Source: Schmidtea polychroa | Lineage: Eukaryota | NCBI GenBank assembly: GCA_044892525.1 | Contig: CM097885.1 | Span: forward strand, 26,910,001 to 26,974,000 | Length of the DNA: 64,000 bases | Reading direction: 5' to 3' | Part shown: in pieces, positions 1 to 64,000 of the stretch | Position numbering within the stretch: the stretch's first letter is position 1 | How the letters are laid out: each line of letters begins with the position of its first letter | Notes under the pieces: model-generated | Database searches by the model: none | What the model was told of the DNA's origin: nothing | Seen by the model: the letters and a program-made list of their open reading frames with translations, nothing else | Made by a program: the position numbers and the translations under genes

Positions 1-1228
1 ATTTCCATCAACTGCACTGCAAATGCTTCCAAAGTATCTATCCCACGAATAAAACCTGGAAACATATTTTTAATAACAATTATTTTGATGGTCCTCATCT
101 TATTGTGCTAATAAACATTTACTTCTGTACATTTACTTCTGAACATCCCTGTGGTTTTTGAGTTCATGGAAAAACTTCACATATTTTGATTTCACTGCTT
201 AAACATGGACTGCCAATTTTATTCCATGTTTCCTCATTCATCACTGTAATTGAAGCTCCAGAATCCCACATCTCAATCTCAACATCATTTATCATCATCT
301 TGCTCCATTCTCTTCTACCTGATGTCGCATACCTCATTCCCTCTGTTCTGTCATTCCGATTTCCTTCCTTCACAACCCCATTGACGAAATGTATGTAATA
401 GAGTTCCTCGTGTTTTTTTCAGTTTCCACGTCATGAATTGCATAATCATTAATTGATTCTCTTGTTTCTGCATCATCCGAATAATTTCTTCCGTTTTCTT
501 CGTCATGCACACAAGCTATCATTTTCTTGTTCTCATAGTTCTGTTGTTCTTTCTTTCTTAATAAATAACAATCACGGAAATTATGCCTTCCTTTCTCACA
601 TATCAAACATTTATCTTTTAGTGAACATTCATATCTTCTGTGCCCATATTCTCCACAGCAAAAACATTGGCCTGACTGTAATTCGCCGTTTCTTGGATCA
701 GGACGGGCTCTAAATCGATTGTATAATCTCTTGGCAATGTGTTTAAGCGAAACCGTTGTGTCCTTCTCTGCCCATTCCGTTCGACTGTATGATTCATTTC
801 GTTATTTCTGTTATACGAATTATCTGGTAAATTCTCTCTTCTGTAATTTCCTTGGCTTCTTAATACATTGGTGTTACTTCCATTTGTTTCTCTTGTAAAC
901 GTTTCTGAATTCCTTCTACTTGTTGCTTCCACGTAACTACTCTTCTTTATTACCATAATTTCTTCCGTCTTTTTTTTTGATTCCACTTTTTCGTAAATTT
1001 TCATATCCAAGAGTTCTTGCGCATGTTTCGGTAGCGCGTCTCTTGCAGACTTTTTCCCTTATCCTCGAGTCGTCATTGTATGAGCATTTTCGGCGTGGTC
1101 ACCAGTTACAACAATTGGTTCCATCTAAAGATTTATTAATATTAACACAGAGTGATTACTCTTAAATAGTAATGTATATTGCGTAATAACTAACACATTG
1201 TATTGAATTACGCAATATACTCTGAACT
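1..1228 (-). mobile_element. Decayed 5' part of a Ty3/gypsy LTR retrotransposon (LTR ~1104-1228, PBS, internally deleted gag, protease), related to the element at 32800-45550
   Basis: Minus strand has an AGTT...TAACT LTR followed by TGGTGACCACGCCGAAAAT, nearly identical to the PBS at 32952. ORF fragments include a zinc-knuckle remnant (CEKGRHNFRDC) and protease EMWDSGASITVM; all are frameshifted. Confidence 0.85.
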
Positions 1229-1269
1229 GCTTCATATTTGGTCCTTGGCTTCTAATGTAATATCATTAC

Positions 1270-1345
<76 letters not shown>

Positions 1346-2083
1346 ATTATTATTTAAAAACTTAAAAACTTCAAAAACTTTAACAATAAAGAAAAAACAC
1401 TTACATTTTCGTCCTTTCGAAAGAAATTTTCCAGCATCAGATCCAGCAGAAACAACAGAAGTATTTTTTATTACGTTTCCATCTAAAAGCATAATAAAAA
1501 TAATAATGATAATAATAGTAAACGATTACCATTTATTCTATTCAAGTCTACAGCTTGTCCGGCGATATTCATATTAATTCTTTGATTAACACCTAATTAT
1601 CATATTAAAAATAATAAAATGATAAAATAATAAATTTACCATTAATTTCAGTTCCTCCAACGATTTTTCCGTTATTTCTTTGAATTTTGTTAATGTTGTT
1701 CATATTCATGTTGTATATAATAGTTTTGTAAAATTGTTGAAAAAATGAAAGTGTAGACTATATAAGAGAGATATTGCAAGTTTTATTAACCGACCAATGA
1801 AAATAGAGATAGGATAGGAAAACATTCGCACACATACTACATGTTTGTTTAAACAAAGCAGTTAATGATGACCTATAAGTTCATGTCTTTACTACTCAGT
1901 GCTTTGTTACTTTGCACTGTGCATGCACTGAACATGTAATTTATGACATAATAATATTTTGTTAAACATAAAATTAAAATAATGATATTAATAATAATAT
2001 TATTAATAATAATAATAATAAAATATTATTTTAAAATTATAAAATGTTTATCTTTGTCAGCATCTTTCCTATTAAATAAAAAA

Positions 2084-2440
2084 CAAAGCATACAGTATAC
2101 ATTTATTAACCATCAAATTTTTTATACAACAACCATGCCAAACAGTGTTGACTACATGTTTGTATCAATGGATTCTAAAACATGTTTTATTATATACAAT
2201 AGGTTTCCCAATTGTTTGCAGTTTTGATCTCAACAAAGCAGGATAATAGAAACCCATACTATCGAATACGAATATATTACTAGGTTTCACATATATAGTT
2301 AATCAATGTTCTCCATTAAGATGAGACGAATGGGTATTGACGATTATGGCTTGATTATTGCTCATAAAAGAATTTTATCGAGAGGAAAAACTCCTACAAA
2401 TTCATTTCCCAATATCTGTTTTCCGATTCTATTGACCTGA
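2084..2440 (-). pseudogene. Adenain-like cysteine protease of the Polinton, disrupted
   Basis: Hand translation gives FVGVFPLDKI...IIVNTHSSHLNGEH*LTIYV...FVFDSMGF...QTCSQHCLAW, i.e. His, Asp and Cys catalytic-region motifs with stops and frameshifts. Confidence 0.75.
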
Positions 2441-2515
2441 ACAGAACTACTTTAATAAATTAAACAGTATAAAAACAACTTACTCCATGACAAATTTCTG
2501 TATTTCTGTATACAT

Positions 2516-3738
2516 TTATACCAACACGGTTCTATTTGATGTAATTTGAACTTCATTTTCAAATACATACTTCATATATTCTAACATGCACAGGATCAAT
2601 AATGGCTTTTGCAAACTTTATATCCAGCCGTAAATTTCCATTTTGGGGTAATTGACTCTGATTTAAATCAAAATTGGGGTCTAAAACAAATGTAAAAAAT
2701 GGGTATTTGCTTTTAAATTCTTCTAGAGTTATTCCGCAATTCAAGATTTTATCTAAATATCCCAAATTTCTAACAATACGCTGCATAGATGTCGCACAGT
2801 AATTATCACTCTCGAAATCTTGAGTATATGTTTCTCTATAATCAGTATTTTTCGATAAAGTCAATGATGTAACACCAAAGTTTTTGAAAATTGAGCTGGA
2901 AGCAGTATATGACCCATTATATTGAGTTTCGCTTTGAAATGCTACCAGAATAAAATTAGGCATTCTTCTGTCACCAAATATTTGTTCTTTATAGAATGAT
3001 GAAGCACCTTTAGCAATAGCGAATTGTACAATTTCCTTTTTTTTAATGTATAAATTGCATGTTTTGAATTAAGACCCAATTGATGACCCGCTAATACTGA
3101 TGGGTCTACTCGAACTCTTCTCACCAATAAATTTGCATCAACTAATTGGCATATTGGTGCACCAGTTTCACTAGTAAGAGATAATGCAGAATCGGACCTT
3201 TTCAGTCTAATGTTTACATTAACTCCTGGAAGTAAATATTTCGGTTGATCCATAAAATCGAGTTGTAATGATGAGCACATAGTGAATAATTTTGAGCCTT
3301 TAACCCACTTTTTTCTTTCATCATCTGTTGCTGCATAACCCATAGGTAAGACATGTATTTTTAGAATCGGAATTGTAATTTAAAATAGTTTCTATCAAAG
3401 CCTTGTGAATGAATGTATTATTTCCGCCCTCAATCTTGATATTATTAAATCCCAACACTGCATCTTTAAACAGATTATGAAACAGGAAATTGTTCGGTAT
3501 TACATCTGCATTGGCATCCAAAACTTTTCTATCTTTATCTACAACCTTGATCTGAACAGTCAATAAAGTATCGTTCAAATCTAAATATTCAGTTTGTGAA
3601 CCATTAATATAAAACTCGATATCATTTCTACTATCCGTAATTGAATTCATAGGAAAACTTCCTCAAAGGCCCCAAATTCGATTACCGCTTGAGCGATGGT
3701 CTATCAAATATACATAATTCGGATTTACCACAAATCAT
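2516..3738 (-). pseudogene. Polinton major capsid protein (double jelly-roll type), frameshifted
   Basis: Starts MICGKSELCIFDRP. ORFs 3321-3650 (IEFYINGSQTEYLDLNDTLL), 2942-3343 (QPKYLLPGVNVNIRLKRS) and 2559-2963 (GNLRLDIKFAKA) are consecutive pieces of one Maverick MCP. Confidence 0.85.
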
Positions 3739-4088
3739 TTTGCAAATATAGTTCCATGTCCTTTCATTCGTTTGTTTATATGCGATATTCCATGTCCTTT
3801 ACGTTTTCTAGCTGAGACTGGAGGCATATCTTTTTCAAACATACCAGGTAGAACTTTCCCTAACTCAGCTAAAGCATTTGTTTTTAAGGATGGTAATATT
3901 TTCTGTTCATTCATAATCATGTCTTTAGCAGTTTTCATGCCAAAACTACCAATACGTTTAAGAATAGGAAGTGCAAATCTCCTTATTGTTTTTAACCAAC
4001 CTGATCCGTACTATTTACCAACGAAATATGGTAATTCACCGCCAATTCGGCTATCACTATACATACTAACAATATCTGAATTAGCCAT
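3735..4088 (-). pseudogene. Small basic Polinton core-like protein with glycine-rich putative protease cleavage motifs; one premature stop
   Basis: MANSD...RIGGELPYFVGK*YGSGWLKTIRRFALPILKR...ARKRKGHG...MKGHGTIFAK. It lies between the penton and MCP genes, and its stop overlaps the MCP ATG. Confidence 0.65.
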
Positions 4089-5092
4089 CTACTTTACGAA
4101 AATGTAATGTCAAATGAGTTTTCGAATCTTTCGGAAAGTTTATAAGTTTTCCACTATCGTCACGAATATTTATTTCTATATTGTTTATACATGAGCTTGA
4201 AATTGGTAAATACATGGGATTATCGATATTTATATTGAAAACTTCATCGTGTTCATATCTTTCAATCCATACCGATTTCAAAAGAGGAGTACTAGAATCA
4301 CCAATAATGATGGGCTCAATAATATTAGTATAAATGAACATTTGTTGATGATGTTCAAGTATTCTTGATTTACGTATAACAGCCAATTTTTCCCGATATT
4401 GTTGCTTCTCTAATCCAAGTGTATTTGTCAAATTTTTATCAAATGTAACTTCGCAAATGTCATCATTCAAACTGAAGGTAAATAACGACTCTTTCACAAT
4501 GTCCAAACTTTTAAATATGTGTGAACAATTGTACTTTAAATATTTAAGTAACACATCAAGTTTATCAATATATAATTCGTCAGCAAAGGTGAATGATTCT
4601 TCAACTTCATTATTATACGACACTGATATTTTTATTTCTTCTTTAATTACACTGTTTGCTTCAAATAGATTAAAACGTATAAATATTCTGTTTTCATAAC
4701 ATTATTTTTCAACTTATTGCAACCCATTCGTTTGGCATCTTCAATAGTTTCGAATGTTATTGTAAATGGTTTTAAATCACAACTGATATTTAATCCATCC
4801 TTGTAAAACATATAGCAATGCTGATCTAATATTTGATTCGGAATATGATATGTTTTATCATAACTACTGATAACAAAGATACCACTACATGTTTTCAGAA
4901 CATTCTTTTTGAAATCAATCTTACATTGACTATAAAATGGGAATGTATTGTACACGAATGTAAAATCTTGCAATGCAACTTCTCAGTCACCATTTAAAGA
5001 AATCGGATTCTGGAGATTGACCATGAATTTGCTGGCTTGATTATCTGGATGAATTAATGGACAGCTATTGCTTGGTAAAATAGTATAAAAAT

Positions 5093-5097
<5 letters not shown>
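4081..5097 (-). pseudogene. Polinton minor capsid (penton) protein, disrupted
   Basis: N-terminal FYTILPSNSCPLIHPDNQASKFMVNLQNPISLNGD*EVAL and C-terminal MFIYTNIIEPIIIGDSSTPLL...IEINIRDDSGKLINF...LTLHFR are typical Maverick penton motifs. Confidence 0.85.
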
Positions 5098-6150
<1,053 letters not shown>

Positions 6151-6852
6151 TTTACGAATTCGGAACTCTTTTCTTTAATTTTGAAGGAAAATTATAATTG
6201 AATTGAAGGAAAAGAATTTTTAGATTTTTTATTATCACTTAATTAATTATTTTAAAAATCATGTGATTGAAAATTCGATACAACTTAAATGCATGATTCT
6301 GATTGGTCGAAATCTAATTGGCTGATGATTATTTATAACAAATTTTTTGGGTTTAGTTATCATTTTTAAACCATGTACAATATTCAAAGTTCAGCTATAG
6401 CTGCCATGAAAGAACATGAACATTATGGTAAATTTAAATTTTTTATTATTAATTGTATTCATCATATTATTATTTACAGATGAATATCATGCAATAATAC
6501 TGGAAAGATTGTATTTTTATTACCCGCAAATGTATGATATTCTCAAAGATTGAGATGTTGCAATAATCCCAGACTTAATTTACAATGAAACCAGAATCTG
6601 GATTTTCGATATTATCAATACATTTTTCTGGGATGTGAAGATTGGAAGAACAATGAAGGAAGTAGAAGTAGAATACCCTTGCATTTTGGGATGTAGCTGT
6701 TGCAATTTCCCCTACCAGAGATATGTCGAATGGTCTTTGGTAAAGACACTTCGTAATTATCATTTTTGTCAATTTTTATCCAAATAAATTTTTATGTTTA
6801 ACTATTTTCTGTTTTGTCTTTTTTAGTAAATAGTAATAGAAATATAAATAAT

Positions 6853-6910
<58 letters not shown>

Positions 6911-6918
6911 TAATAATA

Positions 6919-6950
<32 letters not shown>

Positions 6951-8097
6951 GTTTGAAAATAATAAAAACATTAATAATATGACACATATAACATATGACA
7001 ATGCAACATCAATGCATTTTGAATGCAATTAAAACAAAGACATACTGCAATTTGATTGGATTATAAAAATGAGTCATAGGTATAAAAACCATGTACCATT
7101 ACAATTCAATCATAATTCATGATGACCAAGAAAATATCAAGCACTGAAAAACCAAAGGTTGTTGTTGCAGAATTTGTACAACCTGTTCAAATGTTCCACA
7201 ACTATAAAATGCATTTTTTAAAAGAAGAAATCAATATGAAATTGGTGTCACCGATCAAGCTAATTCCGACTAAATTTCAATTCTTATCCGGCACACTTTC
7301 AATTATAGATGTTAAATCTATTGATATGTTTTCAAACGGTTGAATACGAATCTATCATGTAATCAACATGCATGGTTCAACAACCTATTTGCAAGATTTT
7401 ATGATTCCTTTGATGAAATCGGCTTCAAAGAAAACGAAAATTGGTACATAACCATTGCAATCCAGGGATATAAAGTTCATAATAACAATGATTCTCCTAT
7501 TTGGAAAATTATGTCTGCTAGACTTTCACACCTATTTTAATAAATGTTGATACATTTTATGTATTCAATAAATGTATTTACTTGTATTTGTTTTTTCACT
7601 TATTTAACAATGAAAATGCACCATCAGTGTAAAACAAAGACATTCTATAAACAAATATACATTATAGTTTTGAAGTGTTAATAATGACTACAGAAAAAGG
7701 TTAATATGATTAGTTAATTATCGAATTATTTAATATTTAGAATTTGTAATAAACTTTTTATTGGAAAAATTATCAGAAATAGCTGGTCTAAAAATAGAGG
7801 ACATATTATCTGTTACAAATGCATTAAATATAGGCTGAGTAGTTGAGAGTCAAGATTCGGGATTTGATGATCAGGAAGTTGAAGAAACCGATGATAGTCA
7901 AAAAACTGATGACACCCAAGAAATTGATGAACCTATAGACGAACTAAAGATTTGGAAAATATTACAAATGATTGTATAGATCATGTCATCGAAAATGTTA
8001 TGAAATGTGGAGATGACGACTGCGAATGTGTTAATTAATAAATATTAGTTAATTATTTCTTGTAAATTTATTTTAAAACTAAAACAAAGTAACTACA

Positions 8098-8625
8098 TTA
8101 ACTTTTATTCACAAATCGACAAATAATATACAAGATAGCAACACCTGTTGCAAGTTTAATATAGTTTTTAAACTTTATTTTGTGCTCGTCGATTTCCTTG
8201 GCATTTCGGGCGAGTTGATTTAATACACCCCATCCGCCATTGGCTTCTATCCACGGAGTAAATTTGGATTTGATTATCTAAAAAATGAACATTATTAAAA
8301 TATAGATTATAAAATAAAATACTTCTTGAGACCACTGGTAGTGATGTTCTGAGTCCCATAAACTTTTTTCGATGATAATTTTCATATAAGTGAATCCTAC
8401 AATAATTCGGGTCCACTTCATTTCTTCGTCGAATAGGCAATTGAAGATTCGATTAAAATAAAACTTCTTTGTTTCAAGGCATTCCATATCCATCATGTTC
8501 TGGTAGTCGATATGGTTGCCTTTAATAATTTGTTCAGTCCGATTGATTAGGCAACTGAGGCTTTCCGTAATGTTTTTGTTGACGATCTCTCTTAGCAAGT
8601 TGTCAATGAAATTAAGTTTTGACAT
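8098..8625 (-). CDS. Bcl-2-family protein, two exons (8625-8323, 8277-8098), 160 aa
   Basis: A 45-nt GT-AG phase-0 intron (8322-8278) joins a BH1-like motif (LFDEEMKWTRIIVGFTY) to a BH2-like motif (FTPWIEANGGW) and a hydrophobic tail anchor (LATGVAILYIICRFVNKS*). Confidence 0.8.
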
Positions 8626-9058
8626 TTTTACAGTAATTTAAAATATAATGTTTTATTTATACTACAGAATTGTGTGCCATATGATTCTGATTGGTTGATA
8701 GACTATATGAGTTTTGCTACAATATTTCCATTGATACCCTTGTGAACTGTTGAGTGTGAGCAGTACCCTTGCGAGAAGTGCCATTGCGAGCAGTACCCTT
8801 AGGGGGACAGAATATCTTGTCGGATAAACTCTGAGTATCACTGTGCGACTAATAGTAGTTATATGATTTTGAATCCTTCGATGGTACAATAATTTAGGAA
8901 TTCAAATTTACCATTGACCTTACCATGACCTTACCGTGATCTTAAGTTGACCTTAAAATTTGACCTTAAATTTTGGCCTTAAAAATACCCCCGGAGTATG
9001 ACGTCATATGTATTTGTTACGTCTTTTTTGACGTCATATGTTTTTGTTCCCGGGTCCA

Positions 9059-10324
9059 CATGTTACCCTACTTATATTTTATGGACCAAAACATGAACGC
9101 AGAAGAATTGGAATCAAACGAAATCCAAAGAAAATCCAGAAAACCTAGGCAACAAATATCGGTTGATATATTGAAAAGGATTAGAAAAGAGTTAGACAAA
9201 GAATTTTCTATTAAACATATTGCCGAAGATGATGATATATTCTTAAAAAAAGCATAAAACATTGTCGATAAAATTTCAGAAGTTATGACAGATGAACAAA
9301 TTTTATCGAAGAAAAAAGGAAGACCTGTTAAAAATGAAACTATAGCAAAAATGAAAATATCCGAACTTTTATTGAAAGATTCTTCTTTTTCCCAAAAAGA
9401 AATTCAAATTGAACTGAGAAAACTTGTGATTAGAAGGACTTCAAAACAATGGAGTATACTCTGAAAAGATTAATTCGGGTGCCTGAAGATCGAAATTCAG
9501 AAAAAATATAAATCTCCGACAGGCATGTGGAAGAATGATAAGTTTTGTTCCAGATGATAATTTAATATTTTTAGACGAAACTGGTGTAGATCTACACCAG
9601 AGCAGAAACTATGGCAACTCTCCCAAGAATTGTAAAGTTTCTAAAATTGTTAAATCGAATAGAGTTACTAACATTTCTTCATTGGTAATAATTAAAAAAT
9701 CAAGAATAATTGGCTTTAAAGTAAAAGATGGTCCTTTTGATGGAATTGCATTTATTCAATTTATAAATGAATTTTTGATACTACACTTTTTAATGCATCC
9801 TAATGATGTTTTAGTCCTTAATAGTTGAAGCTTTCTCAAAAGAAGTGATATAATTAATTTATTTAATAAACATGGCATTAACCATAGGTTTTTACCAATC
9901 TTCTATAGGAATATTTTAGCTACTTTAAGTCCAGGTTAAGTAGCCAAGAGAATATTATAAGCAACCGAAATGATTTTAAATTTTAAATTTTAGAAATACT
10001 GAGTGAGGAGTTTGTAGATTTTTCCAGTTGGTTCAGGAATATGCGTAGGTATGTAGAAAAGGCTTTATCAAGACAGGATTTTATTTAATAAATAGTTACA
10101 TGGCTCTAAAGTATATGATGTAAATTATGTAATAAAATATTATATTTAATATTGAAGCTCAACATTTTTTATCAAATATTTTATAAATAATCCTATTTTT
10201 ATTTTATTTTTTTATTCAAATTTTGTATATATTAATGAATAAACCTGTAACGTTTAACGATTAAATAACATTAAATTATACGCACTGATTTAAACAAAAA
10301 AAAATATATTAAGGTAGTAACATG
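9059..10324 (+). mobile_element. Tc1/IS630-like transposon remnant (transposase pseudogene ~9093-10088)
   Basis: HTH-like N-terminus, LIFLDETG first catalytic Asp and degenerate later DDE motifs. Imperfect inverted ends CATGTTAC.../...GTAACATG. Confidence 0.7.
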
Positions 10325-11278
10325 TATTATAACAAATGAAGAGGGCAATTAAATTATATAACAAGACCATTATAATGATGCTTAGATAATGGACCTTTAC
10401 ATTTCTAACCTCTGGATGCTTGAAATTGCGATGACACTAAAAATAGTAACTGTTAGTTGCAATTTTAAAAATAGAAATATGTTTTTGAACAACAAATAAT
10501 ATTGACAAATGATGAACCTTACAACTTAAGAAGAACAACAAAAATTTAGTATATAAGCTGAGAGAATTCTCAGTCAAACCACACAACAATTGTAAGCTAA
10601 GAAGAGTTGCAGATTCAGTAATTGATATTGCATGATAATTGATATTAGAAAATAAAAAATCATTGTATAATTTTTATTGAAGGTAAACATTTTTATTTCA
10701 ATACAATTGTCGTCATTAAATAAAAGCCTTTAAACCAGTGTTTGTGTTCTTATTTGAATATGACATCAAGTTGAGATTTTGAGAACCTCAACAATTTTTT
10801 ATATTCTAATTCTCTATTTCTTTTTGTTCGATTTTAATTATTAAATCTATTTTGACCACCAAATATTAAACGTCTACCTGATACCAAAATACATTGTTGT
10901 TTAAATTGAATTCATGACCAAAAAAAGTAAGATAGCAATGATAAAAATTTATAATCTTAAGCAATTGTCCAAAATTGGGAGGTTCATAATAATTTCCCAT
11001 AATCACATAGAGTCAAAAGTAATAAATGAGAAATAATTTGTCATATTTATTTATTATTTGAACAATATTGTAACAAAATGTAAAATGTAAATGTATCTTT
11101 TTTTGAAAAATATTTAAAAGTTCTCCCTCCATTTACAGTGCATTTTCTGTGACTGCGTGATTTATTGCGAGCATATATGCATACCCTTGAACAAGGGTCA
11201 GCAACCCAAGGCTCTTTAGATGAATAATTGAAGCTTATTTTATCATTTTTGCATTGCATTTTTAAATGTGTAATACAA

Positions 11279-11456
11279 TTTATTGAAAACAATAAAGTGA
11301 TAATTTAAGCCTTTTGCTACGAATAATGTATTTAATGAAAAAAATTCGACTATAAGATAGATTGACAAGGACTATCGTATAGTCGAAATTTTTTTCAATT
11401 AATACATTATTCGCAGCAAAAGGCTTAAATTATCACTTAATTGTTTTCAATAATAA
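11279..11456. repeat. Foldback palindrome / MITE-like hairpin, ~80-bp arms
   Basis: TATTGAAAACAATAAAGTGATAATTTAAGCCTTTTGC...TCGACTATA is mirrored by TATAGTCGA...GCAAAAGGCTTAAATTATCACTTAATTGTTTTCAATA. Confidence 0.8.
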
Positions 11457-13020
11457 ATGCTGCTACCAAGAAATCATCACTTTATACAATTTATTGAGTT
11501 CTAAAAATTGTTAATAAAATAATGTCAAGATCGCTATATCCTTGGCAATTTTGTGAACTTCTTAAAGAAGTTAATTGTCAACATTCCGAACTTGTTTTAA
11601 GTAACAGAAAAAGACGACTTTCTAACAGTGCCGTCCTCATGCGATTTGCAACATGTCCTGAGAAGTATAGTAAGCTACAGAAAAAGAAACTACAGTGAAA
11701 ATGAAACCCAGCAGTTTTGCTTTTGAAAGAAGTCTTTCGTTAAAACATAAAATTGTTTTTGTTTGAGGCAGGCCTAGAGAAAAGTAAATTTTCCCATTTT
11801 CCTAGGATGAAAAAATATCACAGCACAAACGATTCAATGATCATAAAAAGCAAGATCAAATTGTATTCGACAGTTAAAATTGTTCATGAACATTCGCATT
11901 TGGACTTTTGTCAATTTTTAGATTGAAAAAGTTTTGTGAACATTCACTACAACAACCAAACAAAGTCAGTCTTTCATCATGCTTGAAAATGACAGTTTCG
12001 GCATATTCTTTGCGCACTGACGACCTATATTTGAAGAAATTCAACAGAAAAAGACACATTTAAAGATATTTTAAATTATAATATATCATGTTTCCTTTTC
12101 TACAAATTTAGTGTGATATCAGGGCTGTAGCGCCCAGTGCAGAGTTTAAATTTGGCGACCTCCAATACACCACCAAAAAAACAAATACATAACGCTTGGC
12201 GTTCAATTGGTTGTGATAGGTATATTTTTGTAGTCTAAGCGTTGAATCTTCGTTATCTCTTAGGATTTTATCATCTTTGGTGTGGTAGCGGCTAATATAC
12301 AAACGAACATCAAACAATAGTGAATCCAAAACATACTTGAACTATCTTCCAAATAAGTCGAAATCACTATGAAATAGTAGAAATTCTGATGCGTAGGTGT
12401 TTATATTTTTAATTTAAGTGTTTACAACTATTTGTTGAGCGAGTTTTCTCAAAATTATGGCATCATTCTGGCGCCCCCTGTGATTTTACTGTGCCTCCGT
12501 GCCCGGTGCGATCGCCATATTTGTCAGCCTCTGTAAATGACCTTGTGTGACATGACACGCTTCTGTAGTTTACTTGTACGATAACACGTTATATGTTAAA
12601 ATAGTGAGTAAATAATTTAAATACAATATTTGTTTTAATGTAGTTTCTAAATTTAAAGTATCTAAAAAATCCTTCTCTGAACGCACCGCCAGAAGTTTTT
12701 TACCATTAGTACAAACTAAATAATCATGTTGCTACAGTTTCAAATGAGTTTCTTTAGATGTATGCTTACATGTTTGGGGGGGGATAACGAAATGTGAATA
12801 AACCTGGTCTTCGTAAACTGGTACTTGAAAATTTCACCATAAATTATGACCATTTATAGCAAAGGGATTAATAACATTAGTAAGGGTAGATTTATTTTGT
12901 AAATATGAATCTTAGAAAATTAATGAAGTCCGTTTTAAAGGGTGAGAATGTTATCATAAAAAAAATAATTATAACCATAGCTTTAATAGAAGCATTTATT
13001 AATTATATATCACAACCATT

Positions 13021-13278
13021 TCAATGATAGATCTCATAGCCACCTTCACCAGTATTGCCAGTTTCATAACCCCTTCTTATATTGCCATAATCATATGATG
13101 AATATCCTATTTTTTTCCCATAAGGAAAATATATATTATTTTTCTGATACTGCCGCTTGATTCCATATCCATCCATCCTTCGTTTGCTTCGATAGTTCAA
13201 ACGGAAACCCGAAACCATCGGATCAAAAACGAGAATACCCGAAAACAATATTACTGAGATATATAAATAAAAATTCAT
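13021..13278 (-). CDS. Small secreted Gly/Tyr-rich protein, possible peptide prohormone (85 aa)
   Basis: Hydrophobic N-terminal signal-like segment, dibasic sites KRR/KR/KK/RR, and AATAAA ~20 nt after the stop. Confidence 0.6.
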   Translation of the reverse strand: MNFYLYISVILFSGILVFDPMVSGFRLNYRSKRRMDGYGIKRQYQKNNIYFPYGKKIGYSSYDYGNIRRGYETGNTGEGGYEIYH

Positions 13279-13484
13279 AAATTAGGAAACTTAATGAAAA
13301 CTCAGAATTTCTCATATAATTATATGTAATTGAAATTCGTGACAAAATACCGAAAAGGTAATATTTTATTGCCCAACCAAATTGCAAATAATTCGCGTCC
13401 TCTCGGTATACAACAGAGATTTGGGGATTTTTTCTCAACATAAAAAATGAAATTCACACAAGAACTCATGAATCTAGAGTTGGG

Positions 13485-16400
13485 CTATATTTTGTTTATT
13501 TGTTCAATGGAGAATGAAACATTGATAACACCTTCACCCCCTGGGATCTGTAAACTTGTGGACTGATTTAAAGTTTTCATGACCTCTTCGTAACTTGGCG
13601 GCAATTCATTAGCAGGTCTTGGTCCGTCTGTCATTGTGTTCATATCTAGCGCTCCATTCTATTTATTAATTTACAAAAAAAACATTCAACATATTTATTT
13701 TTTTATTCAAATATTATTTATTCACTATTTTTTTCAAAAATATTAAAAAATATACAAATGTTGGGATTAATCAAGGGATTAAAATTAATTAAAAATAAAA
13801 TAATGGGAAAATCTATTTTCTTCAGGAAAGGGTTAGGAACAGGTAGCAAGTGAAAATATAAAGACGTATCCAATAATTTTTAATTAATGTAAAGACCAAA
13901 GAAGATATAAATGCAAAAATTCAAACAAATTAATTAATTAAAAATAAATATTTAATAAATATTTAAATATTTAATCAATTAATTAATTTGAAAAAATTTA
14001 TTATTAATAATTTATTTATTTTTAAGTGTGCAAAATTCAAAAAATAACTTTTCTAAATAAAAATATTTCCATGACAATAAATTCGGAAGAGAAGCTATTG
14101 GGCGAGTCGTCCGGAAAATTAAATAGGTTTCCATGGAGACGTAGGAGGAATTAAGACAATAAAATTTGACAAGCGAAATAGAAGACGATCAACGCAAAAA
14201 AATTATTTAATATTGTTAAATTTTCATGTAATGATTAATGTAACAAAATTAAGATGAATATAGGAAATGAAATAATTAGCGTTTCCATAAAAAATATCCC
14301 TCCCCTAATATAAATCCTAAAATATATGATTAAGCCTTTGTAGGAAATAATTTCTAATTAAATTAATTCTCCTATGAATTCAATTTTTGCGGATGTGATT
14401 CATAATGTTCTTCATGGATATCTTAACATTTTAAGGAAACCTCAAAGACAAATTAAAAACTTGTGTTGAGTTTCTTATTCTGATCAAGGACACGAAGCAT
14501 TGGATTATAAGCTCTGTCATATTGAATATTAATATTAACTCAACAAAAGCTTGGATATTTTTCAAAAAAATTGGAAGTCTTGAGTTTTTAATTAGATAAT
14601 TATTAACGTCGATGTTTCTGACTCTACGTGTTCTGTAAAAACAATTGGATAAAGAAAACTCAATGTATATTTTTATTCAAATTTGTATAATCTGCAATTT
14701 ACAAAACTCCAAATATCGCAATAAAATGCCTATTCTGACTATTCAGTCAGTCTCGTTGTAACCGCTTTGATTCTGCACGTTCACTCTTTTCTTTACTCCT
14801 TTGACTTAACTTGATTCTTTTACTTTCCTTTCCGCTAATTCTATCTTCTGACTTTAATTTTTCCTTTAATCCTACTGTTGAATTCTTATTCCCTACCTAA
14901 GGCAAAATGTCGATTGTTTCTGAATGTCAGGTCCCTTATATAGTTGAAATAATCGCATTGATTAATGGTACTTCAACTAGATCGTCTCCCTTTGACAAGC
15001 TTTGTCTTGAGGCCTTTTTCATCTTTTCTCCTTCGAAAAAAATAATTAATTGTCTCATCATGCATCTCACTTGTGATAATCTTTTTCCCGCTTCCTCATT
15101 ACTCATGTTGTCATGGTAATGGCTTTCCAGATTTCACTTTGTTTACTTTTCTTTCTGTTTACTTAACTCGGGGTTTCCTTAATTAATTAATTAATTAATT
15201 AACGATTTCCTGTTTTTCGACCCTTCCTGAACATATTCGAATCAATCCGTACTCGCCATAATCTTTCCCATCGTCTCATTTACACCTGACCGGTTTTTCA
15301 AATTTTAATTCGATGATTTCTTGATTTTGAATTTTCAATATTCCTTTTTTTAATTATTTATAAATTTTAAATTTTAGAACCCCAGCAGAAGGTTATATCT
15401 AGGAATTACAAAATTATCGCATTTTCCCATTACCAATAAAAGTGAAATACTTTGTCTCATTGGAAATTTTTTTATTAAAGAGTTAATATTTATTATATCG
15501 ACCTTATTATTAATAGATTTCTACAAATAGTGTCACTGCGCCAAATAGTATCACTGCGTCAAATAGTATCACTGTGTCAAATAGTATCACTACGCCAAAT
15601 AGTATCACTACGCCAAATAGTATCACTGCGTCAAATAGTATCACTGTATAATGGATTTTGGCAAAATGGAATGTTTTTAGTGATACTATTTAAATAGTAT
15701 TACTATCCAAATGGATTCAAATACTCTAAATAGTATTTTAAAATTTTTTTATTCATTAATGATACTATGTGTTTAATAATATCAGTGATATTATTTAGAG
15801 GAATCCGCTAGTTACATCGACATTATTACTAGTTATATCGACATCTAATATATAATTGTGGATGTGTGTGTCTGTCTCTGTTCGCTATACAAATCCAAAC
15901 TTTTAAAGATGTCTCAACCAAATTTTGCACAGCTTCCTTTTTTGTCCAGGCCAAGATTATAGGCTACTTTTTACCCAAAATATTTGACCCCATGGGGTAC
16001 CTCATTTATCAATATTGTTTTCTAGTTACTGAGCAAAATACCAGTAAACAGAATAATTAAGAAAATTATCAGGAACCAAAAGTGTTTCTCGGGGTGAGTT
16101 TGAATAACAAAATGTTCAGGCTTTTTTGACAGCATCCAACCCGAACCAGTTAAGTTACAACCCGATAAAACGGGGCAGAGGGGTGGGTTTGCATAACAAA
16201 ATTTTAATTTCAGTGGAATAGAATTGCAAGGGGACGAGGGGAACATCACTTTCGAAACTATGCCTGGCTGTGTTAGAGAGTCATTCTAACACCAAAGAAT
16301 TAGAGGGTCAATGATATCAATGCTCAGATTCAAAACCAACTTCCAGGCAAGGCCAGAGTCTACAAGTCAATTGATACAGTTACCAAAGAAGCTCACGCTG

Positions 16401-17574
16401 TATTCTATTCAACAGAGTTCCTCAATTCATTGGAACCTCCTGACCTGGTCTACCTTCTCGCAACTTGATTCTTAGATTGGGGGGTACAGATTTTGGTTCT
16501 TCAAGATTTGGATCTACCAAAGTTGTGCAATGGAGCTCGGCTCCCCATTAAAAATTTGTTTCAGAACATTATAGAGGCGACCATTCTGACTGGTTGTGCA
16601 AGAATAGAAGATTTGTTCATTCCAAGGATCCAACATATACCAACTGATATGACTTTTGACTCTTGATGGCTCCAGTTCCCAGTTCGCCTTGCTTTTGCCA
16701 TGTCCATCAACAAAGCCCAGGGACAGTCACTGAAAGTTGCAGGAATTAATCTGGAGAAGCTGTGTTTTTTTACATGGTCAACTTTATGTTGCTTGGTCCA
16801 AAGTTGTTTCAGCCAATAACCTCTTCATCTTTGCATCACATGACAGAACAAAAAAGCACTTTATTAAAATGTCAGGTTCATAATATCATTTTAAAATGTA
16901 ATATTATGCTTCTTTTGTATTTTTGAAAGGTTTATACCATGTGATATATGTTGAAAATAAATAATTACTTTTGGAAAATAATATGCATTTTACTGAAAGA
17001 AACCAATTTTAGAAAACAAATTATATTGACCCGGGCAGTGACGGGTACCCCAGCTAGTTATTACTAATTATATCGACATTATTACTAGTTATATCGACAT
17101 CATTAAAAAATAATGTAACCCGAGTTATTGCGGAAATGAATGACGACGTTAATTGAAATTAGGAAAATTTCTAATATAATTTGATGTAATATTTAGATAT
17201 GGATTTCTAAGCTTATTTTACTGATTACATTTTCAGTTGATCACCTATAGTCATTATGAAAATAAATGAAATGTGTAAAGAAAACAGATCAATAGTGAAC
17301 AAAAAAGAAATATTTATAATGTTGATATAATCCGGAATAGCATTGTAAAATATTATATTCAAATTCTGCAATATTTTGTCAGATTTTGTGTGGATTTCAC
17401 CAGCTGCATTCAATTTAAAACAGATTTTATAAAGCATTGAAAATTTCTTACTCGAAGATAGTAAAGCTTCCTCCATCTAAGACAACCGAAGTATAATATT
17501 GAGAACAACAAAATCACCAAAATGAGAATTGCAATAAAAATCCAAACTAAATTTATGGTTTGAAAGGATTCCAT
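13485..17574 (-). CDS. Putative two-exon single-pass membrane protein with cytoplasmic PPSY motif (exons 17574-17452, 13658-13485; ~98 aa)
   Basis: [46 protein letters not shown] ... [31 protein letters not shown]...; phase-0 join. Intermediate exons cannot be excluded. Confidence 0.55.
15526..15648. repeat. 18-bp minisatellite, ~7 copies
   Basis: Directly adjacent AAATAGTATCACTRYGYC units with no spacers. Confidence 0.9.
15844..17057 (+). mobile_element. Non-autonomous Helitron with PIF1-helicase remnant
   Basis: 5' TC, 3' hairpin CCCG...CGGG then CTAG, inserted between A and T with no TSD. Internal [20 protein letters not shown]...HGQLYVA. Confidence 0.92.
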
Positions 17575-18099
17575 ATTGAAGTGAAAGCAAAAACAGTAAA
17601 ACAAATGATAAACCCTCTAATCGCAATTTAACCACACCCATTTTGTTTTAATATTATAACATTTTTACATTATAGTTGATTTGCCTGTCAAATTACAACG
17701 GCAAACTTTCAAGTTACTCTTCATATTTTTACAAGAATTTTAAAATTTTTATTTCATTTATTTTTAGATTATCAATCAATATTTTGTTTTATAATTAACA
17801 CGAATTTTTGACGAATCAAAGATATCACCAAATATAAATTCTAGTCAAAAGTTCCTAAGATTTCGGAAATAAAAGGCGTTCTGAATAATATTGAGTTTCC
17901 AAAGAGTATAAGAATAATTGAAGTATTTGAAATATATTTATTAACTAATACAGTATAGTTTTGAAGGTTGGAATCTGAATTAAGATTTGTTTCGTATTTG
18001 TTCCATTTCTGGTACTAAGATTGGCAAAAGCAGACAAGCGACGATAATCGATATAAGTCTTTCTAATTTCAAACTGCAAATGCGAACTGATATTTCCAT

Positions 18100-18791
<692 letters not shown>

Positions 18792-20501
18792 TGAATTTGG
18801 TGTTTTTCGTTATATTTAAATCAATACCATTATTTAATGACTGTTATGTTTTCAAAATTCAGATAATTCCATTGAAAGAATGGCAACTTTTAAGATAAAA
18901 TTTCATAAATCCTTAGCTCCATACAACGAAACTCATAAGATTACCAGCTAAAAGTAAACATTCTAAAATAACAGATTTTTGAAAAATGAAACAGCTTAGA
19001 AATCTCAAAGATAATTACATTTTATTTGACTGAAATTTATATTCTTTCACATATAGATTAGGATATTAGTGATCTGGATCTAGACTCGACCTTACAACAC
19101 CGAAATTCCAACAACAATCACAATCTAAAGTCCTCTATATTTATTACAATTAGAATTTAGGATCACTCACCTGCAGTTTGTCATTTAGGATCATTAATGT
19201 CTAGCTGCATCCAAAAAAGAGCGTTCTCAGACATTGAATCTATTTTATTGCAATTAACTATTGCACTTAAACTTGTAAAAATACGATTTCCTTCCATTAA
19301 ATTCTCATCTTCCATCTACAAAGGGCTCTTCACCAAAATCCCATTATTGTCCTGTGCTTTTCCCGAGACATGAATTGGCTTTTGAAATAAGGTCACCACT
19401 CAACTGTTCTTTTGAAAAGTAAACAAAATGCTTGATAACATAAGATGTAGAAACAATAACAATCTTCTAGATCTACTCGAGTACTGATACTTCATATGAT
19501 TCACAATTTTCACAAAAAACAAAAAGAAATGAAAAATTTTTTTCATTATTCTCATCTCATTTCTCGACTCCGATTAATCAATACTACCACCCCCTATGAT
19601 TTTAATAAATCTGCTAATTTTCGATGAGGATTTATTATTTCAGAGCAGTGTTCTCAATCCGAGACCCTCAAGGTGATTTGGAGTAGCCCGTCAGAAAAGT
19701 TACTGAAAAAACCGTTTGTTTAATTTTTCATGGAATTTTTATTCAGAATGGCAGGTGGTAAACCTATGTGTTTGCTATCCCAGATTAATGTTTCTGTTCT
19801 TAAAAAGCCAAATCTTTAAAAGAAACTACACAACAATGCATAGCGACTTTGATAAAAACTATAAAGTTTTTTATAAAGTCAGACAAGATAAAGTTATTTC
19901 TTTAAAGATGATTCTTCAAGGGCAACTAAATCTTTTACAGTATCATTTAAATACAAGTCATCGTGTTACAGAAGCGGCGATGAATGTTTGCAAAAAACAA
20001 AAACGTATTCAGACGGTGAAACGGTAAAATTCTGTTTCAAGAATGTGCAGATTCTTTGTTTGCTGAGATTAAGAATAACAATGAAATCAAAAAGCAGATA
20101 TCAGATCTTCAGTTATCTCACCAAACTTTATTAAAACGAATTGAACTTATATCTAGTGGTGGGTTACTGGTGGTTGAATGTTTAAGTGCTGTTACCAGCG
20201 TAACCCAGAATACAACATTGTTTCCCTCTTGGTACCCGTTGAGCAATCAACGTTGGTACTGTACCAAGGGGTTGAGTACTCCCAAAAAGTGAGCGCGTCA
20301 AGCACTATAGTTGTCGAGCACTCTATGGGTTCACGGACGCCGATAGAAGGCACGTGTCCGATTTGTTTCGGTCCCTCATCGAGATTGTTTCCCCAAACGC
20401 CTTTTTACCAATCATCTTGTTTTGGACAACAGCAAAGTTCAATCTCATACTCATTAGATAACGGATCATTTATTTAATCACTACTAAATGACAAGGTTCG
20501 T

Positions 20502-21008
20502 TTACGCACTCTCGAACGTCTCCCAGGATTGTGGATTGGCTTCCATTTCTTTCAATTTCTCCTGTTCGGTTAGCCAGGCCCGCTTCAATTTGTCCCGGGT
20601 GTTCCGCCCTAGCCGTTTGCGTTTCGGCTTGCTTGCCTGGGCTGGTGGGTATATCTGGGCCAACTCCACGGAAAGTGGACGAATCTGCTCGCAAAGGGTG
20701 TCCTGGACAAACCTTTCGTTCAATTTACTCTCGAGCGAGCGCACTTGTAGCTTCAGCGCTCGGATCTCGAGTTGATCTTGCTCCGCCTGGGTCTGGAGTT
20801 GTGAGATGCGCGTAGTTTGTTTTTTCATGTCGGCCGGACTGAACCACGTGCTTTCGAGTTCTCGGCACTTGATCTTGAGTTTCTCGACCCGACTTCGAAG
20901 TTCTTCGGCTTGATGTTGGGCCTGTTCACGGTCCTTTCGTAGGTTTTCGAGGAATTTGTACACTAAATGGAGGAAAAATGAAGCTCTACAACTGGTCTCC
21001 ATATGCAT
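20502..21008 (-). CDS. GC-rich orphan ORF, coiled-coil-like, inside the 5.8-kb insertion (possibly a spliced exon)
   Basis: 168-aa ORF with E/K/R/Q/L heptad-like composition; GC content far above the flanks. Confidence 0.5.
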   Translation of the reverse strand: MHMETSCRASFFLHLVYKFLENLRKDREQAQHQAEELRSRVEKLKIKCRELESTWFSPADMKKQTTRISQLQTQAEQDQLEIRALKLQVRSLESKLNERFVQDTLCEQIRPLSVELAQIYPPAQASKPKRKRLGRNTRDKLKRAWLTEQEKLKEMEANPQSWETFESA

Positions 21009-21285
21009 AAAAGCGATACAAATAACTATATAGAATTAACAGACGAAGGATAGGGAGGGTCATCCTGTCCCTGGGGGTACCCCTTACGCAATATGACTTA
21101 TATGCAATGTCCAAAAGATGAGCTATAATACGACAAATGTGCACGCCGAACAATCACATAAATGTTTTAATAATAAAACAAATTTTACAAATTGTCCTAA
21201 TTACTACAAGAACAAAACAAAAAAAAATATCCGGCACAACATAATATCACTAATTATATCACTCCGCATTGTCACTCCCGGTGAG

Positions 21286-21654
21286 CTAGACCGGGTTCTT
21301 GCGGGGCCTCCCTCGTTTTCGTGGAGGGGCAACTGCCCCCTCCAGCTCCTCTGGGGTTTTCCCTTCTGCTTCGGCTCTGATCTGGAGTTCTATCCTCCTC
21401 AGCCGCATCTGGGCTGCTTCCAACTCGATCGATGCCCGATCGCGGGCCTCCTGCAACAAGTCATTGTCCGGTTCCACCTTCACCCATACCTGGGCATCGG
21501 GCTCTGGGCCGGTCCGGATAATCCGATTGGAACAGTCCAGGTCCCGCCCCTGACACCATCGATGAATATGGTGCCAGATGTACCGCGTGCGAAGGCGGGT
21601 GATTGTCCATTGTTCGTCCTCTTCGCTGCTGAGGTTATCGTTTGGTGGTGCCAT
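21286..21654 (-). CDS. GC-rich orphan ORF ending in an AT-hook
   Basis: 122 aa, C-terminal PPRKRGRPRKNPV; ATG directly after a CCAG acceptor-like site. Confidence 0.55.
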   Translation of the reverse strand: MAPPNDNLSSEEDEQWTITRLRTRYIWHHIHRWCQGRDLDCSNRIIRTGPEPDAQVWVKVEPDNDLLQEARDRASIELEAAQMRLRRIELQIRAEAEGKTPEELEGAVAPPRKRGRPRKNPV

Positions 21655-22044
21655 GCCTGGAATGTAAACGTTAATACCCGTTTAACTCGCGTCACTTATT
21701 AATGGTCGTCATAATAAAATACATCGAATTAACTCACATATCAATGACTAAGTTTATTACGATTGTTATAACTACTTTTATCAAAGAAAAAAAAATAAGT
21801 TTTGTTTATAGGTTTTCCCAATTTAATTTTTAACTACCTAAAATTAAATAACTTTAATAAAAGAAAATTTAAAGTTGGTGTATAGGTTTTACCAATTTAA
21901 TTTTTAACTACTTAAAATTAAATAACTTTTATCCAAATTTAATCATTTACAATTATTATCGTCACCCTGATTTAAGGCCTTTTGTTTTACCACAGTAATC
22001 GTTGTTTAATTAGCGAAAATCATGGCCGTTTTATGAGAATTTAA

Positions 22045-22781
22045 ATGAATTGTCCCCCCGGATCTTTTAAAGGTGATGCAAGTCATTACAGCAGGGTTGT
22101 AGAAACAGGCAATTGGTAATTCTTTGTATAATTTTTAGTTTTTCTTTTAAAATTTTTCAAATACAGGCATCAAGCTAGAGAATCAGAACTTAAAGACTTT
22201 GATTTTAATATCGCCGAACAGAGATCACTTCACTCATCAACATATAAATACTTAGGAGGATGGCCTGATGTAAATTTGTTATTATTTTTAAATATTAAAC
22301 TATGAATTTTAGAAAACATCATTAAGTACTTATCCAGAATTTTGTCAGCAAAAGAAAATTAATCATTTGGGACTTGACAACGAAATGCCGAGGTTTTCTG
22401 TTGAAGCTATTGATAGTCCTCTTTTTGATGCCAATTATAATGATGATGGATTTCCAAGACATCGCTTTGGATTTGATAGACAACAAATGGAAACAACCTA
22501 TGGAGTTGATTATGTTTATCCTTTTCAACATGTCGAAATTAAAATAATATTTTGTCCTTGTCATTCAAGAAAATTTATCGTTAGACCAAAGGTCCAGATT
22601 TAACTAAATCGAATAAAAGGTGTTTGTCTCAATTTTCAGATCCAGGTGAATTTAGCCGTCTAGGAAATAACACATGTGGGATGAATCATGAATGTATGCC
22701 AATTCCCATTTGCAGCGTCAAGAATGTCTTACTGATACGGGCCTTTTGTTCAAGAGTAAAACAAAATTTGTCTTGTTATAA
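22045..22781 (+). pseudogene. CFAP95: CFAP95/C9orf135-like ciliary protein pseudogene, 4 exons (22045-22115, 22167-22269, 22313-~22543, 22585-22781)
   Basis: Spliced translation GSFKGDASHYSRVVETGNWHQARE...LHSSTYKYLG...GFPRH...TTYGVDYVYPF...KRCLSQFSD...RLGNNT-WDES*MYANS matches my recollection of the C9orf135 motifs in order. The last exon has a frameshift and a stop. Confidence 0.75.
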
Positions 22782-23607
22782 CTATTCCATAAAATGGACG
22801 TACAGTCGTATTAAATTTTTGAGTAATAATTTATAAAATGACGAGTAATGGGTGTTTTGATTGAAACATTAATGTTAGGGTAGTAAATTTCAATCATGAT
22901 TTATTTATCGTACTTTTACTTAGGTATTTCATTGACAAGAATGCTGAATTAATTTACACTCTGTCAGTTTGATTTGTACGAATAAGAAATAATAACATGT
23001 CATTTTGTGCTACGATATCAATGTTGTGTAACGGTTTGTAATTGGGTAAATCATAATGTTATTTGAGCTCTTGGCAGCTATTGGGGGTAACGTTGGTAAT
23101 GTGACATGAGCGGGTGGCTGTCAGTTAACGACTACCGTTAGGAGGGTCTGTTCTATTTAACTCCTTTTATAGCCTCTTTCTCCTTGCTATCCAAGCATAT
23201 TGTTATATGAAAACCCTAATTTCTAATTCAAATAACTAAATATATAAATGATTTACAAAATTCTATTATATTTTCTACCTTATATTTTAAACTAGATTCC
23301 ATAATTTATTAAAGTTACACTTCAGGTATTTATAACTTACACATTTAATCAAAGTATAGTTTATAATAAATTATATATTTAAGTGAAAGGGCATAATTCT
23401 ACTTTATAATCTAGGTTTTTATAAATGATACGTTGAGGTATTATGGAATTCTAATTTATAACTCCGACATTTATAAGTTATATTCTTTATATAAAATTTT
23501 AGTTTCTGGTTTAGATATGCGTGTATTTAAGTGGATTATAAAATTCTAGCTCATAATTCAGAACTATTATACATTCACACATTATGTTCTTGGAGATGCA
23601 TCTTGTA

Positions 23608-23757
23608 CTAACCCTAACCCTAACCCTAACCCTAACCCTAACCCTAACCCTAACCCTAACCCTAACCCTAACCCTAACCCTAACCCCTAACCCTAACCCC
23701 TAACCCTAACCCTAACCCTAACCCTAACCCTAACCCTAACCCTAACCCTAACCTAAC
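23608..23757. repeat. Interstitial telomeric array (CCCTAA)~25
   Basis: Direct observation; includes two CCCCTAA variants. Confidence 0.97.
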
Positions 23758-26148
23758 GTTTATGGATTGTAAATAAGGTTATTTTTTATCATTACGTAAT
23801 AATACATTGCATTTTTAAGGCTAATACAAAAAGTATATATTATAATTCAATATTCATAGCTTACGCTTTAGGTATAATATAACGGTATATTTACCCTTTA
23901 GGATTATTATGTCTTTATATGTTATATATTCAATAAGACCTAAAGTTCAGTTTTATTATGAAATACTTACCAGTTATGTTTTCGAGAACAATATAAAGTT
24001 AGATTTCATCATTTAATATTTATAAATTATATTTTTAAGTGCGATATCAAATTACTTTTTATACTTTAGGAGTATTACATAGTTATACATTATATTTTTA
24101 AGTTCGATATAAAATTATTTTCTATTCTGTAGGAGTATTACATATTTATACATTATATTTTTAAGTTTGATATAAAATTATTTTCTATTCTGTAGGAGTA
24201 TTACATATTTACAAATTACAATATCAAATTATTTTATAATTTTAGAGATAGTACATATTTATGAATTATATTTTTAGAAACAATATGAAGTAAAATTTTA
24301 CAAATTAGGATTTTACACATTCATCAATTATACGATATAAACTTATATTGATAATTTAGAGGTATTACATATTTATCAAATATAATTCTAAGTACAGTAG
24401 TAAGTTATAGTTTACCCTTTAGGAATTCTAAGTATTTAGCGATTCTAACATATTTCTATAGTTTAGGAATATATATATTTATAGACTGATGTTTAAGTGT
24501 AACAGGAGAGTATATAGTTCATTTTACGATTCACGCTTGTCGAACTTCTTTGTGAGCATTATTACGGTTAATTTCGAGAAAGATATTTACACTGATACGA
24601 AAAATTATTTCTCAATGAGGTTCGATAAACGTGTAAGTGGAGAGGTCTTAACCGACTACATTAGCTGAATTGTAATTGCTGTGTTCAATTTGGGTCTGAG
24701 ATCTACTCGATTAGAATTCTAGTGTAATTTAGTGTATAGAATTTTTAGTGGTGATTTTAATTGTGTAATGCATTCATAGTCGGGAAGAATGCTTGCTTAC
24801 ACGGCCCCACTGTGACCGCTACGACAAGCCCTACTGTTGTGTTGAGTCGAAACATCACTGTCGACCGATAAATAAAGTATATGGAGCCATAGCGGAGGGG
24901 TTTTATCGACACAACTCCATGGTAGAACCATGAAGTGGCCGACCTCCGATGACCAAACAAAAAAAAATATATAAGGTATATTGCATGTCTGCATGTGCTA
25001 TGGATTTTACTAATTGATCGAATGTAGGACTGATCAGAGACGCATATGTATCAATACGCCGCCGATCCTTCTTACATTAGATAAAAATAATAAGCAGGGT
25101 TTGATCTAAGCATAATTAATATTAACAATAACGATCAAAGTTAATTCAAAATAAAATAAATAATATCATTATACATCAAAATTCAAATAACAAATACTCA
25201 CTATCAATGTGATCTTCAAGTTTTCGCAAAAAAGAATTTGGCATAAAAAAGTGATTCTTGCGACTGAAACGTGTCAGTATATATACTTATTTTGTACACG
25301 TGTATGTATTGATGCATTAAAACAAACTCGAATTCTTTTTATTCCAGAATTTTCTATTTTACGATTTTGATATTTTTAATGGCGATTTTTGTGCCATAAT
25401 TTTTGTTTTTATTTTTATTTTTTAATTATTTTTCATTAATTTTACGTCCATGATGAATTTGGAACGGTTCCAGAACATTCTATTTTACTTTTAATTTAAT
25501 TTTTATTTTAACTGATGTTTTTATGAATTTCTTTTTGAGATTTTTTATTTTTTATACTGATTTATTTATTTTCCTTAACTTTTGTTGTTCTAGATGACTT
25601 TTGTGTTGGTCATCGCCATTTTTATAGAATGTTCTGGGTTTTTCTGGAATGTTTTATTGTTTTTATCGTCTTTTAAGTTATTCGAGTTTGCTTTTGGTAC
25701 TTCTATGTTTATTTGGTTATTTTTGAGTTAGTTTTTTGCATCACTTCTTGCTTTTGTATAATTTTATTTAATTTCAGGGTTTAGGTTTTTGTTGTTTTCT
25801 CCTTTAATTACCATGGTTTATTTGGTGTAAGTTTTAATATTTAACTATACTTGGTGCTTTTTTTACTTGCTGTGTACCTACACGTTTCCGTCACAATTAG
25901 TATTTTGGGTCTAGAAATCAGTTCTAGCCCAACACTAGTAATATACTTGAAGTATTGTTTGACTTAAACAATGCACCTGGTTTCAGTATAGCAATGAATG
26001 AGTCATATGATATTTCTCAGACATAAAAACTTATTATTTGGATAAAATACATGTGTAAGATACATTTAAAGAGGAATTGTTGGCACTCTTACCCATGAAA
26101 AATACAACAAGAGGTGAAGATATATACAAAGACCTAAAGCAATGTTTA

Positions 26149-26454
26149 GTTACTTCCGTGTTATCTTACCCCCCAAAAATTAAATTATAAAATACAATTA
26201 AAATAACAATATAAAAAATGAGAGAATACATTATTGATGACGTTATTGAACATGAATTTATTAAGACTATCTGTGATTTATGTGGCACAAACGTGTTCTA
26301 AGCAACAGTGGCGATGTGTTCGACACTATTCTCAATGACATTGTGGTTTTCTGGCCACCTGGATGAGTTTGTAACTGTGATTTAGAAAATAAATATAATA
26401 ATTATGTGTTCTTTTTTAATTTAATTTTTGGGGGTAAGATAACACGGAAGTACC
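26149..26454. mobile_element. 306-bp MITE with 9-bp TSD (Merlin- or Mutator-like)
   Basis: TIR TACTTCCGTGTTATCTTACCCCC...AAAAATTAAATT; flanking duplication CAATGTTTA. Confidence 0.85.
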
Positions 26455-28382
26455 CAATGTTTATTAAGCAATGACATCGACATCAATACGCTTGTATCTG
26501 TTACTGTAGATGGTGCTACAGCCATGTTAGAAAAGCGTATTGGTCTGATTGGCTTTTCTGAAGGCAGATGGAAATTTCCCAGACTTCCAAGCTTATCATT
26601 GTATTATTAACCAACAAGCACTTTGTTCTTAACTGAAAAATTATGAATTTAAAAGTATAATGAACATAATTGTAAAAACTGTGAAAATCCACGAACAATT
26701 TAAGTTGCTGTTAGAAGAGTACGATTTAGTTCTACTTTGGTTGAGTAAAGAAAAGGTTTTGATGCGATTCTGGAATCTAATGCTTGAAATCTAAAATTTT
26801 TTTTGAAAGAAATCCAAAATAGAATTGTTAAATAATATTTAAAATTCTGTTTTTATTGGGAGACTAACATTTCTAACGAAATTACGGGTCAATTTCAAAT
26901 TGCAAGGTCGGAATCAAACTTTACCAATAATGGCGAAGGAGATAAATATGTTTAGATGCAGATAAATCAGATTACTATTGAATAGACCAGGGGTGGGGAA
27001 CCTTTTTATTTCCATAGGCCACATTGAAATTTGTCGCCTCCAAATGGGGCCACAATCAAAAGTTATTTTAACATTAATTAATTTCATTTTAAATCTTTTG
27101 TTTATAGTTAGTAATTAAAACAATATTTATAATTAGTCTCCAGATTTGAAAAATGCAGCTATACGAAATATTCTGGAAAATGTTTATTATTTCTGAATCG
27201 AAAAATTGATGCAAATAAGTCATCATTTCACAAATGAGTGCTCAGTAATCTTATTTATTCGTCTATATACGTTTTGTATTTATGGTTGTGAATGATTGAC
27301 TTTTATATTTCGTTCTGTGTACTCGGCGGGATGTTTACAGTACGGTATATATACAGTTCAGTCAAAATTCATGGTGTTTTATATAAATTAAGATTTATTT
27401 CGATAAGGCTCCGGAGGTTCACCAGACCTTTGTTTCATCTTTGGGGTGAATTTTTTTTATACTGAATGTATTATGTTCACTTGGTGTTTCAAATTTTAAA
27501 ATCACATAATTATATCTTTTTTTATGGATAATTGACACATTTCCTGACTTTATGAAATTTCATTCCGCACTTAAAGGGTTAAAGCAAAGCTAAACTTATT
27601 CATCAAACAAATTTTTACACACGAAATTGTTAAAGGAAAACTCTTGGTTAACAATGAGGTTTTCAAGCAGTCTTTGGAAATAATAGGGACATGCATAATA
27701 TATCGAATGTGTGGTTTTAGCCAAAAATCCATTCGATTGACTTTTAAATACATAATATTTATAAACGTGAACTTAATAACAATAATTCTATCCTCAAGGC
27801 TGTTAAATATAATTTTTGAACAAAAATCTGGTATGAGATCAGATCAATACCACTTAACACTCCTTAAAACCGCAAACATTAAAAATTAATATTTATAAAA
27901 TAAATTATTTAAAGGCACCATAATCTAATAATTTACCTTATTAATAAATCAATATCCATGATTTATTGGAAAAATCAATTTTAAATCACACTTAATAAGT
28001 CTAAAATTTATATTTCAATTTATTCAAATAGATTACACTTTAAGCACTTCAAAAGCTTTAATTGTCGACAACACAATAAATAAATATAAAAAACACATTC
28101 AAAAATAGAATTAAAAATCAGAGCCAATAAATCAAAAGATTTATTATTAATCTTCCTTTAAAACCCAGTGATAGCATTTGCAAATTTTGATGATAAATCA
28201 TTAACAGCTTTAATTCTAATAAAATTAGAAAGCACTTTAATTAGTTTTATTTAAAATAATACACTTCCTGAAAACCCATTACAATTAATATTTAATCATA
28301 AAATGAGTCAAACGATAAAATATGAAATAATGATATCAACTTAACAATTAATTTTAGCTTAACATGCAAAATTTAATTAAAT

Positions 28383-28695
28383 TTATTTTTTGACTTGTTC
28401 ATTGGTCTCGGGAGCATTCTTTTTTGCTTCTTGTTTAGCTTTTAGAGCTTGTGCATCTCTAATTCCGTAACGTAAAGTCAAAAACTTAATAAATTAGATA
28501 ACAACCTCAATCTTCTTTCTTCTAAAGTTAAACCTCTATTGGATGTTGTTTCTTTCGAGGCAGTACCCTTTGGTTGCTTCTTTAAATTTTTTTCTCGTGC
28601 TAATTCGCGCTGATTTCCTCCTATATATATATTTTTAAATAATTTTAATTAATGATAATTATAATATAAGATAATTAAATCAACATACTGGTCAT
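28383..28695 (-). CDS. SERF: Small EDRK-rich factor (SERF/4F5/MOAG-4 family), 3 exons (28695-28689, 28620-28506, 28458-28383)
   Basis: GT-AG splicing gives MTRGNQRELAREKNLKKQPKGTASKETTSNRGLTLEERRLRDAQALKAKQEAKKNAPETNEQVKK*. Confidence 0.92.
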
Positions 28696-29003
28696 ATTGA
28701 AAATTTCAATATAATTGATCTACGAAATGACTAATTTAAACAAATTATTTTCAATTTAAGTGGAAATAAATAAATTTCTTAATTAAAATATGCCATATAA
28801 AATAATGAATCGAGTTTCTAATATATGTATTTCAGTTTCTAATATATGTATAAATTTAGTTTATATATAAAAGTTGTTAAATGATTTCCAAAATATTTCA
28901 GACATCAAAATTTTTAATTTTAATCAAAATAAAACAATAAAAAACAAATGAATGTTACAAAAATTTTAATTTTAATGAGAAAAACTGTTACATACTTGAT
29001 TAA

Positions 29004-29478
29004 CACGTTGACTGCCACGCGTGTTTACAACAAAATCCCCGTCAGGCCACCGGCGCCACTGTAAGATGCGTGCTCTGCTACCGCATGTCTGTTTACATTT
29101 CTTTCGGTACTCTCAGCCCGATATCTATTACGATCCTCATTTATCAATAAAAGAGAAGAACTGGAACGATCAAAGGCACGAGCAAATCTCAGAAAACCCA
29201 CTACTTTTTGTCCAAGCTGCCCTGGTCAACCGCAACTTTGCAGTGAATGCTTCAATATTTTGCACTGTAAATAATTTTGTTAATAAACGATTTTTAAAAA
29301 AATTCAACAGTATTATTATCTCCTGTCATATATTTATCTAAATATGTTCGGAAATCCTTTGGAAGGAGTCACCCGATGTGGCCTGATGATAACTCTTGCT
29401 GTCACCCGAATACGGGTGACGTGGCCTGATGAGAACTTTTGCTGTCACCCGAATACGGGTGACACGGCAGTTAACGTG
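29004..29478. mobile_element. Non-autonomous piggyBac-like element
   Basis: TTAA|CACGTTGACTGCC ... GGCAGTTAACGTG|TTAA, with subterminal GTCACCCGAATACGGGTGAC palindromes. Confidence 0.88.
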
Positions 29479-29899
29479 TTAAATAAGCACTTGAGATTAA
29501 ATATATCAAGTATCCTTAAATTAAGTATGGGATATCGATAAAATTATGATTTTTTTATCATTCTAGAATGTTCCCAAAATATGCAAATTTTTCCAAAATC
29601 TAATAGTTATAATAGATAGCGCAAAGATATTATAAAAAACAAGATTTTAACTCTCTAGAAATACTAGAATGCTGTTTTGACTTGAGTACTGGAAATATAC
29701 GGAATTAGTCAAGGAATATTTCGGGAGACGGAAACAACACCTTCAGAAGCACCAAGTTTGATAAGAATATGTTCACAACCCACTATAAATTTTAATATTA
29801 AATTCGCTCAGAAATTATTATTTAATATTTCATGGAAGCAAAATATTATGGTTTTAACTGAAGCTGGTATAGTAGTACCATGTGGGGTTCTGGGATTTT

Positions 29900-30330
29900 T
29901 ATCGAAATGGAATATACTCATGATTTATGTTTGATATTGATTATTTCGTCTTCAATAAATCTTTTTTAATTTTAATTTTTAAGCTTTTCTAGTATCATTC
30001 CGAATTCACTTAAATCTCTGTCTTTTCTTCTCATACTGGATTGAAATCTTTTATTTCTGCTACCATACCTCGATTTCTTCTTTCATCTCCTCCAAATCTT
30101 ATCGCTAGTCTTTCTAGTGTTTTTTGTAAACTGCAGCATCATGTCGTAAATGCTCTTTCATCAGGAGAGGTTCTCTTACTAGGTATTGTCTTAAATATAT
30201 CAGCTTCTCTTCATCATTAACACTTCCTGAGTTAACATAAACGTCAAATTCAATTTCCAACATTTCATAGTGTTTGTCTATGGTTATTTTACTTTTACCA
30301 TCCACCTACCGATGGCAACGATTATGTTGG
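29900..30330 (-). pseudogene. BEL/Pao-like gag fragment
   Basis: FDVYVNSGSVNDEEKLIYLRQYL resembles the Pao gag (DUF1759-type) motif; heavily decayed. Confidence 0.4.
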
Positions 30331-30625
30331 TACTGTACGCAGAGACTGAATGCAAATGGTCAGATGAGCTTCATTGCTAAATCTACTTTCCATTAACACT
30401 CATACATAGGTTCCTAACTGCCTTTGGAAGGTTTTAAGTTGCTAAATACAGCACAGTTGCTTCAATGGGTCAACAACCAGAGCTCAAAATAGGGCCTGTG
30501 TGTATATATTTCACACAATGTCAGTTGTCGGGCCAGAAGAGCATCACCTGAACATATTGCAGAATTCTATTTCAACCTTATCTCTATTCCTCTAGTACTT
30601 GCCATTTGTCCATTACTCAATATAA

Positions 30626-30858
30626 CCCTTTCGCCCCTATTGGGACAATACGTCCCAGAAACTTTCATCATGATCCTACTGGGATATTTTCAAAGCAATT
30701 TGCGGTGTTAAAGTTTATTTTCAGTGTTTCATTGTTCTAGGGTATTCAGAAGCGCCACGATTACAAAAATGAGAATATTTCATATTTAGGTCAATATTAA
30801 CAAGTTCCAATATATAAATTTAGCATAGTGTCATTAGCGGAAAGTCGGTGCGAAAGGG
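30626..30858. mobile_element. piggyBac-like MITE
   Basis: ATAA|CCCTTTCGC ... GCGAAAGGG|TTAA. Confidence 0.65.
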
Positions 30859-33009
30859 TTAAGAATGCATCAAAACGAATTATTCTAGAAGATTCATTTT
30901 TTTCCAAATCAATATTTATTTATTCTTTCTTCTTGTCATAGCTTCTTCGTATATAAATTTAATTTATAACTTTCCTAATTAATTTGATTATGGTCCTTCG
31001 TATGTAAATATGACCAATAGTCATTTAAATTTAAATTTAATTGTAGGATGTCTGTAGGTAGTTATCAAAAGATCGTGATTGGTGGAGTTCAGTCGTTAGA
31101 TTGAACAACGCGTTTAAAGTTGTAAATTATGAAGATGTCCTCTGTGTCATAAGTGTAGACGCAAATGAGCCTGGGAACTATTTTCCAAAACCCATCATAG
31201 AACGAGAAAAGTCGAGGTATGAACCTTTCCCCACGAGAGTACGAAAGCCTTTGATTTTAATCAAGAACTACAATACACATGTAGTATTCTCGTGATAGTA
31301 CAAGATTTTCATGGATCAAATTATCAAATCTAATGTTTTGTTTAGTTATCTGATAATTTTTTGTGTCATTTGCTTATTTTTATTATATAAATGATTATGT
31401 GAAAATGTTGAAGGTATCCGGTGAACTGAACTTATATTTTATAAGTGGAAAATTATTCAAAATAGTTTTTCGAGATCTTAAGCATGTATTTGCCGAGTAA
31501 AAAGTAAGGAAGATAGGGTTCCAGTATAAAAAATGATTTCAGAAGCCAATATAATTCTTAAAATTACAAGCGTTTGATAATTCTCATGAATATTTCTAAG
31601 ACGGTTTCCGTCTTCAAGATATATTCCATTTCAAATCCCCCTCCTTTATACTGAAACAAGTGCATATAAACAAGTGTAAATAAACACTATATCTTTTTGG
31701 TCCTTATTTTTTATTCCTTGAATAGTAAGAAACATATTTACATAATCTGTATTTGTAACTTCAAATAACTAAAGACTCCTTGAATCAAAATTTCGTTAGT
31801 GAGACAATAACAAATTTCACTCTTTTTATCTTATATCTTTACATGCCAAACAGCTCTTGTGTACTCCATTATTATTTTCCAACCTCACACATCAGTAAAA
31901 GAATGACTATTATTAATGTTGGGATATTAAAAAAAATTTAAATACTTGAAAAAGAGCCAAAATATCAACATATTTTATAGGAAGAACTGGAAATATATGA
32001 CAATTAAAAAATAAATTTCAAATAAAAGTAAACAAATTGTTAAATTTAATAACCAACAATAACTTTTGATTTAATAATTTACTTGTTCAAGTCAGAAACA
32101 ATAATATAGTGTGACACCCCGAGTATGAAATCCGACGGAACCCTACCTGAAATCCTATTCTGTACACGAAAAGAACTCCAAATCTGATTTATAATATCAT
32201 TTAAATTTCTACGTATTTCACAATCCGCCTGATAAAGATTTTCTTCGAACATAATGGCAAATTTAGTTGAGTTTGTTTTCCTTTTATTTGCTATGATTAA
32301 CAGGTATCAAAATTAATCCGCAATAAATAATTCTCATCTCTAAATTGAATACCACTAATTTAATTATTAGACCGCAATTTAACAGGATTATATTAAGTTT
32401 GTCAGATTCGAGGATTTTGTTTTCTTAATAAAATGATCAATGTGGTCAACAAAGATATTAATTAATCAGAATTCACGTGAATACGTTGTCTAAGGACCCC
32501 ATTTTGTGTAAAAACGTTATATTTGCATTGATCATTTTTCCTCTACTTTCTCCCTAAAAATATTGATTTTTCAAATTTTTATCAATTTGCACTCATTTAC
32601 ATAATCTCAACCAGTCTCAGTTAATCAATATAAAAACAGCAGGAGTCAACTTCTTTTTGAATTGAAATAATACTCCTCTCAAAAAATTATTCGAACAAAA
32701 TATCCGTAGGAAATTCTTTCAATGTAGTAATGTATAATTAAAGAATTCAACAAACAACATCAATCAACATCACATATTCACACAATCTTTAATTAAGTTA
32801 GTTAGATATCTGTTTGTTTAAATAATTTGGATTTGGCAGATTTTGTGAATTAATTAAAACTTGTTATTTAGAAATTCTTTGATTAAATATATATTATTAG
32901 TTTGAAGATTTTTGTTGCAAATTTAAAGATGGATCTAAAGATGGATTTAACTGGCGACCACGCCGAAAATCAAAATATCAACGCCATTTCAAAATCGACA
33001 AAATCGCTA

Positions 33010-34131
33010 ATGGAATGCCTACCGAAATCATGCCAAGACATGCTCACACTGAACATCAGACGATATGATGGATGAGGTTTAAAAGAAGCAGAAGAATGGA
33101 TCAGAGATATAGAAGAATGGTTGCTGACAAATGGACAGCGATTGACAAGCACTTTCGATGTGTTATTAGTGGCAGAAGCATAGACATTGTGGGGAAACGT
33201 CAGAGAAACAGAAACCACAGATGTAAAAGCCAAAGCGTGGTTCTTAAATACGTTCACAATTACAAAATCAATAACTGACAAAATCAGAGAATTGGCAGCT
33301 ATGGAACAGGAAGATGATGAAAGGTTTGCAGCTTTTGAGATACGGCTAAGGAAAGCTTTAGCTGAAGTTATAAATTCTGGACAATCTGAAGAAGATATTG
33401 TTCAAGATCTCATCGCAAATAAAGCACGCGATGCGAGACTGAGAGAGATACTATTGACGAAGCCAGAAACAAAAATTGAAGAAACGAGATCATTGGCGAA
33501 AATTTTTGAAAGTAACAAAAATGGAAACCATAAAACAGAATTTATTAAAGCAATCGGTCAAAGAACATACGCTAGCGTGACTGAGGGAGGGAAGATGAGA
33601 ATTCAAAAGAATACCCAAGATCCCATGCATACATCATCACAAAGAAGACTACCAGAAGACCAATTTAGTCACCACAGATCAAGAAGAGAAGAACATCCTA
33701 TACGCGGACCAATACAATACGAAGGAAATAACCATGGTCGTCGAGAACAATCTCCAAGAGAACAATTCTTGAGAAATGCGAGAATCCCGAATAGCTCAGA
33801 AAGGACGCTGCCAGCAATATCCATGAAAAATATTGCAAGGAGGCTGTACAATGAAAGTAGGGGACTACCACAAGCATCGGTCCCAAAATTAACGGTAGGT
33901 GATTGTTTTTGCTGTGGCGAAAGGGGACATAGAAGGTATGAGTGTCCACTGGGAAATAAATGTCTGATATGTGGCAAGGAAGGACACGGGTTCCGAGATT
34001 GTTTTTCGTTACGGAAAGATGTTACACAACGATATCAAAGAATAGCGTGCATAGAAGAAGAAGATTCAAAATCTGAAACAAGAGATTACACTGAGAACGG
34101 CCAGGATTTCAGAATGGATCACAGCAATATG
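33010..34131 (+). pseudogene. gag: Element A gag (two CCHC knuckles; stops at 33073 and 33181; tail resumes at 42177-42280)
   Basis: CFCCGERGHRRYEC and CLICGKEGHGFRDC; the frame continues across the ATATG TSD. Confidence 0.9.
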
Positions 34132-35011
34132 TGTAGTGAGCCGTTACACGGCCTTAACAATATCTATATACCTATTATACTATATTATATTATATTATAC
34201 GATATTATATTATATATATAAATGCGCGGTCACCAGCGACTAAGGACCAAACAGAACACAATAACAGTCAATCAAAATTCGTGCGATCAGCTAATACTTC
34301 TACTTATCAATCAGGCTCTATTAATCAATCTCAGAAGAGTAAAGCAAATTCGATGCCATGTTATCATTATCAAGATAAACTGTATTCGGCTCCCAATAGT
34401 TTTAGTGTTGGCTCTCATAGACCAACACCCTCATCCATTACAATTCGCGAAATACGGAACAAATCCTAACAATAATATAAAAACCTAAATTTGTTTATTT
34501 TGCATTTATTTATTAGTAATTGACTATTTGAAATTCTTACGCGAACTTTATAAAATCGTTAAGCTTTTTAAATTATATATTTTTAAAAATCTGTTTATTT
34601 TTTATCGAATGATATAATTTTGTATTTTTTGTAACTTTGTTTACTTATATGTATAAATTTTGTAAAAGATTTCCTGGCTTGTTTATATATTCGCGAACTT
34701 TATAAAATCGTTAAGCTTTTTAAATTATATATTTTTAAAAATCTGTTTATTTTTTATCGAATGATATAATTTTGTATTTTTTGTAACTTTGTTTACTTAT
34801 ATGTATAAATTTTGTAAAAGATTTCCTGGCTTGTTTATATATTCCAAAAAAAATGAATAAACTGGGTGTTTTAAAATATTACAATTGTAGTTGTTTTTTG
34901 AGAATTATAATTCGTTTTCAATCTTGATCGCTATATTTGGATTTTGATTTTGAAATAATATACTTATCCTGATCGTATTAATAACAGCTTATTGAAATTG
35001 TATAATCGGAC

Positions 35012-37753
35012 ATGTTCCCGTTTTCTAAATCAATTTTCATGATTCTCGGAAGTTTTCAAGAAGACACAGAAAATCTAAAAAATCTTGATCCCAGATTTTG
35101 GATTACTCGCGAAACCTATCATCGTGCGATTGCCAAATTACCAGAAAGGACTACGCCAACCACAACATTGGTGTCAGAAGTGCCAGAACAATGTTCAAGA
35201 TTTGAACAATTAGAAACTTATTTATCTAATATCATTGCTAAATCCAGATTACAGGAAATACAATCTATGTTAGTTTCTCATAAACGAACAGCGGAATTAC
35301 GTCAAAATATGTTCCATATGCTTTCCAAAATATTTTCTGAATTAAAACTTTCATCAAAATTTAATCCTATATCCCATGATATTGATAGGCTGATAGATCA
35401 ATTGATAATTGCTCATTCCTGTTTTTTGTCATCGAATCGAGAAGAGTATATCAAATTAACTCAGACAATTCCAGATCGTGATTCTTTGGATCCCGTAGTC
35501 GTTCTAGGTGATTCCATTTCGACCCCTGCAAATATCACAGATAATAATCATATTCCAAATGGTCAATTTCAAATTGCTGACCCGATAAATAAATCGTCTT
35601 TCAAATTTATCAAGAAAAGTATTCAATTACAATCTGAATCATCGGATACTAAATCCGAATTTCCCCTATTCAGTGCTTTCAATAGCTCAGCTGGTAATGA
35701 TATTACTGAATTCCACAGTACACTGAATTCTACATCTCCCCTGTCACGGCTTTCAGATCAGAAATCATTTATGAACAGTTTGAATTCAGTTGGTTCGTCG
35801 AATTCTCTGCTGGAAAGTTTCTACCATTTAAATTCTCAAAACCACGCCGCAATCAACAGTAACAACAATAATAATCAGTCATACGATCACAACATCAATC
35901 AACAGGCAAACAACAACGGTGTGCTTAACTACGGTCAGTATCAGTATCGAAACGAAATGGATATAAATCGCATATTTGGCTCGGAGAAACCGAACTCACA
36001 TTACGATCAGAAATATAAAGATACAGCCGATATAGATTTTGATTCGATTAATGTTTCCCGGCAAGCATTGGCTGAGATGATTGCCGTTGAAAATCGTCAA
36101 AAAATGACTCCGATCAATAATTATATACCAAATAACAAATTGCTAACGAGTGATGTCTTACACACAGCCCCACAACGCATCATGCTTCGACCAAATCCAA
36201 ATGAATTCTTAATGCAACAGAATAATGATTTTTTCACATTAAACTCTCGTGCACCGGGACAGCCATTTATTCACGATAATAAACCGTCTCCCAGCGAATC
36301 GAGACTCAATCAAGCAATGCCCGTGTCAGCACCGCCAGGTACCTTAGATCGATTACCTCTAAATTATATTATTATATTATTATTAAATTATACTATATTA
36401 TTATTGATTTATATTATTATTGATATCATATATAAAATTATAAAAAATTATTTAAATAAGCATCAGCCCACACGAGAGGGTAGCGCCGCACCGGGGCCCA
36501 AAAAGTTCCAAATATTAATAGAAAACCCTGGAACAAATAAGACACAAACCGTTTCAGTTGACACAGACACTACAATTAAAGGTCTTTCTAAAAATTACAG
36601 CACATTGACTAATCACAAATGCCGTTTTCTCTTGTCGTATAACGGCAACATCCTTTCCGACAGTCGTACCTTGGGCGACTATGGAGTGACACCATACAGC
36701 GTCATTCATTGTTTGTTGCCACTTTCTGGCGGTTCCTCCGATTCGGAGAATGACTCAGGCAGCAACCCCAAACAGGCAAAACATAAGCGTAGGTCCAACA
36801 ACCAGCGATCAACGTACTTATGTCAATATTTTTTGGATGAGAATAACTCTCCACTTACTTGGCTGATAGCTACCGAACTAGTACTCGAGGGAATCGAGGT
36901 AACCAGTTCACGAGACAAATACTGTCGCATCTTGCCGTTGATTCCGCCGACGATATTAAGTAAACTTTCGTCCGTGATCCTTCGCACTTCGCCTACTAGC
37001 GTAAAAAACCCATATGAAGAATTGCGTACGGCAATCCTCGATATTTTTAAAGAACCTACAGCTGCCGTCTTCACTAAATACTTCAAGACGCAAACTTTGG
37101 GCAGCAGAAAACCATCACAGTTCTTGCAACACGCTATGGCGGAACTAACGCAAATACACCCGGAGGCTGCGGCGGATCAAAAACTCTTGAGGCAATTTTT
37201 TCTGTCTGCTTTACCGCCACACGCACAACAAATTTTAGCGCTTTCGTCAACAGCAGACGTGGTAGAGCTAGCAAAGATGGCCGACAAGATTAACGAAGTC
37301 GTGCCACTTGGTCCGCAACCAACTTGCTCTGTGCAGTTAAGTAGCAGCACTAACCCCGAAATTTTACCTTCTTCTTCTTTAAAACCTTCGACCGAAGAAG
37401 CTTTACTTTGCGCTATTACAGGCCTCACTAAACGCATCAGCGAGCTTGAGAATAGCATGTCCACCAGGCGGACAAATGACGACAGGCAATATGCCCAAAA
37501 ATCACACTTGGTGCAAAATACTCGTCAACGTTCACCTTCACCTGCAACCAGGAACCTGTGCCGTTTCCATTTTAAGTTTCGTAACAAGGCATGGTTCTGC
37601 CATTTAGGTTGCAATTGGCGAGATAAAGCACCATCCTGTCAGATACTTGACAAGTGTATATACCACGACAGGTTTGGAGATAAAGCCTTAAAATGCTTCG
37701 AAGGCTGCTCCAATTACACAAAACCTAAAGCAAACAATCAAAAAAACTTATAA
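35012..37753 (+). CDS. gag: Extended Gag: N-terminal helical and Asn/Ser-rich region, hydrophobic segment, ubiquitin-like domain (36506-36733), capsid, two Cys/His motifs
   Basis: 913-aa open frame. Ubl FQILIEN...LSYNGNILSDSRTLGDYGV...IHCLLPLSGG; capsid motifs PYEELRTAIL, LGSRKPSQFL, FFLSALP; CRFHFKF..C...C and CIYHDRFGDKALKC...C. The true start codon is uncertain. Confidence 0.9.
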   Translation: MFPFSKSIFMILGSFQEDTENLKNLDPRFWITRETYHRAIAKLPERTTPTTTLVSEVPEQCSRFEQLETYLSNIIAKSRLQEIQSMLVSHKRTAELRQNMFHMLSKIFSELKLSSKFNPISHDIDRLIDQLIIAHSCFLSSNREEYIKLTQTIPDRDSLDPVVVLGDSISTPANITDNNHIPNGQFQIADPINKSSFKFIKKSIQLQSESSDTKSEFPLFSAFNSSAGNDITEFHSTLNSTSPLSRLSDQKSFMNSLNSVGSSNSLLESFYHLNSQNHAAINSNNNNNQSYDHNINQQANNNGVLNYGQYQYRNEMDINRIFGSEKPNSHYDQKYKDTADIDFDSINVSRQALAEMIAVENRQKMTPINNYIPNNKLLTSDVLHTAPQRIMLRPNPNEFLMQQNNDFFTLNSRAPGQPFIHDNKPSPSESRLNQAMPVSAPPGTLDRLPLNYIIILLLNYTILLLIYIIIDIIYKIIKNYLNKHQPTREGSAAPGPKKFQILIENPGTNKTQTVSVDTDTTIKGLSKNYSTLTNHKCRFLLSYNGNILSDSRTLGDYGVTPYSVIHCLLPLSGGSSDSENDSGSNPKQAKHKRRSNNQRSTYLCQYFLDENNSPLTWLIATELVLEGIEVTSSRDKYCRILPLIPPTILSKLSSVILRTSPTSVKNPYEELRTAILDIFKEPTAAVFTKYFKTQTLGSRKPSQFLQHAMAELTQIHPEAAADQKLLRQFFLSALPPHAQQILALSSTADVVELAKMADKINEVVPLGPQPTCSVQLSSSTNPEILPSSSLKPSTEEALLCAITGLTKRISELENSMSTRRTNDDRQYAQKSHLVQNTRQRSPSPATRNLCRFHFKFRNKAWFCHLGCNWRDKAPSCQILDKCIYHDRFGDKALKCFEGCSNYTKPKANNQKNL

Positions 37754-40700
37754 TGCCACCACTTCTAGCGGCAGAGGTGGGAGGCAAAATTTCATCAAAA
37801 TCAGATTTATTTTTAATAGAAGCAGAGTCAAACGCTTTTAATATATTGTCGTCTCCTTCCAACAGACTAAAATTCCTTGTCGACACTGGTTCCAGCTTGT
37901 CGATCTTACCTAAAGAGTACCTTCCAGACCTCAACACTGTCGATATTTCTTTGAAGGCCGCAAACGGTAGTGTTGTTGAGACTTTAGGTTCAAAGACAAT
38001 TGCTTTCTCGTTGCCATTTCTGTCCGACCAATTATTTGAGTGGAAATTTTATATAGCAGAGGTTATTATCCCCATATTAGGATCTGATTTTTTAAGCGCT
38101 AACGAACTACTCGTCGATTGCCGTGGACGCACTTTAAGGATAAATAACCAATTAAACTGCAGCACTATTCCCTCAAACATCTTTGAAGATCCACAACGGA
38201 TAGGAACGGACGATATAAATACTACTCCGTCGAAAACGGTTATAACAATCGAACACCCAAAAATAGCCGTAGATATTATTAATAGGTGTTTTAACACGCC
38301 AATAAGTGACGTTTCGAAGCCGCTTTACTGCCACACGATCGACACAACTTCATCTTTACCAGTTAGATGCAAAATTAGACCACTGTCGAATGAAAAACTC
38401 GAATTTGTACGTTCCGAGTTCACTAACCTCTTACATGAGGGTACCATTCGGAGATCTAAATCTCCATGGTCATCGCCATTGCACCTGGTCCCAAAAAAAG
38501 ATGGCACTTTCCGTCCGTGTGGCGACTATCGAAACCTTAATGCTATTACGGTACATGATTCCTATAGCATGCCGCTTGTTAGTGATATCCTTCACCGTCT
38601 TTCAAAGGCAAAGATTTTCTCCACAATCGACCTCGTGAAGGCGTACCATCAGATACCCGTGCGAGAGTCTGACATAGAAAAAACAGCCGTAATAACTCCG
38701 ATCGGACTTTTCGAGTACGTGCATATGCCATTTGGCCTTCGGAATTCTGCACAGACCTTTCAAAGGTATATTGATCAAGTCTTAATGGACCTACCTTTCG
38801 CAGTTCCATACATAGACGACATTTTAATCGGATCACCTGACTTAGAGACGCATATAACCCATCTAACAAGAACTTTAACAGCACTTCGGCAATACAACCT
38901 TAAGGTAAACGTCGATAAGTGTACCTTCTTCCAACACGAGACTCGTTTCCTGGGACATTTAATTTCCGCAGATGGAATCCGACCTCCTCCGGATAGACTA
39001 GATACCATAGCCAAATTCCCACTTCCAAAAACAGTTTCACAACTGAGAAGTTTTTTGGGAACGATAAACTATTGTCATCGTTTTATTCCAGGGGTTTCTG
39101 ACATTTTGTCACCTCTTTCAGGTCTCGTCTCAAAACCAAAAAAGTCTTTAGTGTCATGGAGCGATACCACACTCAGTGCATTTGAAAACGCTAAGTCGGC
39201 ACTTTCGAAAATTCAAACACTCCATTTTCCCAATGCTGATTTACCTTGTAGTCTGACCACTGATGCATCAAACGTTGCTATTGGTGCAGTATTACACCAA
39301 TTACATAATGACATTTCTGAACCCTTAGAGTTTTTCTCAAAGAAACTTTCTTCCGCACAACGGAAATATTCGGCTTTCGACCGAGAACTCTTAGGCATAT
39401 ATCTTTCAATCAAACATTTCAAGCACTTGCTTGAAGGTCGTCCTTTTGTCATCTACACTGACCACAAACCGCTAACTTATCTTTTTGGAATGAAAGACCC
39501 ATCTCCACGACAACAGAGGCAAATCAGTTATATTTCAGAATTTTCTTGCGAAATACGCCACATTGCCGGCAAAGAAAACGTTATTGCAGACTGTCTTTCC
39601 CGCAGCACCAACGCTATATTGCACGATCCGATATTTCCAGTACAGTGCCTCCGCGACAATCCACCTTCGGCAAAAGATCTAGCTGCTTTTGGCGATAAAC
39701 TTGAAATCGTGGACGGAGTACACTTTGACTCGTCTTTATCAGGTGTTTTAAGACCGATTTTGCACGATTCCTTACGGAAATTAGCTTTCCACTCCATTCA
39801 CGACTTACATCATCCAGGCTCGTCGGCTACCTTTAACCTATTGCATTCACATGTGGTTTGGCCAGCAATGAGGCACGATATTAAATTGTGGGTGAGTCAG
39901 TGCATCGGTTGTCAACAACACAAGATCACTAGACACACTAAGCCACAGATGATTCACTATCCGACCGGAAATAGGTTCGAAATTCTTCACATCGACCTGG
40001 TCGGCCCCTTGCCTTCTGATCGCGGTTTTTCTTACTTATTAACTATGATTGACCGGAAAACGCGTTGGTTTGAAGTTATTCCTCTGAAAAACATTTCTGC
40101 TGAAATTGTAGCAAATTCAATTTTGCAACATTGGATTTCTAGATACGGTGTTCTGAAATCAATAATCACAGACAGGGGATCTCAGTTTGAATCCCAGTTA
40201 TTTCAACAGCTAACTGAAAAGCTCGGTATACAACACCTCCGTTCAACTGCTTACCATCCTCAGACAAACGGCATGATCGAAAGATTTCACCGTACTTTGA
40301 AGACCTCTCTTGGAATACTTTCATCGAGACTTAATTGGACTAAAGCTTTACCTTTTGTCCTTCTTGGTTGGCGTAACACACCCTCCAGGACTACCGGAAC
40401 TACACCGGCACAGTTACTTTTCGGTTCTTCAACATCGTTACCTAACGAATTAGTTGATTTCGATAACGCTCCTACCTTTGAGGAATTAGATATGGCTAGA
40501 GATCATTTTCTTTCGATCGATAGCAACCCACAGTTTTCGTATGCTTCCTCATATACACCGTACGTCCCAAAGTCCTTCAAGGACGCAACTCACGTTTATC
40601 TTCGTAATATTACGGATTCAGGTCTCAAACCGAGATATTCGGGGCCTTACAAATTGATCGACATTAAGGATAACAATGCTCACATCGTTATTAACGGTGT

Positions 40701-41118
40701 TACCCAAAATATAAATTTGTGCCGACTTAAACCGGCTTTTATGATTTCTGATGACGTGGACGAGGACAAACTTCACTCTGATTTAGAGAAAGTCTCAGTC
40801 GAACCCATTTCAACTACGTCGAACGAAAACCTTTCAGTAGAACCGGCCACGGACTCAAACGAAATCGCGCGTACCATGATCACAAACTACCAACGCGATG
40901 AAAATTTAGCTACAGAGAATACACATTCAGCAACAACAAATCCACTTAATCTTCGCTCAATTGTTTCGAAACCCGACAAGCAGCGAACCGCGAAAAATGT
41001 GAAACATAGTGATAAGATTTGGGTGCGCCAAATTGGGGAAGACATTTCCAAACCTCCAAGACTTGCCAGAGTCTATTCCAATGAAAACTTGACACATCTG
41101 ATGCTGAAATTCACTTAA
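37753..41118 (+). CDS. pol: Element B Pol: protease, RT, RNase H, integrase
   Basis: FLVDTGSS, YIDD, TTDASNVAIG, HHPG...CIGCQ, HIDLVGP, TDRGSQF, NGMIERFH. Confidence 0.97.
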   Translation: MPPLLAAEVGGKISSKSDLFLIEAESNAFNILSSPSNRLKFLVDTGSSLSILPKEYLPDLNTVDISLKAANGSVVETLGSKTIAFSLPFLSDQLFEWKFYIAEVIIPILGSDFLSANELLVDCRGRTLRINNQLNCSTIPSNIFEDPQRIGTDDINTTPSKTVITIEHPKIAVDIINRCFNTPISDVSKPLYCHTIDTTSSLPVRCKIRPLSNEKLEFVRSEFTNLLHEGTIRRSKSPWSSPLHLVPKKDGTFRPCGDYRNLNAITVHDSYSMPLVSDILHRLSKAKIFSTIDLVKAYHQIPVRESDIEKTAVITPIGLFEYVHMPFGLRNSAQTFQRYIDQVLMDLPFAVPYIDDILIGSPDLETHITHLTRTLTALRQYNLKVNVDKCTFFQHETRFLGHLISADGIRPPPDRLDTIAKFPLPKTVSQLRSFLGTINYCHRFIPGVSDILSPLSGLVSKPKKSLVSWSDTTLSAFENAKSALSKIQTLHFPNADLPCSLTTDASNVAIGAVLHQLHNDISEPLEFFSKKLSSAQRKYSAFDRELLGIYLSIKHFKHLLEGRPFVIYTDHKPLTYLFGMKDPSPRQQRQISYISEFSCEIRHIAGKENVIADCLSRSTNAILHDPIFPVQCLRDNPPSAKDLAAFGDKLEIVDGVHFDSSLSGVLRPILHDSLRKLAFHSIHDLHHPGSSATFNLLHSHVVWPAMRHDIKLWVSQCIGCQQHKITRHTKPQMIHYPTGNRFEILHIDLVGPLPSDRGFSYLLTMIDRKTRWFEVIPLKNISAEIVANSILQHWISRYGVLKSIITDRGSQFESQLFQQLTEKLGIQHLRSTAYHPQTNGMIERFHRTLKTSLGILSSRLNWTKALPFVLLGWRNTPSRTTGTTPAQLLFGSSTSLPNELVDFDNAPTFEELDMARDHFLSIDSNPQFSYASSYTPYVPKSFKDATHVYLRNITDSGLKPRYSGPYKLIDIKDNNAHIVINGVTQNINLCRLKPAFMISDDVDEDKLHSDLEKVSVEPISTTSNENLSVEPATDSNEIARTMITNYQRDENLATENTHSATTNPLNLRSIVSKPDKQRTAKNVKHSDKIWVRQIGEDISKPPRLARVYSNENLTHLMLKFT

Positions 41119-42328
41119 CTTTATTCCATGTGATCAATTAATTCATCAATCGCCGATTTCCTTTTTAGACACTATCTACCTTTGATAAATTGTCACTACT
41201 TTTCGACTTACATCTTGTTTCTAGTAGATCTTTCATCAATCTCTATTCTTGAGTCCCTGTGCGCTCCGCGACTTCCCGTGGGGCTGATGTAGTGAGCCGT
41301 TACACGGCCTTAACAATATCTATATACCTATTATACTATATTATATTATATTATACGATATTATATTATATATATAAATGCGCGGTCACCAGCGACTAAG
41401 GACCAAACAGAACACAATAACAGTCAATCAAAATTCGTGCGATCAGCTAATACTTCTACTTATCAATCAGGCTCTATTAATCAATCTCAGAAGAGTAAAG
41501 CAAATTCGATGCCATGTTATCATTATCAAGATAAACTGTATTCGGCTCCCAATAGTTTTAGTGTTGGCTCTCATAGACCAACACCCTCATCCATTACAAT
41601 TCGCGAAATACGGAACAAATCCCAACAATAATATAAAAACCTAAATTTGTTTATTTTGCATTTATTTATTAGTAATTGACTATTTGAAATTCTTACGCGA
41701 ACTTTATAAAATCGTTAAGCTTTTTAAATTATATATTTTTAAAAATCTGTTTATTTTTTATCGAATGATATAATTTTGTATTTTTTGTAACTTTGTTTAC
41801 TTATATGTATAAATTTTGTAAAAGATTTCCTGGCTTGTTTATATATTCCAAAAAAAATGAATAAACTGGGTGTTTTAAAATATTACAATTGTAGTTGTTT
41901 TTTGAGAATTATAATTCGTTTTCAATCTTGATCGATATATTTGGATATTGATTTTGAAATAATATACTTATCCTGATCGTATTAATAACAGCTTATTGAA
42001 ATTGTATAATCGGACATGTTCCCGTTTTCTAAATCAATTTTCATGATTCTCGGAAGTTTTCAAGAAGACACAGAAAATCTAAAAAATCTTGATCCCAGAT
42101 TTTGGATTACTCGCGAAACCTATCATCGTGCGATTGCCAAATTACCAGAAAGGACTACGCCAACCACAACAATATGGAAGATAGATACAATGTCCCTGGG
42201 AAATATACTATATTGAGAGAAGACGGAAAAAACATCAGCGACTCCATGGGTTTCATTTCGTCGGTGGAGTCAAGACAATAAATTGTGAAATAGGAAATGA
42301 ACGACGAAGAGACGAGGCAGAAGAAGAG

Positions 42329-45300
42329 ATGTACCAGACGAAAGATGGAAGAAATTGGAGTAAAATAATGTTGAATAATGCCGAAACAGAGATGTTATGG
42401 GATTCTGGAGCATCAGTAACAGTTATGAGCAAGAATTTGTGGGAGAAAATAGGCAAACCAGAACTTAAACGTAGTATGATATTATTGTGCGGAGTTTTTT
42501 CAACTGGAGGTGAAGAAGCAATGGGATACATGACTATACCGGCCACGTGGAATCAGAAGACCAAAATGATCACAGTAGTAGTGGTAAAAGAGATCAAACC
42601 CGAATTCATAGGAGGCATTGATACAATGAAAGAGTTTGTTGTAAAGTTAATGAAAATCAATAATATAGAAACGTCATTGATAAACAAAATTTACACTGAT
42701 GAAGAAAGAATAAATAAAGCACTAGTGGCGATGGCAGGTGAGAATAATAAAGATATGGAAGGAATGATCAGGGAATTCGGCGGAATTTTTATGGCATCGA
42801 AATTCGATCTGGGATTTACAAACTTAGTTCGAGATGAGATGCGGATAACAGGAGGCCCAATAATGCAACATCCTCGACGTCAACCAATGCACATGGAGAA
42901 AAGGATTGAAGAACTGATAAAAGAGTTAAAGAAAGCAAATGTTATTCGGTGTTGCAAGAGTCCTTGGAATGCCCCGTTAGTGATAGTAGGGAAGAAAGAT
43001 GGATCTATCAGGATGTGTGTAGATTATCGCGGATTAAATTCCATAACAGAAAAAGAGTCATTTCCGATGCCTAACACCAAATTCTTACTAGACTGTCTCG
43101 CGAATGCAAAAATATTTTCGTCAATCGATTTAGGTCAGGCGTATTATCAAGTGGAGTTAGCTCCAGAAATTCAAGAGATGACTGCATTCAGTACAAGAGA
43201 AGGACAATTTTGCTTCAATAGACTACCATTTGGCTTAGCAACAGCTCCTGCGACATTCCAGAGACTGATGCACACAGTGCTAGAAGGAATGCTATTCAAG
43301 GGAGTAGTAGTTTATCTAGATGATATCTTGGTATATGGTAAAAGTCAAAAAGACCACGATGAGCTATTAAGGGAAATATTCAGAAGAATTCAAGTGGCAG
43401 GACTGAAGATAAATCCAGAAAAATGCAAATTCAATAAAACAGAATTGTGTTTCCTTGGTCACACAATTAACGAGAAGGGTATCCAGACAAACAGGAAGAA
43501 AGTGGAAGAGATCGAGAAAGCAGAAGTACCAAAATGTTCAAAACAATTGAGATCGTTTCTCGGATTAACGAACTACTATAGAAGATTCATCAAAGACTAT
43601 GCCAAAATCGCCGAACCATTATACGCTGCAACATCTGGATGCGATAAAGATATAAGTTGGACTAAAGAATGCAATGAGAGCTTCCAAACTCTGAAGAGAC
43701 GGTTGTGCGAAGCACCTATCCTTGATTTTCCAAGAGAAGATAGGACTTTTATCTTAGACACAGACGCTAGTTTTGGAGCCATTGGTGCAGTTTTGAGTCA
43801 AATTACAGAAGATGGAGAAGAATCTGTCATAGCTTATGGCTCGAGACATATGTCATCACATGAAAAGGGATACTGTGTAACCAGGAAAGAACTGCTCGCC
43901 GTACATGAATACGTCATGCATTTTAGAGAATATCTGTACGGAAAAAAATTCATAATTCGCACCGACCACAAGGCATTGGTTTTCATGAACACTACAAAAA
44001 CGCCAATCAGTCCGCAGTTCCAAACATGGTTAGCTAACCTGTCGGAATATGATTTTGAACTAAAATATCGGAAAGGCGAAGAACACTCGAATGCAGATGG
44101 ACTATCAAGATTAAAAAGTATGGTTTGCACTCAGTGTCAAACAAGACATGAAGAAGCTAAGCAAGGAAAATCAAAGATTAGATATATATATACTATCCAA
44201 AGAACAGAAGCTATGGAAAAAGTATGGGAACAACAACAAAAGGACATTCGGTTTCAAGAGCTGCGAGAGATATTGGAAAATGGATGTACACGGGAGAAAA
44301 AGAATTGTTTTCCTTTTAACGTAAAAAATACACGAATTAATGGAGGATTAATAACAGTAGAAAAGAACAAAAATATCTTAATGTTAGTCCCAGAAACATT
44401 TGCAGGCCTGTTAACAACAACACTACATGAAGAACTATGTCACATTGTAGTTAAGAAATTATTTCATTATATGGAAAAGATATTTTATTGGCCGAAAATG
44501 CAAGAAACAATCCAACTCTGTTTACGATGTTGCGAGATCTGCGCTAAGAGAAAGATCGATCAGACAAGAACCAAGGAAACATTTATTCCTAGATATAGCT
44601 CTGAATTCCTAGAACAGATTGTTATAGATGTGGCTTACATGGAAATAAACGCCATGAAAAAATATATGGTAGTAATGGTGGACCGTTTTAGCAAACTGAT
44701 TTCTTTAACTGCAATAACAAAGCAAGACGAAGGGACCATTTTCAAAACAATACTTAATAGTTGGATCTATCGATTTGGAAAACCGAAGAGCATTTTAACA
44801 GATAGAGGCCGAAATTTCGAAGGGAATTTCCTAAGACAGAAGCTACAGAAACTTGGAATCAAACAGGAATTCAGCTCGCCTTATCAGCACCAATCAAATG
44901 GTTTAGCCGAAAGAGCCATACGAACGATAAGAGATCTTATTACAGCAACATTGGCAGGCGGATGTGAAGAGAGAAACTGGCACGAACTTCTACCCAGAAT
45001 AGAGTTCACTATAAATAGCAGTCGACAAAGTGCTACAGGTTTATCACCATTTGAGATAATCTATGGACGGAGTGTTAACCTACACTCTAACCTGAAACAA
45101 GCCGAGATATCAAGAAGCGAAAGAATCGAAGACGCGAGATTTAATTCGAGTAAAGCCGCAGACACTATGAGAGCTATGGATAAGACAAAGAGGGGCACTC
45201 GTGTTTTCGAGGTGGGGGAGGAGGTACTCGTACGTAAAGAGCCGCAGAACAGGCACAAGGATGGTATGCAATACGATGGCCCATATAAAATCGCCAGATT

Positions 45301-45388
45301 TCTATCACCTCATCGAGTCGAACTACATTCACAAGAAGGAACGAAAGAAAGAAGAATCGAGTGGCTGAAGAAGTGGAAAAATTCTTAA
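42329..45388 (+). CDS. pol: Element A Pol: protease, RT, RNase H, integrase
   Basis: WDSGAS, YLDD, LDTDASFGAIG, TDRGRNFE, SNGLAER. The frame is open back to the slippery site at 42227. Confidence 0.96.
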   Translation: MYQTKDGRNWSKIMLNNAETEMLWDSGASVTVMSKNLWEKIGKPELKRSMILLCGVFSTGGEEAMGYMTIPATWNQKTKMITVVVVKEIKPEFIGGIDTMKEFVVKLMKINNIETSLINKIYTDEERINKALVAMAGENNKDMEGMIREFGGIFMASKFDLGFTNLVRDEMRITGGPIMQHPRRQPMHMEKRIEELIKELKKANVIRCCKSPWNAPLVIVGKKDGSIRMCVDYRGLNSITEKESFPMPNTKFLLDCLANAKIFSSIDLGQAYYQVELAPEIQEMTAFSTREGQFCFNRLPFGLATAPATFQRLMHTVLEGMLFKGVVVYLDDILVYGKSQKDHDELLREIFRRIQVAGLKINPEKCKFNKTELCFLGHTINEKGIQTNRKKVEEIEKAEVPKCSKQLRSFLGLTNYYRRFIKDYAKIAEPLYAATSGCDKDISWTKECNESFQTLKRRLCEAPILDFPREDRTFILDTDASFGAIGAVLSQITEDGEESVIAYGSRHMSSHEKGYCVTRKELLAVHEYVMHFREYLYGKKFIIRTDHKALVFMNTTKTPISPQFQTWLANLSEYDFELKYRKGEEHSNADGLSRLKSMVCTQCQTRHEEAKQGKSKIRYIYTIQRTEAMEKVWEQQQKDIRFQELREILENGCTREKKNCFPFNVKNTRINGGLITVEKNKNILMLVPETFAGLLTTTLHEELCHIVVKKLFHYMEKIFYWPKMQETIQLCLRCCEICAKRKIDQTRTKETFIPRYSSEFLEQIVIDVAYMEINAMKKYMVVMVDRFSKLISLTAITKQDEGTIFKTILNSWIYRFGKPKSILTDRGRNFEGNFLRQKLQKLGIKQEFSSPYQHQSNGLAERAIRTIRDLITATLAGGCEERNWHELLPRIEFTINSSRQSATGLSPFEIIYGRSVNLHSNLKQAEISRSERIEDARFNSSKAADTMRAMDKTKRGTRVFEVGEEVLVRKEPQNRHKDGMQYDGPYKIARFLSPHRVELHSQEGTKERRIEWLKKWKNS

Positions 45389-45741
45389 GAAGGGGAGAGT
45401 TAGATATCTGTTTGTTTAAATAATTTGGATTTGGCAGATTTTGTGAATTAATTAAAACTTGTTATTTAGAAATTCTTTGATTAAATATATATTATTAGTT
45501 TGAAGATCTTTGTTGCAAATTTAAAGATGGATCTAAAGATGGATTTAACTAAGTTACTTTTCAATTAATTTTAATTTATGTAATTTATCATTTTAATTTT
45601 ATTTTCATACTATTGAAATGTATTATAGACTCAAAATTAAATAAAAAAAACGAATACCTTCTTCGAGGAAAAAATTGAAAATTAATCAATTAAAAATTTT
45701 ACAGCAAATAAAACAAATATATTTTCCAAATTTACGGTCTA

Positions 45742-46411
45742 TTAGACTGGTTTTGAGATTGACGAAGATGTTGAATGACGTAAATTACTTGGTGGCTCTT
45801 CTGAATTCTGTGAACATGATTTTGAATTTAATCTTAACGGAACCGAACAGCTATGAGAAAACATATTACTTTTTTCATTTTTTGTTTGAGATTTTCGACT
45901 ATTTGTGTCGTTATCACTGTCATCATCAAGCACACTATTCGGTGTTCTGATTTTTGAGATCGGTAATAATTCCTTTACTTTGTAATAATCATACAATGTC
46001 TTGCCAAGATTTTGCCCTAACCTGCAATCTAGGAAAATTGATGAAGGAAACAACAATACCATTGACAGGGTTATAAAATTAAATGAAAAATTAGCCAAAA
46101 CAAAATAAAAAAAAACAAAAAAATGACGAATTATTATATAGTAAATAACAGTTAAAAGAGAATTAATAGTCAAAATTGGACAAATTATGCATCATTCGAT
46201 AGAGGAAAGTCGATTATGGGATAATATTAAAATAAAAATGCCATGTTGTCGATCAAAATTAAAAGTCAATTAATCAATAATTATGTATTTTGATTTTTAC
46301 GATTTTATTATTAAAAAATAAATAGTGAAACTGATTTGTCATTTTATTCGTAACGTATTTTTATTGAAAAATAATCATTGACCTATAGTAGAAATATAAG
46401 ATATATGAAGA

Positions 46412-46492
<81 letters not shown>

Positions 46493-49400
46493 TTAGCATA
46501 ACCCTTTAACTACTCTGTACATCATATGATGCCCAATGGATTTTGGTAAGGGAAAATATTATAAATGATGAAAATAATTATGAAACAGCCCTATAAATTT
46601 TTTTCATGTTGTGTTTTGATGATACAAATTTTCCTTTAAATTTAAAAAACGATTTTCTGAAAATAGTCAATAATTTTAATTACTTTTCAATTTTTAAAGC
46701 ATATTAAGACGAAGATTCCAGTAAATTTAAAATATATGATTCACCTGAAAATTATGTAGATATATGGGAAGAAACAATGGACAATGGGGATCAACAAGAT
46801 GATGTTGATTATGGCGCATTGTTTGAAGAACTAAAGAACTAAAATCAATTGGCCAAATTTTGAATGATTTTGGTAGCTTGACAGCTAAGAGACCAGATAG
46901 AAGGAGTGTAAGTGAAGGGGATGGAAGATTAGGAACAGTAAATGCCACGGAAAGAAATTATTAAGATTATATCCCAGGAACAATGATGAGGTCTAAGGGA
47001 CAAAGAAGGTGTGAAGTATGTGCTAAAACTAACATTGGAACAACAACAAGAACTAGTGTTCAAACCTGGTGTCCAGAGTGTAAAGTGGGATTATATATCG
47101 AAGAATGTTATAAAATTTTTTTTGAATAAAATAAGTATTTGTGAAAATATTTTTAGTTGTTAAAAATTAGTTTTATTAATTAGAATTTCTGTTATATTCT
47201 GTATAATTCTTTGTCTTTTATTCCGAGTATCATTTTTTATTATGTTTACAATTTTTTAGTCTGTTATTTTTTTGTGAGGGATTAAAAATGTTTTTAAATG
47301 CCATAGTTAAAGGGTTAAGAATTATGAGGATAATTAAATAAATAATATTTAATTCTCGTTTAAAAAGCATGTTAAAAACTTATATAAAATTATAATAATA
47401 AATTATAAAGTTGCAAATAAGTTTAAATTTAAAATCTGGAATGATGAAATAACTTGATTGTAAAATTTGTGTTTAAGATTGTTTGAAAGTTAAAAAGAAA
47501 AAATATTTATTGAATGTTTATGTATGAATATTCTCCATTCAATTGCTAACTCATGCTTACTAAAATATCATCAAAATAATTAAAAATAATTAAAAAATCA
47601 AATATGAAAACTGTACAAAATATTATTTGCGCATTACAAGTATTGAATTGAGTCTGATGTATGAGTCTATTAGATTTAATACAATACACGAAAGAGGTTA
47701 AAACAAAATTAAAAAAAGATCCGGATCGAACAAAAACTGCTGAGAGGACAGTGGTATTTTTTGTTTTTTATACCACTGTTTTCTCAGCAGTTGTTTTTTG
47801 ATCCGGATCTTTTTTTAAAATTTTTTTAAATATCTTTCGTGTATTGAATTAATTCTAATAGACTCATACATCAGACTTAATTCAATACTTGTAATACTCT
47901 CATCTTATCACTTCTCGCTCACAAAGCCGATTTCAGCTGTGATTTAAACGCATTACCGAAATAACGAAGGATTCGAAACACCGAAAGTTTCGTTTTTGTA
48001 TTTTTAACGAATGTTATTAATTTAAGGAATCTAGCGTAACAATAAAATATGCTCAACTAATTTAACAAAAGTTACCATGATTATAAGTCAAAATTTCAAA
48101 AAAATTAATTATATTTATCTTAGATAAGTTTAGGTAAACCTGTGTTTTAGCGTCCGAAATTTAATTTTTTAACATTTTTTTATTCAATTGACATTTACTA
48201 TTTTTTAAATATTAATAAATCGATTATTTGAATAATCATGGCTGGGGCACCAAGCATTGTTCCCGTTAATCTTGTTCTAAACGCTAAAGTTATTAACTAG
48301 GAGGTATGAGAAAATATGTGGATGCAAGCCAATTGCAAACTGAAACGACAGTTTGGAATCAGCCGCGCTATGTTCCTTTCATACCTAAATGAATATATGT
48401 ACAGGAATAAGTTTTGTCAACAGGATGTATTTCCTAAATTCATTATTGCAATCGCTGAGAATTATGTTTAGTAACATTTATTTCATGACGTCATCCTCAC
48501 TGTACACTTAATAACAGTTTTGTTTCATAAATAAAAGTTGTCAGTCATTTCTTATTGTTCTATCAAATGTATAATGGTTAAAAAAATAGTTGAAAAAAAA
48601 TAAAATAAAATTTCTGACGCTAAAACCCAGCTTTATCTAAGTTTATAATATTTAATATGGTGTACAATATTAAAACAAATACTTGATTACATTGAAAAAA
48701 TAATACATTATTCGATAGAAAAGTCAATTTTCAGAAAATATTGAAATAAAATTGTAATATTGACCATTAAAATTAAAAATTATAGTAAAATTTAAAGTAA
48801 TTATCTAATGATAGTTGGGCAATATTAGTAAAAATGGAAAGCATTTTTCGAAAATTCCCTGAATCATAAATTGCTTGACAAGCATCTTTATTTTTTGCTT
48901 TAAATAATTCAATTTATTTAGAGTTCTTGAATATCTTAACGAATTTAAATATTCTTAAACTAAAAAATCTAGTGAGATTAAATGGAAAATGTCAGTTGTC
49001 AAGCAATTCAACCAATTGAATCTGCTTTTCCTATCCTTTGGCATTATCATTTTCAACCATAAATTCACAGAAACAACATCATACAATAACCATTGAGATG
49101 CACGTCTTCTAATGATAATCTTCAATTAACATAGCAGCCCAAACATTTAATGTTAACCTATGATGATGCCTTGATACTACAACAGAGTAAAAATCTTTCA
49201 CGGTTTGTTTTGTTTTTAGTAAAGACGATTGTTTTACGGTTTTTCAACTTCTTCGCCTGCATATTTTTCAATGATTTCATTAACAAGCATGGATATGGAT
49301 GCTTTTCTTGGCCTATTCTTGTGTTTTTTCAAGTGTTCATTATATATGTCTCCGTATATTATATAAGAGTTATATGTAGCAATATCCAAAAGATTGTAAA

Positions 49401-52400
49401 AGATTGTAATTGGCCACTTTAGAGACTTTCTTCTTGTGCAATAAAACCTTATTAGTTGATCTAGAATGTCAGCCCCTGAGTTTCTGCTATTATAATAATT
49501 CACGACATCAGGTTTCATGGTTTTCTCAGTGGAAATTAATTTGTACAAAGGGGTTAGAATTGAATTTTCTTGATATCTTGGTGAAAAGTTAGTCAATATG
49601 TTGTGTAGCAATTCTTTAACGTTTTGTTTAAGTTCTATAGCAAGGGTGGGCACGCATGAGTTCAATGAGAGACATTTTCCGAAAATTTATTTTTTAAAGA
49701 GCCACCATAGTGAACTACATATTTTTTTTTATTTCATTAATTTGATTAAAAAAGACTTAAACGCTATTAAAAACAATTATTTCAAAATTTAAGTAACAAA
49801 CATAAAATATAATAAAAATAAGTAATAAAATTTCTTGAATTAACGAAGACTTTTGGTCAAATCTTTGAAATTTGGTGTATACTTTGTTAAAGCTGTTCGC
49901 AGCAATTCTGTAAGATGCTGATTGGTCAACTGTGAACGATATTTCGATTTCACGAACTTCATTGTGGAGTACAAAGATTCACAACAATATGTTGTACCAA
50001 AAATTGAAATTAGACGGCAAGCAGCTTGTTTTAAGTGTGGATATTTTGCCTCTGGTACGAGTTTCCAAAATTCAATTATAGAAGTAACTTTATGGTGCAT
50101 TTGCAAAGCCTGGTCCTCTTTCATATCTAATAACTCCAATTCCCCAACCGCTTTTTTAACAAGTATTACTTCAGAAATTGGAAATCCATCTTCAATAATA
50201 TCACAAATAAATGGGTTCACAAAAAATGCAAATGTAGATTTAAAACTTTTCAAATCTTCAAACCTACATTTGAAATCCGCTTGCAATTCTTCCAATTTTT
50301 CACTGTATTCGTTTACTTTTTCTTCTGTGATATCAATTTTATTAGCTTTTATTCGTGGAAAATGATTAAATATTTTCGACCTAAGATCGTTCACAAAAAG
50401 CCGAAGTTTAGCTTCAAAACTAAATAACGTTTGTGACAAATCAATAATTATCTTTTCTTTTCCTTGTAAAGCCAAATTTAATATTTGCAAATGTTCCATA
50501 ATGTCTGTAAGGAACATTAAGTCAGAAAGCCAAGTTTCATTTTCTAATTCTGGGTATGCTATTCCTTTTTCTTTGGTAAATATTATGATAGGATTTAGGA
50601 GTTCCACAAAACGGTCCAAAACATTGTAAGTTGACAGCCATCTAACAATACACCATAAGGAGACATCATTGGGCAATTCATCTGTTTCATCATTTAATCT
50701 TAATTCTTCTAAAAAGTTTTTAAATTGACGATGTGTTTTGGCATTTGTTCTAATTAAATTCACAATCTTCAAAACAATCTTCCACACATTTTCGTATTTA
50801 AAGTACTTCGCTATGAGATGCTCGCGATGAATTATGCATTGAAGAGATAAGAAATGAGGAATATTTGGATCTCTGTTTAAAAGACCAATGAGACCTTGAT
50901 TTTTCCCCATCATTGCAGGCGCTCCGTCTGTCGCAACACTTACAAGTTTATCACGCGCCAATTCAAACTTGTCCATCACTACATCAAGCGCAGTTTTGAC
51001 ATCGATACCGCGAGTTGTTTCTTTAAGAGCTACTAGGTCTAAAATTTCTTCCTTTACTTTTACGTCAGAAGATACAAAGCGGACAAAAACGGCTAATTGT
51101 GGAACATCCTGAATGTCAGTAGACTCGTCGAGAGCTAAACTGAATGCTGTACAATTTTTTAAATCACACATCAAATTATTTTCAACATTTTCGCTAATTT
51201 GGCCAATTCGACGCGCAGTTGTACGACGTGACATAGGAATACGTGAGATCAATTTATGTAGTTTTGAGTTATCCGGATCCAAAACTTTAATCACTTCTTC
51301 CAAGTTTCTCTTAATAAATTCACCTTCTCCATATGTACGTTTAGCACGAGCTATATTCCAAGCTATCAAAAAACTAGCTTCGTTGGCACTGTCATCTTCT
51401 CGACTAAAAGAAGACATTAGTCCTTGTTGGTTTTGAAGCCCTGATTGCAATGACTTAAGTTTTTCTGTTCGCAATTTTGAATTGAGTGGATATTGAATTG
51501 ATAAGTGTGGATGACTTACTTCATAGTGTCGACGTAAATTGGTTACTTTGTAGTTGGAAATTGTAACTTTACAAATAAGACACAACGATTTACCATTATT
51601 GTCAATAAAAAAAAACTTTTCTGTCCATTCTTCTTGAAAAGTTCTATTTTCTTGTTTGTATTTTCGTTTTTTGATGTTTTCTGAGGTCATTGTAATAATA
51701 AATTTGAATAACTTATATTACTGAAATTTAAACAAAATAATAAAAAGACATAAATTTAATTTTAATTAATTTAAAATTTTAAAATGCTTCATAAAAAATC
51801 TTCTTACCAAATTTTTCAAAAAACACGAATAGAAAACTATACTAAAATATACAAACGACCGCAATATTGTACAAACAAAAATACTAACTAATCAAAATTC
51901 ACTAAATTTCACTAAATTTATTTTCATTGCTTCTCTCTCGTTGTTATAACAAAGCGCCGCCTACTACAAAATAATTTTAAAAAGCAGTAAAATTTTCAAA
52001 TTCAATTATCAAAAATTCAATTATCAATGAGCCGCAGTTTACTCAACGAAGAGCCGCATTTGCCCACCGTTGTTCTATAGTTTTCACTGGATGTAGTTTA
52101 TCTTTAGATAGAATGGAATTTCTGTCAATTTCATGCAAACGATCAGATCATGAACCATCAGTATTATCTTCATCCGAGTGCATTGATTCAATGATTTCAT
52201 CAACAGCGGACTATGTGGATAATTCATCAGTTTCATCTTTACAGAAAGAAGCGGAATCATTTTGAATTTCATTGATAAGGAATTCAGCAGCATCTTGTGC
52301 ATTCACTATGTAGTCTTGAACAATGAAAGATATAATTATAGATCTATTCAATCCTTGCACAATATTAATTTTTTTATCAATAAAAAGTTTTAACGGAGTT

Positions 52401-53967
52401 TTAATTTGGTGGGTCCAATAGACCCGCGCGTGTTTAAGAGGTCATTTCTCGAAAAAGAAAATAAAAAATCAATATTCTGCGTTATAATAAATTCAAAATT
52501 TTATTTCTACAAATAAGGTATCCTAATATGCCATTGGATTAAAATTGATAAAAAAGGGTGTGAGTGAGTCCATCAGTTAATTATTCTCACATTGATAATT
52601 AACTTTTCCGGGGTTCTTTAGTTTCCAAATGATATTATTTCCATCAATTTTGACATTTCTTGTATTTCCGATTTCGATTCTTATTTAGACATACAGTTTT
52701 GATAATTAGCTCTTCTTTTTGTTCTTTTTCTAATTTGTACTAATTATTATTACTATTGACCTTGGTTTTCTTCGATTTTCTCCAAATTAATAAATTAATT
52801 TAATCTTCTCAAGCATTCGTGGGTTCATTTTATTAATTCATTTTTGAATCAACTAATAAATGTTTAACGTTTTATTTTTATTTTGTTATCATCCCTTCGT
52901 TATTTTAATTGACTTTGTTTTGTTTTTAAGATTATTAATTTTTAGAATTTTTAGTGCTTTTGAATTAATTAAATAACTAAATTTATATAAGCGTTTTATG
53001 TAAGAAAATTTAAAATAAAAAGTAATAATAAATAAAGGTAAATAGTGCAATTTTATAGAATGTAAAAGGATACAACTATCTTGAGTGTAGGGAATTGTTA
53101 CATTAGAACTGTTGAGATAACTGAAGAATGAAACTTCTAAAGTATAGCAAAGTGTTTTATCCTGAAGACATCCACCTAATGTTCTGGACAGTCAGATAAA
53201 ATCTTTGATTTTAAGCAAATTAACCTTCGCCCAGTTCCTGCTTTGATAGCATCTTTATTAAAATTGGTATTTGACAAACTGAAATCTTCAGCATTCTGCT
53301 GAAACAATTTCGGAAAAAGAGCTTGTCTTTCATGTCTTAACTCATCCTCATAGATATTCCCATACATAAATCCATTCATCATTGTTGAATGAGCATGGAT
53401 ATCAACATAAAAATCTATGTTTATATTCTGAATAGATATTTTTGATAAAAATATTAATTATTTTGAGTAATTAAAAACCGAATTTTTATCCATACTCATT
53501 AACAAATTTTTACATGACTGAATCGTTGGATGAGCCCATGGTGATGGATCCTGCCAATGTCGATTGAGATCAAATCCCATTAATGAACATCTTGAAATGA
53601 GAAGTTATTAAAACTTTTGAGGATGTCAAAATATTAAATGAAACAACAATTATTAAATTAAAATAATGAAGAGAAACAAAAATAATATGAGGAAGAACAT
53701 TATTATTAATATTTGAAAAGCAAAACAAAAAGAAAAAGCTGATTAATTAATAGAAAAATGGGAAGTCAGTACAAATTAATCAGTAGAAATTCTGAAAATA
53801 CAAAGCGACGTGTAAAAGAATTTGATATTTGATAATGAATCAATGACAGTGGGAAATGTTAAAACAATACATTTAATTATAATATGTATTGTACTCGTCA
53901 TACAATTCACATATAATTATGTTTATAACTTAGTAGACTTTTATCAATATCTATAATTACTAACAAC

Positions 53968-54012
<45 letters not shown>

Positions 54013-57000
54013 TTTGTACTTCCTATTTAGATGATGGATGCGGTTTTGAAGCTGTGCCAACAATTCGGGATAATCAATATTTGATAACAAGAAATAATCA
54101 GCCTTTAATAAAGATCCTTGATTAACACGAAATTGAGTTCATCCTGCAAATATGGCTTCAGGTTGAACTCATATAAATCCAGGGCAAAGATTTTTCCACA
54201 CATCGAAAACGTTTGACTTAAATTCGCGATCGTCACAATGAAGATAAAAAATTCTGTTTCACAACCTTATTTTAAGATGAAAATATTAACAATTATTTTT
54301 TCCGGTTTAATTGGTTCAGAATAATTCAGCTAAACTAAACCCAGCAATTTACAAAGTATATTTTCTTTTACAAATTATTCACATAATAACATCACAACAA
54401 ACAAATTCTTGTGTTTTCTAAACCTCTTTTTAACAAAGAATTCGATTAATTTTATAGGGATTTTTTGGCATTTTCACTTTTTAATTTTATATTTTATTTA
54501 CTGAACGAACATTTATAGAGAGAAAGAGAGGTAACCCAAAAGTTATATATTATTGCATTGAAGCTAGTAATACCTGTAATTTCCCAAATAAACTCCATCA
54601 GGATTAAGCATTGGAACAACTTTAAATACTGCTAAATCTCGCAGTATTTTTGCCATTGGCTGTTGACTTAGAATAAAATCCAAAAATCCTATTAAAGATG
54701 TCCATGAGAAAAAGTACAAAAATAATGATTGAAATTTTTTATAATAACAATAATTTAGGTAAAATAGAAAATGTAAAATTATCTCATTTAGACAAATGAT
54801 AATAACAAGATAATAATAGATAGTAAATAAATTTAGGAGTTGAAAAATTCCTTATATCACAGGTTTCATTTTGAATTATAAATATCGGTATAATACAACC
54901 TGTAAAATGTATATTAAAATTACAAATTATCCTTAGGGTTTACAATTATAGGAACTTGGCAGTTTTTATCGGGTATTACTTGAAAAATACAAATAAAAGA
55001 ATTAGTTTTTTATAATTGTTGGGTAAATCATAATATATAGTATAATCTGCATTGAGGAAATTCAAAAAAGGCCCATAATATCTCCATAAATCATTTTAAC
55101 TTTACAAGTCCAACATAAACAAGAATCTTCATCGCGAAACACTCATCAGAATTTATACGCAATGCATGAACATGTTACAGATTATGATACATTCCTCCCA
55201 ACGGGCTAAAGTTTAAGTTCTATTGTATTTAGTTCTTATACTCACATTTGTTTAATATTGCAACTTTAGATACTTAAATTTGAAAATCTCAACATCATAC
55301 TTGGTACACATTCTGTTTAGAATGCCCGTTTCTATATAGCTGTCAGAACTTCTATCACATGAAGTAAATCCTATGTTGGTATCACATTTCTGCGTAAATA
55401 CAAATAGATTCTAACCATAAGAAATTCAGTATATACAACCAGGAATTCACAATCAATGCTATTTAAATATAATTCTAACGGTTTCTTTTGATGGGTCACT
55501 TTAAAAGGGTCTCATTAAAAGGAAAATCCAAGTCAATCTCAAACAATCTCCGAAAATCACTAAACTGGACAAAATCCTCACACAGTTAGGCAAAATAAAC
55601 AGGTTAATCTATTACATTTCAATTCTATTAAATTTTTTCAAACTTATTTCATTTTCTTTTGCACCAGTTACAAAAATAGAAATTGACTCATCTATTTTGC
55701 AGAAATTAAATTTAATAAATTTTGTGCCGATTGTATTACACCAGATTTATTAATTTGTTCACTATTGATCTGTTTTTTCGCATTAAATTTTTTAATAAAC
55801 CTAATTCCGAAATTTAGTAACCTCTATAATACACGTTGGTGTACATGTCGTAGACAAATAGTAATTTTAGGAAAATAACATTTGGCTAGTCGTAGGCAAA
55901 TGGTAATTTTAGGAAAATAACATTTGGCTAGGCAAAATGCCAGCTTTAGCTATTATTTCATTTCCATAATTTGTCCCCTTAGGGGTACGGGTCACAAGGG
56001 TACACGTACATTCAACACCACACACAATGTAGCAATGGAAATGAAATAATAGCTAAAGCTATTTGACCAGGCAAATGGCATTTGCCTAGCCAAATGTTAT
56101 TTTCCTAAAATTACCATTTGCCTACGACATACACACCAATTGAGTTGACTCGGCATTTATGTGAAAATGAAGTTTATAACTTCATTTATTCATTTTTTAA
56201 AAATGATTTTCAGGTAAGTTTTTTAATTTTAAGTAACTTTTATCACTTGAATTTTGATTTTATATATTTATGAGATCATTATTCAAGTTCTTAAATATTA
56301 CTTTTAGTCAGCATTTATAATATAAAATATTGATAATTAAATTTCAACTGTTTTTTTAGGAATTTTATTAAATTAATTGGAATTATTTCGATTATAATGT
56401 AAGTCAGATATATTTTTAACTATAAATAAATAAAGTAATCACCGAAGATGTTAATTTTTTAATACAATTAGGAAAGAAGCGGCGTACATGGATGAAATAG
56501 TTTTTTAAATTTTTATAATCTTCTTTCTGCAACTCATTTTCTATAGCCTAAAATAGCCTAAAATAATTTATTAAAATGTACGATTTGCGAATTTCTTTCT
56601 GCAAATCCAAAGATGTCAAAGGACCTTCTTCAATATTTGAAATGCTACATTCACACAAAGACAGCGTTTGACAAGAAATATCTGTTAAACTGTAAAATAT
56701 TTTAATGTTTTGTAATTTAATGAATAATCTAAACGGTTATATTCTAAATTATTTTATAATTAAATTTTACCATGAAGTTTTGTCTTTTTCTCTGAAGCTC
56801 AAGGTAGAGCTGTATTAATCCATTCTTGAAATGATAATAATTGACATTTGTAAAATTTTCATTCGAATTTTGACAGTAATATTTAAAAAAGAGTTATTTT
56901 TCATTTTTTAGCTCGCACTTTTATATTTTTATAATAGATAACAATTCTTTTGAAAAATACACTCGATTTCACCTGTAATATTCTTTATTCTTTTTGCTCA

Positions 57001-58470
57001 TCTTTGACTAGTTTTCATTTTACTTTTAAAATTTCAATAATTTTCATTTCGGCTATAGATCAAATTCTGTGTAACATTCTATGTAACACAAATATTTCAT
57101 CCATATTTATAATGTAAATCATCGATTTCGTTAAAAAATATATTTCTATTCGTAGAAATATTAAATCTTTTTAAAAAGTATATAAAAATATGTAAAATTG
57201 TAAAACATGGTTGGTAAAATAAATAAATAAATAGTTCATCAATAATAATACCGCAACATTAAAATAAATTTTAATATACCATTTTTCGTTCATTTGAAAC
57301 ATTGTATTAATCAATTGAAACAATTTTTTATTTATTTGAAACAATATATTTTTTGATTGAAACATTGCAATTGATTTTAAAATAAGTTTGAAAGGTAAGA
57401 ATACATTAAACAAAGTCACAAATACCAATTTTATTGGTGAATTTTATTGGTAACATAGCGGCGCAATTTATAATATTGCGTAGAATATAACGAAAATAAA
57501 CCGGAACAGTCAAAAACTCTGTGGCCTCCTTTGTTGTACGTCCTTGCTCATAAACCAGTCTAATTAAGTTGTTTCTGTTATTGTTTTATAGCTGAATCTA
57601 TTTCTGTTCTTGTTGGCAGTGTGATTTATAGCATTCCTATCAGCTTTTGCCATCACATTAACTACATTTGTCCCCAATTGTGTTTCCTCGTGATCAAGTG
57701 TAATATTATCGTCTGGATTGTCTAACTCGCCGACAACTGTTTCATTTGCTTCGTCCATATGCAAGAGGTATGATATTTTTTAATTATATTGATTTTTAAA
57801 AATATTGAATATGTCGAGAAAATTAAGCTATAATTGCATAATAATCGTATTTGTACTTTGAGTCCCTCATAATTCATCAAATAAGGAAAGAATGTTTCAA
57901 TCAAAAAAAATGTTTCAATTGAACTAAAAATGTATATATTCACTTGAAAACGAAGTGCCGAAAATTCGTGAATATCAAAAACATCGATATATTTACTGAT
58001 TCATAGTCAAGCTTTTTTTAAAAAAATACAACGGAAAAGAATAACCTCAGTTGAAATTCAATTTTTCTAAAATATATAAAAAAATTAATAAAAAATAAAT
58101 CAATTTTCGCAAAAATTTTTTTTTCATTTAAACTATTTGTGTATGAAAATTATCGGAGTCGGAATCGATTAATTTTCACCCCTGGTCCGACTCGAGAAAG
58201 TTAAAATTCATCTAAAATTTGAATCTACAGCACTGGTTAAAATTTAAATAGAAAAATATGAATTTTATAAAGTAATTTTGAGGAATTAAAACTAACAGGT
58301 GGTAGCCAGTGAATTCAATTGACATCAAAAATTGACTCACCTTCACAAACGTACGAAGATGGAGTCTCTCCAGGATGTACACGAGCTGTTATGAAAATAA
58401 TTCTTTGATTTAAATTTGACTCCAAATTTTTTGGATTTGTAATAGTTAATAGCTCTAGCCTTCGTTGTTG
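45742..58470 (-). CDS. AGBL4: 3' exons of a cytosolic carboxypeptidase (M14; AGBL4/CCP6-like tubulin deglutamylase): 58470-58341, 54688-54574, 53590-53479, 53427-53225, 53183-53074, 46028-45742; 5' exons not found in the window
   Basis: Phase-consistent exons encode [65 protein letters not shown] and [14 protein letters not shown]. Confidence 0.9.
46502..47314 (+). mobile_element. Deleted piggyBac with C-terminal cysteine-rich domain remnant
   Basis: CCCTTTAACTA ... TAGTTAAAGGG|TTAA; QRRCEVC...[10 protein letters not shown]. Confidence 0.85.
47633..47895. repeat. Foldback palindrome / MITE, ~125-bp arms
   Basis: ATTACAAGTATTGAATT...GATCCGGATC...CAGTGGTA mirrored on the right. Confidence 0.85.
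49641..52072 (-). mobile_element. Full-length hAT transposon (SPIN/GTF2IRD2-like), 2,432 bp
   Basis: 8-bp TSD TTCTATAG; TIRs CAAGGGTGGGCA / TGCCCACCGTTG. Confidence 0.95.
49840..51690 (-). CDS. Intact hAT transposase, 616 aa
   Basis: BED-like CLIC...[43 protein letters not shown]. Confidence 0.95.
   Translation of the reverse strand: MTSENIKKRKYKQENRTFQEEWTEKFFFIDNNGKSLCLICKVTISNYKVTNLRRHYEVSHPHLSIQYPLNSKLRTEKLKSLQSGLQNQQGLMSSFSREDDSANEASFLIAWNIARAKRTYGEGEFIKRNLEEVIKVLDPDNSKLHKLISRIPMSRRTTARRIGQISENVENNLMCDLKNCTAFSLALDESTDIQDVPQLAVFVRFVSSDVKVKEEILDLVALKETTRGIDVKTALDVVMDKFELARDKLVSVATDGAPAMMGKNQGLIGLLNRDPNIPHFLSLQCIIHREHLIAKYFKYENVWKIVLKIVNLIRTNAKTHRQFKNFLEELRLNDETDELPNDVSLWCIVRWLSTYNVLDRFVELLNPIIIFTKEKGIAYPELENETWLSDLMFLTDIMEHLQILNLALQGKEKIIIDLSQTLFSFEAKLRLFVNDLRSKIFNHFPRIKANKIDITEEKVNEYSEKLEELQADFKCRFEDLKSFKSTFAFFVNPFICDIIEDGFPISEVILVKKAVGELELLDMKEDQALQMHHKVTSIIEFWKLVPEAKYPHLKQAACRLISIFGTTYCCESLYSTMKFVKSKYRSQLTNQHLTELLRTALTKYTPNFKDLTKSLR
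55836..56139. mobile_element. MITE with long TIRs and an internal ~42-bp duplication
   Basis: TTGGTGT..ATGTCGTAG.CAAAT.GTAATTTTAGGAAAATAACATTTGGCTAG mirrored at the right end. Confidence 0.8.
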
Positions 58471-58689
58471 CTGAATTTTACAAAAATGAATTTGTTTTAC
58501 TGAAAAGAATTCCTTTCAAGAAATAATTTTTAGATCAAAATGTAATACGAAAACTAATTTGCAATCGAACGAATTACTTTAAGAAAACCAGCTCATATAT
58601 TCATGCGCCAAAATAGTAAAATGGCGGCAACAATTTTAACACAACTTTGACTTCAAATGATAATAAATATAAATTAATAAAAACTACTA

Positions 58690-59672
58690 ACGGATAACTC
58701 CAAATAGTATGAGTCATATTATTTAACCCTTTAACCACTGAAATTGAAATACGAGGAACCGAAGTTCTCAACGAAACTGACCGTTACAAGCAAACTATGT
58801 GTTTGATCGTGTTGAAACCTACAAGTTATGGTCGGGAATTTTACAAACGAAAAACGGTCTTAGTTGTTAGCGCAAAAATTTTTCAATTTAAACTGAATGA
58901 TGATTTTATGATGACCGTCTGTAGACGGTTTTAGTGGTTAAAGGGTTAATAATATGACCAAAAAATAAAAATTCCTTACATGGTTAAGTAAATTAGTCAT
59001 ACTATTTGAATTTAAAGAAATATAAAAAACAATTGTATTTTTAATCATTCATCAGCTAGATCAAATACATCTGGTTCAAATTCGTACTCGTTCTGAGTTG
59101 GTGTTGAATCTTCAAATATCGAATTAATAAATTCGTTTCGGTATCTCTTACCATAAATATTATGTTTAGATATATCCCAATCCTTGAAATTCTCTGAAAA
59201 CCCAGTTTATTGAATAGAGCTTTTTTATGTTTGGATAGACATAGAGCTCCAAGCTTTACTAATCCAAAGATTCACAAGCCCTTGGCTGCGAGCCTTGGGA
59301 TTTCCACGTCTTGTGAATTCTATTTCCTCAGAGTTTTTCCAAATATTAATAAAACTGGAAATTCTGTCTTTAAATTCTTTAAAAATTCCAATATCTCCTG
59401 CTTGTACTATAGGGGGTTAATCCGCCAGGTATTACCACAAGTTTTATATTTCTTTTTCTGCAGTGCTCTTTTACACGTTCTGAAATATGAGCACGGCAAG
59501 AATCTCATACAATACATTTTCCTTGACTAGCATCAAACATTGGAAACATTAAATTTATCCATGCGACATTAAATCTTAAATATTAATCGTCATACTATTT
59601 ATTAGTATGACTTTTTATAAAAAAGAAATGATCATATTATTAGGAATACTCATATTATATGGAGTTATCCGT
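58690..59672. mobile_element. Unclassified TIR DNA transposon remnant containing a piggyBac-like MITE (58727-58945)
   Basis: TA|ACGGATAACTCCA ... TGGAGTTATCCGT|TA; inner TTAA|CCCTTTAACCACT ... AGTGGTTAAAGGG|TTAA. Confidence 0.75.
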
Positions 59673-59806
59673 TAATTAAACGTACAGTATTCTTTTATTT
59701 ATTTTTTCAGTATATTTTAGTTCAGTAAATATAATAATTTGTTTTGTAAAAAAATGAAAATATTTAAGTAAATAATTATAACATAACGCCAATCAAACAT
59801 TCTTTT

Positions 59807-59845
59807 CACGATTAATTTCGACAGTTTTCCTGTCATCATCAGGTG
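59807..59845 (-). ncRNA. Hammerhead ribozyme (inverted pLTR copy)
   Basis: Reverse complement of the motif at 60388-60426. Confidence 0.75.
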
Positions 59846-60387
59846 GGATATAATAACTCATTAAATTAAGGATTTTAAACAAATTTATTAATTATACATT
59901 ATTAATTATATATTAATCATACTTTGGAGAGACTTCCCGTCATCTCTGTATTCGAGCTCGAGAACATTGTAGACCGAAGGCTTTGACCCATATTGGTGAG
60001 CACAATAAGGGCTGTAAGATTAAAATAGGTATGTCTGATTTTAAAATTTTAATAAAAAATTTCGATAATTATTGGGAACGTGTGATTTGTGAGGCGTTGT
60101 TGATAAAATCATTGAATTCGAAAATTAATGTGCAGAATGCAGTAAATACTTGTGTTTTGAGTGTTTTTAAATAAGTTTTTTAATAGGTTTTTTATATTGT
60201 ATGTATTGATTGTTGTATTAAATTAAATAATTAATAAAAAAATTTTTTTTAAATTATTAAATTACATTTTAAATGTTAAAATTTAAAAAAAAATAATATA
60301 TTATTTTTTTTATAAAATAAAAAATTTTTTTTTATATATAATTAATAAATTTGTTTAAAATCCTTAATTTAATGAGTTATTATATCC

Positions 60388-60426
60388 CACCTGATGATGA
60401 CAGGAAAACTGTCGAAATTAATCGTG
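60388..60426 (+). ncRNA. Minimal type I hammerhead ribozyme
   Basis: CAC-CTGATGA-T-GACAG gaaaa CTGTC-GAAA-TTAAT-C-GTG. Confidence 0.78.
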
Positions 60427-60548
60427 AAAAGAATGTTTGATTGGCGTTATCTTATAATTAAATCATTGCCATGTATGTTTAACTATTTATTAAGTAAATA
60501 AATACATATTTTCAAGTAATAAAACATATTGTCAAATTTCAAAATATT

Positions 60549-61130
60549 TTAATCCTTCAAAAGTGCTTGTGTTACCTCTTTTGGTCTTCCTCTTTTACGT
60601 TGTTCTCCAATTGGAACATCTTTTGCAGCTGGTGGAGACTTACAGTATTTTAAAAGAATTGATATCCCGATATTGACATGTTTGCAAATAAAAAACTTTA
60701 AAAACAATGGACAGTTGCAGATACTGTCTCTCCATTTAGTTTTATTATTTGACATATTTACCATCCAAACAGTAAAAGTTCTTTTCTTGAATTGTTCAAA
60801 AGTGTTCCATGTCCTTGTATTTACTATTTCAATGTCTTGATTTGTGATGTTTGAATTGTCATCAGGCGGAATGTAAAAATGAATCGATTCTTCTTTTACA
60901 AATGATATAATATCTTTATCTGATTTAACCCAATATTTAAGTTGCAGAAAATAAATTTAAACAATTTTATTTTTTTCATTACTACAAATAGCCATACCAA
61001 ACGGATGAAAGTAACGATCCTAATCCGTCGTGCCAATAATCAGAATAGAAAGGCCTTGCCAAACAAGTTTGTAAGTATCGTTTGTGTGAATTTTAATTGA
61101 ATTCGTAGCAAATTTTAAGTCTTTTTGTTG
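60549..61130 (-). pseudogene. MULE-type transposase remnant with SWIM finger and AT-hook
   Basis: DTYKLVWQG...IIGTTD*DRYFHPFGMAIC; CNCPLFLKFFICKH; RKRGRPK. Confidence 0.75.
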
Positions 61131-62892
61131 AGATAAAAATAAAAAAACTAGACGTGTTTTCACGTTCATCAATATCTTCATCTTTTTAAGTATTTTTTTT
61201 ATTTAAGGTAAATTTTAAGACTTGAATTCTGATCCATATGAGATATGAGATCATTATTCAAGTTCTTAAATATTACTTTTAATCAACAGTATAATTATAA
61301 ATTATTTTTAATTAATTTTCAGGGATTTTTTTAGGAATTTTTTGACATTTATCTTTATTTATTTTGAAATTATTTCGAAAAAATGTGAGTCCGATATATT
61401 TTTAATTATAATTAATGAAATAAATAAATCAATCACCTAAAATATGTATTTTTTTTAAACATTTTGAGGAAAATCGATGATTGAAATAATTTTTTTTAAT
61501 TTTTTTTCTGAGCTCAATATGAGGGGCCTCTTTCAGGAAATCAAATCTGGATTGAAAAATATTGAACCAAATTCATCTGCTCTTGATATTTTCATTAAAA
61601 ATATAATTTTAAAAATTTTCAACGATCTTTTTTTTCTAAAAATTGTCTAAAATAAAGTTTATTATAGAAACGTATCTCATCGTTACATTTCTACGAATCA
61701 AAAGTTTGTATGTGTTTTTTAATATTTGTCGCGTTTGTATGCAGTTTTTAATTTTTCTTCCACTTTTCAGATTTCTATAATATAAGATGTATCTCACTGA
61801 GCTACAAATGAGAACATCAACGTGAAATCAAAGTAAGTATGTATGTTTCTATAATGTAAGATTATTGATTTTTTTGTTATATTATAGGAAACGGTTTTCA
61901 GTGGTATTTGGTGTATAGGCAATATCAGAGGTTAGTTCTCAAGCATTCACCAGATTCGCCATTACAACAAATACTTCATCTTACTTCTTAAATAATTACT
62001 CAAGTTTACAACTGCAAAGCACGACTGCTAAAAGACAAAAACAACGTTGTACTCGGATATCAGTCACCAGACCACACCCACAGCGGTAATTTCGCAACAT
62101 CACTATCCGAGACATGAAGAAAAAAATGACAGAAATTATAGCAACACCAAGTTCTTCTTCCGGTTCGGTAATGGTACAAGGTTATTTCGTATAAAAATTA
62201 TAACAAGACTGCTAGCAATATAGTTTCACAGTCCGTAACTTTTACACTAGCTTCCAGTAAATTTCTTTTCTTCTTATTCACCCGCCCTACACCATAATTA
62301 AACATTCAATGATTTCTACACCTACTACTGGTGATTTATTTCAACTAGATGATTTTTAATTAAATGTTTTTTGGTTGTTTTACTTTTTATTTTAATTTGT
62401 ATTTAATTTTGATGAATTGTTCTGAAATGAGTTTTTCTTTGATGAGAGCGTTTAACAATAATGATATGCTTTCTGAATACTATCGGCTTTGAATGTACAC
62501 CATAGTCCTCCAAAAAACATGATAAATTGTCACTGTAACTTGATTAGGTTTACGAATTCCCAATCCATTATCAATTACTGGTACAGTTATATATTTTTCC
62601 ATTTTCTTTTCCATATTATTCAAATATAAAATAAATAACTATTTATTTATATAAAGAAAATTTTAGGAAATATACTTTCAAAAAATAGGATTTAAAAATC
62701 AAAATTGACCCATTTATTGAAATATTTAAACCGCGTATATAAATGGTTATTGGAGGCTTTATTTTAAAATATTTCGAAATATTTTATTAGGCTTCTGGAA
62801 GCTAATTATAGAAGCTTTATAAAATTTAAAAATTTTAGTTTTTGTCATTTTGAGTTATAAATGATATTTATTTAATTTTAATTTTAATAAGT

Positions 62893-63932
<1,040 letters not shown>

Positions 63933-64000
63933 TTTTTTTTGGAAATTTGTTTTTCGGCACATTTTTGAATTTTAAGCAATTTTGTGTTAGGGAAATTTTT

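Follow-up and report, generated by a model that had tools for sequence, protein, structure and literature searches.

Gene content and boundary of the element

The minus strand of the window, that is, the whole 64-kb stretch of DNA analysed, carries between 8625 and 8098 a two-exon Bcl-2-like gene, whose predicted spliced product of 160 aa is free of stops and frameshifts and which lies about 450 nt inside the likely left terminus of a Maverick copy (Table 1). An intact Bcl-2-like gene with a 45-nt intron, BH1- and BH2-like motifs and a tail had been proposed in the first-pass annotation, and re-reading of the anatomy, which met neither stop nor frameshift, bears this description out.

Table 1. 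Features of the Maverick copy and its flank (window coordinates)
Feature	Position	Strand	Details
Adenain-like protease remnant	2130..2494	-	3 stops, 2 frameshifts; element cut off beyond
Hexon/major-capsid-position gene	2519..3738	-	5 frameshifts; 89-100% identical by segment to intact P0010
Cupiennin-like/PW-position gene	3738..4088	-	1 stop; named by gene order only
Penton/minor-capsid-position gene	4084..5099	-	1 stop, 1 frameshift; named by gene order as in the available text of PMC8502044
rve integrase, C-terminal chromodomain	5096..6232	-	2 stops, in-frame AAT microsatellite
15-nt promoter word, second copy	6293..6307	-	Upstream of integrase
Accessory gene	7116..7540	+	One frameshift; tblastn homologues left of ATPase in Mavericks L001 and L019
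Acidic accessory ORF, broken	7684..8038	+	Converges on Bcl-2-like gene; from ORF map; high-copy
AATAAA (8109-8104) and likely poly(A) site near 8090	8090..8109	-	X9 contig with 21-T loose end at 8090
Bcl-2-like exon 2	8098..8277	-	180 nt, 59 codons + TAA; BH2-like WIxxNGGW 8253-8230; hydrophobic tail 8160-8110
Predicted intron	8278..8322	-	45 nt, phase 0; GT at 8322, AG ending 8278; in-frame TAG at acceptor
Bcl-2-like exon 1	8323..8625	-	303 nt, 101 aa; ATG at 8625; BH1-like W71-T72-R73 at 8415-8407
TATA-like box (TATAAATA)	8654..8661	-	Starts 36 nt upstream of ATG; putative role, from sequence
15-nt CCAAT-containing promoter word	8681..8695	-	Upstream of Bcl-2-like gene; exact copy of 6293-6307
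Likely left Maverick terminus	8900..9072	-	AGTAG at 9072, ATGACGTCA palindrome(s), four AAGGTCA repeats
Flank: decayed DDE_3 (Tc1/mariner-type) element	9073..9830	+	Pfam DDE_3 28.5 bits; lower depth; directly outside terminus

Judged by its sequence, the gene is real and belongs to the Bcl-2 family. The profile search that had been proposed for it succeeded: queried as the unspliced frame read through, with an X at the stop of the intron, the whole gene scores 32.4 bits on Pfam Bcl-2 (PF00452; cut-off 31.4, E 1.4e-7) over profile positions 6-100 of 100, and exon 1 alone reaches about 20.7-20.9 bits (E 6e-4), under the cut-off. In a sequence search of the PDB, 58 of the 60 rows listed are named Bcl-2-family proteins, with BFL-1/A1 at the top (E 0.005) followed by Bcl-xL, the best matches running over helices 4-8 and sharing the BH1-like W-x-R and the BH2 W-I-x-x-N-G-G-W; one of the other two rows is unrelated and the other is 3qbr, which we take to be a schistosome Bcl-2. 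The three top clusters of the ESM Atlas (scores 0.91-0.92), in which 12-46% of members carry Pfam Bcl-2, and a cluster containing E1B-19K (score 0.86) count as a lead only, because the recognition was 2092. Given the predicted splice, WIEANGGW of exon 2 aligns to WIRQNGGW of BFL-1, and the top hydrophobic 17-mer (residues 40-56 of exon 2; mean Kyte-Doolittle 1.89), which gives way to a short basic end, is likely a tail anchor. AlphaFold models of exon 1 and of the read-through frame, both queries other than the spliced product, are all-helical at low confidence (pLDDT 64.7 and 48.3, respectively), and four fold searches with these low-confidence models returned generic helical bundles and no clear match to a Bcl-2 fold.

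Homologues of exon 1 are seven proteins on ENA contigs, 70-80% identical to it. Searches elsewhere were sparse in returns: nothing turned up in IMG/VR with exon 1, a hexon piece or the hexon alignment as query, a metagenome scan with the exon-1 alignment gave 554 pattern matches and not one relative, P0004 was all that HMMER recovered from 1.84 billion representatives, and the read-through frame brought back the same three proteins. Across these homologue searches no annotated full-length homologue was found.

The genes around it have decayed. Five core genes are present in the window (integrase, penton, cupiennin-like, hexon and adenain) and all five are interrupted by stops or frameshifts, as the first reading of the locus had it. 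The broken pieces of the integrase, 56% identical to an intact relative, score 23.1 bits on Pfam rve and 23.4 bits on Chromo, both under the cut-off. The hexon-position gene gave no Pfam hit and is presumably a capsid gene, from gene order and motifs familiar to us; likewise, the protease remnant is taken to be adenain-like from gene order and one such motif. The capsid/protease module, whose gene names rest on order and not on profile, is matched in order and at 37-63% identity by ORFs of loci in which an A32-type ATPase and a long PolB-position ORF occur as well. For ATPase, pX/PM, TBP-like and PolB genes, tblastn gave no match in the 64-kb window, which implies that the copy is internally deleted, besides being cut off near 2100. 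The family includes young members, given that there is an intact hexon which is 89-100% identical by segment. No homologue of the acidic accessory ORF was identified. Assembly error was rejected as an explanation for the breaks, given that ORFs of 915-1,129 aa persist in neighbouring retroelements.

The likely outer boundary of the element shows in two ways. Specifically, the AGTAG end matches five of the six letters of the (AGT)2 end motif, vertebrate Mavericks commonly starting with AGTAGT (PMC8097293; here and below, articles are cited for the parts of their text that were available). Moreover, summed contig depth drops 29-fold (X1) and 57-fold (X4) from bins 8997-9085 to bins 9086-9174, and the exon bins stand at 14-100 times the depth of a flank that is itself a repeat; depth summed over contigs does not equal copy number, and the terminal bins may be inflated by satellite elements. 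At this step a highly repeated unit ends, and the Bcl-2-like gene lies within that unit. In two DNA-type runs from different studies, 15,026 and 4,449 contigs fall on 6950-9600, most of them 90-99% alike. A partner terminus within 5 mismatches was not found in the 64-kb window, nor was a target duplication. The 15-nt promoter word has only two exact copies in the 64 kb, both within the element. The gene is cargo of a high-copy Maverick and not a host gene; the earlier assignment to a Polinton/Maverick holds, as the gene lies inside the AGTAG end and the depth step, is high-copy and has its promoter word in common with the integrase region. Between 6950 and 9085, family contigs also show many internal-deletion joints (for example 7043-8686, 7541-8212 and 8381-8647), which suggests derivatives that have lost internal parts and retained the end.

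The predicted intron and its position

The 45-nt intron is very likely removed by splicing, as predicted from the composition and context of its sequence. It is 89% A+T, versus 65% in the exons. Three in-frame GT..AG pairs of 30-120 nt would remove the in-frame TAG; the pair 8322-8278 is the only phase-0, AT-rich one among them, and the other two would remove the helix before BH2 together with the start of BH2. In all seven homologues similarity is lost straight after E101 and the frame ends 3-13 residues on, in tails that are not conserved, and in six of the seven Val comes next after E101, as a phase-0 GT donor gives. The length is canonical for the host, at 45 nt versus the 49 nt of a GT..AG intron (53176-53224) in the host-type carboxypeptidase gene of the window.

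The transcript evidence is uneven. Of the 48 joints, 15 were listed, none of them an RNA joint across the Bcl-2 splice junction, and among the matches listed there are no RNA runs for the Bcl-2 stretch; the proposal of a spliced gene is thus upheld as regards its unique phase-0, AT-rich GT..AG pair and the homologues that end at the donor, and not as regards an RNA joint. In X9, a run guessed to be RNA, the exon-2 bins have a cover of 175 and 79, falling to about 1 in the bin that follows, and one record (31) extends 9 nt past the acceptor into the intron. Exon 1 has almost no RNA cover in the RNA-guessed runs, which carries no weight as evidence. In X11, also RNA-guessed, a contig matches the promoter and continues into a P0003-type N-terminus. 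At the 3′ side, the poly(T) end at 8090 lies 14 nt beyond the AATAAA, and the minus strand there is not A-rich in the window. A second poly(T) loose end of X9, at 7743 on the minus strand, also lies 14 nt beyond a minus-strand AATAAA, and represents either a longer 3′ end or a separate transcript antisense to the acidic ORF.

The intron sits 16 codons upstream of the ancestral BH2 intron site of the family, which is uninterrupted here; in cellular Bcl-2 genes, from sponge to mouse, an intron stands right after the BH2 GGW (PMC8998228). An intron-free GGW site with an intron 16 codons upstream fits the capture of a processed copy and subsequent intron gain. The likely origin is the capture of a copy lacking the ancestral BH2 intron, which then gained one, or else a host paralogue with another exon plan. 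Among related elements, dinoflagellate eupolintoviruses harbour intron-generating transposons (PMC12166617) and intact vertebrate Mavericks are described as intronless (PMC8097293).

Intactness, selection and related Mavericks

The Bcl-2-like gene is the sole intact one of eight recognisable genes in the copy. The seven neighbours hold 18 stops or frameshifts in 4,538 nt, which gives a probability of 0.147 for none in 483 nt; without the acidic ORF, whose two breaks come from the ORF map alone, there are 16 in 4,193 nt and the probability is 0.158, a stop that immediately precedes the start codon of the cupiennin-like gene being left out of the count. An escape probability of about 0.15 is unremarkable and leaves host retention unsupported, and the intactness of the gene in this dead copy is probably chance. 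The possibility raised at first reading, that the host retained the gene, loses its footing accordingly, the more so as the gene is part of a high-copy, diversified element.

On the side of the family, the alignment of the Bcl-2-like proteins has 54 invariant columns. With the P0003 cluster as the reference, conservative substitutions are in excess (19-20 of 26, p<0.001, and 12 of 19, p=0.03, the counts being mutually non-independent) and show no excess against P0004 (10 of 25) or P0005 (14 of 28). Selection on the family is suggested by the invariant columns and by the excess against one cluster, though not against the two others.

As for co-occurrence with other copies, which had been put forward as a check, thousands of variant contigs cover the gene block. 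In the comparison with more distant Mavericks, none of 69 related loci (hexon 27-63% identical), of which none clearly reaches a terminus, holds a Bcl-2-like ORF, the exon-1 profile and exon 2 giving nothing better than E 0.26. Only about five of these loci extend at least 2 kb left of the ATPase. The 15-nt promoter word is likewise in none of the 69, and Pfam on 40 hand-picked ORFs from nine related loci gave no Bcl-2. The left accessory regions of related Mavericks carry other host-like genes (E2 enzyme, RING protein, phosphatase), and the left end has the appearance of a slot for varying cargo, consistent with the description of accessory regions in PMC8097293.

These loci offered further observations. 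The dual-specificity phosphatase gene (L015:675-1263, plus strand; Pfam DSPc 75.5 bits) lies left of the core and has a 46-nt phase-0 GT..AG intron; the first 500 nt of its contig look bacterial, and the contig may be chimeric. The ubiquitin-conjugating E2 gene (L019:225-722, minus strand) and the RING-finger gene (L013:1665-2168, plus strand) both stand in left accessory regions. A TBP-like gene (Pfam TBP 46-67 bits), absent from the deleted copy of the window, occurs at L001:2160-2618, L013:382-726, L019:2393-2866 and L028:6466-6966, and L014, L018 and L019 contain a tandem pair of penton-position genes (e.g., L019:5610-7684).

Proposed function, rival readings and known systems

The BH1 motif W71-T72-R73 is invariant in all eight sequences, that is, in the window and its seven homologues, and the glycine of NWGR is absent. 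The threonine pointed out in the first-pass annotation in place of the usual glycine (WTR versus WGR) is therefore a trait of the family, since seven of seven homologues keep it. Mutation of this glycine abolishes pro-survival activity in Bcl-2, in KSHV Bcl-2 and, in part, in F1L (PMC2836074). Natural exceptions are mouse Boo, in which Ser occupies the position and BH3 selectivity is altered and not lost, and Trichoplax Bcl-2L4, in which Gly is changed to Arg and which is argued to be without a functional groove and presumed to have another role (PMC8998228). A BH1 without glycine suggests a groove whose range of partners is likely narrower than, or different from, that of Bcl-xL, and on balance we lean towards an anti-apoptotic protein with altered selectivity.

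The reading that we favour, and regard as reasonably probable, is that of a spliced Bcl-2-family accessory gene of a high-copy Maverick/adintovirus, tail-anchored and restraining host cell death, whose intactness in this copy is chance. In such a scheme the CCAAT/TATA promoter of the element would drive a polyadenylated transcript, from which the host spliceosome would take out the 45-nt intron; the predicted tail would anchor the product on mitochondrial or ER membranes, where the protein could hold host Bak/Bax-type effectors in check, in analogy with adenovirus E1B-19K (PMC11209288), and cell death would be restrained while the element replicates. In planarians, cytochrome c release is Bak/Bcl-2-dependent (PMC8998228). 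The host of the present element resembles an AT-rich animal.

The same substitution in BH1 opens a different possibility. Several poxvirus Bcl-2-fold proteins act on other host targets, and the protein could be a Bcl-2-fold scaffold for such a target (innate signalling, autophagy, organelle remodelling) that does not work via a BH3 groove. The threonine in eight of eight sequences, the loss of activity in glycine mutants (PMC2836074) and the Trichoplax and Boo precedents (PMC8998228) speak for a scaffold, while W71, R73, the tail and the BH2-like motif are all kept and Boo itself shows BH3 binding changed rather than lost; we deem this unlikely, with an appreciable share of the weight nonetheless. 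A killer of the Bax/Bak type, freeing particles by killing the cell, is very improbable: weak matches to Bak and to Bax fragments and a multi-helix body with a tail anchor would suit it, yet the best sequence matches are the pro-survival BFL-1 and Bcl-xL. Killer BH3 motifs carry Gly-Asp, and the BH3-equivalent position here reads L-x-x-R-T-E, invariant and without Gly-Asp, which argues against a killer protein.

Two further readings concern this copy and its structure. Domestication by the host, as a survival gene kept while the rest of the provirus decayed, is the more exciting one and is unsupported here; we rate it as improbable, for even if the only intact gene of eight has kept its promoter, its splice sites and its poly(A) signal, its intactness is compatible with chance (P about 0.15), the block is highly repeated and variable, the best public run has only 0.48 of sampled words and no RNA contig among the matches listed is close to this copy. 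There is, lastly, a very slight chance, smaller than for any reading above, that no intron exists and that the gene either encodes a 116-aa protein, hydrophobic at its end, that stops at the TAG, or is a pseudogene. The intron frame does encode a hydrophobic stretch, and both the missing joint among the 15 of 48 listed and the RNA-guessed contig overlapping 9 nt of the intron go in this direction; against it, exon 2 carries BH2 and lifts the Pfam score from 20.9 to 32.4 bits, the read-through tails of homologues (3-13 residues) are not conserved, and the GT..AG pair is canonical, AT-rich and of host size. Beyond the favoured accessory-gene reading, a bolder sequence of events, to which we give rather little credence, would have a processed, intron-free Bcl-2 captured, a host-style 45-nt intron gained as a virus and the groove rebuilt around threonine, with many endogenous copies still transcribed and jointly shifting the death threshold of the host.

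With regard to novelty, Bcl-2 cargo in adintoviruses is already known: homologues of Bcl2 and IAP have been observed (Starrett et al. 2021, PMC8502044), and the text of Supplementary Fig. S2 of that article has Bcl2 listed before Integrase in the Beta panel, more Bcl2 labels, and IAP in both panels. Most mammal-associated adintoviruses, moreover, appear to encode anti-apoptotic homologues or candidate oncogenes (PMC11071296). The novelty implied at first reading was thus set too high, and what is new is the intron position and the glycine-less BH1. The element resembles adintoviruses in its rve integrase with chromodomain and in the order integrase, penton, cupiennin-like, hexon, adenain (PMC8502044), and differs from them in the predicted intron and the BH1 of its Bcl-2-like gene; the string "splic" occurs 0 times in the main text of PMC8502044, and no planarian names were found in its readable supplement. 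In the published literature covered, to which Repbase, Supplementary Fig. S1 and Table S1 of PMC8502044 and the supplements of PMC8097293 and PMC11071296 do not belong, no spliced or glycine-less Maverick Bcl-2 was found.

The viral Bcl-2 proteins (adenovirus E1B-19K, KSHV Bcl-2, vaccinia F1L) are similar in being small family proteins with a predicted membrane tail and a dsDNA virus-like carrier (PMC11209288, PMC2836074); KSHV Bcl-2 and F1L, however, depend on the BH1 glycine that the protein predicted here is without (PMC2836074), and none of the three gave a significant sequence match among the matches listed. Cellular Bcl-2 genes differ in having W-G-R where the window has W-T-R and an intron after GGW, instead of 16 codons upstream. 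Planarian Burro LTR retrotransposons are likewise invertebrate mobile elements with a BCL2-like module, which, compared by description only, forms one domain of the Gag polyprotein of a retroelement (PMC6431247), unlike the gene found here, which stands alone under its own promoter within a DNA element. The gene adds a putative host-control gene to the case that animal Mavericks act as viruses that need the cell alive, and provides a small testable protein with a naturally glycine-less BH1; in addition, the shifted position of its intron speaks for an intron gained by a virus-like element.

Elsewhere in the window, zinc carboxypeptidase (M14) exons at 53176-58400 on the minus strand, with the 49-nt intron, form the only clear host gene seen, presumably AGBL4/CCP6-like. 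An interstitial telomere-type (CCCTAA)n array at 23600-23760 is followed by a 63-nt tandem repeat region. An LTR retrotransposon (35006-41118, plus strand) has in its first ORF a ubiquitin domain (36.7 bits) before DUF7041 and after about 500 aa of unexplained sequence, and an intact 625-aa ORF for a hAT-type transposase lies at 49840-51717 on the minus strand.

Follow-up and report, generated by a model that had tools for sequence, protein, structure and literature searches.

A gene-carrying 5.8-kb insertion in Schmidtea polychroa that may be the solo LTR of a giant Gypsy-type retrotransposon

In Schmidtea polychroa, a decayed hAT transposase is interrupted by 5.8 kb of DNA that has the ends of a mobile element and carries a host gene with its introns. 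The locus raises the question of what kind of element this is and how an intron-bearing gene came to travel in it. The window, that is, the whole stretch of DNA analysed, comprises 64,000 nucleotides (contig CM097885.1 of assembly GCA_044892525.1), and all positions are counted from its first letter.

The element runs from a TG at 20157 to a CA ending at 25934 (5778 bp) and is flanked on each side by CTAG (20153-20156 and 25935-25938), 4 bp being the sole duplication length that fits both flanks. Its inverted termini match in 8 of 10 letters and the match decays beyond that. Pairs of a 4-bp repeat with TG..CA at 1-10 kb are common in the window (12,257), and 136 of them have at least 8/10 inverted matches, 8 being GC-rich. 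The termini alone are not beyond chance; independent support comes from the split hAT frame and from reads. With the intact hAT ORF of the window (49840-51717, minus strand) as reference, the left part of the target lies at 19683-20156 and the right part at 25939-26983, both on the plus strand, the right part being itself broken by a small inverted-repeat insertion at 26151-26452. Residues 149-175 align to 20074-20154 and residues 182-215 to 25952-26053. Excising the element together with one CTAG restores the hAT frame with a score of 107 and 1 stop, whereas the three alternative cuts score 39, 34 and 52. The earlier note had described a precise CTAG duplication, LTR-like termini and a split hAT frame, all of which hold, and had named coincidence of the CTAG match as fatal to its reading; coincidence is not upheld, because the hAT homology resumes in frame exactly here. 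A chance origin of match and termini, with no single insertion behind them, draws on the abundance of such pairs, but hAT homology stops and resumes at the exact borders of the element, and depth and loose ends shift at 20157. This reading is extremely improbable and is largely refuted. The stretch 20157-25934 is confirmed as a real insertion of mobile, multi-copy DNA, and the evidence supports an insertion of integrase type that has gathered genes. The 64-kb window contains no further copy.

The read evidence consists of public contigs of runs X1, X2, X7 and X12 and, of the two termini, covers the left one. An X1 contig identical over 19300-20181 contains the left junction, and depth rises steeply at 20157. 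Loose ends before 20156-20157 are found in 10 contigs of two runs (six in X7, with an agreement of 0.5, and 2+2 in X12), and one X7 contig aligns from 20153. Since the loose ends differ, CTAG does not belong invariably to the left end, which recurs beside other flanking DNA. In X1, single contigs have a depth of 3,013-6,194 where the flank has 155; the corresponding values in X2 are 266-889 and 28-42, and single contigs of X12 reach 8,348-9,000. Summed X1 depth, which does not equal copy number, is 1.66 million at 20164-20307, 28,000-187,000 over the first of two ORFs (ORF A) and 6,600-18,600 beyond 22036. Inward from the left end, depth thus declines by a factor of more than 100, with a step of about threefold near 22036. 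All 30 bins of the element are covered in X1 and X2; parts of 22036-23590 are uncovered in X7 and X12, which is not evidence of absence. Small shares of the element also occur in X8, X11 and X13. ORF A, ORF B and the CFAP95 segment described below are multi-copy in DNA, and no contig among those listed joins the CFAP95 segment to either terminus. One X12 loose end before the left terminus has a 17-letter word in common with 25348-25364 (null 8/19,006), which indicates that nested or head-to-tail joins occur.

The contents of the element agree with the inventory in the earlier note, which listed GC-rich ORFs, a host pseudogene, telomeric repeats and AT-rich repeats, and no transposition genes. 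The longest stop-to-stop frame is 201 aa, and tblastn with five gag, pol and hAT proteins from the window gives no match. Within the unit there is no pol, long inverted repeat or LTR pair, no direct repeat between the ends, and no duplicated terminal segment or internal PPT-like word on either strand. Ten further short frames in or near it have no Pfam match.

Two ORFs on the minus strand have a GC content of 0.53 and 0.60. ORF A (20502-20960, 152 aa) is given as a core, since near 20970-20990 this copy departs from the contig of highest abundance; it is predicted to form a long coiled coil with a basic patch, and its predicted model is a plain helix. ORF B (21286-21654, 122 aa) has predicted helices and a C-terminal word that we take to be AT-hook-like. 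Homologues of ORF A were found in 0 of 33 candidates and in no viral contig; Pfam matches stay below cut-off, and the best Atlas match (0.81) is among generic coiled coils. For ORF B there are none among 14 candidates, in the Atlas or in viral contigs, and a fold search of PDB and BFVD with its single-sequence model gives no match at E up to 0.001. Three ORF B matches among 1.84 billion representatives were rejected, two being driven by internal repeats of unrelated proteins and the third a weak match (27% identity) to a coiled coil with a basic word. Across eight listed pieces ORF A carries 168 substitutions and 2 gap letters, the non-coding left end 91 and 50; one of eight ORF A pieces is gapped versus seven of eight from the non-coding end (Fisher p 0.01, for the pieces listed). 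Third positions make up only 6 of the 10 variable ORF A sites listed (p 0.077). ORF A appears to be under selection across many diverged copies and a second organism. The orientation of ORFs A and B, together with an A-rich start of the minus strand, suggests that minus is the sense strand of the element.

The host pseudogene is a near-complete, four-exon copy of CFAP95 at 22020-22779 on the plus strand, opposite to ORFs A and B. It is recognised by Pfam, by alignment with the protein P0001 and by splice joints in X7, and it keeps three introns (22116-22166, 22270-22312 and 22544-22584). The copy is broken by a frame break near 22050, a non-canonical donor at 22544, and a frame break and stop near 22700-22715. 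Exon 2 alone matches the Pfam CFAP95 model (PF15139) at E 2.8e-4, under the curated cut-off; P0001 matches it at E 3.5e-18 and is 87% identical to exon 3 of the element copy (87-90% over exons 3 and 4). A search of metagenomes with P0001 found one locus (L001, 35%). X7, which we guess to be an RNA run, holds spliced CFAP95 contigs. Its depth over the exons reaches 0.1 of that in X1, versus about 0.002 over ORFs A and B, a value equal to that of the non-coding end. The CFAP95 cargo appears to be amplified about 10- to 30-fold. CFAP95 is a ciliary protein; the copy described here differs in being broken and in lying inside a mobile element, in a multi-copy DNA segment.

Each end of the element folds into a hairpin. 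The left one (20160-20208) is equalled by 4 of 200 shuffles and is followed by a second hairpin cluster at about 20225-20271; no other part of the element is as abundant in reads as this region, which would correspond to the U5 end. The right one (25905-25932) has an 11-bp stem (z -4.09, 1 of 200 shuffles equal). Compared with about 3,000 stretches drawn at random from the window, a null that is not composition-matched, each hairpin is stronger than 99.2%. Between ORF B and the CFAP95 copy lies a 74-bp AT-rich duplication (21787-21932, repeat family D8), of which reads carry deletion variants. An interstitial telomeric array of about 25 CCCTAA units (23608-23757, plus strand), the sole such array in the window, is flanked on both sides by degenerate relatives (about 23366 to 24470) of the 63-bp and 50-bp AT-rich tandem repeats at 24016-24268. 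The tract at 25340-25900, T-rich on the plus strand and A-rich on the minus, contains a repeat spaced at 126 bp (family D16). A hammerhead core-like word is present at 20383 on the minus strand, its flanking stems unconvincing by eye. Rfam gives no match in the element, and no ribozyme at E up to 5; no tRNA was found in it, and neither viral contigs nor prokaryote genomes contain a match to the terminal DNA motif.

We favour, with modest confidence, a reading of the element as a solo LTR, in minus-strand sense, that was left by a giant retrotransposon of Gypsy type (Burro-like). The CFAP95 copy with its introns probably lies antisense in the U3 of this LTR, and in multiplying the retrotransposon probably took the host gene with it. 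The minus-strand 5′ end fits TGTNR, given as the end pattern for Gypsy and Ginger in the relevant part of Bao et al. (PMC2836005); the plus-strand end deviates at position 3. In its window copy the element has a duplication within the 4-6 bp range of integrases, and 4 bp is the mode among Drosophila Gypsy-group families according to PMC3276498. No gag-pol and no second LTR lie inside the unit, as expected for a solo LTR. The earlier note had proposed a gene-gathering LTR of a Burro-like element. The mobile, multi-copy, integrase-type and gene-gathering part of this proposal stands; the solo-LTR and Burro part may be right and is the most likely reading. Against it, no PBS- or PPT-like sequence occurs in the three left-terminus loose-end cells among the rows listed (24 of 543, without those of X1 and X2 at this terminus), and both Gypsy elements of the window have 5-bp TSDs, unlike the 4 bp of the element. 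The note does not mention that the host gene is near-complete, keeps three introns and is multi-copy in DNA, that hairpins lie at both ends, or that depth falls so steeply away from the left end. Hairpins at both ends are not, to our knowledge, an expected LTR feature. Moreover, one LTR family should give even depth, and the gradient also fits a 3′-anchored, 5′-truncating element.

Under the solo-LTR reading, the LTR of a master copy would earlier have taken up CFAP95 as genomic DNA or as unspliced antisense RNA, and the telomeric tract and AT-rich repeats would have entered it as well. The full element would then have integrated through its own DDE integrase, leaving TG...CA ends and the 4-bp duplication, and recombination between the LTRs would have deleted gag-pol, so that a single LTR was left. 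An intron-bearing CFAP95 gene would thereby have been copied tens of times; its introns, we propose, were not spliced out in retrotransposition because the gene is antisense to the element RNA. The Rider-mediated duplication of SUN is reportedly a case in which introns were retained through antisense orientation. Subfamilies with a common conserved U5 end and ORF A and with differing U3 could produce the depth gradient, and ORFs A and B may be LTR-encoded accessory proteins.

The same features can be read in other ways. The element may instead be a piece of non-autonomous cargo DNA, complete in itself, whose inverted termini are very short and whose two ends each carry a hairpin. A DDE integrase or transposase would move it in trans as one piece, and it would take up genomic DNA module by module, which would account for the introns, the telomeric tract and the satellites. 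Hairpins are indeed present at both ends, a stepwise depth gradient fits modular subfamilies, and a 4-bp TSD with TG...CA is also true of Ginger elements. Capture at the DNA level retains introns, as described for Pack-TIR elements in PMC8277862. Ginger TIRs, however, measure about 40-270 bp, and the terminal match here decays after ten letters; CTAG, although of fitting length, is neither CCGG/CCGT nor within RTATAY, and Ginger1 and Ginger2 were rejected as candidates. The apparent selection on ORF A in many diverged copies and a second organism would be unusual for passive cargo, and we know of no partner transposase. The cargo-element reading is unlikely. An element anchored at 20157 with a variable other end, either rolling-circle (Helitron- or Helitron2-like) or Penelope-like, would make the right CA and the inverted match incidental. 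It would account for the steep one-sided gradient, and the right end (hairpin, CTAG, T) resembles the 3′ end of Helitron1, which inserts at A|T, an A|TC being present at 20151-20153. A coiled-coil ORF, a telomeric tract and a hammerhead-like word evoke Penelope-like elements, which have a hammerhead ribozyme in the terminal repeat, but Rfam detects no ribozyme. Helitron1 (5′-TC, CTRR-3′, 3′ hairpin, no TSD) was rejected in spite of look-alike ends: its cut leaves the hAT target out of frame, with 5 stops (score 39), and the break in the reads falls at 20156-20157 and not at 20152, the X7 contig from 20153 notwithstanding. The parts of PMC3627910 on Helitron2 describe hairpins at both ends, an asymmetric TIR whose 3′ copy lies 20-30 bp from the end, upstream of the hairpin, and derivatives (CRe-1 to 3) with TSDs and one over-abundant end. 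Both hairpins are found here, but a search in both orientations with words of 8-15 letters and offsets of 0-2 finds no asymmetric inverted repeat at 20-30 bp from a 3′ end, the best match being terminal; the TSDs of CRe elements are 7-19 bp (same source), and inverted matches of 8/10 are reached by so few chance pairs that an incidental match is not favoured. An anchored element of this kind is distinctly unlikely.

The unit may also be a composite, in which either an LTR element lost internal sequence or two elements became joined at the telomeric array, the outer ends being retained by chance, with CFAP95 multi-copy for a separate reason such as subtelomeric duplication. A telomeric array in mid-element with neighbouring tandem repeats, the depth drop near 22036 and the X12 loose end sharing its word with 25348-25364 would all suit such a history. 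Against it, a single TSD brackets the whole unit, related AT-rich repeats flank the array on both sides, X1 and X2 cover every bin, and neither a duplicated terminal segment nor an internal PPT-like word is found, so that a composite is very unlikely. TRIM and LARD elements are bounded by two direct repeats that enclose a PBS and a PPT; these were not found in the unit, and both kinds of element were rejected.

If the element is indeed a solo LTR, a gene duplication that looks DNA-based would yet have run through RNA, and the element would be a natural counterpart of the antisense-intron logic that retrotransposition reporters use. Giant flatworm LTRs would then be coding, cargo-bearing modules with selected proteins of their own. 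Should the LTR reading fail, one would be left with something more surprising, an element that is abundant, ends in hairpins, has a 4-bp TSD and lies outside Ginger and both Helitron groups. A broader claim, which we consider unlikely, is that the element represents an undescribed and very abundant class whose members are modular, end in hairpins and are mobilised by an integrase (or are giant LTRs acting as such). In this class a common terminal module and a selected coiled-coil gene would be combined with swapped cargo, whole intron-containing host genes would be amplified, and CFAP95 copies, spliced and expressed from the elements, would differ in number between populations. In that case a transposon would set the dosage of a ciliary structural gene.

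We found no account in the literature of a transposon with a CTAG target site duplication in Schmidtea, or of captured genes with introns retained in antisense. Several known systems share part of the picture. Ginger1 and Ginger2, as described in sections of PMC2836005, resemble the element in the 4-bp TSD, a TGTNR-type end and a size of 3-7 kb, and differ from it in having long TIRs, an integrase and another TSD sequence. Helitron1 and Helitron2, in the corresponding sections of PMC3627910, share terminal hairpins, the hairpin-CTAG-T right end, one-sided abundance and intron-bearing cargo; the element differs in its true 4-bp duplication, its symmetric terminal inverted match and its lack of an asymmetric TIR. 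In LTR-mediated retroposition (Tan et al. 2016, PMC5131818; maize Bs1) a host gene likewise lies inside LTR-element DNA and can be copied again. The duplicates in that work are intronless retrocopies derived from mRNA by template switching and detected by intron loss, whereas the element keeps three introns, and its CFAP95 opposes its own ORFs inside what is apparently one LTR. The Rider element of tomato moved a host genomic locus of more than 20 kb (SUN) in what the relevant part of PMC6762207 describes as a single hybrid transposition event; here the cargo is apparently amplified. The closest comparison is Burro (GYPSM1; Jurka 2007; Grohme et al. 2018, via PMC6431247), a group of giant Gypsy-like LTR retrotransposons of planarians. 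The passages of PMC6431247 on Burro give more than 30 kb in length, of which the internal region takes up to 25 kb, so that LTRs of several kb would fit. They also give a polyprotein of 4,800-5,100 aa, thousands of copies, tandem repeats and accessory ORFs; they make no mention of an intron-containing host gene or a telomeric array in an LTR. Compared by description only, the element is like Burro in belonging to a size class that permits multi-kb LTRs, in its very high copy number, in having tandem repeats and accessory ORFs, in coding for a coiled coil and in its presence in more than one related organism.

The window is AT-rich, animal-type DNA crowded with transposons, and within it a 5778-bp TG...CA unit (20157-25934) interrupts a decayed hAT transposase gene. 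Its junctions read CTAG/TG at 20153-20158 and CA/CTAG at 25933-25938, four letters being the sole length of target duplication that fits, and the termini show an inverted match at 8 of 10 letters. The termini and the CTAG match alone are weak evidence, because chance yields 12,257 pairs of a 4-mer repeat with TG..CA lying 1-10 kb apart in the window, 136 of them with an equally good inverted match. Homology to an intact hAT ORF at 49840-51717 halts at 20154 and restarts from 25952. Against this comparator, excision that keeps one CTAG scores 107 with 1 stop, versus 52 and 6 stops when both are kept, 34 and 4 stops when both are removed, and 39 and 5 stops for a Helitron1 cut. Since the one-CTAG model alone reaches 107 among the four, the duplication is real, and a coincidence of CTAG and termini is extremely improbable. 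The precise duplication and split hAT frame described in the earlier note thus stand; its LTR-like termini are there as TG...CA ends with an inverted match, but one that the 136 chance pairs equal.

Once rejoined, the hAT frame lacks one codon relative to the comparator, an intact minus-strand frame of 625 amino acids with a Spin-doc zinc finger, DUF4371 and a dimerisation domain. The right hAT flank carries an insertion of about 300 bp (26151-26452) with 42-bp inverted arms (95%), and a further element seems to start near 26989, where hAT homology stops. One Gypsy element sits inside another, and in each the two LTRs are nearly identical: the outer is at 32800-45550 (153-bp LTRs, TSD AAGTT), the inner at 34132-42171 (LTRs of 1036 and 884 bp that differ by a 152-bp tandem duplication, TSD ATATG). 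The first ORF of the inner one (35006-37753 plus, 915 aa) has a ubiquitin domain (Pfam E 3.7e-9) directly ahead of DUF7041. A 43-bp tandem duplication at 29378-29463 contains a hammerhead-like core word, with no Rfam match at gathering scores, and a (TAA) microsatellite of about 346 units occupies 62894-63932.

Parts of the element are present in 13 of 19 listed public sequencing runs, the best holding 0.41-0.50 of 603 words. Contigs of four of the 19 (X1, X2, X7 and X12) were aligned to 19300-23590, which spans the left flank and 3.4 of the 5.8 kb. The left junction exists in reads, because a contig of X1, which may be the source sample, is identical over 19300-20181 (depth 155); a second X1 contig begins exactly at 20157 and one X7 contig aligns from 20153. 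Among the best 24 of 543 loose-end rows, where contigs run on past the alignment, six X7 contigs diverge before 20157 (agreement 0.5), as do 2+2 contigs of X12, a second organism, before 20156-20157. Summed X1 depth is 155-423 in the left flank, 1.66 million at 20164-20307, 28,000-187,000 over ORF A, 85,000-126,000 over ORF B and 6,600-18,600 from 22036 onward, with the same shape in X2; by the tool's own warning such sums are not copy numbers, so single contigs were used for abundance. These have depths of 3,013-6,194 versus 155 (element versus flank) in X1 and 266-889 versus 28-42 in X2, which makes the left end very abundant and puts the inner segment at some 10- to 40-fold. In X12, a loose end that precedes the left terminus has a 17-letter word in common with 25348-25364 (null 8/19,006 per stretch, about 1% over the 24 rows listed); another matches at no more than 9-10 letters (null 4-11% for this T-rich tract). 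The 17-letter word would be accounted for by nested insertion or by joins from head to tail, and it does not separate the rival readings.

The host pseudogene noticed earlier proves to be a broken four-exon copy of the ciliary gene CFAP95 (22020-22779 plus). Its exon 2 matches Pfam CFAP95 weakly (E 2.8e-4), and its sole database relative, P0001, which matches that family at E 3.5e-18, aligns over all four exons with 87% identity over exon 3. The copy has a frame break near 22050, a broken third donor, and a frame break and stop near 22700-22715; its last frame is presumably the CFAP95 C-terminus. X7, probably an RNA run, has joints that skip the three introns (depths 1,683, 487 and 453), two of them bounded by GT..AG in the window copy and the other by AT..AG; X1, X2 and X12 have none. 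DNA contigs retain the introns (X2, 22233-22660, depth 392; two over intron 1, depths 266 and 77). Introns of 41-51 nt, together with the base composition, suggest a planarian. The spliced contig and the multi-copy DNA form have variants in common, which is no proof of expression from the elements because a recent capture would leave the majority DNA form near the host gene. Coverage is continuous around the segment, a joint at depth 1,635 connects 21827 and 21946, and none of the best 32 of 6,340 aligned pieces ties it to either terminus. High-depth X1 contigs carry variants at 22346, 22563 and 22646 that X2 contigs lack, which hints at a separate recent amplification or may come from contig simplification.

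The GC-rich ORFs of the earlier note are likewise confirmed, both on the minus strand: ORF A (20502-20960, the coiled-coil core; GC 0.53, GC3 0.62) and ORF B (21286-21654; GC 0.60, GC3 0.66), above the GC3 of 0.27-0.39 in the pol and hAT genes of the window. Candidate proteins, the Atlas and viral contigs gave no credible homologue of either, nor did 1.84 billion representatives for ORF B. Single-sequence models predict long helices for ORF A (pLDDT 86) and a helical fold for ORF B (pLDDT 74), the latter lacking a fold match in PDB and BFVD at E up to 0.001. ORF A looks selected, because its eight listed pieces carry 168 substitutions and only 2 gap letters (one piece gapped), against 91 substitutions and 50 gap letters in eight of the non-coding left end (seven gapped; p 0.01). 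This comparison covers 16 tool-selected pieces of the 6,340 and leaves out 20938-21083 (4 gap letters), mostly upstream of the ORF A core; third-position bias is non-significant (6 of 10 sites, p 0.077). The start of ORF A is putative, since near 20970-20990 the window copy and the most abundant contig differ. An X7 GT..AG joint (20296-20751, 454 bases, plus strand, depth 49) runs antisense to ORF A.

The remaining contents also agree with the earlier description: a telomeric array, (CCCTAA)25, at 23608-23757, AT-rich tandem repeats of 50-63 bp that have degenerate relatives to its left and right, and an interior free of gag, pol or hAT remnants. A T-rich tract lies in the right part and hairpins at both termini. 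The element has no direct repeat between its ends, no PPT-like word and no Rfam or tRNA match. Within the right half, a GC-richer island contains a short cysteine-rich frame (24769-24933 plus) with no Pfam match.

A DDE integrase is indicated by the TG...CA ends and the short inverted match at the termini, together with the 4-bp duplication and the variety of the left flanks. As a long TIR and an LTR pair are both lacking, the unit is most simply read as a solo LTR, and the version given in the earlier note, in which that LTR comes from a giant Gypsy-type element, is somewhat favoured. The integrase-type insertion that it supposes holds up, and the left flanks vary; the PBS and PPT sought beside the termini, and a paired copy, were not seen in the window or, at the left end, among the best 24 of 543 loose-end rows. 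The 5-bp TSDs of both Gypsy elements in the window also count against it, although among Gypsy-group families of Drosophila a length of 4 bp is the commonest, in the accessible part of PMC3276498. The depth gradient and twin hairpins are compatible with a modular, hairpin-ended DNA element carrying cargo, a less likely reading held as a serious minority view. They would also suit a one-ended rolling-circle or Penelope-like element, which is improbable; the Helitron1 frame test (39 and 5 stops versus 107 and 1 stop) and the asymmetric TIR test for Helitron2 both failed, ruling out both as described in the available part of PMC3627910. Ginger, as covered in part by PMC2836005, is ruled out by TIR length and TSD sequence. 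A composite is a shade less probable still.

Under the solo LTR reading, with the minus strand taken as sense, the conserved end would fall at U5, ORFs A and B would be sense and CFAP95 antisense. Its introns would then be kept because, antisense to the element's RNA, they escape splicing. The main interest lies in an amplified, intron-bearing host gene beside an apparently selected orphan ORF. Titles and opening abstracts found, a weak sample since most subscription papers fall outside coverage, describe no animal LTR that encloses a gene with introns. The putative likeness to Burro is one of description: the accessible part of PMC6431247 gives Burro internal regions as long as 25 kb within a total above 30 kb, puts its copies in the thousands and mentions tandem repeats, accessory ORFs and an env-like region, and the available parts of PMC11410931 (three supplement files included), PMC8532177 and PMC10558129 hold no LTR detail. 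Among other systems, each as partly covered by its source, the LTR-mediated retrocopies of Tan et al. 2016 (PMC5131818) derive from mRNA, a single Rider event moved over 20 kb of the SUN locus (PMC6762207), and Pack-TIRs capture DNA (PMC8277862).

Follow-up and report, generated by a model that had tools for sequence, protein, structure and literature searches.

The Burro or GYPSM1 elements of planarians are gypsy-like retrotransposons of more than 30 kb that carry a CCHC gag, MATH, an env-like domain ahead of the protease, the series protease, reverse transcriptase, RNase H and integrase (PR-RT-RH-IN), ankyrin and BIR (PMC6431247). The carrier described below shares their domain inventory, their size and the presence of host-like cargo. 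Three further systems bear on how a host gene can come to lie in such an element. In LTR-mediated retroposition of metazoans, host sequence replaces part of an element at short microhomologies and is then amplified (PMC5131818), and the same pattern is seen here. Pepper NLR retroduplicates are likewise host genes lying within LTR elements, some of them multi-exon (PMC5664825), and the Pxyfem Masc retrocopies of the diamondback moth are LTR-associated, multi-copy pieces of a host gene (10.1101/2022.04.04.486979).

The locus under study lies in a 64,000-nt stretch of the Schmidtea polychroa genome (the window; contig CM097885.1, positions 26,910,001 to 26,974,000). It contains a copy of the gene for CFAP95 (C9orf135), which PDB names and paper listings give as a protein of the doublet-microtubule lumen (PMC10973386). 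An earlier note made from the letters of the window had proposed an intron-containing, CFAP95-like ciliary gene within a mobile element; both the CFAP95 homology and an LTR carrier are now demonstrated.

A CFAP95 copy in a solo LTR

The carrier, which went unrecognized in the earlier note, is a solo LTR from a giant Ty3/Gypsy retrotransposon of Burro-like type. Its features, in window coordinates, are as follows.

19645 to 20152, resuming at 25939, plus strand: decayed transposon, which we take to be hAT-like, split by the LTR; its translation continues across the insertion
20153 to 20156, unstranded: left target-site duplication, CTAG, 4 bp
20157 to 25934, minus strand (element sense): solo LTR, 5,778 bp, TG...CA; 36.7-kb elements elsewhere in the genome searched (G000) have this sequence at either end
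20502 to 20990, minus strand: element coiled-coil ORF inside the LTR, with weak coiled-coil Pfam matches only and homologs in other Burro LTRs
21286 to 21654, minus strand: small element ORF ending in an AT-hook-like motif (Pfam AT_hook E 0.059, below the cut-off)
21787 to 21932, unstranded: 72-bp direct repeats between the head-to-head genes, a candidate bidirectional promoter region; RNA contigs of the gene begin at 22004
23608 to 23757, plus strand: (CCCTAA)n telomeric repeat, about 145 nt, private to the window copy and lacking in the other 29 compared
25935 to 25938, unstranded: right target-site duplication, CTAG, 4 bp

The claim that the gene lies wholly inside an insertion bounded by target-site duplications is thus upheld by CTAG at both borders. 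Duplications of 4 bp also surround the complete element, as well as six further solo copies that were checked, and two more copies, in microsatellites, are ambiguous in this respect. Some copies (L048, L055-L059) are inserted in (TAA)n microsatellites or in other Burro LTRs. The (CCCTAA)n insert has the look of a break in the solo LTR that was healed in the manner of telomerase.

The complete element (G000:C2:8.73-8.77 Mb) spans 36.7 kb with LTRs of 5.67 kb, and so has the length (more than 30 kb) and the long LTRs of Burro. Pfam searches of the ORFs of one copy found RING, gag CCHC knuckles, MATH and an env-like viral fusion-glycoprotein domain, followed by protease, reverse transcriptase, RNase H and integrase in gypsy order, and ankyrin, TRAF and BIR-RING; the order CCHC-MATH-env-like-PR-RT-RH-IN and the BIR and ankyrin cargo of Burro are therefore present in that copy. 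A BCL2-like motif had no match at E 0.01 among its ORFs, and the region of the expected polyprotein of about 4,900 amino acids is represented there by ORFs of 1483, 1434 and 1898 aa. The carrier is not a Pack-type DNA transposon, since it belongs to an LTR element with reverse transcriptase.

The small AT-hook-like ORF has homologs at 24 of 30 sampled LTR loci. Together with the coiled-coil ORF (window 20502-21654) it runs in the element sense within the LTR, and both are conserved across LTR subfamilies. Elsewhere in the window, an intact-looking gypsy element (34132-41995) has a gag ORF with a ubiquitin domain (35006-37753) and a pol ORF (37729-41118); it is nested in another gypsy element, whose gag and pol lie at 33184-34221 and 42185-45388. 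An intact hAT transposase of 625 aa, with a Spin-doc zinc finger, DUF4371 and a dimerisation domain, occupies 49840-51717.

The captured stretch comprises 47 nt before the ATG, four exons, three introns and about 450 nt of 3' flank.

21998 to 23208, plus strand: captured host stretch, 1.21 kb, matching the host CFAP95 locus
21998 to 22006, plus strand: left junction, 9-nt microhomology common to the host locus and gene-free sister LTRs (9/9)
22045 to 22115, plus strand: exon 1; joint 22114>22166 present in RNA contigs
22167 to 22269, plus strand: exon 2; joint 22269>22313 present in RNA contigs
22313 to 22543, plus strand: exon 3, with a private 6-nt deletion after 22515
22585 to 22760, plus strand: exon 4, with a private 7-nt deletion after 22734
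23203 to 23208, plus strand: right junction, 6-nt microhomology, AT-rich and weaker; 6 sister LTRs with the flank motif found, of 8 inspected

The parent of this copy lies at about 123.50 Mb (G000:C1:123504545-123505297) and is 93% identical to it. A search of the genome with the CFAP95 profile PF15139 places the parent far above all other places (53.5 bits, cut-off 27), and its exon 4 matches five solved CFAP95/C9orf135 chains (E 8e-10 to 4e-7; profile 40.3 bits). This genome-wide family search succeeded where narrower ones did not: exon 3 and exon 4 pieces from the window, searched by themselves, had no match in Pfam, and none of five candidates scored in a homologue search with exon 3. The reading frame of the parent is intact at 197 codons. 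Its introns measure 52, 43 and 42 nt, with GT-AG joints in contigs for all three in runs X1 and X3 and for two in X2, and with none in the DNA-like run X7. The four exons and short introns described in the earlier note agree with these joints and with the exon coordinates. That note had called the gene near full length and disabled in its last exon. The CFAP95 copy is in fact full length, and the captured stretch extends beyond the coordinates of that note; the exon 4 frameshift and TGA stand, and to them is added the loss of the intron-3 donor.

A DNA search of the genome returned 32 candidates, all of them matches, and a 23-nt pattern allowing up to two mismatches found the same 32 places with no control hits. 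One of the 32 is the parent, a single-copy gene and the only copy outside an LTR; the other 31 are copies. Searching for a parental locus and counting copies, as had been proposed, thus yields a separate parent and 31 LTRs that hold the CFAP95 piece, and the suggestion that the gene was amplified together with the element is confirmed.

Of the 31 copies, twelve are arranged as six pairs with a spacing of about 31 kb, each pair being the two ends of one element; in the two pairs examined in detail the repeats are element ends, 36.7 kb from end to end in the complete case. Paired LTRs are 99.73-100% identical in the five pairs compared, so the movement is recent. Once a segmental duplicate comprising two of the copies is allowed for, about 24 insertion sites remain. 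A pattern for the LTR end has 1,898 matches in the genome, 31 of them with the gene, so the gene-bearing subfamily is small.

The copies are 2-4% apart across 21400-24280. Below about 21100, where the alignment is rough, they fall into two types roughly 20-25% apart; this suggests crossovers in that zone, and the gene would then lie towards the presumed U3 end of the LTR. From such a position, reverse transcription would copy the piece into both LTR ends. The coiled-coil side of the LTR likewise occurs as two diverged types, shuffled relative to the gene-bearing block.

Junctions, orientation and the route of capture

Parent and window align over the gene region only. From 21998 to 23020 the window is 93% identical to the host locus. 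The match then appears to stop, at the point where a LINE has since inserted in the host locus; host DNA beyond the LINE continues it to 23208 (91% over 22992-23208). This LINE, in the 3' flank of host CFAP95 (G000:C1:123489104-123504306; L045, L047), has a 29-nt duplication and poly(A), contains two nested Burro-type solo LTRs and has displaced the old flank by 15 kb.

The state of the LTR before capture is approximated by its gene-free relatives. A left-flank pattern has 40 matches, of which nine lack the gene. In eight of these nine sister LTRs both flanks surround about 2.2-2.5 kb of unrelated DNA, and the ninth is interrupted by another LTR; the captured piece thus took the place of about 2.4 kb of ancestral LTR. 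The sisters are 84-90% identical and are not the direct ancestor, and a small indel adjoins the right junction. In simulations, microhomology of at least 9 nt arises with a chance of 1.3e-4 and of at least 6 nt with a chance of 3.5e-3. The junctions are identical in 30 of 30 copies, which also have three lesions in common. Thus, a single capture event gave rise to them all.

The hallmarks of mRNA are absent from the captured stretch: introns are kept, there is no poly(A), and the stretch extends about 175 nt beyond the most distal poly(A) end observed (X2). It shares with LTR-mediated retrocopies the microhomology at its two junctions and the displacement of element DNA, but not the loss of introns. 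On balance, the whole of these observations is probably best explained by a microhomology-bounded replacement, likely through templated DNA repair, in which a piece of host CFAP95 would have taken the place of part of an LTR and then spread as a neutral passenger in 31 LTRs.

The repair step is a proposal, because a reverse transcriptase that switches templates leaves the same signature of microhomology and replacement (PMC5131818). The same passenger could have been captured inside the particle, if reverse transcriptase switched twice onto unspliced host RNA, which would be an antisense transcript if the minus strand was being made and nascent sense pre-mRNA if it was the plus strand. The capture start (position -47) is 6 nt from the RNA contig start (-41), so that the left end of the captured piece nearly coincides with an RNA 5' end, as would fit an RNA template; replacement of element sequence at 6-9 nt of microhomology is moreover the pattern of LTR-mediated retroposition, as that source gives it. 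However, this route would require packaging of a fully unspliced RNA extending past the poly(A) sites, and a host antisense template is presumed only. We also considered read-through from a neighboring LTR. Downstream of the parent there are two solo LTRs, one of them correctly oriented, and both are within the later LINE that interrupts the captured stretch, so neither was the source. We consider capture within the particle a tenable but less probable account, and favor templated DNA repair over it, while noting that the data do not separate the two. The suggestion that the gene was captured at the DNA level is accordingly compatible with the data, yet inseparable from capture off unspliced RNA.

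Whichever route brought the gene in, its orientation likely explains why its introns survive. In both elements examined, the element ORFs and a PBS-like motif (presumably of proline type as regards the primer tRNA) lie on the strand opposite CFAP95, which stands head-to-head with the AT-hook-like ORF of the element, 390 nt away. Packaged RNA would read CFAP95 backwards, such that the GT-AG signals would be invisible and the introns kept in each cycle. Indeed, none of the 31 copies has lost an intron: the 30 that were fetched align over the full gene with introns, and the 31st, a partial match (query 1-593), spans all three. The alternative put forward earlier, that antisense carriage let the introns survive, is directly supported by both the opposite strands and these counts.

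A second host gene, MANF, occurs with introns in another Burro-type LTR (L069, L080, L090, L091), in LTR pairs about 16 kb apart, with 1,799 first-look candidates. At L069:700-1440, two exon pieces match ARMET_N and ARMET_C above the cut-off with intron-like gaps between them, and at L091 the PBS-like motif puts MANF antisense to the element, as is CFAP95. Intron-bearing LTR captures are thus antisense in two of two cases, a small sample, whereas the TRAF and BIR cargo of the element interior is sense and consists of long single ORFs. Together, CFAP95 and MANF suggest a rule for these elements, by which introns are lost from sense cargo and kept in antisense cargo. The other LTR slots sampled had no long ORF except Asn-rich repeats, in a survey that short-exon cargo would escape. 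Asn-rich repeat frames, antisense to the element, lie in gene-free LTRs (L060-L068, L047, L085) in the slot that CFAP95 replaced, beside the AT-hook ORF.

Decay and transcription of the copies

All 30 copies have AT in place of the intron-3 donor (22544-22545), a 1-nt deletion after 22675 (codon 168 of the host frame) and a TGA at 22689-22691 (codon 173 of that frame). The earlier note had allowed that its lesions might be assembly errors. This is ruled out by the occurrence of all three in 30 of 30 copies and in RNA contigs. Additional stops in codons 47-122 are found in 21 of the copies. Counting single bases and gaps, 22 differences from the host gene are common to all 30.

Changes common to all copies comprise 14 non-synonymous (one a stop) and 3 synonymous, with a pN/pS of 1.15 that is unpolarised with respect to the host lineage; those present in 1-23 copies comprise 74 and 20, a ratio of 0.91. 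Distances are 6.5% from host to copy and 2.7% between copies, and diversity is 3.0% in the gene and 2.3-2.8% in the flanking LTR. We find neither selection on the protein nor any extra conservation of the CFAP95 piece relative to its LTR flanks. Because dN/dS is about 1, the CFAP95 copy is most likely a passenger that was disabled before it spread, rather than a selected protein.

The RNA data are unstranded assembler contigs from other strains, among which X1-X4 are taken as RNA from their spliced joints. In X2 and X3, from two studies, a contig that retains intron 3 equals the window copy letter for letter, and neither run has a contig with intron 1 or intron 2 retained. The exon-1 contig of X3 matches four LTR copies exactly and differs from the host by 7 letters. 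X2 record 12 runs through the junction left by intron 2, and counts of its differences from the two references give it LTR letters beginning 6 nt beyond that junction. Two runs tell against this pattern: in X4, LTR-type exon 4 is joined across intron 3, and in X1 intron 2 of the LTR type is seen unspliced (depth 10.4) while intron 3 is retained in no contig. Host/LTR mosaic contigs (X3 record 20; X4 records 27 and 31) likely arise from bubble removal at equal depth. Since element-sense RNA or DNA would retain all three introns, some LTR copies are likely transcribed in the gene sense and spliced at introns 1 and 2 while keeping intron 3. A promoter firing outward between the AT-hook ORF and the gene could produce such RNA from some copies. 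A third type of exon 2 (window 22166-22257; X1, X3) is also expressed; it differs from the host at 7 letters and from the window copy at 8, and has no counterpart in G000. The contigs have no cover at 23125-23700, which is not counted as evidence.

Could such transcription give the insertion a function? A broad reading is that the antisense cargo slot of Burro LTRs, behind an outward promoter, repeatedly takes in intron-bearing host genes (CFAP95 and MANF), two per element and expressed, and that the paired RNAs turn PIWI against the host gene or blunt PIWI there; we regard this as unlikely. A narrower one, to which we give slightly less credence still, holds that the copy is kept for an RNA role, with sense and antisense LTR RNA yielding piRNAs or siRNAs by which host CFAP95 is reduced, or with the host-like sequence shielding the LTR from PIWI silencing. 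Transcription is possible in both orientations; LTR-type contigs of X3 reach a depth of 16.4 against 16.5 for the host type; Burro1 is under PIWI control according to one report (PMC8532177); the moth Masc retrocopies are a precedent for small-RNA function (10.1101/2022.04.04.486979); and MANF is placed likewise in an LTR. Against a regulatory role stand the conservation of the CFAP95 piece, no greater than that of its flanks, the small size of its subfamily among LTR-end matches, and the lack of any functional connection of a ciliary lumen protein to retrotransposition. An A-to-I editing footprint of sense/antisense pairing is absent (A>G 31, T>C 32). If the copies do give small RNAs, they would represent a transposon-host conflict in a PIWI model animal.

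That the element employs a truncated CFAP95 protein is very improbable: the ATG is kept in 30 of 30 copies, the splice sites of introns 1 and 2 in 29 of 30, and 9 of 30 have no stop ahead of the intron-3 donor, but a pN/pS near 1, the stops in the other 21 copies and the loss from all of them of the best conserved C-terminal motif oppose it.

Comparison with known systems

LTR-mediated capture is already known; whole, intron-bearing genes in LTRs, antisense and recurrent, were not found in print among the sources searched. Nor did these sources describe host genes with introns from Burro LTRs, although transcripts or cargo of the LTRs may be covered in the original Burro genome paper, and no paper that treats CFAP95 and planarians together ranked first.

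Relative to the systems introduced at the outset, the differences concern what was captured and where it lies. The cargo described for Burro and GYPSM1 is coding, sense and internal (PMC6431247), whereas here a disabled, intron-bearing gene lies antisense inside the LTR. The metazoan cases of LTR-mediated retroposition involve spliced mRNA pieces that take the place of internal ORFs (PMC5131818); in the planarian LTR, introns and flanking DNA are kept and the coding region of the element is untouched by the replacement. Pepper NLR copies always have fewer introns than their parents in that study (PMC5664825), while all three introns are kept in each CFAP95 copy. The Pxyfem Masc retrocopies combine a spliced origin with a demonstrated small-RNA function (10.1101/2022.04.04.486979), whereas the CFAP95 copy is of the unspliced type and any small-RNA role for it is putative.

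An intron-bearing duplicate is usually read as proof of DNA-based duplication. The locus described here offers a clean natural case in which a retrotransposon duplicates a whole gene including its introns, and for which the parent, the LTR as it was before capture and the junctions have all been identified. It has a practical side as well, in that 31 near-copies that can be transcribed and are 93% identical will confound RNA-seq and RNAi, as well as the annotation of CFAP95. Retroviral vectors exploit the same arrangement, in that intron-containing cassettes are placed in reverse orientation and the antisense orientation protects their introns during reverse transcription. Those cassettes are engineered, whereas the CFAP95-bearing LTR is a natural and amplified case.

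Follow-up and report, generated by a model that had tools for sequence, protein, structure and literature searches.

The window analysed here is a stretch of 64,000 nucleotides from Schmidtea polychroa (contig CM097885.1), which contains an LTR element of 8.0 kb with gag (35012-37753) and pol (37729-41118) both open on the plus strand. LTRs, primer-binding site (PBS), purine tract, target-site duplication, gag and the PR-RT-RH-IN order are all present, and the LTR pair differs at 3 of 884 nt when a 152-nt tandem duplication of the 5' LTR is excluded, in agreement with the first-pass annotation of an intact gag and pol in a young Ty3/gypsy element. The insertion site lies within a second gypsy element, whose gag spans 33184-34131 and whose pol spans 42185-45388. 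An Rfam search over 34000-38000 gave no match. Along ORF1, an LTR module and the PBS are followed by a leader of host origin, a hydrophobic stretch, a ubiquitin-like domain ending in di-glycine (Ubl-GG), a linker, the capsid (CA), a helix and two CHCC motifs. The features of the plus strand are:

34127..34131, +: 5-bp target-site duplication (partner 42172-42176)
34132..35167, +: 5' LTR with TG...CA ends; the 152-nt tandem duplication lies inside it at ~34540-34843
34140..34175, +: degenerate copy of the host spliced-leader (SL) exon at the LTR start
34851..35128, +: exchangeable LTR module after an A-run, with the ORF1 ATG at 35012
35012..37753, +: ORF1, 913 aa, opening inside the LTR
35129..35167, +: LTR 3' end (39 nt), conserved and part of the gag reading frame
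35169..35182, +: PBS, encoding LVSEV in the gag frame
35508..35704, +: part of the leader that shares 92% identity and the reading frame with a non-element host gene (L128/L155)
35716..36317, +: part of the leader that shares 94% identity and the reading frame with a host CNOT4-like gene (low-complexity part)
36353..36460, +: hydrophobic stretch; its DNA is 93% A+T, and the gag frame is the sole open one
36506..36733, +: Ubl domain, di-glycine at 36728-36733 (Pfam, AF2 model, structural alignment)
36734..36802, +: disordered linker; its first residue, Ser, is the predicted new N-terminus
36803..37324, +: capsid, N- and C-terminal lobes, with DUF7041 at the N-lobe
37559..37708, +: two tandem CX2HX9CX3C (CHCC) motifs
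37729..41118, +: pol, encoding protease, RT, RNase H and integrase
37741..37747, +: candidate -1 frameshift heptamer A AAA AAC where gag and pol overlap, with a predicted hairpin just 3'
41288..42171, +: 3' LTR, with a purine-rich tract just before it

The start of ORF1 in the LTR, its read-through of the PBS and the host pieces of its leader had been overlooked in the earlier annotation. SL-RNA-type host genes (L074, L075 and L081) have an exon ending in ATG, a GT donor and a U-rich Sm-type site. A flatworm-type SL AUG as the Gag start was set aside for the window element: read by eye, the candidate acceptor before the A-run is out of the gag frame there, and in frame in some other copies. 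Complementarity to the PBS was seen at the 3' end of a tRNA-like sequence with a long variable arm, located in a tRNA array and putatively Leu; the ARAGORN call for it is unreliable. tRNA-Trp appears an unlikely primer for the window element.

The gag frame was the longest open frame upstream of the PBS in 18 of the 19 copies with a located PBS, extending for 47-169 codons versus 6-45 in the other frames and containing an ATG in 17/18, and it was the longest among six frames in 7/8 LTR types. In 14/20 relatives, whose leaders are gene-caller products, a translated PBS precedes the Ubl, compared with none in 10,203 control residues.

Downstream of the PBS, the leader includes the two pieces shared with host genes. 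The CNOT4 name rests on a PDB match (E=2.7e-10), and the other piece bears a weak likeness to GW182/TNRC6 in motif order only (E ~1); a Pfam search of both host ORFs named neither. Microhomology was detected at the 3' junction of the CNOT4-like piece. No source was found for leader residues 57-165, loci L159 and L160 being other element derivatives, and none of 37 matches revealed where the LTR module of the window element came from. The pieces captured by sister copies include MANEC, glutaredoxin and 7TM sequences, and the leader of one relative holds CNOT1 and Rrp44 pieces. One LTR module matches a host gene from which the 47-nt GT-AG intron has been removed; it encodes a signal-peptide-like start and a MANEC-like domain, and 21 element-type matches were obtained for this MANEC module. 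None of the splice joints listed spans the leader, and no record listed as carrying the sequence was RNA. The four runs used were all contigs, and they served solely to find loose ends that lead to host genes.

Shared indels were in frame in 5/5 cases in the leader versus 0/5 in non-coding LTR. The pN/pS of shared variants in the window element's family, pooled over subfamilies and with small counts (15 S and 14 N for the Ubl), was 0.28 for the Ubl, 0.25 for CA and 0.81 for the leader, suggesting that the leader is near neutral in sequence yet kept in frame, and that the Ubl is under purifying selection and constrained like the capsid. The ORF1 leader is an in-frame mosaic of captured host mRNA with its candidate start codon inside the LTR, its host pieces having been recognised mostly by translating the gag frame.

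The 76 open codons at 36506-36733 (+), ending in LPLSGG, had been aligned with ubiquitin by eye in the first-pass annotation, and they proved to encode a real domain with 34% identity to ubiquitin. Pfam ubiquitin (PF00240) was matched with E=4.5e-11 (42.8 bits, cut-off 25.4), and the AF2 model is a beta-grasp (pLDDT 85-96 across residues 1-70) that superposes on ubiquitin with Z 14.4 and rmsd 1.1 Å over 73 residues, so that the expected family membership and fold were both confirmed. The Pfam score and the structural alignment rule out a chance match. The di-glycine sits at ubiquitin position 75-76. R42, I44, R72 and R74 form the surface used in ubiquitin E1 recognition, and their equivalents in the window Ubl are L, S, P and S. 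The tail is atypical as well (Pro at P5, Ser at P3), and many deubiquitinases may reject a Ubl with such a tail and a Ser at the I44 equivalent.

In the window element, 23 residues separate the LSGG end of the Ubl from the capsid. The best 35 structural matches of the capsid were all Gag-type capsids, headed by dArc1 (Z 9.6) and MLV CA-CTD (Z 9.2, rmsd 2.1), which supports a retroviral-type two-lobed fold; Foldseek alone gave no match at E<=0.001. A long helix lies between the capsid and the CHCC motifs. ORF1 residues 436-709 contain no Met, and therefore a free capsid N-terminus needs proteolysis in the window element.

The Ubl-GG is common to the clade and to the window element's family, which excludes a one-off insertion into a single copy. 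The motif [L/I/A]xGG, located by pattern search upstream of the capsid, is kept in 35/35 testable relatives with capsids 26-45% identical, and was found in 0/29 outgroup Gag rows, 9 of which had at least 30 residues upstream of the capsid. A quick, midpoint-rooted capsid tree separates the Ubl group from other DUF7041 Gags; the GG was found in 34/40 rows of this clade (SH-aLRT 99), and the other six are gene calls beginning within 26 aa of the capsid, one of which was checked in the DNA and has LLGG right before the called start. Within the window element's family, 43/44 loci keep the GG. Thus GG conservation and purifying selection on the Ubl, both anticipated by the first-pass annotation, were borne out. 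Searches further afield gave 4 loci in metagenome contigs, none in viral contigs, only DUF7041 clusters (all under 0.9) in the ESM Atlas, and one match each from two word-index searches for host range; a further word-index query, with the region of the BEL/Pao-type family described below, was swamped by polyubiquitin.

Among 34 relatives the tail has R/K at P5 in 26 and L/I at P4 in 33, a class that is partly set by the search pattern, and Pro at P1' in none; P1' is mostly small (Ser in 16/34), and the linker measures 18-49 residues. The Ubls of the clade are mostly <35% identical to ubiquitin, although two are 68-74% identical, representing near-genuine ubiquitin in the same slot; the tail is kept across the deep clade, unlike the rest of the Ubl, which drifts. 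Five relatives have a Met directly after the GG and could start Gag there.

These data point to a host deubiquitinase that would cut after the GG, freeing Gag from an arbitrary borrowed N-terminus, a reading to which we assign a probability of roughly 60%. A leader assembled from host mRNA gives a cleavable Ubl a clearer purpose. ORF1 is open from the ATG in the LTR over the PBS and along the host-mRNA leader, and translation would begin at this ATG. The leader pieces would derive from spliced mRNA, as the intron-less module shows for one of them, probably through reverse-transcriptase template switching at microhomologies. Selection holds the frame of the leader without preserving its amino acids, and conserves the Ubl with its tail. 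Cleavage after the GG by a host deubiquitinase or Ubl protease would then follow, as in FUBI-eS30 and SDE2, giving Gag and Gag-Pol a fixed N-terminus whatever lies upstream, so that host 5' ends and start codons could be borrowed at no assembly cost.

The Ubl could instead remain in place, or the aspartic protease of the element could cut it off, and it would serve as a matrix-like folding or interaction domain with the GG as only a flexible hinge. The atypical tail in the window element's family would fit this, as would a linker of 18-49 residues that offers other cut sites, but the conserved residues are those that a USP reads on ubiquitin (L71, R72, L73 and GG, according to the sections of PMC10611586 used here), whereas the surface of the Ubl is not conserved across the clade, and this explanation is quite unlikely.

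The first-pass annotation had placed a membrane-tethered precursor at the centre of the design, with a host protease releasing Gag from the membrane. The hydrophobic stretch reaches a Kyte-Doolittle (KD) 19-mer maximum of 2.67 and ends 28 residues upstream of the Ubl, young copies have KD 2.58-2.67 with basic residues behind, only 20/329 open shuffles reach KD 2.5, and in a BEL/Pao-type family of this genome the PBS is likewise followed by a hydrophobic stretch. A segment of KD at least 2 within 250 aa upstream of the Ubl was, however, present in only 8/20 relatives, at a variable distance (28-190 aa); the stretch is weaker in older copies of the family (KD 1.6-2.0, its gaps being not reliably alignable), its DNA is 93% A+T, and no constant signal peptide occurs. 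Tethering as the purpose of the design is thus distinctly unlikely, and of the proposed TM-Ubl-GG-capsid order the Ubl-GG-capsid part held in all 35 testable relatives while the TM part did not; tail conservation and purifying selection uphold the idea of a host-cleavable layout. The stretch is a possible membrane anchor in the window subfamily and no feature of the clade. Under cleavage by a host deubiquitinase, it may serve in that subfamily as an anchor or stop-transfer signal, so that Ubl-Gag would stay in the cytosol after capture of a signal peptide.

It had also been suggested that the freed Ubl is conjugated to targets, which is disfavoured because the R72, R42 and I44 equivalents are lost (P, L, S). 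The same loss argues against a freed Ubl-GG that works with its leader as an effector, conjugated or as a decoy for deubiquitinases or RNA-silencing factors. Its free GG would be exposed, and the leader pieces (CNOT4 and possibly GW182; CNOT1 and Rrp44 in one relative) would suit such a role, but the leader is near neutral and most captured genes are unrelated to silencing, which makes an effector highly improbable.

The BEL/Pao-type family (L031-L040) carries host pieces, then di-ubiquitin-GG, then Gag, and thereby has the same order independently; these ten loci were chosen mostly for long open frames. DUF1759 was above the cut-off in the 4 long ORFs of the 7 scanned, and LTR pairs are present. 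No match to RT, RH or IN was obtained in these seven ORFs, the elements measure ~5-5.5 kb, the longest open frame among 90 matches is 1423 aa, and the family is probably non-autonomous. It is possible, though we hold it only tentatively, that two unrelated LTR superfamilies converged on a repeated exchange of host mRNA 5' ends, placed in their LTRs in the gag frame, with a GG cut by a host deubiquitinase as the adaptor that renders any borrowed N-terminus harmless. Such elements would use host start contexts for translation and might resemble host genes to the small-RNA silencing machinery, and a host deubiquitinase would be indispensable for Gag maturation.

Cleavage could also be real and serve Gag dosage, folding or N-degron control, host-mRNA capture being a tolerated by-product without benefit. 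The near-neutral leader, the miscellaneous nature of the captured genes, the short leaders of several relatives, the mostly small P1' residues (Ser in 16/34) and the precedents of SDE2 (in the portion of PMC13572447 used) and of ubiquitin-ribosomal fusions are consistent with this. On the other hand, the modules begin with host 5' ends and provide an in-frame ATG, module-swapped subfamilies have expanded (21 element-type matches for the MANEC module), and the same pairing arose in the BEL/Pao-type family; we regard this alternative as unlikely.

If a host deubiquitinase does free Gag from its borrowed N-terminus, spliced host coding sequence shuffled into hundreds of in-frame copies would be explained, with a bearing on gene-fragment duplication and on cross-talk of element and host genes through small RNAs. 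In LTR retrotransposons the element's own protease is taken to process Gag, and a clade in which capsid release depends on a host deubiquitinase would represent a new host dependency and control point. The ubiquitin family has 1,240 first-look candidates in the same genome, and all ten non-top matches that were opened lay in retroelement Gag ORFs, which bears on mis-annotation.

No description of a Ubl-GG-capped Gag with a host-mRNA leader was found in the literature searched. One of the nearest systems described is the CsRn1 clade of Ty3/gypsy elements (CsRn1, PwRn1, AgCR), which, in the parts of PMC2582038 used here, shares the CX2HX9CX3C Gag motif, a DUF7041-type capsid, a -1 overlapped gag/pol, the PR-RT-RH-IN order and the lack of env. 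The window Gag carries two copies of the CHCC signature that defines this clade, and differs from it in this duplication, in the Ubl-GG before the capsid and in an ORF1 that opens in the LTR; its PBS appears unlike the tRNA-Trp PBS of the clade, and its target duplication is 5 bp versus 4 bp for a PwRn1 copy. The word "ubiquitin" has 0 occurrences in the main text of that paper.

Burro/GYPSM1, a giant planarian gypsy element, has a polyprotein with ubiquitin/SUMO-like and other host-derived domains, but its Gag is N-terminal with CCHC knuckles and its Ubl lies downstream, between MATH and BCL-2, and the passages of PMC6431247 consulted mention no GG processing role. Burro/GYPSM1 elements are defined by >25 kb, an N-terminal Gag, CCHC and an internal env-like region, whereas the window element has 8.0 kb, CHCC and a Ubl upstream of the capsid.

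In SDE2/Sde2 and FUBI-eS30, a divergent N-terminal ubiquitin fold (FUBI is 36% identical to ubiquitin) is removed by a USP cut after the GG, which frees the working protein (sections of PMC13572447, PMC8354635 and PMC10611586). The clade shares the sequence traits of these pro-domains, namely a conserved GG, a hydrophobic P4 and a non-Pro P1'. SDE2 and FUBI-eS30 are host genes whose Ubl comes first in the protein, while the window Ubl is internal, belongs to a mobile element and lies behind a variable leader, and its cleavage is predicted. In cytopathic pestiviruses, host ubiquitin in the polyprotein drives release of the next protein, with repeated, independent captures and mosaic host inserts, as far as the sections of PMC13517609 used describe; these are sporadic insertions in RNA viruses, whereas the gypsy Ubl is far diverged and fixed across a deep clade.

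The ubiquitin-like domain (Ubl) spans 76 open codons that end in LPLSGG and lies in ORF1 (913 aa), the gag of a Ty3/gypsy element. The features of the window considered here are as follows.

23600-23760, interstitial (CCCTAA)n telomere-type repeat
32800-45550, outer gypsy element, split by the insertion; 153-nt direct repeats (32800-32952, 45398-45550), CCHC Gag and pol
34132-34175, LTR start with degenerate spliced leader (SL) exon
34835-34860 and its 3' LTR equivalent, start of the variable LTR module with an A-run, preceded by a U-rich, UGUA-containing, polyadenylation-site-like stretch
35012-37753 (+), gag, whose ATG at 35012 lies within the LTR
35508-35704, match to a host gene, possibly GW182-like (weak match)
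35716-36317, captured piece, 94% identical and in the same frame to a single non-element locus, different from the gene matched by 35508-35704
36506-36733, Ubl
37729-41118 (+), pol, overlapping gag in the -1 frame, with PR, RT, RH and IN
49840-51717 (-), open hAT transposase with a Spin-doc zinc finger, 625 aa
59773-60460, MITE-like 143-nt inverted repeat, 94% complementary, arms 402 nt apart

The Ubl scored above the curated Pfam cut-off for ubiquitin (E=4.5e-11) and aligned with ubiquitin end to end at 34% identity, terminal GG included. Its predicted structure was a beta-grasp, superposing on ubiquitin with Z 14.4 and rmsd 1.1 Å, which bears out the domain claimed in the first-pass annotation. 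The claimed position ahead of the capsid also held: a disordered linker, the capsid and two CX2HX9CX3C motifs follow, and when the capsid domain was folded separately its top 35 structural neighbours were all Gag-type capsids (best Z 9.6), Foldseek alone giving no match for it at E<=0.001. The element is young, as described, with gag and pol both open; its two LTRs show 3 mismatches over 884 nt with a 152-nt tandem duplication set aside. It is inserted within the outer gypsy element, flanked by a 5-bp duplication; no Ubl was seen in the gag of that outer element.

In the genome (781 Mb in four large contigs), 90 matches to the family were obtained from 89 scored among 1,673 candidates. Twenty whole copies were fetched, chosen non-randomly from top Gag matches with varied frame lengths, and the PBS could be located in 19, 10 of which had the full 1,129-aa pol frame. 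A 5-bp duplication was found in 15/15 copies with both ends readable. The GG was retained in 43 of 44 family loci, the exception being a copy whose leader frame was already broken. In one locus (L057, G000:C2:97402455-97403888) gag and pol are joined in a single 1,747-codon frame. Two element derivatives (L159, L160), without the hydrophobic stretch, reuse the short junction motifs of the family around other host pieces, one of them resembling by eye a TRIP12/UFD4-type ARM-WWE region.

Conservation extends beyond this family. Among 1.84 billion representatives, 1,355 matches were obtained, 150 of them listed; a quick, midpoint-rooted capsid tree was built from 69 rows (the window, 67 listed matches and one cluster member), excluding fragments and polyubiquitins. 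It separated, at SH-aLRT 99, 29 canonical DUF7041 Gags from a 40-row group including the window, most of whose rows show an F[FY]LD signature and a double CHCC. An [L/I/A]xGG motif occurs shortly upstream of the capsid in 34 of these 40 rows, and the gene calls of the other six begin at most 26 residues from the capsid; in the one checkable row among them, LLGG directly precedes the called Met in the DNA. The motif was found in 0/29 outgroup rows, only 9 of which have at least 30 upstream residues. Around the putative cut after GG, P5 is R/K in 26/34 clade Ubls, P4 is L/I in 33/34 (a class partly imposed by the search pattern), P6 and P8 are mostly hydrophobic, and Pro at P1' is absent (0/34). 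Judged by these residues, the clade tail resembles that of ubiquitin. Most clade Ubls are <35% identical to ubiquitin, and many fall below Pfam detection; those of P0018 and P0161 are 68-74% identical, against about 20-30% for others of their subclade, suggesting recapture of real ubiquitin.

Purifying selection, which the first-pass annotation proposed to look for at the GG, was seen in the Ubl. Based on variants common to at least two copies (43 loci compared with the window; small counts, subfamilies pooled), pN/pS was 0.81 in the leader, the host-derived part of ORF1 ahead of the Ubl, 0.28 in the Ubl, 0.25 in the capsid and 0.10 in the C-terminal part. Among shared indels, those in the leader were in frame in 5/5 cases and those in non-coding LTR in 0/5; for all indels the counts were 7/17 and 0/11 (LTR control), respectively. 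These patterns indicate that the leader must stay open while its residues hardly matter, and that those of the Ubl do.

Translation of ORF1 would start at the LTR ATG; no Met occurs between residues 436 and 709, and the PBS is translated in the gag frame as LVSEV. Sister-copy LTRs agree over their first 350-570 nt and again over a final 39 nt, in place of which one group has a related but shorter end; the modules in between are unrelated. Upstream of the PBS, gag is the longest open frame in 18/19 copies (47-169 codons vs 6-45; the 19th was left uncounted for a PBS locator offset), with an ATG in 17 of the 18, and among all six frames it is the longest in 7/8 LTR types. One module, which codes for a signal-peptide-like start plus a MANEC-like domain, corresponds to a host gene minus its 47-nt GT-AG intron and is therefore derived from spliced mRNA. 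Another copy has a glutaredoxin within its LTR, with 7TM helices downstream of the PBS. The piece at 35716-36317, from a host locus whose RRM matches CNOT4, has taken the place of some 590 nt of a piece captured earlier, and its 3' junction shows microhomology; such pieces would be captured by template switching. The A-run start of the variable module, behind its polyadenylation-site-like stretch, suggests either that the R region is very short or that a switch took place at a poly(A) junction.

In 14/20 relatives with at least 60 upstream residues, the Ubl is preceded by a PBS translated in one of the three frames (control: 0 in 10,203 residues), and leaders of relatives contain pieces of histone H2A, 5'-nucleotidase, CNOT1, Rrp44 and SCC3; long uninterrupted frames were confirmed in DNA for two metagenome contigs, other leaders being gene-caller products. 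RNA-decay/silencing factors recur among otherwise miscellaneous captures, with CNOT4 and possible GW182 in the window and CNOT1 plus Rrp44 in P0078/P0287, an unrelated relative.

The hydrophobic helix reported before the Ubl is present in the window (KD 2.67, open in the gag frame only) but is not a clade feature: older family copies reach KD 1.6-2.0, and a segment of KD>=2 lies within 250 aa in only 8/20 relatives. Its DNA is 93% A+T; 329 of 20,000 shuffles stay open, 20 of these reaching KD 2.5. The stretch may serve as an anchor or stop-transfer signal for the precursor in the window's subfamily, and on this comparison does not define the Ubl-GG-capsid system.

Ten of 150 listed ubiquitin-family matches were opened, below the top-scoring canonical ones and mostly picked for long open frames. 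All belong to one second family (L031-L040, e.g. G000:C1:18604200-18614100), whose LTR carries pieces of host mRNA (Rab, proteasome alpha, dual-specificity phosphatase, CCT). These are read in frame across the PBS and a hydrophobic stretch into two ubiquitins, which end in LRGG and mostly LAGG, and then into a DUF1759 BEL/Pao-type Gag plus protease, without RT. No autonomous partner was found among the 90 matches that this family gave from 1,199 first-look candidates. They are probably non-autonomous BEL/Pao-type LTR elements, and their pairing of host-mRNA capture with a ubiquitin-type GG parallels that of the CsRn1-like elements, a convergence as read from sequence.

SL-RNA-type genes with an exon ending in ATG before the GT donor were found at 3/20 loci opened (L074, L075, L081), with a U-rich Sm-type site and 3' hairpin by eye and inverted pairs in L074 and L075. 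According to the consulted parts of the sources, such an exon end is a flatworm trait, which would fit a planarian-like host, and parasitic flatworms are noted to have SL fragments at LTR loci (PMC12582326; on the spliced leader see also PMC7346339 and 10.1101/2023.07.20.549885). In the window and at L061-L072, L073 and L076-L092, many TGTAGTGA-type LTR starts are joined directly to an SL exon, intact or decayed, beyond which the sequence differs between loci; this exon may act as a common homologous stretch in strand transfer or in the capture of mRNA. A large tandem array at G000:C2:73.95-74.09 Mb (L194, L195; unit about 733 nt) carries tRNA-Gly, tRNA-Gln and a tRNA-like 3' half to which the window element's PBS is complementary, with 2,280 pattern matches genome-wide.

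We give a probability of roughly 0.6 to the Ubl being a cleavable adaptor, which a host enzyme would cut after GG. In the window Ubl, P5 is Pro and the I44-equivalent residue is Ser; both count against this, as does a Met right after GG in five relatives, at which Gag could start.

Burro reportedly carries a ubiquitin label in a figure of Grohme et al. 2018. Its internal ubiquitin/SUMO-like domain is the nearest described case in the sections consulted (PMC6431247), and those defining the CsRn1 clade features leave ubiquitin unmentioned (PMC2582038). The literature searched, including the accessible parts of PMC8532177, PMC9289625 and PMC11410931, held no description of Ubl-GG ahead of the capsid in LTR retrotransposons; Repbase, GyDB, subscription journals and supplements may hold earlier annotation. 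The CsRn1-like Ty3/gypsy element with a ubiquitin-type pro-domain and in-frame host-mRNA capture is a real and apparently undescribed variant: individual parts have precedents, but their combination, as far as searched, does not. For the proposed cleavage, the available text of the sources offers FUBI-eS30, in which GG mutants are non-cleavable (PMC8354635), SDE2, cleaved by USP5 (PMC13572447), and the ubiquitin insertions of BVDV (PMC13517609) as precedents, with USP recognition reading L71/R72/L73 of ubiquitin (PMC10611586).
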